From contig NC_014833.1 of NCBI RefSeq assembly GCF_000179635.2, positions 3,030,001 through 3,062,000 on the forward strand: 32,000 nt of DNA, written 5' to 3'. This document shows, piece by piece, positions 1 through 32,000 of this stretch (the stretch's first letter is position 1; every line of letters starts with the position of its first letter). The DNA is from Ruminococcus albus 7 = DSM 20455 (GTDB lineage Bacteria; Bacillota; Clostridia; Oscillospirales; Ruminococcaceae). Position numbers and translations under genes: made by a program. Under the pieces are notes generated by a model. That model made no database searches. It saw only the letters and a list, made by a program, of their open reading frames with translations, and had not been told where the DNA came from.

Positions 1-823
1 GACGGTTGAATTTGTAACAGTATTCGGCAGCATATAACGCTGTGTGGATCTTTTCGTTTCCGTGGTAAGTTCCCATGATCATTGCTTTGAAGTTTGATAT
101 AACTTTATGCATCCAATTCAGCTGACCGCTTGTCGGATCATATGTTTCAAAAACATGGAAGTATTTCTGTGCCAACGGTTTCTTGTAACTTCGAGCATTA
201 TCACTCTCGATCTTCGAGCCAGCGCGGATATTATCCCTGGCAAATCTACCCACAGTTATACCCTTTAAATTCGGCACATCTCTCATTTTAACGTACTCGG
301 GATTTCCTGCTGCGTTCTTCGATAAAGCTACGATCATCTTGACTTTTTCAGTACCTCTGCCGCGCTTTTTACCGTGAGTCGGAGCACCGAGATACGTGTC
401 ATCAAGTTCAACGATTCCGTCGAGCAAATAGCGTTCTTCACGGCATTTCATAGCTTTTCTGATGCGGTGAAGGATGTACCATGCAGTCTTGTAGGTCACC
501 CCCAAAGACCTCATCAGCGTAACAGCAGAAACACTGCATTTGTTGCTCATAATGAGGAATGCGGTGACTATCCACAGTCTGAGCGGAATATGTGTTCTGT
601 GCATAAAAGTTCCGTTTGTGGCGGATATATCTGCTTTACAGAACTTGCAGCGCAGCAGATGGCGTGACCTTATCCTGCGGTACTCAGAGCCACCGCAAAA
701 CGGGCAGGCAAAGCCCTTTTCAAAGCGGATATCAAGCAGAAAATCCTTGCAAAAGCTTTCATCTGCGAACTTTGAATATATCCCATCAAGTGTGATCTCA
801 GGTTTCGGAAATCTTTTTGACAT
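1..823 (-). CDS. IS1595-family (ISXO2-like) DDE transposase, C-terminal end cut by the window edge
   Basis: Not in the ORF track because no stop lies in the window. Hand translation from the ATG at 821-823 gives MSKRFPKPEITLDG..FACPFCGGSEYRR..LRCKFCKADIS (CxxC..CxxC zinc ribbon), ..LDGIVELDDTYLGAP.. and ..SKIESDNARSYKK... These motifs match my memory of IS1595 transposases. Confidence 0.7.
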   Translation of the reverse strand, partial: MSKRFPKPEITLDGIYSKFADESFCKDFLLDIRFEKGFACPFCGGSEYRRIRSRHLLRCKFCKADISATNGTFMHRTHIPLRLWIVTAFLIMSNKCSVSAVTLMRSLGVTYKTAWYILHRIRKAMKCREERYLLDGIVELDDTYLGAPTHGKKRGRGTEKVKMIVALSKNAAGNPEYVKMRDVPNLKGITVGRFARDNIRAGSKIESDNARSYKKPLAQKYFHVFETYDPTSGQLNWMHKVISNFKAMIMGTYHGNEKIHTALYAAEYCYKFNR

Positions 824-947
824 AGCGACAGCTCCTTTCGTTTCCTGTCACTATTATACTATATTTTCCGGTTTTTGAGGTCTGTTTATTTGGACAGCAT
901 TGTAAATTATCTGTGGTGTGTTAAAGGGATAACCATGTTTTGTTTAT

Positions 948-1121
948 ATGGAAGTCACTTCAAAAACTGCAATGTACGGAGAAGCAGGTGGTGATCTGGT
1001 AGTTGTAAAGGTCGAGGATAAAAATAAATGCTCGTGGGTGACTGATATGGCTACCGATACAGATGATGAACATATCCAAAAGGCTTTAGATGTGGCAAAA
1101 CAACTATACGGAAACGGATAA
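948..1121 (+). CDS. hypothetical small acidic protein (57 aa)
   Basis: Hand-read ORF MEVTSKTAMYGEAGGDLVVVKVEDKNKC..ALDVAKQLYGNG ending just before the RBS of the next gene. No convincing RBS, and below the track length cutoff. Confidence 0.25.
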   Translation: MEVTSKTAMYGEAGGDLVVVKVEDKNKCSWVTDMATDTDDEHIQKALDVAKQLYGNG

Positions 1122-1137
1122 AAAGGAGGGTCTTAGT

Positions 1138-2034
1138 ATGAAAAAAATACTAGCAATTTTACTATCAATGGTCATGGCAGGAATGGTTTTCGGTTCTTGC
1201 GGAAGTGAGGAACAAACTGAAACACAGGCTAAAACAACGGAGCAGGTTTCATCGGAGGATGATCAAAACAGAGAGCCGACAGAGAACGACTACAAGGAGC
1301 AGCTTAAAGCTATTTATGATGCTTTAAAAGATCATCCTTTCAGTAATGGAAATCCCATAGAAGAGATACGAATAGAATTGGGACGAGATACATATGACGG
1401 GGGGGATAAATATGAATCAGGAACAACAGAAGCGGATATTGTAAACACTGTAAATGGTATTTATGACAGTAAATTATCAGATTGTCATGTTTCTATTGAG
1501 TATAATACAACTAACAATTATAGTATTGACTCCATCAAAATAATTACTGATCGCGGAACAGAAGAAAACTATTGCTTAGTGTATTATCCCGAGACTGACA
1601 GATGCAATAATTTAGATTTAACCAATATAGCAAGGGAAATTGCGGCAGTAGGATATAATGTTTTTACTGGAAATATGGATACAATGAATGGAAAAATGGC
1701 TGAAATTGTAGATTTTTCAAATTCAGAAGCTAACAGTGAGATAGGGAATAAAATCGTTGAAAAATACAAAGCCGATAGTTATTTCGATTTTACTGGAAGG
1801 GCATTTGTATATAGTGAGGCTATATATAGTGGTGCAGTATGTACATATGATGATAATTGGTCATCTATGGAGTTTGCACCTTATGATTTTGAAACATACT
1901 TCAAATCTGATATTGAAAGCAAAGGATTATCTTTTGACGAAGCGTGTGAGTATCTTAGCAAAGATGATGTTGGAGTTTCGGCATATAAACAGTACAAAAC
2001 ACAGGAACTGAAAGATATGTTTGCAATAGAATAA
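1138..2034 (+). CDS. putative lipoprotein, unknown function
   Basis: Track ORF 1090..2034. The internal ATG at 1138 is preceded by AAAAGGAGGG. N-terminus MKKILAILLSMVMAGMVFGSCGSEE has a signal peptide with lipobox-like FGSC. Confidence 0.75.
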   Translation: MKKILAILLSMVMAGMVFGSCGSEEQTETQAKTTEQVSSEDDQNREPTENDYKEQLKAIYDALKDHPFSNGNPIEEIRIELGRDTYDGGDKYESGTTEADIVNTVNGIYDSKLSDCHVSIEYNTTNNYSIDSIKIITDRGTEENYCLVYYPETDRCNNLDLTNIAREIAAVGYNVFTGNMDTMNGKMAEIVDFSNSEANSEIGNKIVEKYKADSYFDFTGRAFVYSEAIYSGAVCTYDDNWSSMEFAPYDFETYFKSDIESKGLSFDEACEYLSKDDVGVSAYKQYKTQELKDMFAIE

Positions 2035-2160
2035 CGTCCAATAGATACTATTAGTGACTACTGCAATACAATGAGTGTGATAACTAATTATGATAATAAA
2101 CAATGTTGATATTTTTGCATTGCAATGATATCAATATAAATCTTAAATTACTAATTCAGA

Positions 2161-2331
2161 ATGGAGGTCGAAATAACTATGGAAGACGGAGTAGGAGTAT
2201 TGATCGGTTTGGTATGTGTTGCTTTAATACAGCTTATAATGGTCATAGCTATTCTAAGATTGTCGGATAACACAAAAGAGATATTAAGGATATTATCCGA
2301 CTGGGAAGAACGCAGCGAAAATAAAAAATAA
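2161..2331 (+). CDS. hypothetical small membrane protein (56 aa)
   Basis: Hand-read ORF MEVEITMEDGVGVLIGLVCVALIQLIMVIAILRLSD..EERSENKK with one hydrophobic helix, followed by a hairpin. Below the track cutoff. Confidence 0.35.
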   Translation: MEVEITMEDGVGVLIGLVCVALIQLIMVIAILRLSDNTKEILRILSDWEERSENKK

Positions 2332-2338
2332 ACCAAAA

Positions 2339-2372
2339 ACACTCCGCCTGACCGCAAACTCGGGTGGAGTGT
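2339..2372 (+). terminator. hairpin after the small membrane ORF
   Basis: ACACTCCGCC..GGGTGGAGTGT forms a ~10-bp stem (one G-T pair). The downstream T-run is weak. Confidence 0.35.
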
Positions 2373-2504
2373 ACTGTTTGTGTACTAACGATGTGATACG
2401 ATCAATTTTATTATACCACGATATGCAGCATTCATGCGCACGAAATACTACGTTTTGATACGATAGATATCGATATAGCACCAGAACAAATATGCTATTA
2501 CTTA

Positions 2505-2527
2505 TTCAAGTCCCGTTTGCCGCACCA
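2505..2527 (+). repeat. att core copy D, a 23-mer resembling a tRNA 3' end
   Basis: TTCAAGTCCCGTTTGCCGCACCA reads as T-loop, T-stem 3' half, acceptor 3' half and ACCA. The same 23-mer occurs at 10897, 13217 and 22480. This copy lacks the conserved 138-nt upstream block. Confidence 0.7.
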
Positions 2528-2535
2528 AAACAAAA

Positions 2536-2566
2536 CCTCGTAAACACAGCGTTTGCGAGGTTTTTT
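2536..2566 (+). terminator. intrinsic terminator immediately after the tRNA-like end
   Basis: CCTCGTAAAC-acagc-GTTTGCGAGG forms a 10-bp stem followed by TTTTTT. Confidence 0.6.
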
Positions 2567-2583
2567 CATGCCCAAAATCCAGG

Positions 2584-2606
2584 TTTGGACTTTATTTTGG
2601 ACCTTA
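2584..2606 (+). promoter_or_regulatory. putative integrase arm-type sites (tandem TTTGGACTTTA / TTTGGACCTTA)
   Basis: Tandem 11-mers fitting TTTGGNNNTTA. The same pair is present at 10976 and 13296, and in swapped order at the start of the 161-nt att blocks. Confidence 0.4.
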
Positions 2607-2621
2607 CCCGGGAAAAAGTGT

Positions 2622-2653
2622 CGGCGGGAGCCCTGTGTATAGAGCTCCCGCCG
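2622..2653. terminator. GC-rich hairpin between att and the integrase stop (bidirectional terminator candidate)
   Basis: CGGCGGGAGC..GCTCCCGCCG forms a 10-bp stem with a T-run on the plus side and an A-run on the other side. It lies 27 nt past the integrase stop. Confidence 0.5.
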
Positions 2654-2679
2654 ATTTTTGTTTGGGTGTTATTTGGGTG

Positions 2680-3893
2680 TTAGCCAGCTTCTTTCCCCTC
2701 TATGACATCTGCCATTATATTGCTCGCCCTGCGCTTGCTCTCCGCGAAGTAATGACTGTAAGTAGACATCGTAGTCACAGGCGTGCTGTGACCTAACATT
2801 GCAGCAACTGTGGTCGGATCAACTCCTGCTTCGATCTCGACCGATGCAAAGAAATGCCTGAAGCTGTGAAGTCCATAGAATGGGAAATTCCTGCGTTCAC
2901 ACTCTCGCATCAGCCATGTGTATGGCGTGTTCGGATGCATGGGCTGACCGTCCCATTTTGTGAACAGGCGGTCGTGTTCCTGCCACTCGTCTCCGAGATT
3001 GGCTTTGTAGCTATCCTGATCATGCTTGTATGCTTTCAGCAGACCGATGACAGCAGGCGGAAGATCGACCATCCGCGTGGATCTCTCTGTCTTTGTCGCA
3101 TCGGAGTATATACCCTTGTCTGCAGTGTAGTTTGAAGTGTGGTCGATCTTTACAGTGCCACGTTCAAAATCAATATTCTTCCATTCGATGCCAAGCAGTT
3201 CTCCACGCCTGCAACCCGTGTATATAGCCAGTGTGAAAAACACCTTGTATTTCATCGGCGCTTCACGAAGAATCTTCATGAACTCACGTGCCTGTTCTTT
3301 TGTGTAGATGTGCTTCTCGGGTTTCTTGTACGCTTTCCCGCTTGCATCTATTTTAGGTATCATGACTTTTGAACACGGATTTGTATTCACCATGTCCAGC
3401 CTTATCGCATACTCGAATATGGATGAGATATGAAAGATAAATGATGCCGCATTGTCTTTTGCGACAGCGGTTTTCCGTTGCGCTTGTTTGCACCCGGCTT
3501 TGCAAGTGAGTTGATGAATTTCTGAATGTCCCGCGCAGTTATCTTGTCTATGCGCAGATGTCCCAGCGCAGGAATGACCCTGTCTGCAATGAGATGTTCA
3601 CGCTGAAGTGTCGTACTGCGGTGATTGAGTTCAGCATATTCGGTCGCCCACATCTCAATTACTTTCTGGAACTTGACAGCCGCAGTCACCTGACCATGCG
3701 CGCACTCCTCCTCGAACAGTATCGCAATGCGCTGTACCTCTTTTTCAGCTTGTTTGACAGACATATTTTCAGGTGGTTTCCATGTCCTGAACCGAACCAT
3801 CTGCTTTCCGTGCACATCATAACCGCAGTACGCACGAATGCGGTATGATGTAACTTCACCTTTCTTGTTTTTACGTTTTTCAATGTACGCCAT
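2680..3893 (-). pseudogene. int: tyrosine recombinase/integrase, split by a +2 frameshift
   Basis: Track ORFs 3402..3893 (N-terminus MAYIEKRKNKKGEVTSYRIRAYCGYD..) and 2680..3393 (catalytic part ..YTGCRRGELLGIEW..LHSFRHFF..LGHS..TYSHYF). Copy 2 reads straight through this point. Copy 1 has GAGATATGAAAG where copy 2 has GAGATGAAAG, near 3429. Confidence 0.85.
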
Positions 3894-4001
3894 GTGTTTC
3901 GTCCTTTCGATTTATATTTGCCTGTCGGCAACGCCATTCTACCACAGACTGACGGGCATATCCAGTTGACACGCAAACGTTAATTTCTGCAACATCTTTT
4001 T

Positions 4002-4202
4002 CTACCGAACCACTAACTCGCCGTTCAGGTATTTGTGCAGTATCTCTTTGTTGATCAGATATTTTTTGCCCGCTTTGAAGCAAGGCAGTTCACCCGACCT
4101 GCACATCTCGCGGATGCGGTACTCTGTTAGTCCGTCCACAAGTGCAGCAGCTTCTTTTATCGTTAGCATAGTTATTTTATTTTCTGTTTTGGTTTCAGCC
4201 AT
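4002..4202 (-). CDS. excisionase-family helix-turn-helix DNA-binding protein
   Basis: 66 aa: ..MLTIKEAAALVDGLTEYRIREMCRSGELPCFKAGKKYLINKEIL... Small HTH protein directly upstream of int on the same strand. Confidence 0.75.
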   Translation of the reverse strand: MAETKTENKITMLTIKEAAALVDGLTEYRIREMCRSGELPCFKAGKKYLINKEILHKYLNGELVVR

Positions 4203-4320
4203 GTTGTTATCACTCTCCTTGATGTCTCATGAGTTCTGTCTTGTGATAAATTTGCTGTTCATTTTTGATCTTCCTCGTATAATAAAAGTAGTAGTTTTTA
4301 GAGTTCCTCTCCAAGAACTA

Positions 4321-4329
4321 TGGTATAAT
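4321..4329 (+). promoter_or_regulatory. extended -10 element TGGTATAAT
   Basis: TGnTATAAT lies ~190 nt upstream of the IS110 recombinase start and points toward it. Confidence 0.35.
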
Positions 4330-4334
4330 ATTGT

Positions 4335-4505
4335 TTAGATGCTGTGGATTGGTTTGATCTTCCTACCGTATGACGGTTTACGAAAGGCTCCGACCGCAGT
4401 CTCTATGCAATTTGTTGATCAGTTAGATACCGCCCGACGGTTTATTTAGAACGAGGTTACATTAGCGTAGAGTCTCTGTGGATCTAAACAGCATCAATAA
4501 TTTTT
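4335..4505 (+). ncRNA. candidate IS110 bridge RNA in the left non-coding end
   Basis: ~180-nt non-coding leader between the extended -10 and the recombinase RBS. Complementary segments: GTTTAGAT (4332) with ATCTAAAC (4482), and GATGCTG (4337) with CAGCATC (4489). Internal direct repeats: GACGGTTTA x2 and CTGTGGAT x2. The assignment rests on family knowledge, not on a fold I could verify. Confidence 0.3.
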
Positions 4506-4517
4506 GGAGGTATCATT

Positions 4518-5693
4518 ATGATCGTTGTTGGTATTGATGTGGCAAAGGACAAGCATGACTGCTTTATTGTTGATTCTGAAGGTACAGTACTCTTTGATGT
4601 GTTCACTATCCCAAACACTCTTGACGGCTTTAATATCCTGCTTGATAACATCAAGTCCGTTACCGAAAATTTTGACATAATAAAAGTAGGACTCGAGGCT
4701 ACGGGACATTACAGCTACAATCTGTTGGGATTTCTGTTGAACAACGGCCTGCCAACCTACGTTCTGAACCCTTTGCACACTAATCTTTACCGAAAAAGCC
4801 TTACACTTCGTAAAACGAAGACAGACAAGGCAGATGCGCGCGTGATTGCTTCTATGCTAATGTCTTGCGTAGACCTAAAGCCCTACACAAATACATTATA
4901 TCAGAGCGAAGAGCTAAAGTCAATGACCAGATACAGATTTGACAAGGTTTCCGAGCGTGCAAAGCTCAAGACCTCCGTATCAAGGCTTGTGACTATTCTC
5001 TTTCCCGAACTTGAAGCGCTCGTGCCTTCGCTGCACATGAAGTCTGTCTATACTCTTTTGAGCGAGTTTCCTTCAGCGCAGCATATCGCAAATGCTCACC
5101 TTACAAGGCTTGCCAATCTGCTTTCAGAGACTTCCAAAGGTCACTACGGCAAGGACAAAGCTATTCAGATCAGAGGTGCCGCAAGACGCTCTGTCGGCTC
5201 TGTAATGCCTGCAAAGTCGCTGGAACTCAGGCACACCATAAAGCTCATTGCTGACCTGACCGAGCAGATAGATGAGATAGAAACCGAGATAAAGAAGCTG
5301 GTCGATGCAACCGACACTACACTTCTGACCGTTCCCGGTCTCAGCTATTCAACTGTCGCTATGATCCTCGCAGAGGTCGGTGACTTTTCAAACTTCGCAA
5401 CACCCGACAAAGTACTTGCATTTGCGGGAATGTCGCCCTCTACATACCAATCGGGACAGCTGACGAATTGTTATGCCAAGATGGAAAAGCGCGGCTCAAA
5501 GTATCTTCGCTATGCTCTCTACAACGCTGCCAAATTCGTCTGCACCTGGGACAAGACATTCAAAGATTATCTCGCCAAGAAGCGAGCCGAGGGCAAACAT
5601 TACAATGTTGCATTATCTCACGCTGTCAAGAAACTCGTCAGACTCATTTTTGCTCTTGAAAAGTCTCATTCGCCATATCAGCCTGTTGTTTGA
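4518..5693 (+). CDS. IS110-family DEDD transposase/recombinase
   Basis: 391 aa with RBS GGAGG. N-terminus MIVVGIDVAKDKH and GLEATGHY. C-terminal part LLTVPGLSYSTVAMILAEVGDFSNF..FAGMSPSTYQSGQ is typical of IS110 (Transposase_20-like). Confidence 0.9.
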   Translation: MIVVGIDVAKDKHDCFIVDSEGTVLFDVFTIPNTLDGFNILLDNIKSVTENFDIIKVGLEATGHYSYNLLGFLLNNGLPTYVLNPLHTNLYRKSLTLRKTKTDKADARVIASMLMSCVDLKPYTNTLYQSEELKSMTRYRFDKVSERAKLKTSVSRLVTILFPELEALVPSLHMKSVYTLLSEFPSAQHIANAHLTRLANLLSETSKGHYGKDKAIQIRGAARRSVGSVMPAKSLELRHTIKLIADLTEQIDEIETEIKKLVDATDTTLLTVPGLSYSTVAMILAEVGDFSNFATPDKVLAFAGMSPSTYQSGQLTNCYAKMEKRGSKYLRYALYNAAKFVCTWDKTFKDYLAKKRAEGKHYNVALSHAVKKLVRLIFALEKSHSPYQPVV

Positions 5694-5721
5694 AATTTTT
5701 GTTAATCTTCATTTTTAGGGG

Positions 5722-5937
5722 TTGACTTTTGATAGTTAGTCTTTCTATTGAAATTTAGGGCTTGACGCCACGCAAAACCCGCGTACCTACGCACTTATCT
5801 CGCGATTTTTGAAATATTGACACCACACTTTTCAGCAATTTGCGTGATTGACACCAATTCCCGATACGCCAAAACCCCCGTAGAATGCGGTCGGCGTTGC
5901 CGTCCGCTGTGAGATTTGCGGCGAATTGACGCCGCAC
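5722..5937. repeat. array of five TTGAC(R)CC-type motifs (iteron-like)
   Basis: TTGACTTTT at 5722, TTGACGCCACGC at 5762, TTGACACCACAC at 5817, TTGACACCAATT at 5848 and TTGACGCCGCAC at 5926. Also TTTAGGGNTTGAC twice (5714 and 5754). Confidence 0.45.
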
Positions 5938-5949
5938 TTTAACCTGCAC
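5755..5949 (-). CDS. hypothetical basic 64-aa protein downstream of the RepA-like gene
   Basis: Track ORF with AGGAGG 7 nt upstream of a GTG start. Its coding sequence coincides with the TTGAC repeat array, so it may be spurious. Confidence 0.3.
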   Translation of the reverse strand: MQVKVRRQFAANLTADGNADRILRGFWRIGNWCQSRKLLKSVVSIFQKSRDKCVGTRVLRGVKP

Positions 5950-6163
5950 ATCGTTTCCTCCTGATATATCTGCCCGAATAATACGATACGGGTAAATATC
6001 GAATCATACTATTCCGCAACAATATCGCTCACAGCCGCGCACAAATCGCTTGTGTGGCGTTTTGTTGGCGTGGTGGACTAACTACCCGACAGGCGATATT
6101 TGTCGGGCACAAATCGGCTCACGTTCCGAGTTTCAACTCCGGCACCAGGATACCTCGCTTTTC

Positions 6164-7372
6164 TTAGATTTTTTGCCTTAATCTCGTGGCACTTCTAAGG
6201 ACAATATCCTCGAATGACATTCTCACGATAGGTACACGCTTGCCGTTGATGAGTACATACTCACTGCCTGAACCGTCACCCTCACGACCTTTGCCGTCAC
6301 CCACAGCTGAGCCGTCACCCTGCTCAGACAATGTATCTAAAGGCTTTTCGACACTTCGGGTGCCGGCTGGACAGCAGCTCTCGGGGTACAGCAACCTGCC
6401 GTCACTGCTGTCACCCGCTCGGTCGTAGGTCAGCTCCAGCCAACGTTTTCCGTGACTGCGTTTGATCTGGAATCGTATACCATAGCCATTCAACTCCTGC
6501 CAGTGCTGCATGAGTTTCTTGCTGACCATGTTGCTTGGCAAGTGCATACCGAATCGGTTTTCAAGTTCTGCACTCAACTCGGTCGCCGTTGCTGACAGCT
6601 TTTCTTTCTCCGACATCATGTCATGGACTGCGAACACAAAAGTATCGGGCGGCTTGTCCTCACGTTCATCAGTAAGTAACCAGCGTGCGCCCTTTCTCGC
6701 AAGGGACAATTCACTGTCTTCAATATCACGACCCGTCGCATACAGCACAGCCTGCCCGCCGCACCGCTTGTCCTTTTTCAGAACAAGCATACCGTCCACG
6801 CAACCATTCAGACCAGTGCTGCCCGAGATCATATTAAACGGATCGCTGTCCATCGCTTTACGCAGATGATGAACAAGAACTATGCTTATGTCAAGCTGTT
6901 CAGCCAGAGATTTCAGCGGTATCAACTCAGCATAGTCACTGCCGTAGCTGTTGTCCGTTTCGCTCCGCACCATCTGCAACGTATCGATGACCACCAGCCG
7001 CAGGTCATCATGCTCCGACTTGAACTTTACTATCTGTTCGCACAGACCATCGCTGATAGTATCCGCTTTCAGCGCAAAGTGAAGCTTCTCCGATGGCTCA
7101 TCGGTCAGTTCATACAACCGACTTTGTATCCTCTGCCAGCTGTCTTCGAGACAAAAATACAGCGCCGTACCTTGCCGTGTCGGACGTTCCAGCAGTTTTT
7201 CTCCTTTCGATATTGCAAGGCAAAGTTCCAGAGCCAACCACGATTTTCCGGCCTTGGGTGAGCCTGCAAGAATGTACAGTCCCTGTGAGATGAGACCCTC
7301 TACTGCGAACACTGTCGGCTTGTAGAGCGTGGTCATGATCTCCTCGCAGGATTTTGTTTTCAGTTCTCTCAA
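6164..7372 (-). CDS. RepA-like RecA-fold ATPase (AAA_25-type, replicative-helicase-like)
   Basis: 402 aa. Walker A LAGSPKAGKSW and Walker B LRLVVIDTLQ. TTG start preceded by AGGAGG with an 8-nt spacer. The C-terminal ~170 aa are unassigned. Confidence 0.8.
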   Translation of the reverse strand: MRELKTKSCEEIMTTLYKPTVFAVEGLISQGLYILAGSPKAGKSWLALELCLAISKGEKLLERPTRQGTALYFCLEDSWQRIQSRLYELTDEPSEKLHFALKADTISDGLCEQIVKFKSEHDDLRLVVIDTLQMVRSETDNSYGSDYAELIPLKSLAEQLDISIVLVHHLRKAMDSDPFNMISGSTGLNGCVDGMLVLKKDKRCGGQAVLYATGRDIEDSELSLARKGARWLLTDEREDKPPDTFVFAVHDMMSEKEKLSATATELSAELENRFGMHLPSNMVSKKLMQHWQELNGYGIRFQIKRSHGKRWLELTYDRAGDSSDGRLLYPESCCPAGTRSVEKPLDTLSEQGDGSAVGDGKGREGDGSGSEYVLINGKRVPIVRMSFEDIVLRSATRLRQKI

Positions 7373-7389
7373 TATATCGACCTCCTTTT

Positions 7390-7580
7390 CACTTGTATAA
7401 GGAAAGATGAACGTGTTTTGATACCCCTGCTTTACAGAATATTTAAAAACTTTTTATTTTTTGAACATTCAGCAGGGTATGAAATTGTTAGATGTGCAGA
7501 TCTGTTTTTCTCTTACTTGTATAGGGTAAGATGTCCGGTTTTTTACACCCCTTGTTTACAATAAATTTAAAATATTCTAT
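7390..7580. repeat. diverged ~123-bp tandem duplication in the repA upstream region
   Basis: CACTTGTATAAGGAAAGATGAACGTG..CCCCTGCTTTACA (7390) and CTTACTTGTATAGGGTAAGATGTCCGG..CCCCTTGTTTACA (7513). E2 has a single unit. Inverted repeat ATACCCCTGCT (7421) / AGCAGGGTAT (7471) flanks an AT-rich spacer. Confidence 0.5.
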
Positions 7581-7696
7581 GTTTTGCATATATTGAGTGG
7601 CCTTAAGTTGCCATTTATGCTGAAGTTAAATTGTGTATAGTATTGAGAAATCACTTAGTTAATTAATGTATTATGTTTTTATTTCTGAATCGATTA

Positions 7697-8387
7697 TTAG
7701 TGTGTTGACACTCGATACTCGTATGTAGTTTCAATAGAGAATGGTTCACCAACAAGACCAACTACACCAGTGCAAAGCATATCCTTGTTCATAACACTTT
7801 CGACATTAGTTGCCTTCTGAAGATTTCCTGTACCCTCCATAGAAACGATAACTTCGGTCACAGCACAGTCTTCGTTCACTACCTTGTGTGTAAATGTCTG
7901 GAAACGCTTCTCTGCGCCGTCAAGAATTCCATTGTCATCTGAATCGGAATCTTTGGAATCGGTGGTGCCGAAATAGATCTCGTCATTATCATTCAAACCG
8001 TCTTTATCGGTATCAACTTCAAGATGATTGGTAAAGTATGTATTTACCTCTTCACCGTCTTTAAGGTGATCTCCGTCTGTATCTTCATTAAATGGTCTGG
8101 TACCGATCTCGCATTCCTTACTGTTTGAAAAGACCATCATTGTCGAAATCCTCATCATAATTGGATACACCATTATCGTATGTATCAAATTTTAACGGAT
8201 TAGTGATAAGTGTGAGATATTCATATCCATCAGGCCGAAAATCGCCATCGGTATCTGCGTCATAAGGCTTTGTTCCTATTTCTTTTTCAATAATGTTAGG
8301 CAGACTGTCTTTGTCTGTATCGGCAAGGAACTTCCAGTCAGCAAAAGTCCAGCTGAGTTCTTCTGTTTCTGTACCAACAAATTTGGC
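7697..8387 (-). pseudogene. 5'-truncated, frameshifted fragment of a secreted Ca-binding (thrombospondin type-3-like repeat) protein
   Basis: Repeats DTDKDSLPNIIEKEIGTKPYDADTDGD, DFDNDGL..ECEIGTRPFNEDTDGDHLKDGEE and DTDKDGLNDNDE. The frame breaks near the A4 run at 8127-8130. The upstream frame opens at a stop (8388-8390) with no start codon. Confidence 0.6.
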
Positions 8388-8737
8388 TTATAGAGACATA
8401 CTCTGTTAAGGTTTTATTGATTGATTCTTTATAATTGTCTATAAATCTTTGAGCAACTGTGAGCAGGATTACGGGATATAAGCAATTGTGATACTATGAT
8501 TGCAGAGCTTAAAAATGGATTCGCATTAGTGAATCTGTATCTAGCTGGCGGAAAACCTTGTCAATCTAATCTAGTGCGCCAATTACACGGAATTTGAGTG
8601 GATTGCTTGTGGCTTTCTCTTTTTTCGTGAAGCCACTTTTGATGAATTTGTAATTATACGATGTTGCATTAGAATGATACAACCTCACGAATTATTCATA
8701 GCTTTGATGAATTCTTTTTAACTTTGAGCAATGGGTG

Positions 8738-8766
8738 TTGACTTTTGATAAGGATTGTGATATAAT
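8738..8766 (+). promoter_or_regulatory. sigma-A-type promoter TTGACT-17-TATAAT
   Basis: TTGACT at 8738-8743, a 17-nt spacer, and TATAAT at 8761-8766, just upstream of the ATG at 8780. Confidence 0.5.
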
Positions 8767-8779
8767 TTCAGCCGGTGAT

Positions 8780-9712
8780 ATGATGCATACTAAAAACATA
8801 CTATGGTTAATAACTTTTGTAATAATTTCTTTGACGTTTTTTTCGTGTTCTTCTATCAAAACTGAGGATGGTACAGAAACAATGGATTATAATATACTAA
8901 CACAAATGGAACTGCTAAATAATGGGGAAAGTGTAAAGACAATTAATATTGTAAAAAATGAAACTGAAGTGGATTTAAAAATCAACTATCGTTCCGATAT
9001 TTCCTTTGAATTGGAGATTGGAATGATAGATAATTATTCACAAAGAGATTTTTATATGAAAAAGGACGATAAATGGCTTAACGATAAAACATTTGTTCTT
9101 GATTTGCCGAATTCAAATGGTGAATTTGTAGAAGCTCATTACAAAATAAAGGTTGATAATTTAAATTATCAACACCATGATATAATATGGTATATAAAAA
9201 ACAATACAAAGATTCAACATGATAGTATGCGTGCATTCAGCTTTTTACGACTTGGCATAAATACAGCATCTAATGATGTTTTTCAAATTTCTGATGAAGC
9301 GGAAGTTGTTTTTTCAAAGAATACTATTGAATCTCCATCATTTGAAATAATGGCAATAGAAAGTAATGAGAAGGATTTATTATTGCAATTTAATATTAGT
9401 CTAATTTATTATGGTGAGCATTTTGTAAACGAATATAATGCACATTTAAAAGATGATATTCCTTTTGCTGTTATGGCGTTAGATGAAAATGGGATTGTAA
9501 CCTTTGATTTGGAAAATAGTTATTTTATTAGCAACTCAAAAATTGGTGAAGATGGTTACATAAATATTCCTAAATTGCAATCTGAAACGAAACAAATTAC
9601 TTATATATTAGTTCCGTATATTTGTCAGACCGATTATGAAGAATTGGAAAGATACCAAAAAATAGCGTATAATAACGTATGTTATTATCAATATATTCAA
9701 TCATCAAACTAA
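8780..9712 (+). CDS. putative lipoprotein, unknown function
   Basis: Track ORF 8735..9712, but the promoter sits inside its 5' end. From 8780 the N-terminus MMHTKNILWLITFVIISLTFFSCSS is a lipoprotein-type signal. Confidence 0.7.
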   Translation: MMHTKNILWLITFVIISLTFFSCSSIKTEDGTETMDYNILTQMELLNNGESVKTINIVKNETEVDLKINYRSDISFELEIGMIDNYSQRDFYMKKDDKWLNDKTFVLDLPNSNGEFVEAHYKIKVDNLNYQHHDIIWYIKNNTKIQHDSMRAFSFLRLGINTASNDVFQISDEAEVVFSKNTIESPSFEIMAIESNEKDLLLQFNISLIYYGEHFVNEYNAHLKDDIPFAVMALDENGIVTFDLENSYFISNSKIGEDGYINIPKLQSETKQITYILVPYICQTDYEELERYQKIAYNNVCYYQYIQSSN

Positions 9713-9738
9713 ACGTTGCATAATCTAGGAGGTAAAAA

Positions 9739-10320
9739 ATGAAAAGAATTAAATCACTTTTATGCATCACAACAGCTATCATCATTTCAACATTATCATC
9801 AGTTGCAGTTGTCCCTGCTAATGCTGCTGAGCTAAAATCTGATAAAGAGGCTCCAACTGTTGTAAGTGCTACGATTCGAGGATACGATGGCCCTTCAGGT
9901 AATATCTCTGTTTCGCCCAATGGAGTTAAACGTATGAAAACTGCAAATTCAAATGGATACGCAGTATCTAAAATTTATGATTCTTGTAACGTTATAGAAA
10001 ATGGCTATTGGGGCAAAAGAAGGACTGATGTTTACGGCGAAGTGTCATCTGAGCTTATTCTTCCGTCTTCAGGTACAAGTGATGGGATCCCTGACTGGAC
10101 TATGATCGTAATGTGCCAGCTTTATGTATCCAATGCAAAACAAAAATACACAAATTCTCCCACAAAAAGTGTTTATAATCGTACTTATGTATCGGAATGC
10201 ACTAAAACTGTCCAGGGAAAGGATTTTGGCACAGCGAAATGCACTGGCTACCATACAGTCAAAGACTATTATGGAAATATCATTTGGCAAAACGAAACGT
10301 CTAAGTCAAAATGGATATAA
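9739..10320 (+). CDS. secreted protein with six Cys, unknown function
   Basis: 193 aa with RBS TAGGAGG. Signal peptide MKRIKSLLCITTAIIISTLSSVAVVPANA. Confidence 0.7.
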   Translation: MKRIKSLLCITTAIIISTLSSVAVVPANAAELKSDKEAPTVVSATIRGYDGPSGNISVSPNGVKRMKTANSNGYAVSKIYDSCNVIENGYWGKRRTDVYGEVSSELILPSSGTSDGIPDWTMIVMCQLYVSNAKQKYTNSPTKSVYNRTYVSECTKTVQGKDFGTAKCTGYHTVKDYYGNIIWQNETSKSKWI

Positions 10321-10758
10321 TATCCGAACTATGTAAAGCGTGAAAACAAATTAAGGGACTGAGTGGTTATGTCCATCTTATAATTCTTGGTTCACATTTC
10401 TGATATGAAATCGGATTGTTCGATGACATGATAGATTGGCTTGAAAACAATGGGCATTCGATAATAGAATGTTCGCTTTACCCACCAATCAAAGCCTTAA
10501 CCATACTTTTCCTCCTAAATCATAACAGTTCTAATAAACTTACTCAAAGGTGAGATCGCTGCTGCTGATAAATAACCAAAATACAGAATACATTTATGCT
10601 TTACTTTTCTGTGCAATTATGCTATCATCTTCAGTAGCAAATGAGTATGATCGAATTGAAATTCAAAAACATAATTGAGAATTTAGATAACGTACTGAAA
10701 TATGACAGCAAGGGTTTTGATATGTAATAATAGAATGGTTACTTATATCTAATATATA

Positions 10759-10919
10759 TCGGACCTTATTCGGACTTTATCTCCGCCAAAGACTGCTTTA
10801 GACAACTTCAAATCACTTGAAACGCAGACCTCAGAAACGTCGCAATACCGCAGATAAGCTGAGATAACAATCAATTACAATGGACAGCGGCTATCGTTCA
10901 AGTCCCGTTTGCCGCACCA
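10759..10919 (+). repeat. att block copy A (138-nt conserved arm plus 23-nt core)
   Basis: Starts TCGGACCTTATTCGGACTTTATCTCCGCC and ends ..GGCTATCGTTCAAGTCCCGTTTGCCGCACCA. About 90% identical by eye to the blocks at 13079 and 22342. Confidence 0.65.
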
Positions 10920-10927
10920 AAACAAAA

Positions 10928-10958
10928 CCTCGTAAACACGGCGTTTGCGAGGTTTTTT
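10928..10958 (+). terminator. intrinsic terminator after the tRNA-like end
   Basis: Same CCTCGTAAAC..GTTTGCGAGG stem plus TTTTTT as at 2536. Confidence 0.6.
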
Positions 10959-10975
10959 CATGCCCAAAATCCAGG

Positions 10976-11000
10976 TTTGGACTTTATTTTGGACCTTATT
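10976..11000 (+). promoter_or_regulatory. putative integrase arm-type sites
   Basis: TTTGGACTTTATTTTGGACCTTATT, the same as at 2584 and 13296. Confidence 0.4.
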
Positions 11001-11059
11001 GGGGAAAACGCTATCGGGAGATTGCGCAGATGAGCGGTCTCCCGAATTTTGTTTGGGTG

Positions 11060-11110
11060 TTAGCTTGCTTCTTTTTTCTATATGATCTCCGCCATAATAA
11101 TGTTTTCGGT
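11060..11110 (-). pseudogene. relic of the integrase 3' end
   Basis: TTAGCTTGCTTCTTTTTTCTATATGATCTCCGCCATAATAA aligns by eye with TTAGCCAGCTTCTTTCCCCTCGATTACCTCCGCCATAATAT at the int2 stop, but carries an in-frame stop. Homology fades after ~50 nt. Confidence 0.5.
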
Positions 11111-11112
11111 AG

Positions 11113-11141
11113 TTGACTTTGCTGGTGGGAGATAGTATAAT
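11113..11141 (+). promoter_or_regulatory. sigma-A-type promoter TTGACT-17-TATAAT in front of the orphan immunity gene
   Basis: TTGACT at 11113-11118, a 17-nt spacer, and TATAAT at 11136-11141. Confidence 0.55.
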
Positions 11142-11146
11142 GATAT

Positions 11147-11196
11147 CATGAGTGAGGGTATACAACGAAGAATTAATCTGTGCATGTGAAAGATAA
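11147..11196 (+). pseudogene. 3' stub of a toxin gene
   Basis: ..TATACAACGAAGAATTAATCTGTGCATGTGAAAGATAAGGAGA aligns with the end of the 933-aa gene ..TATACAACGAAGAAGTGCTCTATGCATATGTAAGATAAGGAGA, including the stop and the RBS of the following gene. Confidence 0.6.
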
Positions 11197-11208
11197 GGAG
11201 AACATTTT

Positions 11209-11688
11209 ATGGAGTACAATTTTTATGTTGAAAAGCCTATCGACAGAGATGAATTACACCAAAGTATAATAGACATATTAAAAGAGTTATCAAATAAAAA
11301 ACAGGTCGATGATGACGACGATATTATTGCATGTTATCCTCTTCTAATATATATTTATGGTCCTGAATATGGAGCAGATTGTGTTAAGGAAGAATATGGA
11401 TTCGAATTGAGCTGGGAATTGACATTTGAAGTCTTTTCAAAAAATGAAACTGATAATGAAGTTGAGAATTTAAGGTTTTTCTTTAAGGTAATTAATTATT
11501 TGGTTGAAAAGTTTGATATTGACATCTTTGTCTTAGCGGATACGGGTGGTACTTGGATAATGAAAAGTCTGGGAGAAATAAAGGAATTACGAGATACAGA
11601 TATATTTAATTATCCTTTTGAACTGCTAAAGTGTGCAGCGGATTTTGAACGCTGTGAAGCAGAAAGATTTGGTATGAATATTTTATAA
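11209..11688 (+). CDS. orphan immunity-like protein (homolog of 21208..21672)
   Basis: 159 aa, acidic, no signal peptide. Roughly 85-90% identical by eye to the 154-aa protein downstream of the toxin-like gene. The RBS context AAGGAGA is conserved. Confidence 0.75.
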   Translation: MEYNFYVEKPIDRDELHQSIIDILKELSNKKQVDDDDDIIACYPLLIYIYGPEYGADCVKEEYGFELSWELTFEVFSKNETDNEVENLRFFFKVINYLVEKFDIDIFVLADTGGTWIMKSLGEIKELRDTDIFNYPFELLKCAADFERCEAERFGMNIL

Positions 11689-11989
11689 AAGTTATACTTC
11701 TTTTGACATCGTTGAGATATCTACTAATTTATATTATGAAGTATCGGATAAATATTCGTTTGAATATTTAGAAACACTGGCTCAGGTTAGAATGATAGCT
11801 GAAAACCAAGTATGTAAAACCGCTGAAGAATACACTTTGATTAGTTCACTGTTTTGTGATTATGAGTATACTTATGATACCGCAGTTGATAATGTAAATA
11901 AAGTCAAAAGAATAACAGATAAGTATTATAAGCTTAAATCTTCATTAAAATTCAGAAATTCTGTTTTTTAATGATTATGGTGAATAATT

Positions 11990-12472
11990 ATGAAGAAAGC
12001 ATATATAACAAAAGCAGAATACGAACTTGGTTATGCAAAGCTTGGTATTATATTTGCAGTTATTCTTATTGTGGTTAAATCTATAATAGCGATAGTATGC
12101 GGATATAACATAATAGAGTATGTATTTTTATCTTTTGATACGTTATTTTTTTTATTCGCAATAAGTGGCACTTTGATTACGATAAGTTGTGTAACTAGCG
12201 TAAAATATATGATATGCAAATATATTGTCTTAAAAAATGGAATATGTATAAAAGGGCGTATAGTCGGCAAAGAATTGAAGCGTGATTTTGGCATCTATGA
12301 TACATACACTTTTACGATTAGCGTAAAAGTGGGTGACAATAGTGAAGAATTTTCGTTTAAAAGCGTACCTTATATGGCTAGAATAGTTACAGAGCAGTCT
12401 TCTATGAAATATTGTGACGTATACTGCTACAAAAACAAGTATATCCTTGATAATTTCAGAGCAGAGGAGTGA
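11990..12472 (+). CDS. membrane protein (two N-terminal TM helices plus a soluble C-terminal domain), unknown function
   Basis: 160 aa. Hydrophobic segments LGIIFAVILIVVKSIIAIVCG and FLFAISGTLITISCV. RBS GGTGA. Confidence 0.65.
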   Translation: MKKAYITKAEYELGYAKLGIIFAVILIVVKSIIAIVCGYNIIEYVFLSFDTLFFLFAISGTLITISCVTSVKYMICKYIVLKNGICIKGRIVGKELKRDFGIYDTYTFTISVKVGDNSEEFSFKSVPYMARIVTEQSSMKYCDVYCYKNKYILDNFRAEE

Positions 12473-12477
12473 TAACA

Positions 12478-13020
12478 ATGAGCAATTTCAAATCAAAATT
12501 TATAGTACAGTTTATAATCAATCTGATAATCGTTGGTATTATTGCAACTATACTGGGGCGTGTCGTAACGGCATTGCTGTTTAAGGCACTTGGTGTTCAT
12601 GGAACTTCTGTTTGCTGGCTTATGGTGCTGGTCACAGGTGTTTTCAATGCGGCTGCCATGATAGTTTCGCTTATACTGACGCAGAACGAACTAAAAAAGA
12701 AGTCTTTGGATAATATACCCGATATCCCGATGAAATTCTATATTGGTTTTACAGCGGCTTTGATAGTATTGAATGTTGTGATCTCGGTGATCGGCTTTTC
12801 TTCAACATATAATACCTGCGTTCAGAATATAAGTGTGATTGCAATGGAGAATGAACTGGTAAGTGCAGGTACGGACAGAATTGAGGTAAAGTCTGTTGTT
12901 GAGGAACAGCTTCATGCGGCTGTAAGAAATGCAGTTATCGTTGCAAATGTTATTCAGGCGGCAGTTCTTGCTTTGATGACGATAGTTATTTCAAACAGAC
13001 ATAGAAAGATTTGGAATTGA
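12478..13020 (+). CDS. polytopic membrane protein, unknown function
   Basis: Track ORF 12469..13020. The ATG at 12478 lies 8 nt after GAGGAG. About four hydrophobic helices. It starts 5 nt after the stop of the previous gene. Confidence 0.65.
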   Translation: MSNFKSKFIVQFIINLIIVGIIATILGRVVTALLFKALGVHGTSVCWLMVLVTGVFNAAAMIVSLILTQNELKKKSLDNIPDIPMKFYIGFTAALIVLNVVISVIGFSSTYNTCVQNISVIAMENELVSAGTDRIEVKSVVEEQLHAAVRNAVIVANVIQAAVLALMTIVISNRHRKIWN

Positions 13021-13078
13021 TACTTACCTAAGAATCGCATTGAAAAAGAGTTTCTATTTAGAAGTTAAGAATTACTAT

Positions 13079-13239
13079 TCGGACCTTATTTGGACTTTAT
13101 CTCCGCCAAAGACTGCTTGAGACCACTTCAAATCACTTGAAACGCAGACCTCAGAAACTCCGCAACATCGCAGATAAGCTGAGATAACATTCAATTACAA
13201 TGGGCAGCGGCTATCGTTCAAGTCCCGTTTGCCGCACCA
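13079..13239 (+). repeat. att block copy B (138-nt conserved arm plus 23-nt core)
   Basis: Same 161-nt block as at 10759 and 22342. Core at 13217-13239. Confidence 0.65.
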
Positions 13240-13247
13240 AAACAAGA

Positions 13248-13278
13248 CCTCGTAAACACGGCGTTTGCGAGGTTTTTT
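13248..13278 (+). terminator. intrinsic terminator after the tRNA-like end
   Basis: CCTCGTAAAC..GTTTGCGAGG plus TTTTTT. Confidence 0.6.
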
Positions 13279-13295
13279 CATGCCCGAAATCGAGG

Positions 13296-13320
13296 TTTGG
13301 ACTTTATTTTGGACCTTATT
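13296..13320 (+). promoter_or_regulatory. putative integrase arm-type sites
   Basis: TTTGGACTTTATTTTGGACCTTATT. In addition, TTTGGGTGTTA occurs twice in tandem at 13373-13394, overlapping the int stop. Confidence 0.4.
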
Positions 13321-13333
13321 GGGGAAAAAGTTT

Positions 13334-13365
13334 CGGCGGGAGCCCTGTGTATAGAGCTCCCGCCG
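13334..13365. terminator. GC-rich hairpin between att and the integrase stop
   Basis: CGGCGGGAGC..GCTCCCGCCG, the same as at 2622. Confidence 0.5.
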
Positions 13366-13391
13366 ATTTTTGTTTGGGTGTTATTTGGGTG

Positions 13392-14602
13392 TTAGCCAGC
13401 TTCTTTCCCCTCGATTACCTCCGCCATAATATTGCTCGCCCTGCGCTTGCTCTCTGCGAAGTAATGACTGTAAGTAGACATCGTAGTCACAGGCGTGCTG
13501 TGACCTAACATTGCAGCAACTGTGGTCGGATCAACTCCTGCTTCGATCTCGACCGATGCAAAGAAATGCCTGAAGCTGTGAAGTCCATAGAATGGGAAAT
13601 TCCTGCGTTCACACTCTCGCATCAGCCATGTGTATGGCGTGTTCGGATGCATGGGCTGACCGTCCCATTTTGTGAACAGGCGGTCGTGTTCCTGCCACTC
13701 GTCTCCGAGATTGGCTTTGTAGCTATCCTGATCATGCTTGTATGCTTTCAGCAGACCGATGACAGCAGGCGGAAGATCGACCATCCGCGTGGATCTCTCT
13801 GTCTTTGTCGCATCGGAGTATATACCCTTGTCTGCAGTGTAGTTTGAAGTGTGGTCGATCTTTACAGTGCCACGTTCAAAATCAATATTCTTCCATTCGA
13901 TGCCAAGCAGTTCTCCACGCCTGCAACCCGTGTATATAGCCAGTGTGAAAAACACCTTGTATTTCATCGGCGCTTCACGAAGAATCTTCATGAACTCACG
14001 TGCCTGTTCTTTTGTGTAGATGTGCTTCTCGGGTTTCTTGTACGCTTTCCCGCTTGCATCTATTTTAGGTATCATGACTTTTGAACACGGATTTGTATTC
14101 ACCATGTCCAGCCTTATCGCATACTCGAATATGGATGAGATGAAAGATAAATGATGCCGCATTGTCTTTTGCGACAGCGGTTTTCCGTTGCGCTTGTTTG
14201 CACCCGGCTTTGCAAGTGAGTTGATGAATTTCTGAATGTCCCGCGCAGTTATCTTGTCTATGCGCAGATGTCCCAGCGCAGGAATGACCCTGTCTGCAAT
14301 GAGATGTTCACGCTGAAGTGTCGTACTGCGGTGATTGAGTTCAGCATATTCGGTCGCCCACATCTCAATTACTTTCTGGAACTTGACAGCCGCAGTCACC
14401 TGACCATGCGCGCACTCCTCCTCGAACAGTATCGCAATGCGCTGTACCTCTTTTTCAGCTTGTTTGACAGACATATTTTCAGGTGGTTTCCATGTCCTGA
14501 ACCGAACCATCTGCTTTCCGTGCACATCATAACCGCAGTACGCACGAATGCGGTATGATGTAACTTCACCTTTCTTGTTTTACGTTTTTCAATGTACGCC
14601 AT
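13392..14602 (-). pseudogene. int: tyrosine recombinase/integrase with a -1 frameshift at codon ~9
   Basis: Same ATG as copy 1 (MAYIEKRK..), but the run at 14578-14581 is T4 where copy 1 has T5 (3868-3872). The rest (track ORF 13392..14525) is intact through the catalytic motifs. Combining the two copies gives a ~403-aa intact reading frame. Confidence 0.85.
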
Positions 14603-14710
14603 GTGTTTCGTCCTTTCGATTTATATTTGCCTGTCGGCAACGCCATTCTACCACAGACTGACGGGCATATCCAGTTGACACGCAAACGTTAATTTCTGCA
14701 ACATCTTTTT

Positions 14711-14911
14711 CTACCGAACCACTAACTCGCCGTTCAGGTATTTGTGCAGTATCTCTTTGTTGATCAGATATTTTTTGCCCGCTTTGAAGCAAGGCAGTTC
14801 ACCCGACCTGCACATCTCGCGGATGCGGTACTCTGTTAGTCCGTCCACAAGTGCAGCAGCTTCTTTTATCGTTAGCATAGTTATTTTATTTTCTGTTTTG
14901 GTTTCAGCCAT
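14711..14911 (-). CDS. excisionase-family helix-turn-helix DNA-binding protein
   Basis: Identical translation to 4002..4202. Confidence 0.75.
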   Translation of the reverse strand: MAETKTENKITMLTIKEAAALVDGLTEYRIREMCRSGELPCFKAGKKYLINKEILHKYLNGELVVR

Positions 14912-15010
14912 GTTGTTATCACTCTCCTTGATGTCTCATGAGTTCTGTCTTGTGATAAATTTGCTGTTCATTTTTGATCTTCCTCGTATAATAAAAGTAG
15001 TAGTTTTTAG

Positions 15011-16436
15011 AGTTCCTCTCCAAGAACTATGGTATAATATTGTTTAGATGCTGTGGATTGGTTTGATCTTCCTACCGTATGACGGTTTACGAAAGGCTCC
15101 GACCGCAGTCTCTATGCAATTTGTTGATCAGTTAGATACCGCCCGACGGTTTATTTAGAACGAGGTTACATTAGCGTAGAGTCTCTGTGGATCTAAACAG
15201 CATCAATAATTTTTGGAGGTATCATTATGATCGTTGTTGGTATTGATGTGGCAAAGGACAAGCATGACTGCTTTATTGTTGATTCTGAAGGTACAGTACT
15301 CTTTGATGTGTTCACTATCCCAAACACTCTTGACGGCTTTAATATCCTGCTTGATAACATCAAGTCCGTTACCGAAAATTTTGACATAATAAAAGTAGGA
15401 CTCGAGGCTACGGGACATTACAGCTACAATCTGTTGGGATTTCTGTTGAACAACGGCCTGCCAACCTACGTTCTGAACCCTTTGCACACTAATCTTTACC
15501 GAAAAAGCCTTACACTTCGTAAAACGAAGACAGACAAGGCAGATGCGCGCGTGATTGCTTCTATGCTAATGTCTTGCGTAGACCTAAAGCCCTACACAAA
15601 TACATTATATCAGAGCGAAGAGCTAAAGTCAATGACCAGATACAGATTTGACAAGGTTTCCGAGCGTGCAAAGCTCAAGACCTCCGTATCAAGGCTTGTG
15701 ACTATTCTCTTTCCCGAACTTGAAGCGCTCGTGCCTTCGCTGCACATGAAGTCTGTCTATACTCTTTTGAGCGAGTTTCCTTCAGCGCAGCATATCGCAA
15801 ATGCTCACCTTACAAGGCTTGCCAATCTGCTTTCAGAGACTTCCAAAGGTCACTACGGCAAGGACAAAGCTATTCAGATCAGAGGTGCCGCAAGACGCTC
15901 TGTCGGCTCTGTAATGCCTGCAAAGTCGCTGGAACTCAGGCACACCATAAAGCTCATTGCTGACCTGACCGAGCAGATAGATGAGATAGAAACCGAGATA
16001 AAGAAGCTGGTCGATGCAACCGACACTACACTTCTGACCGTTCCCGGTCTCAGCTATTCAACTGTCGCTATGATCCTCGCAGAGGTCGGTGACTTTTCAA
16101 ACTTCGCAACACCCGACAAAGTACTTGCATTTGCGGGAATGTCGCCCTCTACATACCAATCGGGACAGCTGACGAATTGTTATGCCAAGATGGAAAAGCG
16201 CGGCTCAAAGTATCTTCGCTATGCTCTCTACAACGCTGCCAAATTCGTCTGCACCTGGGACAAGACATTCAAAGATTATCTCGCCAAGAAGCGAGCCGAG
16301 GGCAAACATTACAATGTTGCATTATCTCACGCTGTCAAGAAACTCGTCAGACTCATTTTTGCTCTTGAAAAGTCTCATTCGCCATATCAGCCTGTTGTTT
16401 GAAATTTTTGTTAATCTTCATTTTTAGGGGTTGACT
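15011..16436 (+). mobile_element. IS110-family insertion sequence, copy 2 (ends approximate)
   Basis: Same position and sequence context as the copy in E1, inside the shared 4.5-kb tract. Confidence 0.5.
15227..16402 (+). CDS. IS110-family DEDD transposase/recombinase
   Basis: Identical 391-aa translation to 4518..5693. Confidence 0.9.
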   Translation: MIVVGIDVAKDKHDCFIVDSEGTVLFDVFTIPNTLDGFNILLDNIKSVTENFDIIKVGLEATGHYSYNLLGFLLNNGLPTYVLNPLHTNLYRKSLTLRKTKTDKADARVIASMLMSCVDLKPYTNTLYQSEELKSMTRYRFDKVSERAKLKTSVSRLVTILFPELEALVPSLHMKSVYTLLSEFPSAQHIANAHLTRLANLLSETSKGHYGKDKAIQIRGAARRSVGSVMPAKSLELRHTIKLIADLTEQIDEIETEIKKLVDATDTTLLTVPGLSYSTVAMILAEVGDFSNFATPDKVLAFAGMSPSTYQSGQLTNCYAKMEKRGSKYLRYALYNAAKFVCTWDKTFKDYLAKKRAEGKHYNVALSHAVKKLVRLIFALEKSHSPYQPVV

Positions 16437-16646
16437 TTTGATAGTTAGTCTTTCTATTGAAATTTAGGGCTTGACGCCACGCAAAACCCGCGTACCTACG
16501 CACTTATCTCGCGATTTTTGAAATATTGACACCACACTTTTCAGCAATTTGCGTGATTGACACCAATTCCCGATACGCCAAAACCCCCGTAGAATGCGGT
16601 CGGCGTTGCCGTCCGCTGTGAGATTTGCGGCGAATTGACGCCGCAC
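16431..16646. repeat. array of five TTGAC(R)CC-type motifs (iteron-like), copy 2
   Basis: Same as 5722-5937, offset by 10709. Confidence 0.45.
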
Positions 16647-16658
16647 TTTAACCTGCAC
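16464..16658 (-). CDS. hypothetical basic 64-aa protein
   Basis: Identical to 5755..5949, with the same caveat. Confidence 0.3.
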   Translation of the reverse strand: MQVKVRRQFAANLTADGNADRILRGFWRIGNWCQSRKLLKSVVSIFQKSRDKCVGTRVLRGVKP

Positions 16659-16872
16659 ATCGTTTCCTCCTGATATATCTGCCCGAATAATACGATACGG
16701 GTAAATATCGAATCATACTATTCCGCAACAATATCGCTCACAGCCGCGCACAAATCGCTTGTGTGGCGTTTTGTTGGCGTGGTGGACTAACTACCCGACA
16801 GGCGATATTTGTCGGGCACAAATCGGCTCACGTTCCGAGTTTCAACTCCGGCACCAGGATACCTCGCTTTTC

Positions 16873-18081
16873 TTAGATTTTTTGCCTTAATCTCGTGGCA
16901 CTTCTAAGGACAATATCCTCGAATGACATTCTCACGATAGGTACACGCTTGCCGTTGATGAGTACATACTCACTGCCTGAACCGTCACCCTCACGACCTT
17001 TGCCGTCACCCACAGCTGAGCCGTCACCCTGCTCAGACAATGTATCTAAAGGCTTTTCGACACTTCGGGTGCCGGCTGGACAGCAGCTCTCGGGGTACAG
17101 CAACCTGCCGTCACTGCTGTCACCCGCTCGGTCGTAGGTCAGCTCCAGCCAACGTTTTCCGTGACTGCGTTTGATCTGGAATCGTATACCATAGCCATTC
17201 AACTCCTGCCAGTGCTGCATGAGTTTCTTGCTGACCATGTTGCTTGGCAAGTGCATACCGAATCGGTTTTCAAGTTCTGCACTCAACTCGGTCGCCGTTG
17301 CTGACAGCTTTTCTTTCTCCGACATCATGTCATGGACTGCGAACACAAAAGTATCGGGCGGCTTGTCCTCACGTTCATCAGTAAGTAACCAGCGTGCGCC
17401 CTTTCTCGCAAGGGACAATTCACTGTCTTCAATATCACGACCCGTCGCATACAGCACAGCCTGCCCGCCGCACCGCTTGTCCTTTTTCAGAACAAGCATA
17501 CCGTCCACGCAACCATTCAGACCAGTGCTGCCCGAGATCATATTAAACGGATCGCTGTCCATCGCTTTACGCAGATGATGAACAAGAACTATGCTTATGT
17601 CAAGCTGTTCAGCCAGAGATTTCAGCGGTATCAACTCAGCATAGTCACTGCCGTAGCTGTTGTCCGTTTCGCTCCGCACCATCTGCAACGTATCGATGAC
17701 CACCAGCCGCAGGTCATCATGCTCCGACTTGAACTTTACTATCTGTTCGCACAGACCATCGCTGATAGTATCCGCTTTCAGCGCAAAGTGAAGCTTCTCC
17801 GATGGCTCATCGGTCAGTTCATACAACCGACTTTGTATCCTCTGCCAGCTGTCTTCGAGACAAAAATACAGCGCCGTACCTTGCCGTGTCGGACGTTCCA
17901 GCAGTTTTTCTCCTTTCGATATTGCAAGGCAAAGTTCCAGAGCCAACCACGATTTTCCGGCCTTGGGCGAGCCTGCTAGAATGTACAGCCCCTGCGAGAT
18001 GAGACCTTCGACTGCAAACACTGTTGGTTTGTACAGCGTGGTCATGATCTCCTCGCAGGATTTTGTTTTCAGTTCTCTCAA
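16873..18081 (-). CDS. RepA-like RecA-fold ATPase (AAA_25-type)
   Basis: Track ORF 16873..18102. I prefer the TTG at 18081, which has the same AGGAGG plus 8-nt spacer as copy 1. The protein is identical to copy 1, although the 5' ~110 nt carry synonymous differences. Confidence 0.8.
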   Translation of the reverse strand: MRELKTKSCEEIMTTLYKPTVFAVEGLISQGLYILAGSPKAGKSWLALELCLAISKGEKLLERPTRQGTALYFCLEDSWQRIQSRLYELTDEPSEKLHFALKADTISDGLCEQIVKFKSEHDDLRLVVIDTLQMVRSETDNSYGSDYAELIPLKSLAEQLDISIVLVHHLRKAMDSDPFNMISGSTGLNGCVDGMLVLKKDKRCGGQAVLYATGRDIEDSELSLARKGARWLLTDEREDKPPDTFVFAVHDMMSEKEKLSATATELSAELENRFGMHLPSNMVSKKLMQHWQELNGYGIRFQIKRSHGKRWLELTYDRAGDSSDGRLLYPESCCPAGTRSVEKPLDTLSEQGDGSAVGDGKGREGDGSGSEYVLINGKRVPIVRMSFEDIVLRSATRLRQKI

Positions 18082-18290
18082 TATATCGACCTCCTTTTTC
18101 ACTTGTATAAGGAAAGATGAACGTGTTTTAATACCCCTGCTTTACAAAAAGTTTAAAATATTTTATGTTTTGCACATATGGGACGGTCTAAAGTTGTTAT
18201 TTATGCCGATGGCGAATTGTATATAACATCGAGAAAGAGCTTAGTTGATCAACGTATTATGTTGGTATTTCTGAATTAATAATTAACCTG

Positions 18291-18320
18291 TTGACACTTT
18301 ATACTTTAATATGATATAAT
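18291..18320 (+). promoter_or_regulatory. strong sigma-A-type promoter TTGACA-18-TGATATAAT
   Basis: TTGACA at 18291-18296 and an extended -10 TGATATAAT at 18312-18320, ~70 nt upstream of the 933-aa gene. Confidence 0.6.
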
Positions 18321-18392
18321 TTTTATCTGTGAGTTATTTATAAAATATGATTCACATTGCCATATTGGTGAAAACAGTATAGGAGGAATAAA

Positions 18393-21194
18393 ATGAAAGT
18401 AAAAAAATTATTAGCGATAGCATTGTCATTATGTATGCTATACGGCGAAGCAAGCTATGGTGTTCCGTTTATAAAACAGAGCATAACTGCGCAGGCAGCA
18501 ACTTCTGATAATGGTTGTTATTCTTTCAATGCAACAACAGGTGAACTTACACTTAGCGGTGTGGTGGACAAAGACACCTTATCCGAATTTAAACGTTCAA
18601 TTAATATTAAGACTGATATTAAATCTGTTGTAGCTAAAAATGGAACTGTCCTTCCTGAAAATTGTAGCTATCTATTTTCATACTTAGAAAATTGTACTTC
18701 TATCGACCTTTCAAAGGCGGATACAAGCAATGTTAAAAAAATGAGTTTCATGTTCTCACGTTGTTACAACCTAACATCACTTAACATTAGGAACTTCGAT
18801 ACAAGCAATGTTACAAGCATGGGTCAAATGTTCTCTTATTGTTCCAATCTGACTTCAGTTGATGTTAGCAGTTTTGATACAAGCAAGGTTACAGATATGG
18901 TTGCTATGTTCACTAGTTCCGGACTGACATCACTCGATTTAAGCGGTTTTAATACAAGTAATGTTACAAATATGACACAAATGTTCAAAAATTGTACAAA
19001 ATTGACTTCAGTCGATGTTAGCAGTTTTGATACAAGTAATGTTACAAATATGATACAAATGTTTGATTCTTGTTACGCTTTGACTTCACTTGATGTAAGC
19101 GGTTTTGATACAAGCAAGGTTACAAGTATGGGTGCTATGTTCTTTAATTGTTATAATCTTACCACACTTGATGTAAGTGGTTTTGATACAGGCAAAGTAA
19201 CATCTATGGGAAATATGTTCTACTTTTGTGACAAACTGACCAAACTTGATGTAAGCGGATTTGATACAAGTAATGCTACAACTACAAGAGGTATGTTCTA
19301 TTTCTGCCAAAGTTTAACCACACTTGATGTTAGCGGATTTGATACAAGCAAAGTAACGGATATGAGAGAAATGTTCTATTTCTGTAATGGCTTAACTTCA
19401 CTTGATTTGCGCAGATTTGATACAAGCAAAGTAACAAACATGAGTGGTATGTTCTTTTACTGTAAAAATTTAACCACACTTGATGTTAGCGGATTTGATA
19501 CAAGCAAAGTAACGGATATGAGAGAAATGTTCTATTCCTGTCATGACTTAACTTCACTTGATTTGCGCAGATTTGATACAAGCAATGTTACAGATCTGAA
19601 ATCTATGTTCTATGGCTGTAAAGACCTTACCAGCCTGGATCTAAGCAGTTTTGATACAAGCAGTGCTACAAATATGACCGATATGTTCAAAGATTGCAAA
19701 AAGCTTAAATCACTTACTCTTGGCATAAATTTCAGAAATATACCAGAAAAAGCTGCTCTTCGAAACGGTTATGGCTGGATTAAAAGAATTCCAAAATTGA
19801 AACATGTCAGCGGTAACGGAGAATATGCCGTTATTGATAATGATGGTTATAACACTTACTATCTTTTCGAAGCATATCAACCCACATATCCTACCAAAAT
19901 CAAATACGAATACAACGAACAATATCACCAGGTAAAATTTACATGGAATAAGATATTACTTGCTGAAAAATACGGCATACTTGTATATCTTGCAGGCAAG
20001 TGGAGAATACAGACACAGGATATCCCTGCTACGACCACAAGCTACACTACTCCAGAGAATTCCATATTATCCAGTTCGACTTACTATGTTGCTATCGCTG
20101 CAAAGGTAAACGGTAAGTGGGATACAGCAAACGCTATCAAAAATTATTTGACAATCAAAATTACTAAGGATGGTTTGTTAGATTCGGATGGCGATGGAAT
20201 ACCAGATGATGAGGATGAATTTCCATTAACACCATTAACTGAAGATGAGAAAACTGTAATAGAGTTTTTTAATTCTGCTGAAAAATTTGAAATCTATTAT
20301 TTATCAAAATTCTGTACTCGATTCGATGCTACCCCAATTCAATGTATTACATACATTAATGTGTTCAGACAATATGCTGATTATGATGTCGATGGCGTAC
20401 AGCAAGGTCTTAAAGATATTGGTTTAGTATGTGATATAGATTCATTGAAATTTTATTATGGCGAATATTGTAATTACAAAAATGGAACCTCTTGGGCAGA
20501 AATACAGGCACATGGTTACGAAGAATGGTATGTTTGTTATCATTGGTTTTTAGCTGAGTGGATGTGGGGAGTCTCTGCGCAATTGTTACAAGATGCTTAT
20601 AAAGTCCCCAAAGACGTAGAAGAAAACGTAAAATTTGACTTTAGCGTATTTGATGATACTTTTGATGTTGAAAGCTATATAATTGATAATCAAAAAAGAT
20701 CAACAACACATCCTTCAAATCTAAAATATGAACCATACGGAGCTCCATTTTCTAATAAGAAGTCTTGGGGAGATATGGGCGAAAAGCAAGCGGCTGAACA
20801 TCTTGCGGAAAATGGATATGATGTAGAAATGCTACCAGAGGTTTACAAAGAAGTAGATGGTAAAATAATCGGAAATGGTTATGGTAAAGATATCAAAACT
20901 AATCCAGATTGTAGAATAGAAGGAAAAGTATACGATATCTATTCCCCTTCCACCCAAAATTTAACAACTATAAAAAAAGAAGTACTAAAGAAATCTAGGC
21001 AGCAGACATCTAATGTAGTGTTAAATTTAAATAATCCAGAAAAATATTTTGATGATGGAACTTTAGTATCAGATTGGCAAAGCGTAGATGAAATAGTTAA
21101 AATGTTCAAATATAACTCTAATAATAGTTTAAATGAATTAGATGAGTTGATTATTCTATACAACGAAGAAGTGCTCTATGCATATGTAAGATAA
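18393..21194 (+). CDS. secreted 26-residue-repeat (LRR/DUF285-like) surface protein with a non-repetitive C-terminal toxin-like region
   Basis: 933 aa with RBS TAGGAGGA. Signal peptide MKVKKLLAIALSLCMLYGEA..AQA. About 14 repeats of LTSLDVSGFDTSKVTxMxxMFxxCxx. A beta-rich module follows (aa ~490-590), then a DSDGDGIPDDEDEF linker, then ~330 aa of unique C-terminus containing GEKQAAEHL..NPDCRIEGK. Confidence 0.85.
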   Translation: MKVKKLLAIALSLCMLYGEASYGVPFIKQSITAQAATSDNGCYSFNATTGELTLSGVVDKDTLSEFKRSINIKTDIKSVVAKNGTVLPENCSYLFSYLENCTSIDLSKADTSNVKKMSFMFSRCYNLTSLNIRNFDTSNVTSMGQMFSYCSNLTSVDVSSFDTSKVTDMVAMFTSSGLTSLDLSGFNTSNVTNMTQMFKNCTKLTSVDVSSFDTSNVTNMIQMFDSCYALTSLDVSGFDTSKVTSMGAMFFNCYNLTTLDVSGFDTGKVTSMGNMFYFCDKLTKLDVSGFDTSNATTTRGMFYFCQSLTTLDVSGFDTSKVTDMREMFYFCNGLTSLDLRRFDTSKVTNMSGMFFYCKNLTTLDVSGFDTSKVTDMREMFYSCHDLTSLDLRRFDTSNVTDLKSMFYGCKDLTSLDLSSFDTSSATNMTDMFKDCKKLKSLTLGINFRNIPEKAALRNGYGWIKRIPKLKHVSGNGEYAVIDNDGYNTYYLFEAYQPTYPTKIKYEYNEQYHQVKFTWNKILLAEKYGILVYLAGKWRIQTQDIPATTTSYTTPENSILSSSTYYVAIAAKVNGKWDTANAIKNYLTIKITKDGLLDSDGDGIPDDEDEFPLTPLTEDEKTVIEFFNSAEKFEIYYLSKFCTRFDATPIQCITYINVFRQYADYDVDGVQQGLKDIGLVCDIDSLKFYYGEYCNYKNGTSWAEIQAHGYEEWYVCYHWFLAEWMWGVSAQLLQDAYKVPKDVEENVKFDFSVFDDTFDVESYIIDNQKRSTTHPSNLKYEPYGAPFSNKKSWGDMGEKQAAEHLAENGYDVEMLPEVYKEVDGKIIGNGYGKDIKTNPDCRIEGKVYDIYSPSTQNLTTIKKEVLKKSRQQTSNVVLNLNNPEKYFDDGTLVSDWQSVDEIVKMFKYNSNNSLNELDELIILYNEEVLYAYVR
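18660..19725 (+). repeat. 78-bp (26-codon) coding tandem repeats
   Basis: Periodic FDTS(K/N)VT..MF..C..LT(S/T)LD units. Includes a near-identical 156-bp duplication (19313 vs 19469). Confidence 0.85.
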
Positions 21195-21207
21195 GGAGAT
21201 CATTTTT

Positions 21208-21672
21208 ATGGAGTACAATTTTTATATTGAAAAACCTATCCAGAGAGATGAATTACACCAAAGTATAATAGACATATTAAAAGAGTTATCAAATAAAGAA
21301 CACATCGATGGTGACGATGTTATTTCATGTTATCCTCTTCAATTGTTTATTTATGGCCCTGAATATGGAGCAGATTATGTTAAGGAAGAATTTGGATTCG
21401 AATTGAGTTGGGAATTGACATTTGAAGTCTTTTCAAAAAATGAAACTGATAATGAAGTTGAGAATTTAAGGTTTTTCTTTAAGGTAATAAATTATTTGGT
21501 TGAAAAGTTTGATATTAATATCTTTGTCTTAGAGGATACGGGTGGTACTTGGATAATGAAAAGTCTGGGAGAAATAAAGCAATTACGAGATACAGATATA
21601 TTTAACTATCCATTTGAACTGCTAAAGTGTTCGTCTGATTTTGAACGCTGTGAAGCAAAACAATTTGGCTGA
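21208..21672 (+). CDS. cognate immunity-like protein
   Basis: 154 aa, acidic, no signal peptide. It starts 13 nt after the toxin-like gene stop and has RBS AAGGAGA. A paralog lies at 11209. Confidence 0.7.
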   Translation: MEYNFYIEKPIQRDELHQSIIDILKELSNKEHIDGDDVISCYPLQLFIYGPEYGADYVKEEFGFELSWELTFEVFSKNETDNEVENLRFFFKVINYLVEKFDINIFVLEDTGGTWIMKSLGEIKQLRDTDIFNYPFELLKCSSDFERCEAKQFG

Positions 21673-21870
21673 TTATAGGTGCAACACCTAGGTATTGTTG
21701 GTCTAAATGGGAACAAACACAATATCTAAATAAGTATGCACATGGATTTAGGACGGAGATAATAACAGGATTATCCTATGAATAATTCGAAGAAGAAGCC
21801 ACGTGATAATGGTATAGATCAATGAATAGAAAACAGGGCGTTCGCTTAGACCGCCCTATCCTTTTATAAG

Positions 21871-22133
21871 GTAAGAGTAAAATATCCCGCGTCTTCCCTC
21901 CCGTTGACCAATGATGTATAATAAACTCCAAGAAACTTGATGGAGTAAATTAGAGTCCGTTGGACACGGGAGGTATCATTATGCAGAATAAAACAACAGA
22001 GATCGCAACGATCAGACAGGCAGTACGCCTGCAGGAATGGACTGCACAGATTGAAGCGCAACAGGCAAGCGGTCTGACGATCCGGGAATGTTGCAAAGAA
22101 AACGGTATCAAGCCCAACACGTATTACAACCGC
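21871..22133 (+). mobile_element. relic of a second, diverged IS66-family element (end plus first ~55 codons of orfA)
   Basis: GTAAGAGTAAAATATCCCGCG resembles the IS66 end GTAAGCGTATAACCCCCCGCA. The track ORF 21960..22199 reads ..MQNKTTEIATIRQAVRLQEWTAQIEAQQASGLTIRECCKENGIKPNTYYNR, then homology to tnpA stops near 22133. Confidence 0.6.
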
Positions 22134-22341
22134 TTTTATCGATTGATTATGTTAATTTCAAATTTACCATGGAGGTCAAAATATGCACGAAATAGTTGAA
22201 AATGCAGTACATAATGAATTGTTTGGTGTATATAAATGGTGAAACTGTAATTTTTATGCTGCTTAACAGCATAAGCTATATTTTTGATACCAAAGATAAG
22301 ATGAGTGAAATCGAGTATTTTTGTAGAATAGTTTTGAATCT

Positions 22342-22502
22342 TCGGACCTTATTTGGACTTTATCTCCGCCAAAGACTGCTTGAAACTACTTCAAATCACT
22401 TGAAACGCAGACCTCAGAAACTCCGAAACACCGCAGATAAGCTGAGATAACATTCAATTACTATGGACAGCGGCTATCGTTCAAGTCCCGTTTGCCGCAC
22501 CA
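22342..22502 (+). repeat. att block copy C (138-nt conserved arm plus 23-nt core)
   Basis: Same 161-nt block as at 10759 and 13079. The downstream sequence differs (E3-type). Confidence 0.65.
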
Positions 22503-22509
22503 AAGAAAA

Positions 22510-22540
22510 GCCCGAAACTACGCGGTTTCAGGGCTTTTTT
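22510..22540 (+). terminator. intrinsic terminator after the tRNA-like end (E3 version)
   Basis: GCCCGAAAC..GTTTCAGGGC forms an interrupted stem followed by TTTTTT. Confidence 0.5.
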
Positions 22541-22557
22541 ATTTTGCTTTTTTGGGT

Positions 22558-22579
22558 TTTGGTCATTGTTTGGTCATTA
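22558..22579 (+). promoter_or_regulatory. putative arm-type sites for the E3 integrase (TTTGGTCATTG / TTTGGTCATTA tandem)
   Basis: Tandem 11-mers at the same relative position as the TTTGGACNTTA pair of E1 and E2. Confidence 0.4.
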
Positions 22580-22663
22580 TCCATTTTTTTATAAAATAAG
22601 TAAGCGTATAACCCCCCGCATCATAAAAGCAAACAGCCGGGCAGATAACACCCGGCTGTAACA

Positions 22664-23202
22664 TCATATTCTGGCTTTGATTTCTCCATTTCTCTTTGCG
22701 TCCATGTATATTTCTTTGAAATCAGCTTTGCTGTTCGGACCGAATATGATCGGCATAACAGATACAAGGCCATCGGAAATGATCGCATTTTTAAATGGCA
22801 GAAGCGCTGCATCAAGCAAAGTTGGCATCGGTGCATTTCTCAGCATTTCCTCCCAACTGCTGACAATGCCGTTTACAAGAAAACAGAATTGTCATCGATC
22901 GATATAAATACCGATCCCTTTTTCAAATGTCGCTCAATGATAAATCTGCCGGTGATGCACCCTTTCCAGCTTTTAAGTATCTCCATGTGTTCTTCGGGCA
23001 GATCCGATCGCTCAAGATAATCATCAATGATCCATGTCCGTTCCCATAAAAAGTGGGCAACCTCCGCAGCATCCTGTGGGTCGATCATTCCTTGCCCGAA
23101 ATAATCTTCCTCAGGAAGTATATGATATTCTCTGTTCACATAGTCAAGCAGTGGAAAAAACAGTTCATAAAACAGCTTTGCATCTTCATTACTAAGTTTC
23201 AT
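22664..23202 (-). pseudogene. fourth IS66 ORF (unknown function), frameshifted in this copy
   Basis: Track ORFs 22873..23202 and 22664..22846 together equal the intact 179-aa ORF of copy 2. The run at 22880-22883 is A4 here and A5 in copy 2. Confidence 0.7.
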
Positions 23203-24703
23203 TTTCTTCCCTCCATGGTAATAATATCGTCCCCGCAGGCTGTGAAAACAGCTCGGTCAGGTATTTCTCAGCATCAACACCGTTCGCCTGTGCAGTTGAA
23301 ATGATCGAATACAGCGTTGCACTTGATCTGGCTCCGTTTGCTGTATTTGAAAACAGCCAATTTTTTCGGCCTAACGCAAACGGTCTTATTGCGTTTTCGG
23401 CTCTGTTGTTGTCGATAGGCACGTCTCCGTTTTCAAGAAACGTGTAAAGATATTTCCGTTCATTCAACGCATATCTTACTGCATCTGTCAGCTTGCCCTT
23501 ACCACTGACCTGAACATTTTCAAGCCACGCAAAAAACTCGTCAAGCAAAGGCTTTACCTTCACAAGGCGCTGTTTATATCTGTATTCTGTGGAGCTGTCG
23601 GCAAGCAGATTTTCTTCGTGATATATCTTGTTGAAATATTCTACTGCCTTTGCCGCAACAGAAGTGCTGTGCAGCTTTTGGTCGTTCGGAAGAGCCTGAA
23701 TAAAACCACGCCTTGCATGAGTCATACAGCCGCATCGCTTAGCACCCTCGACTGCATTGTAGGCATCGTATCCGTCACAGATAAGATAGCCGATAAATCC
23801 TTTCAGGAAATTCGAGGCGTGCTCACCCTTTCGTGTCGGCTGATAATCGAAAATGATGATGCTCCTGTCATTCATTTTGCCGTTGCAGTAGACCCACATT
23901 CTTGATGTCGTGGTAGGCTTTCGGCCTTCCTCGTGAAGCACCTGAACGGTCGTTTCATCGGCATGGATCATCTGCCCTGCGATAAGCATCTCATGCATTT
24001 TCTCCACAATCGGCAAACACCATTTTTCGGCAGCAGTGCCTACCCAATTAGACATAGTCGCTTTGAGCAGAGGTATGTTTTTGGAATTAAAGTCCTTTTC
24101 CTGACGGTGCAGAGGTACTGACTTTGCATATTTTTCGTAGATGATATGAGCCAGAAGTTCGGGAGAGCAATAGCTTCCCGGGATCATAGCGTGAGGATAT
24201 GGCGCACGGATGATATGACAAGGTTCGTCCCTTTCTTCGGGCTTTTCTCCGCACTCGGGACACTTGTACTTATGTACTATATGCCTGCGGATATGATATT
24301 TTGGCGGCGTAAATATAAGTTCATCGTAAGCCTTTTCGGGAGTCAGTTCTTCCATTTCGGCGCCGCATATTTCGCATACCGGGTTGTCAATTTTGTGATG
24401 TTCTTCTTTTACAGGCAGATTGTTCATCCATTCATCGTGAGTGCGTTTTTTCTTGCGCTTGTGTTCGGGAACAGTAATTGTTTCGGCAGATTTAGCTGCG
24501 GATTTTTCTTCATTGTTTCCGAACATGGAAAGCTGAACACCGAACTCCTTTTCCATAACAACAGATGTCTGCTCTGTTTTTCTTCCGAATATCTGCTTTC
24601 TGAACCACGCTAACTGCTGATTGGCAAGTGCTAGTTCTTCCTTGAGAACAGCGTTTTCATTACGGAGCGATACAATTTCCGATGTCATATTTGGTTCGGA
24701 CAT
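23192..24703 (-). CDS. tnpC: IS66-family DDE transposase
   Basis: Track ORF 23192..24769. Start taken at MSEPNMTSE, 6 nt after GGAGGGG. N-terminal coiled coil, CEICGAEM..CPECG zinc motif, and ..MIHADETTVQVL... Confidence 0.9.
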   Translation of the reverse strand: MSEPNMTSEIVSLRNENAVLKEELALANQQLAWFRKQIFGRKTEQTSVVMEKEFGVQLSMFGNNEEKSAAKSAETITVPEHKRKKKRTHDEWMNNLPVKEEHHKIDNPVCEICGAEMEELTPEKAYDELIFTPPKYHIRRHIVHKYKCPECGEKPEERDEPCHIIRAPYPHAMIPGSYCSPELLAHIIYEKYAKSVPLHRQEKDFNSKNIPLLKATMSNWVGTAAEKWCLPIVEKMHEMLIAGQMIHADETTVQVLHEEGRKPTTTSRMWVYCNGKMNDRSIIIFDYQPTRKGEHASNFLKGFIGYLICDGYDAYNAVEGAKRCGCMTHARRGFIQALPNDQKLHSTSVAAKAVEYFNKIYHEENLLADSSTEYRYKQRLVKVKPLLDEFFAWLENVQVSGKGKLTDAVRYALNERKYLYTFLENGDVPIDNNRAENAIRPFALGRKNWLFSNTANGARSSATLYSIISTAQANGVDAEKYLTELFSQPAGTILLPWREENET

Positions 24704-24795
24704 AAAGCACCCCTCCGTTCGTGATGATACTTTAATGATACCACGAAAAGAGGGGCTTTTCAAGCACATATTCTGAATATTCGGTAAGTATTGCC

Positions 24796-25152
24796 TTAAT
24801 ACAGCGCCCCCGGCTTTCCCTCACGGATAGCCTTCGGCTGCTCTATTTTCAAGCCTTCCAGAAGCCAGCGAATTTGCTGAGATGTGAGCATTACTGCTTC
24901 GGTCTCACTGCGCGGCCACTGGAATCTTCCGTTGTCAAGGCGCTTGTACAACAGCAGAAAACCATCGCCCTCCCACAGCAGACCTTTGATGCGGTCACAA
25001 CGTCTGCCGCAGAACAAAAACAATGCTTTCGAGAACGGGTCAAGTCGAAGCTGAGCCTGAACGATAGTCGCAAGTCCGTCTATCCCGCGTCGAAGGTCGG
25101 TGTATCCCGTAACAAGATAGACCTGTGCGTCCGCTGCCAGATCATTCAGCAT
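24796..25152 (-). CDS. tnpB: IS66 Orf2-like accessory protein
   Basis: 118 aa: ..VYLVTGYTDLRRGIDGLATIV..LFLFCGRRCDRIKGLLWEGDGFLLLYKRLDNGRFQWP... Confidence 0.9.
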   Translation of the reverse strand: MLNDLAADAQVYLVTGYTDLRRGIDGLATIVQAQLRLDPFSKALFLFCGRRCDRIKGLLWEGDGFLLLYKRLDNGRFQWPRSETEAVMLTSQQIRWLLEGLKIEQPKAIREGKPGALY

Positions 25153-25463
25153 AGCTCATGCACCAAAGCGGTCAGAGTGTCCGCAGATATATCTGCCGGA
25201 AGAGATATTTGAAGTCCGTTTTTCTCAATGCGGATATTTTCGTTTGAGCAAGGAACTGATACAGGAACGATGGTCGGAGAATTTTCGATATACTTTTCAC
25301 GAACTTTTCTTAGGCGGTTGTAATACGTGTTTGGCTTGATCCCTTTTTCTTTGCACCATTCCCGGATCGTCAGACCGCTTGCCTGCTGTGCTTTGATCTG
25401 CGCAGACCATTCCTGAAGCTGCATTTCTTTTTTGATTGTTGTGATGGATGTTGTTTTGTCCAT
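25146..25463 (-). CDS. tnpA: IS66 orfA accessory HTH protein
   Basis: Track ORF 25146..25511. Start taken at MDKTTSITT, 8 nt after AGGAGG. ..EWSAQIKAQQASGLTIREWCKEKGIKPNTYYNRL... Overlaps the tnpB start. Confidence 0.85.
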   Translation of the reverse strand: MDKTTSITTIKKEMQLQEWSAQIKAQQASGLTIREWCKEKGIKPNTYYNRLRKVREKYIENSPTIVPVSVPCSNENIRIEKNGLQISLPADISADTLTALVHELC

Positions 25464-25642
25464 ACCTGTTACCTCCTTGTCTAATCGTCTCCAATGAACT
25501 CCATGGATCAATTTGGATTATTCAATTTACTTCATGGTGTTCCTTGGAGTTTATTATACTTTATTAGACTTCGGTGGGGTAGGTGCTGGGGGTTATACGC
25601 TTACTAAAATAATAGATGTTTCCTGAAATATTCCAAATCACA

Positions 25643-25678
25643 TAAAAACAGAGCTGACCGATTAAAGCCTGCTCTGTT
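25643..25678 (-). terminator. terminator of the E3 integrase gene
   Basis: On the minus strand, AACAGAGC..GCTCTGTT forms an 8-bp stem followed by TTTTTAT, ~25 nt after the stop. Confidence 0.5.
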
Positions 25679-25700
25679 GAAATGTATTAAATTTGATACA

Positions 25701-27098
25701 TTATTCTGCTTTTCTCTGCTTACCCTCTGTGAGGATATCAGCAACCACGCCCAGCGCCTGAGCTTCACGATCTTGAAAGGCTGCGGCATAGATATCAAGT
25801 GTTGTACTTGCCTGAGAGTGACCGAGTACGCTTTGCACCGTCTTAACGTCAACGCCCGAGCTGATAAGCAGGCTTGCATTTAAGTGACGGAAGCTGTGCA
25901 GGTTTACTTTCGGGAGATCATAAGCTGCACAAATCTTTGTGAGCCAACCAAAAGGGCTTGCACCGTTCATCTGGTGACCGTCCCACGATGTAAACAAGCG
26001 CTCTGTATTATGCCATTTATCACCGAGTATTAACCGCTGAGAGTTCTGGTCATTACGGAGCTGCTTCAAAGTAAATATGACGTTCTCGGGAAGTGTCAGC
26101 GCCCTGACTGATTTTTTAGACTTCGGTTCAGTGTCATAATATCCGAGTTCCTTTGAATAGTGTACAGTCCTGCGGATATGTATCACGCCCGTGTCGAAAT
26201 CTATGTCAGACCATTCAAGCCCGAGTATCTCACCCCTGCGGAAGCCGCCGAACAATGCCAGCTGGAAGAAAGCACGGTATTTGACAGGTGTTTCGGGCAG
26301 GTCAAGGATATCAAGAAACTGTTTTGCCTGCTCTATCGTGAACATTGTATGCTCTTTCTGGGGTATCTTCGGAAGCACTGCATTCTTGCAAGGGTTATCA
26401 GATATCGCCTTGATCTTGATAGCATAATCGAAAACCGAGCTGATAAACGATACATAATTCTTGATAGTTTTCGGGGTGAGGGCTTTTTCTGTCTTTATGC
26501 GATCAAAAGTCTTTGCAAGGGGTTGACCGAGTGCTGCGTTTATCTTCTCAGCGCTGGTAAGCATGACTTGCTTACCGTCCCATGCATATTTGATAGTTTG
26601 AGCGCTGACACCTGCCTGCTCTGCAAACTGTGCTTGTGTGAGCTTCCTCTTTTTGAGTTCTGCTTTCAGGTCAATTTTAACGACTGCCTTTTCTTCACTC
26701 TTGACATTCTCATGAGTTAGCCATAATATAAAGTTGTCGATTTCTCGGGGAGTGATCTTGTCTATTCTCAGGTGACCCAAGCGCTCATATACTCGGGGGC
26801 AGTACTGGCGGCAGCGGTCAATGCCTGACTGCTTCAAAGTACGCTTTGCATAGTTTTCAAACCACGTTTCACAGAAGTTCTCAAACTTCTCAGCGTTGAC
26901 GGTCTGACCCCTGCGGCACTGTTCTTCAAACTCAAAAGCCGCCTTGTTAACTGCCTTTTCTATCTGCTTGTCGCTCATGCCCTCTCTCGGGGGCTTCCAT
27001 GTCATGCTTTGTGTTTTCTGAGCAGTTCCGTCCGCTGAATAACCGCAGAACACCTTTATTCGGTATGAGCCGTTTGGTCTTTTGTCGATGTGTGCCAT
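25701..27098 (-). CDS. int: tyrosine recombinase/integrase with an internal HTH-like insertion
   Basis: 465 aa. N-terminus MAHIDKRPNGSYRIKVFCGY.. is similar to int1/2. Catalytic motifs: ..GGFRRGEILGLEW..LHSFRHLN..LGHS..DIYAAAF. About 75 extra residues relative to int1/2 contain KLTQAQFAEQAGVSAQTIKYAWDGK. Confidence 0.85.
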   Translation of the reverse strand: MAHIDKRPNGSYRIKVFCGYSADGTAQKTQSMTWKPPREGMSDKQIEKAVNKAAFEFEEQCRRGQTVNAEKFENFCETWFENYAKRTLKQSGIDRCRQYCPRVYERLGHLRIDKITPREIDNFILWLTHENVKSEEKAVVKIDLKAELKKRKLTQAQFAEQAGVSAQTIKYAWDGKQVMLTSAEKINAALGQPLAKTFDRIKTEKALTPKTIKNYVSFISSVFDYAIKIKAISDNPCKNAVLPKIPQKEHTMFTIEQAKQFLDILDLPETPVKYRAFFQLALFGGFRRGEILGLEWSDIDFDTGVIHIRRTVHYSKELGYYDTEPKSKKSVRALTLPENVIFTLKQLRNDQNSQRLILGDKWHNTERLFTSWDGHQMNGASPFGWLTKICAAYDLPKVNLHSFRHLNASLLISSGVDVKTVQSVLGHSQASTTLDIYAAAFQDREAQALGVVADILTEGKQRKAE

Positions 27099-27126
27099 TT
27101 AATCACATTCCTTTCAGTGTATAAGG

Positions 27127-27155
27127 TTGACACCCGAAAGGAATAATGCTATAAT
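27127..27155 (+). promoter_or_regulatory. near-consensus sigma-A promoter TTGACA-17-TGCTATAAT
   Basis: TTGACA at 27127-27132, a 17-nt spacer, and TATAAT at 27150-27155 with TG at 27147-27148. Divergent from the integrase gene. Confidence 0.6.
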
Positions 27156-27161
27156 AATACT

Positions 27162-27232
27162 GTGAGAGTACTTATCCTTTGGGGTGAGTTTATATGAACC
27201 GTTCTTGTGTTGCTGCACAAGGGCGGTTTTTT
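27162..27232 (+). ncRNA. candidate ~70-nt small RNA (promoter-to-terminator unit)
   Basis: The predicted start ~7 nt after the -10 runs into an 11-bp hairpin, CCGTTCTTGTG-ttgctg-CACAAGGGCGG (27199-27226), followed by TTTTTT (27227-27232). There is no plausible ORF that stops before the terminator. Confidence 0.4.
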
Positions 27233-27233
27233 A

Positions 27234-27349
27234 TTTGTCTATTATACTATTTGCTATATCTCCGAGTTTATCTTTTATCTCTTGTTTCATCATTCTATCA
27301 TATTTATCCTTGTGTACAAACAAATATCCTTCTGCATAAAGCATATCAC
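27234..27349 (-). repeat. 116-bp duplicate of the XRE gene 3' end (carries the native stop)
   Basis: Identical by eye to 30354-30469. Encodes the last ~38 codons ..GDIANSIIDK, with the stop at 27231-27233. Confidence 0.8.
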
Positions 27350-27413
27350 GTAAGCGTATAACCCCCCGCATCATAAAAGCAAACAGCCGGGCAGATAACA
27401 CCCGGCCGTAACA

Positions 27414-27953
27414 TCATATTCTGGCTTTGATTTCTCCATTTCTCTTTGCGTCCATGTATATTTCTTTGAAATCAGCTTTGCTGTTCGGACCGAATATGAT
27501 CGGCATAACAGATACCAGGCCATCGGAAATGATCGCATTTTTAAATGGCAGAAGCGCTGCATCAAGCAAAGTTGGCATCGGTGCATTTCTCAGCATTTCC
27601 TCCCAACTGCTGACAATGCCGTTTACAAGAAAAACAGAATTGTCATCGATCGATATAAATACCGATCCCTTTTTCCAATGTCGCTCAATGATAAATCTGC
27701 CGGTGATGCACCCTTTCCAGCTTTTAAGTATCTCCATGTGTTCTTCGGGCAGATCCGATCGCTCAAGATAATCATCAATGATCCATGTCCGTTCCCATAA
27801 AAAGTGGGCAACCTCCGCAGCGTCCTGTGGGTCGATCATTCCTTGCCCGAAATAATCTTCCTCAGGAAGTATATGATATTCTCTGTTCACATAGTCAAGC
27901 AGTGGAAAAAACAGTTCATAAAACAGCTTTGCATCTTCATTACTAAGTTTCAT
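27414..27953 (-). CDS. fourth IS66 ORF, 179 aa, unknown function (intact here)
   Basis: Its ATG overlaps the transposase stop by 11 nt, with GGAGGG upstream. MKLSNEDAKLFYELFFPLLDYVNREYHILPEEDYF... I see no recognisable motifs. Confidence 0.7.
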   Translation of the reverse strand: MKLSNEDAKLFYELFFPLLDYVNREYHILPEEDYFGQGMIDPQDAAEVAHFLWERTWIIDDYLERSDLPEEHMEILKSWKGCITGRFIIERHWKKGSVFISIDDNSVFLVNGIVSSWEEMLRNAPMPTLLDAALLPFKNAIISDGLVSVMPIIFGPNSKADFKEIYMDAKRNGEIKARI

Positions 27954-29453
27954 TTTCTTCCCTCCATGGTAATAATATCGTCCCCGCAGGCTGTGAAAAC
28001 AGCTCGGTCAGGTATTTCTCAGCATCAACACCGTTCGCCTGTGCAGTTGAAATGATCGAATACAGCGTTGCACTTGATCTGGCTCCGTTTGCTGTATTTG
28101 AAAACAGCCAATTTTTTCGGCCTAACGCAAACGGTCTTATTGCGTTTTCGGCTCTGTTGTTGTCGATAGGCACGTCTCCGTTTTCAAGAAACGTGTAAAG
28201 ATATTTCCGTTCATTCAACGCATATCTTACTGCATCTGTCAGCTTGCCCTTACCACTGACCTGAACATTTTCAAGCCACGCAAAAAACTCGTCAAGCAAA
28301 GGCTTTACCTTCACAAGGCGCTGTTTATATCTGTATTCTGTGGAGCTGTCGGCAAGCAGATTTTCTTCGTGATATATCTTGTTGAAATATTCTACTGCCT
28401 TTGCCGCAACAGAAGTGCTGTGCAGCTTTTGGTCGTTCGGAAGAGCCTGAATAAAACCACGCCTTGCATGAGTCATACAGCCGCATCGCTTAGCACCCTC
28501 GACTGCATTGTAGGCATCGTATCCGTCACAGATAAGATAGCCGATAAATCCTTTCAGGAAATTCGAGGCGTGCTCACCCTTTCGTGTCGGCTGATAATCG
28601 AAAATGATGATGCTCCTGTCATTCATTTTGCCGTTGCAGTAGACCCACATTCTTGATGTCGTGGTAGGCTTTCGGCCTTCCTCGTGAAGCACCTGAACGG
28701 TCGTTTCATCGGCATGGATCATCTGCCCTGCGATAAGCATCTCATGCATTTTCTCCACAATCGGCAAACACCATTTTTCGGCAGCAGTGCCTACCCAATT
28801 AGACATAGTCGCTTTGAGCAGAGGTATGTTTTTGGAATTAAAGTCCTTTTCCTGACGGTGCAGAGGTACTGACTTTGCATATTTTTCGTAGATGATATGA
28901 GCCAGAAGTTCGGGAGAGCAATAGCTTCCCGGGATCATAGCGTGAGGATATGGCGCACGGATGATATGACAAGGTTCGTCCCTTTCTTCGGGGCTTTTCT
29001 CCGCACTCGGGACACTTGTACTTATGTACTATATGCCTGCGGATATGATATTTTGGCGGCGTAAATATAAGTTCATCGTAAGCCTTTTCGGGAGTCAGTT
29101 CTTCCATTTCGGCGCCGCATATTTCGCATACCGGGTTGTCAATTTTGTGATGTTCTTCTTTTACAGGCAGATTGTTCATCCATTCATCGTGAGTGCGTTT
29201 TCTTGCGCTTGTGTTCGGGAACAGTAATTGTTTCGGCAGATTTAGCTGCGGATTTTTCTTCATTGTTTCCGAACATGGAAAGCTGAACACCGAACTCCTT
29301 TTCCATAACAACAGATGTCTGCTCTGTTTTTCTTCCGAATATCTGCTTTCTGAACCACGCTAACTGCTGATTGGCAAGTGCTAGTTCTTCCTTGAGAACA
29401 GCGTTTTCATTACGGAGCGATACAATTTCCGATGTCATATTTGGTTCGGACAT
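27943..29453 (-). pseudogene. tnpC: IS66-family transposase broken by two frameshifts
   Basis: Three track ORFs (27943..28938, 28838..29311, 29184..29453) tile the copy-1 protein. The run at 28990-28993 is G4 here and G3 in copy 1. The run at 29198-29201 is T4 here and T6 in copy 1. Confidence 0.85.
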
Positions 29454-29545
29454 AAAGCACCCCTCCGTTCGTTATGATACTTTAATGATACCACGAAAAG
29501 AGGGGCTTTTCAAGCACATATTCTGAATATTCGGTAAGTATTGCC

Positions 29546-29902
29546 TTAATACAGCGCCCCCGGCTTTCCCTCACGGATAGCCTTCGGCTGCTCTATTTTC
29601 AAGCCTTCCAGAAGCCAGCGAATTTGCTGAGATGTGAGCATTACTGCTTCGGTCTCACTGCGCGGCCACTGGAATCTTCCGTTGTCAAGGCGCTTGTACA
29701 ACAGCAGAAAACCATCGCCCTCCCACAGCAGACCTTTGATGCGGTCACAACGTCTGCCGCAGAACAAAAACAATGCTTTCGAGAACGGGTCAAGTCGAAG
29801 CTGAGCCTGAACGATAGTCGCAAGTCCGTCTATCCCGCGTCGAAGGTCGGTGTATCCCGTAACAAGATAGACCTGTGCGTCCGCTGCCAGATCATTCAGC
29901 AT
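29546..29902 (-). CDS. tnpB: IS66 Orf2-like accessory protein
   Basis: Identical translation to 24796..25152. Confidence 0.9.
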   Translation of the reverse strand: MLNDLAADAQVYLVTGYTDLRRGIDGLATIVQAQLRLDPFSKALFLFCGRRCDRIKGLLWEGDGFLLLYKRLDNGRFQWPRSETEAVMLTSQQIRWLLEGLKIEQPKAIREGKPGALY

Positions 29903-30212
29903 AGCTCATGCACCAAAGCGGTCAGAGTGTCCGCAGATATATCTGCCGGAAGAGATATTTGAAGTCCGTTTTTCTCAATGCGGATATTTTCGTTTGAGCA
30001 AGGAACTGATACAGGAACGATGGTCGGAGAATTTTCGATATACTTTTCACGAACTTTTCTTAGGCGGTTGTAATACGTGTTTGGCTTGATCCCTTTTTCT
30101 TTGCACCATTCCCGGATCGTCAGACCGCTTGCCTGCTGTGCTTTGATCTGCGCAGACCATTCCTGAAGCTGCATTTCTTTTTGATTGTTGTGATGGATGT
30201 TGTTTTGTCCAT
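29896..30212 (-). pseudogene. tnpA: IS66 orfA with a -1 frameshift after codon ~12
   Basis: The T-run in GCATTTCTTTTTGATTG is T5 here and T6 in copy 1. The MDKTTSITTIKK start is out of frame with the rest. Confidence 0.7.
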
Positions 30213-30341
30213 ACCTGTTACCTCCTTGTCTAATCGTCTCCAATGAACTCCATGGATCAATTTGGATTATTCAATTTACTTCATGGTGTTCCTTGGAGTT
30301 TATTATACTTTATTAGACTTCGGTGGGGTAGGTGCTGGGGG

Positions 30342-30974
30342 TTATACGCTTACTTTGTCTATTATACTATTTGCTATATCTCCGAGTTTATCTTTTATCT
30401 CTTGTTTCATCATTCTATCATATTTATCCTTGTGTACAAACAAATATCCTTCTGCATAAAGCATATCACGGTTTTCTTCCAAAATCCTCTTTACCTGTTC
30501 TTCCTCATTATCATCTGTGGTATTACCTGCATTATCTCTGCGGCTTTTAGTTACGTGTATCAATTGCAGAACTTCTTCAAATTCCCCGTGAACTATCATG
30601 TCACTCACAATGCTGAGATATATGTCATTAAGCTCACCAAAATCATTATAGTCTTTGTGCCAAATATGACGAAGTCTTTTTACAGCTGCTTCACTTAATC
30701 CCGTATATTCACAGATCATTTGAATATCAGGGCTTTGGGCTTTTGTTTCACCGAGCAAATATTCATAGCTAACACCGAAATATTTATGATAAGCTTGAAG
30801 CTGTTCGATTGTAGGCGGGTTCTTGCTTTTTTCTATATCTGAAATGGTTGAGTGTACTATATTTAGAGCTTTTGCTAGTTCCTTTTGTGTCAATCCTTTA
30901 TCTGTTCTCAACCTTTTATAGTTTTCACCATAGTTATTACAAAACTCAAAATTCGGCTGCGGTTTATTTGCCAT
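30342..30974 (-). CDS. XRE-family HTH transcriptional regulator (repressor-like) with its 3' end fused into the IS66 end
   Basis: 210 aa. HTH ..LRTDKGLTQKELAKALNIVHSTISDIEKSKNPPTIEQL... The native ..SIIDK-stop is replaced by ..SIIDKVSV-stop, read from the IS terminal repeat. Confidence 0.8.
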   Translation of the reverse strand: MANKPQPNFEFCNNYGENYKRLRTDKGLTQKELAKALNIVHSTISDIEKSKNPPTIEQLQAYHKYFGVSYEYLLGETKAQSPDIQMICEYTGLSEAAVKRLRHIWHKDYNDFGELNDIYLSIVSDMIVHGEFEEVLQLIHVTKSRRDNAGNTTDDNEEEQVKRILEENRDMLYAEGYLFVHKDKYDRMMKQEIKDKLGDIANSIIDKVSV

Positions 30975-31047
30975 AAAATAACACTCCCTTGATTATTCTA
31001 AATCGAATTCATGATTTTAGTATAATTTAAAACATTTATGGAATCTC

Positions 31048-31076
31048 TTGCATTTTGCTGAAAAACCATGTATACT
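31048..31076 (+). promoter_or_regulatory. promoter candidate TTGCAT-17-TATACT for the rightward operon
   Basis: Lies in the divergent region between the XRE gene and the plus-strand genes. Confidence 0.4.
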
Positions 31077-31181
31077 ATAGTTAGCGATTAAGATAAACGA
31101 TAAGTAAAAATTTAGATTAATGATAGTTTACCACATTTTTAATCGCTTGTCAAGCTGTTTTTTAGGATTGGGGGTGAAACT

Positions 31182-31337
31182 ATGACCAAGCAGGAGCGTG
31201 AGCAGGTTAAACAGGTGCAGCGCGAGTATTACCGAGAATGGCGTGCACGAAACAAGGACAGGGTCAAAGCTGCAAATCAGCGTTACTGGCTGAAAAAGGC
31301 TCAGGAAGCTAAGCAGGAGCAAAAAGAGGGGGAATAA
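31182..31337 (+). CDS. hypothetical small basic protein (51 aa)
   Basis: Hand-read ORF MTKQEREQVKQVQREYYREWRARNKDRVKAANQRYWLKKAQEAKQEQKEGE with RBS GGGGGTGA. Below the track cutoff. The minus-strand track ORF 31128..31322 is its shadow. Confidence 0.5.
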   Translation: MTKQEREQVKQVQREYYREWRARNKDRVKAANQRYWLKKAQEAKQEQKEGE

Positions 31338-31497
31338 TTTTTATGCATGAAAAACCGCCCGAGTGCTGCGAACACTCAGGCGGCGGGCAGGTTCAAGCCT
31401 GCTGAAAACATAAGCATTTGGTTGTAGTATGCTCCATTGGTATTATAACATATATGGAGCGGGTTTGCAAGAATATCTTGCAGAAAGGGTTTTTACT

Positions 31498-31695
31498 ATG
31501 GAAAATATTTATACAAGACCGCTTCCAAAAATGCGGACTATAAAAGAAACTGCGGCGGAGCTTAATGTACCCGTTTACGCACTTCGTCAGTGGGTAAAGT
31601 CGGGGGAAGTTCCTGCCGTGTATGCAGGTAGAAAAGCTCTGCTCAATCTCGATCTAGTCATTAAGTTCCTGAACGGGGGTGAGGATAATGACTGA
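31498..31695 (+). CDS. excisionase-family helix-turn-helix DNA-binding protein
   Basis: Track ORF 31429..31695. Start taken at MENIYTRPLPKMRTIKETAAELNVPVYALRQWVKSGEVPAVYAGRKALLN... Same fold signature as 4002..4202. Confidence 0.65.
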   Translation: MENIYTRPLPKMRTIKETAAELNVPVYALRQWVKSGEVPAVYAGRKALLNLDLVIKFLNGGEDND

Positions 31696-32000
31696 TATCG
31701 AAAAGGCGCTTATATCCATCATCGGGCGCGGTGAACACAACGCTGTCAAGCAGTCCGAGATCACGCGGCTGACTGGTTTGTCCGATCGGGATACCCGTGC
31801 GATCATCGAACGCTTGCGGGCAGGTGGTATGGTGATCTGTTCAAGCAATGCAGGGCGGTTCTTCCCTGAGAGCATCGAGGAACTTGACAGCTACATCAAA
31901 CGGATTCAGGCGAGTGTCCGAGCTGAATGTATAGCTCTTGCGCCTGCAAGGCGGCTTTTGAAAGAATGGCAGCGAGAGGGGGGCTATCAGAATGGCAGAA
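31688..32000 (+). CDS. hypothetical protein (possible winged-helix DNA-binding protein), 3' end off the window
   Basis: Hand-read ORF MTDIEKALISIIGRGEHNAVKQSEITRLTGLSDRDTRAIIERLRAGGMVICS.. with a start overlapping the previous stop. Open to the window end, so it is absent from the track. Confidence 0.5.
   Translation, partial: MTDIEKALISIIGRGEHNAVKQSEITRLTGLSDRDTRAIIERLRAGGMVICSSNAGRFFPESIEELDSYIKRIQASVRAECIALAPARRLLKEWQREGGYQNGR

What the first reader, a model, noticed from the sequence alone, without database searches (positions are those of the whole stretch)
18291..21672. Element-borne polymorphic-toxin-like module using a 26-residue LRR scaffold instead of Rhs, LXG or CdiA
The gene and its partner:
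- A near-consensus promoter drives a 933-aa protein. It has a Sec signal peptide, about 14 tandem 26-residue repeats (LTSLDVSGFDTSKVTxMxxMFxxCxx, the surface-protein LRR/DUF285-like class), a beta-rich module and a single DSDGDGIPDDEDEF linker. These are followed by ~330 non-repetitive residues.
- Thirteen nt downstream lies a 154-aa acidic cytoplasmic protein.
- A second copy of that small gene, preceded by a toxin 3' stub, lies at 11147-11688.

Interpretation:
- A variable C-terminus, a tightly coupled small gene and an orphan copy make up the genetic signature of contact-dependent or polymorphic toxin-immunity systems such as WapA, Rhs and CdiA.
- I cannot name a described system in which this LRR repeat array is the delivery scaffold, nor one carried as cargo of a minimal int-xis-rep element.
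- The C-terminus contains GEKQAAEHL..NPDCRIEGK. This can be read as a PD-(D/E)xK-like nuclease motif, but the PD to ExK spacing is atypically short. The activity is therefore unknown.
Basis: partly seen in the sequence, partly recalled or inferred. Interest (0 to 1): 0.75.

Follow-up and report, generated by a model that had tools for sequence, protein, structure and literature searches.

The report
LRR-scaffold tRNase toxin with immunity gene
A small integrated mobile element in the rumen bacterium Ruminococcus albus 7 carries a secreted repeat protein that ends in a known type of tRNA-cutting toxin, followed by its antidote gene. The weapon is a familiar kind, mounted on a carrier not previously described for it.

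Summary
The window holds a 12/12 promoter, a 933-aa ORF, a 154-aa acidic ORF 13 nt downstream, and a second copy of the small gene preceded by a toxin 3' stub.

- **Toxin:** the C-terminus (aa ~770-933) belongs to Pfam CdiA_C (PF18451). Sequence and predicted fold both match Burkholderia pseudomallei 1026b CdiA-CT (PDB 4G6V_A), a PD-(D/E)XK tRNase. All four catalytic residues are conserved.
- **Immunity:** the best fold match of the 154-aa protein is the partner chain of that same complex, CdiI (4G6V_B), though the match is weak.
- **Toxin family spread:** the same toxin family ends VgrG, CdiA, Rhs and PT-TG proteins elsewhere.
- **Swapping at two levels:** Ruminococcus homologues keep signal peptide, PARCEL/DUF285 LRR array and beta module, then diverge completely. 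A 140-aa pre-toxin domain without library matches ("module A") sits in front of at least three toxin types, mostly on VWA/TSP3 scaffolds. Three toxin types each pair with a different downstream gene.
- **Mobile context:** the module lies in one unit of a three-unit tandem array of int-xis-rep elements, bounded by an exact 25-bp repeat.

The LRR-toxin fusion is a singleton in every database searched, and delivery is only inferred. Verdict: a new variant of a known kind.

The parts
18291..18320 (+). Sigma-70-type promoter of the toxin-immunity operon (TTGACA, 18 nt, TG-n-TATAAT)
   Evidence: Scores 12/12, the best site in the scanned region. Sequence read.
18393..21194 (+). 933-aa polymorphic toxin gene (R. 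albus 7 ADU23178.1)
   Evidence: ORF. Identity and source.
18393..18497 (+). Predicted Sec signal peptide (aa 1-35: MKVKK, hydrophobic core, AQA|A)
   Evidence: Judged by inspection. The first 60 aa are 37-80% identical in 16 scaffold homologues. No signal-peptide predictor was available.
18618..19751 (+). Array of 26-residue PARCEL / DUF285 / BspA-type LRR repeats (aa 76-453): 13 clear units plus caps
   Evidence: TIGR02167 at 1.3e-132, DUF285 at 6.7e-84 and LRR_5, 78-nt DNA periodicity, repeat register.
19755..20162 (+). Beta-rich (Fn3-like) module (aa 455-590) ending in the conserved junction WDTANAIK
   Evidence: 45-60% identical in 16 homologues, and similarity stops here. 14 of 35 homologues with the junction end 8 residues after it.
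20181..20222 (+). Single TSP3-like calcium-binding motif DSDGDGIPDDEDEF (aa 597-610): the junction between scaffold and cargo
   Evidence: Position. D-x-D-G-D-G motifs open several alternative C-termini and precede module A in other scaffolds.
20193..20612 (+). Module A (aa 601-740): a pre-toxin domain with no match in the libraries searched
   Evidence: Found in front of other toxin types, mostly on VWA/TSP3 scaffolds. No Pfam or PDB match.
20700..21191 (+). C-terminal toxin domain (aa ~770-933): CdiA_C / CdiA-CT(II) Bp1026b family, PD-(D/E)XK fold, predicted tRNase. Predicted catalytic residues E797, D839, D848, K867
   Evidence: Pfam PF18451 at 43.9 bits. 4G6V_A by sequence, E=6e-5. AlphaFold model pLDDT 81. 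Foldseek 4G6V_A E=8.9e-7. Conserved columns. Active-site residues from PMC9086364.
21208..21672 (+). 154-aa acidic cytoplasmic immunity protein (ADU23179.1), 13 nt after the toxin stop
   Evidence: ORF, pI 4.36. Top Foldseek hit is 4G6V_B (CdiI): E=0.017, prob 1.00, TM 0.58. Only three relatives among 5.8 billion proteins.
11113..11141 (+). Own promoter of the orphan immunity gene (TTGACT, 17 nt, TATAAT)
   Evidence: Scores 11/12.
11159..11208 (+). Stub of a lost toxin gene (last ~12 codons, ...YNEELICACER*) plus spacer
   Evidence: Homology to 21157-21207.
11209..11688 (+). Orphan immunity paralogue, 159 aa (ADU23170.1), 86% identical to the cognate copy
13217..13241 (+). 25-bp exact direct repeat: left boundary of the unit that carries the toxin. 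Further copies at 2505 and 10897
   Evidence: Four exact copies against 0 expected by chance. Alignment of the flanks.
22480..22504 (+). 25-bp exact direct repeat: right boundary of the unit that carries the toxin
13392..14525 (-). Tyrosine integrase of the element
   Evidence: Phage_integrase at 2.4e-25 plus SAM-like domains. Xer-like in NCBIfam.
14711..14911 (-). Excisionase-type HTH protein (xis)
   Evidence: HTH_17 at 2.6e-10.
15227..16402 (+). IS110-family transposase inserted between xis and rep
   Evidence: DEDD_Tnp_IS110 at 7e-42 and Transposase_20.
16873..18102 (-). RepA/DnaB-like AAA_25 replication protein of the element
   Evidence: AAA_25 at 1.3e-22 and DnaB_C. DnaB-like in NCBIfam.

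Best explanation
This is a Sec-dependent polymorphic toxin-immunity module of Ruminococcus albus 7, carried by a small tyrosine-integrase element. The 933-aa protein has four predicted parts.

- **Signal peptide:** inferred to send the protein out through Sec.
- **Scaffold:** the PARCEL/DUF285 LRR array and the Fn3-like beta module form a surface-protein chassis. This chassis also exists on its own, or with wall-binding or other C-terminal modules, in related Ruminococcus proteins. I infer that it binds the target cell or presents the toxin.
- **Cargo cassette:** after a TSP3-like calcium-binding motif comes 'module A', a 140-aa pre-toxin domain that the libraries searched do not contain. It precedes at least three unrelated toxin types, mostly on VWA/TSP3 scaffolds in other Ruminococcus. 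I infer a role in processing or in entry into the target cell, like the cytoplasm-entry part of CdiA-CT.
- **Toxin:** the last ~165 residues are a PD-(D/E)XK nuclease of the CdiA-CT(II) Bp1026b family. It is predicted to be a Mg2+-dependent tRNase using E797, D839, D848 and K867.

The 154-aa acidic protein is translated from the same transcript. It is a CdiI-like immunity protein that binds and blocks the toxin in the producer cell.

A second immunity copy, 86% identical, sits behind the last 12 codons of a lost toxin allele in the neighbouring unit. It has its own strong promoter. It probably protects against a variant toxin made by sibling strains.

Cells that lose the element would become sensitive, so the module also favours keeping the element.

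**Shown:** the gene structure, the family and fold of the toxin, the modular swapping, and the element boundaries.
**Inferred:** export, target binding, entry, tRNase specificity and neutralisation.
For: **Toxin identity**
- Pfam CdiA_C scores above its gathering cut-off.
- phmmer finds PDB 4G6V_A at E=6e-5, aligning E/D/D/K.
- An AlphaFold model (pLDDT 81) has 4G6V_A as its only significant Foldseek hit, E=8.9e-7.
- The four catalytic residues given for 4G6V in PMC9086364 fall on invariant or near-invariant columns of a 25-sequence alignment, or on the phmmer alignment to 4G6V_A.

**Polymorphic-toxin character**
- An exhaustive HMMER search finds the domain at the C-termini of VgrG-like, DUF637/CdiA, Rhs+PT-HINT and PT-TG proteins.

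**Scaffold and cargo modularity**
- 16 homologues share aa 1-590 and nothing after that.
- Of 35 homologues with the junction, 14 stop at it and 21 carry several different C-terminal classes.
- Module A precedes three toxin classes, each paired with a different small downstream gene of 154, 116 or 113 aa.

**Immunity**
- It starts 13 nt downstream, is acidic and has no signal peptide. Its top fold hit out of 350,542 chains is 4G6V_B, the CdiI of the same complex.
- It has almost no relatives, which is typical of immunity proteins.
- An orphan copy with a stub and its own promoter exists, and a third, truncated copy lies elsewhere in the genome.

**Element**
- int, xis and rep are present, and four exact 25-bp repeats bound the units.

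**Expression signals**
- A 12/12 promoter and an AGGAGG box.
Against: - No experiment was done. Toxicity, export, binding and neutralisation are all untested.
- The Foldseek E-value for the immunity match is only 0.017, from a single-sequence model with pLDDT 63.
- The LRR-module A-CdiA_C fusion is a singleton. Its 90% cluster has one member. None of the 32 module-A loci found in GTDB genomes and JGI metagenomes shows LRR repeat motifs; those with enough upstream sequence show TSP3 motifs. It could be a recent chimera of uncertain fitness.
- None of the other C-termini on this scaffold matches a known toxin. Some look like wall anchors (SH3_3).
- One allele (P0119) has no obvious immunity gene next to it.
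- The Pfam match covers only profile positions 2-46 of 81.
- The toxin domain is acidic, pI 4.6, which in my experience is unusual for a nuclease.
- No anchor, dedicated processing peptidase or translocation partner was seen in the window.
Confidence: 0.75

Rival explanations
1. Same toxin and immunity, but delivered by contact, as with WapA. The protein stays on the producer's surface, held through the LRR/beta module or calcium-dependent wall interactions, and passes the toxin only to touching neighbours on the plant fibre.
For: The chassis is a surface-protein family. Homologues carry SH3_3, LysM or dockerin modules. This is a rival only for the delivery step of the best explanation.
Against: In this protein the C-terminal position, where homologues carry anchoring modules, is taken by the toxin. 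No LPXTG, SLH, LysM, SH3 or dockerin was found. From the sequence alone, a released, diffusible protein is at least as likely.
Confidence: 0.35
2. The module mainly serves the mobile element. Toxin and immunity act as an addiction or policing device that removes siblings which lose the element, rather than as a weapon against other species.
For: The module is cargo of an int-xis-rep unit inside a tandem array, with extra immunity copies in neighbouring units. Cargo G+C is 31-35% against 47% for the backbone.
Against: This does not exclude competition; both effects follow from the same mechanism. The element backbone occurs twice at 99.3% identity with different cargo, so the backbone does not depend on this module. 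LRR genes at ordinary chromosomal loci also have low G+C, 37%.
Confidence: 0.25
3. It is an ordinary BspA/PARCEL surface adhesin that picked up a toxin cassette by chance. The C-terminus is a non-functional relic.
For: The fusion is a singleton. Most DUF285 proteins in the top 120 hits carry adhesion or anchoring modules and no toxin domain. The element neighbourhood is full of rearrangements, including inverted toxin fragments, frameshifted genes and IS copies.
Against: The ORF is intact over 933 codons behind a consensus promoter. The catalytic tetrad and all invariant family positions are kept. An intact, tightly coupled immunity gene is kept, along with a second full copy with its own promoter.
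Confidence: 0.07
4. The toxin is aimed at eukaryotes such as rumen protozoa or fungi, as LRR-enzyme effectors of pathogens are, and not at bacteria.
For: LRR-plus-enzyme architectures are known from type III effectors. There is a weak XopAC LRR hit. Some PARCEL proteins occur in eukaryotic microbes (PMC2996958).
Against: A cognate immunity gene and orphan copies are the mark of toxins active against the producer's own kind. By my knowledge, the characterised members of this toxin family act in bacterial competition through CDI, T6SS and Rhs contexts.
Confidence: 0.05

Closest known systems
CdiA-CT(II)/CdiI(II) of Burkholderia pseudomallei 1026b (PDB 4G6V; Pfam PF18451 CdiA_C)
   Same: The toxin domain is homologous by sequence and predicted fold, with the same E/D/D/K catalytic residues. 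The downstream protein has the CdiI chain of the same complex as its best fold match.
   Different: No CdiB, no TPS or filamentous-haemagglutinin region and no VENN motif were seen. The host is a Gram-positive anaerobe and export is by a Sec signal peptide. Toxin identity to 4G6V_A is about 20% in the Foldseek alignment, and the immunity shows no detectable sequence similarity.
WapA/WapI of Bacillus subtilis (Sec-exported wall-associated Rhs-repeat tRNase toxin; from my knowledge of Koskiniemi et al. 2013)
   Same: Gram-positive host, N-terminal signal peptide, a long repeat scaffold, a C-terminal tRNase-type toxin, and an immunity gene immediately downstream.
   Different: The scaffold is a 26-residue LRR solenoid plus an Fn3-like module, not wall-binding repeats plus an Rhs/YD shell. 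No RHS repeats were detected. The toxin family is different.
S8-PTS of Gram-positive bacteria (signal peptide, BetaH, toxin, plus S8 peptidase and immunity; PMC9424270, bioRxiv 10.1101/2025.07.24.666436)
   Same: A Sec-dependent polymorphic toxin in Bacillota, built as a signal peptide, a receptor-binding or entry part and a swappable nuclease toxin, with an immunity gene next to it. It is possibly diffusible.
   Different: No S8 peptidase was found among the window ORFs scanned. Module A is acidic (pI 4.2), unlike the cationic helix released from BetaH. The N-terminal part is an LRR array of about 400 residues.
PARCEL / DUF285 / BspA-type LRR surface proteins (TIGR02167; PMC2996958)
   Same: The repeat array is a clear member of this class. 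Association with mobile elements was already noted for PARCEL genes.
   Different: That paper does not contain the words toxin or nuclease. Here the array is fused to a polymorphic-toxin cassette and paired with an immunity gene.
VWA/TSP3-scaffold toxins of human-gut and other Ruminococcus (for example the 1140-aa protein of Ruminococcus sp. Marseille-P6503, L009); not described in the literature I searched
   Same: They share the TSP3 motif, module A, the terminal toxin position and a small downstream gene. A fragment of such a gene lies inverted in the neighbouring element at 7697-8188.
   Different: The scaffold differs (VWA plus multiple TSP3 repeats). So do the toxin (ending ...GGGTQYDL...) and the putative immunity protein (116 aa).

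Membership tests
Polymorphic toxin systems (sensu Zhang/Aravind 2012) | Secreted multidomain protein with an N-terminal trafficking signal | tested here: inconclusive
   A signal-peptide-like N-terminus is seen by inspection and is conserved in 16 homologues. No predictor was available and no secretion data exist.
Polymorphic toxin systems (sensu Zhang/Aravind 2012) | C-terminal toxin domain shared with other delivery scaffolds | tested here: met
   PF18451 homologues sit at the C-termini of VgrG-like, CdiA (DUF637), Rhs+PT-HINT and PT-TG proteins.
Polymorphic toxin systems (sensu Zhang/Aravind 2012) | Conserved N-terminal region with abruptly diverging C-termini among homologues | tested here: met
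   16 homologues match aa 1-590 and none matches aa 597-933. Several C-terminal classes exist. Alleles at one chromosomal locus differ at the tip. The other C-termini are not shown to be toxins.
Polymorphic toxin systems (sensu Zhang/Aravind 2012) | Cognate immunity gene immediately downstream | tested here: met
   The gene follows after a 13-nt gap on the same strand. Its top fold hit is CdiI 4G6V_B, at E=0.017. Toxin class and downstream gene co-vary across module-A loci. Binding was not tested.
Polymorphic toxin systems (sensu Zhang/Aravind 2012) | Orphan toxin-tip / immunity cassettes | tested here: met
   An orphan immunity gene with a 12-codon toxin stub lies at 11159-11688. A third, truncated copy is in the genome.
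CdiA_C (PF18451) / CdiA-CT(II) Bp1026b PD-(D/E)XK tRNases | Profile match above the curated cut-off | tested here: met
   43.9 bits against a cut-off of 26.6. Only profile positions 2-46 of 81 are covered. The remainder aligns with family members.
CdiA_C (PF18451) / CdiA-CT(II) Bp1026b PD-(D/E)XK tRNases | Same fold as 4G6V chain A | tested here: met
   Foldseek E=8.9e-7, prob 1.00, TM (target) 0.64. It is the only hit below 0.001.
CdiA_C (PF18451) / CdiA-CT(II) Bp1026b PD-(D/E)XK tRNases | Catalytic residues E187, D214, D223, K242 | tested here: met
   They align with E797, D839, D848 and K867. Residue list from PMC9086364.
CdiA_C (PF18451) / CdiA-CT(II) Bp1026b PD-(D/E)XK tRNases | tRNA cleavage activity | not testable with these tools
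   Needs an enzyme assay. Family members differ in substrate (tRNA-Ala acceptor stem versus tRNA-Arg T-loop).
Contact-dependent inhibition (CdiB/CdiA two-partner secretion) | TPS secretion domain, FHA repeats, a CdiB transporter | tested here: not met
   No such Pfam or NCBIfam domains are in the protein or in the window ORFs scanned. I file only the toxin domain under this family, not the system.
Rhs / WapA toxins | RHS/YD repeats | tested here: not met
   No RHS_repeat hit.
LXG / T7SS toxins | N-terminal LXG domain; T7SS genes nearby | tested here: not met
   No LXG hit. The N-terminus resembles a signal peptide. No T7SS genes are in the window.
S8-PTS | Adjacent S8 subtilase and a BetaH domain | tested here: not met
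   No peptidase was found among the scanned window ORFs. BetaH has no model in the libraries used, so that part was not testable.
PARCEL / DUF285 LRR surface proteins | Tandem 26-residue repeats matching TIGR02167 / PF03382 | tested here: met
   1.3e-132 in 12 stretches, and 6.7e-84.
Tyrosine-recombinase integrative element | Integrase, excisionase and flanking direct repeats | tested here: met
   int, HTH_17 xis, and a 25-bp exact repeat present four times. Excision was not tested. No relaxase or conjugation genes were seen.

The most novel reading that the evidence does not exclude
The signal-LRR-beta-module chassis of Ruminococcus, together with the TSP3-module A junction, is a general Sec-dependent platform for delivering interchangeable toxins. 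Bacillota that lack a type VII system would use it. Module A would be a new entry or processing domain. Several of the unannotated C-termini on this chassis would be new toxin families, among them the glycine-rich hydrophobic ones with small membrane-protein genes downstream.
Probability: 0.3. Interest if true: 0.7.

Novelty: new variant of a known kind. Interest (0 to 1): 0.5.

Why it matters
- **Open question:** how strictly anaerobic gut and rumen Bacillota deliver protein toxins is largely unknown. [quoted passage not shown]
- **A testable case:** this locus has a plain Sec signal, a very common surface-protein repeat class as the candidate binding part, and a toxin-immunity pair whose solved relative gives precise mutations to make. 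It also has a 140-aa pre-toxin domain, shared across scaffolds and toxin types, that could be the entry or processing device.
- **Ecology:** R. albus 7 is a model fibre degrader that is reported to produce a bacteriocin (albusin B), so a defined toxin locus on a mobile element is relevant to competition in the rumen.
- **Limit:** the fusion is a singleton and every functional step is inferred.

Tried and rejected
- **Word-indexed search, aa 601-933:** it returned nothing, not even the protein itself. The exhaustive HMMER search then found 118 relatives.
- **Genome scan with the single C-terminal sequence:** nothing.
- **Megablast of the locus against plasmids and phages:** no match.
- **Pfam, NCBIfam and PDB sequence searches of seven alternative C-termini on the LRR scaffold:** no toxin family, only a weak SH3_3 hit. 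I therefore do not claim these are toxins.
- **Downstream genes at allelic LRR loci:** one allele has an overlapping 147-aa membrane-protein ORF. The other is followed directly by a lactococcin-972-like bacteriocin operon that is shared flank, not an immunity gene.
- **Module A:** no Pfam or PDB relative.
- **The alternative toxin on module A (GGGTQYD type):** no Pfam or PDB hit.
- **The 25-bp repeat:** to my eye it resembles a tRNA 3' end, but ARAGORN and Rfam find no tRNA or tmRNA in the window.
- **dN/dS between the two immunity copies:** 0.39, so no overall signal of diversifying selection.
rejected in favour of the alignment to 4G6V.
- **Lipoprotein reading (the UniRef name):** rejected. 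The Cys is preceded by Leu and is not conserved in homologues.

Full report
**1. Observation**

The window holds a 933-aa ORF at 18393-21194 and a 154-aa ORF at 21208-21672 on the same strand, 13 nt apart.

- **Promoter and ribosome-binding site:** upstream lies TTGACA-18 nt-TATAAT with a TG extension at 18291-18320. It is the only 12/12 site between 10700 and 22600. An AGGAGG box precedes the ATG.
- **Repeats:** the repeat region shows 78-nt periodicity. It matches NCBIfam TIGR02167, the 26-residue PARCEL repeat, at 1.3e-132 in 12 stretches. It also matches Pfam DUF285 at 6.7e-84 and BspA-type LRR_5. In register there are 13 clear units (aa 102-439) with degenerate caps.
- **Linker and small protein:** the DSDGDGIPDDEDEF motif is at aa 597-610. 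The small protein has pI 4.36.
- **Second copy:** a 159-aa copy, 86% identical, lies at 11209-11688. DNA homology begins at 11159, which covers the last 38 nt of the toxin gene.

**2. Source**

The exact protein is ADU23178.1 of Ruminococcus albus 7 (ATCC 27210 / DSM 20455), on a 3,685,408-bp contig. The immunity protein is ADU23179.1 and the orphan copy is ADU23170.1.

**3. The toxin**

- Pfam places aa 837-881 in CdiA_C (PF18451) at 43.9 bits, against a cut-off of 26.6.
- A sequence search of the PDB finds one real hit, 4G6V chain A, the CdiA-CT of Burkholderia pseudomallei 1026b, at E=6e-5.
- An exhaustive HMMER search of 1.84 billion representatives with aa 601-933 gave 118 hits. An alignment of 24 short hits supported an AlphaFold model of aa 741-933 with pLDDT 81.
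- The model's only significant Foldseek match in the PDB is again 4G6V_A: E=8.9e-7, prob 1.00.
- A review of CDI effectors lists that toxin as a PD-(D/E)XK-fold, Mg2+-dependent tRNase. It cuts the acceptor stem of tRNA-Ala and has active-site residues E187, D214, D223 and K242 (PMC9086364).
- Counting along the phmmer alignment, these residues correspond to E797, D839, D848 and K867 here. The last three sit on invariant or near-invariant columns of the family alignment.

**4. The toxin domain is polymorphic-toxin cargo**

Pfam scans of 20 longer hits show the same domain at the C-terminus of several delivery scaffolds:
- VgrG-like proteins (Phage_GPD);
- a CdiA-type protein (DUF637);
- an Rhs protein with PT-HINT;
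- a PT-TG protein;
- several other architectures.

**5. The immunity protein**

- The 154-aa protein has no Pfam or NCBIfam match.
- It has only three relatives among 5.8 billion proteins: itself, its paralogue and a 98-aa fragment.
- A single-sequence model is of moderate quality, pLDDT 63 and pTM 0.62.
- Its top Foldseek hit among 350,542 chains is 4G6V chain B, the CdiI partner of the same complex: E=0.017, prob 1.00, TM 0.58.
- On its own this E-value is weak. The coincidence with the toxin's match is what makes it persuasive.

**6. Modularity, level one: the scaffold**

- A search with aa 1-600 returned thousands of DUF285 proteins. The best are from Ruminococcus.
- Sixteen of the best share the signal peptide, the LRR array and the beta module up to the motif WDTANAIK. 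They show no similarity to aa 597-933.
- Among 35 homologues with that junction, 14 end eight residues later. The other 21 carry C-terminal extensions of 164-458 aa in several unrelated classes, often opening with a D-x-D-G-D-G motif.
- Two of them (P0119 and P0129) are alleles at the same chromosomal locus, next to TerD-TelA-YceG-FMN_red genes. They differ at their C-terminal tips.
- None of these other C-termini matches a known toxin. One class has an SH3_3 wall-binding hit.

So the chassis is a general surface-protein platform. Only the protein in this window is shown to carry a toxin.

**7. Modularity, level two: module A**

- The HMMER hits split the C-terminal third in two. aa 601-736 ('module A') match one set of proteins, and aa ~770-933 match another.
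- Module A has no Pfam or PDB relative.
- In full-length relatives it lies after a TSP3 motif in VWA-type secreted proteins. There it is followed by C-termini different from the one here.
- Scans of GTDB genomes and JGI metagenomes with a module-A alignment gave 32 loci. The two GTDB loci are from Ruminococcus, and many of the metagenome contigs are from human gut.
- None has LRR repeat motifs before module A.
- 29 carry one toxin type and 26 of these have the same 116-aa gene 16 nt downstream. Two carry another type with a 113-aa gene.
- With the 154-aa gene here, that makes three toxin types and three matching neighbour genes.

This co-variation is the usual sign of toxin-immunity pairs. It marks TSP3-module A-toxin-immunity as the mobile cassette.

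**8. Mobile context**

An exact 25-bp sequence (TTCAAGTCCCGTTTGCCGCACCAAA) occurs at 2505, 10897, 13217 and 22480, against 0 expected by chance. It divides the region into three tandem units.

- **Unit B (13217-22479):** tyrosine integrase, an HTH_17 excisionase, an IS110 insertion and a RepA/DnaB-like AAA_25 gene, then the toxin operon.
- **Unit A (2505-10896):** the same 4965-bp backbone at 99.3% identity, but with a split integrase ORF and different cargo.
- **Mini unit (10897-13216):** only the orphan immunity gene behind its own 11/12 promoter, and two membrane-protein ORFs.

Cargo G+C is 31-35% against 47% for the backbone. LRR genes at chromosomal loci are also low, at 37%.

**9. Mechanism**

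My best account is a Sec-exported modular toxin with these roles:
- the LRR/beta chassis binds the target or presents the toxin;
- TSP3-module A is a processing or entry device;
- the C-terminal tRNase arrests translation in cells that lack immunity;
- the downstream protein neutralises the toxin in the producer.

Whether the protein is released or stays on the surface cannot be decided from the sequence. In this protein the usual anchor position is taken by the toxin, which leans towards release.

The orphan copy with its stub (...YNEELICACER versus ...YNEEVLYAYVR) points to a lost variant toxin allele. dN/dS between the two immunity copies is 0.39.

**10. Comparison and novelty**

- The toxin-immunity pair is a distant member of a known, structurally solved family.
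- The system is not CDI, Rhs/WapA, LXG or S8-PTS, because the defining parts of each are absent.
- Functionally it is closest to WapA and to the S8-PTS of Gram-positive bacteria (PMC9424270; bioRxiv 10.1101/2025.07.24.666436).
- The classical survey lists ALF, ankyrin, beta-propeller, RHS, Sel1, TPR and tail-fibre repeats for Sec-dependent toxins, and LRR only as an immunity fold (PMC3482391).
- No paper in the searched library combines DUF285 with polymorphic toxins. The PARCEL paper does not mention toxins.

I rate it a new variant of a known kind. The rating is tempered by the fusion being a singleton and by the lack of any functional data.

Noticed in passing
window 2505-2529, 10897-10921, 13217-13241, 22480-22504: Four exact copies of a 25-bp sequence divide the region into three tandem units of 8392, 2320 and 9263 bp. 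This looks like repeated integration at one site. To my eye the core resembles a tRNA 3' end (…GTTCAAGTCC…CACCA), but ARAGORN and Rfam find no tRNA or tmRNA.
   Followed up: partly
window 2505-7468 vs 13217-18177: The int-xis-IS110-rep backbone is present twice at 99.3% identity, with the IS110 copy at the same position in both. In the first copy the integrase is split into two ORFs (2680-3393 and 3402-3893), while the second is intact. This suggests a recent duplication followed by decay.
   Followed up: partly
window 7697-8188 (- strand), with promoter remnant at about 7706: An inverted fragment of a VWA/TSP3-type polymorphic toxin, closely matching the middle of P0003 and the L009 protein. 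It abuts a 77%-identical copy of the rep-toxin intergenic region that ends within or just after the -35 hexamer. In the sister element the toxin slot has been rearranged.
   Followed up: partly
window 20193-20612 (aa 601-740 of the toxin): Module A is a ~140-aa aromatic-rich acidic domain with no Pfam or PDB match. It is conserved at 30-46% identity in front of at least three toxin types in Ruminococcus proteins. It is a candidate new pre-toxin or entry domain.
   Followed up: partly
outside the window, R. albus 7 genome (ADU23198.1): A third, truncated (93-aa) copy of the immunity gene exists elsewhere in the same genome. Full-length orphan-type copies occur in metagenome contigs, in one case directly beside an integrase and xis.
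   Followed up: partly
window 11990-12472 and 12469-13020: Two overlapping ORFs for predicted multi-pass membrane proteins (160 and 183 aa) follow the orphan immunity gene in the mini unit. Neither has a family match.
   Followed up: no
window 8735-9712 and 9739-10320: Two ORFs (325 and 193 aa) with signal-peptide-like or lipoprotein-like N-termini form the cargo of the first element. Neither has a family match.
   Followed up: no
window 22600-25605 and 27350-30354: Two IS66-family copies at 99.7% identity. The second has its transposase split (27414-27953 and 27943-28938). Between them lies another tyrosine integrase with an HTH insert (25701-27098). An inverted IS66 orfA-like fragment lies at 21940-22133, just after the immunity gene.
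   Followed up: no
L005 8925-9368; L005 10519-13672; L006 8770-9665: At the chromosomal locus of the allelic LRR proteins P0129 and P0119, one allele has an overlapping 147-aa hydrophobic ORF downstream, with apparent membrane-spanning segments. Both are flanked by a lactococcin-972-type bacteriocin operon (Lcn972-like peptide, DUF1430 protein, ABC ATPase).
   Followed up: partly
L008 949-4584 (- strand): Next to another LRR-scaffold protein (P0196, which has an overlapping 152-aa downstream ORF) lies a 1211-aa transglutaminase-core plus PT-HINT polymorphic toxin with a 179-aa gene after it. LRR-scaffold genes can therefore sit in toxin-rich neighbourhoods.
   Followed up: no
window 20616-20627 (aa 742-745): The sequence VEEN lies at the boundary between module A and the toxin region, one letter away from the VENN motif that marks CdiA-CT. 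It is not conserved in other module-A proteins and is probably coincidence.
   Followed up: no
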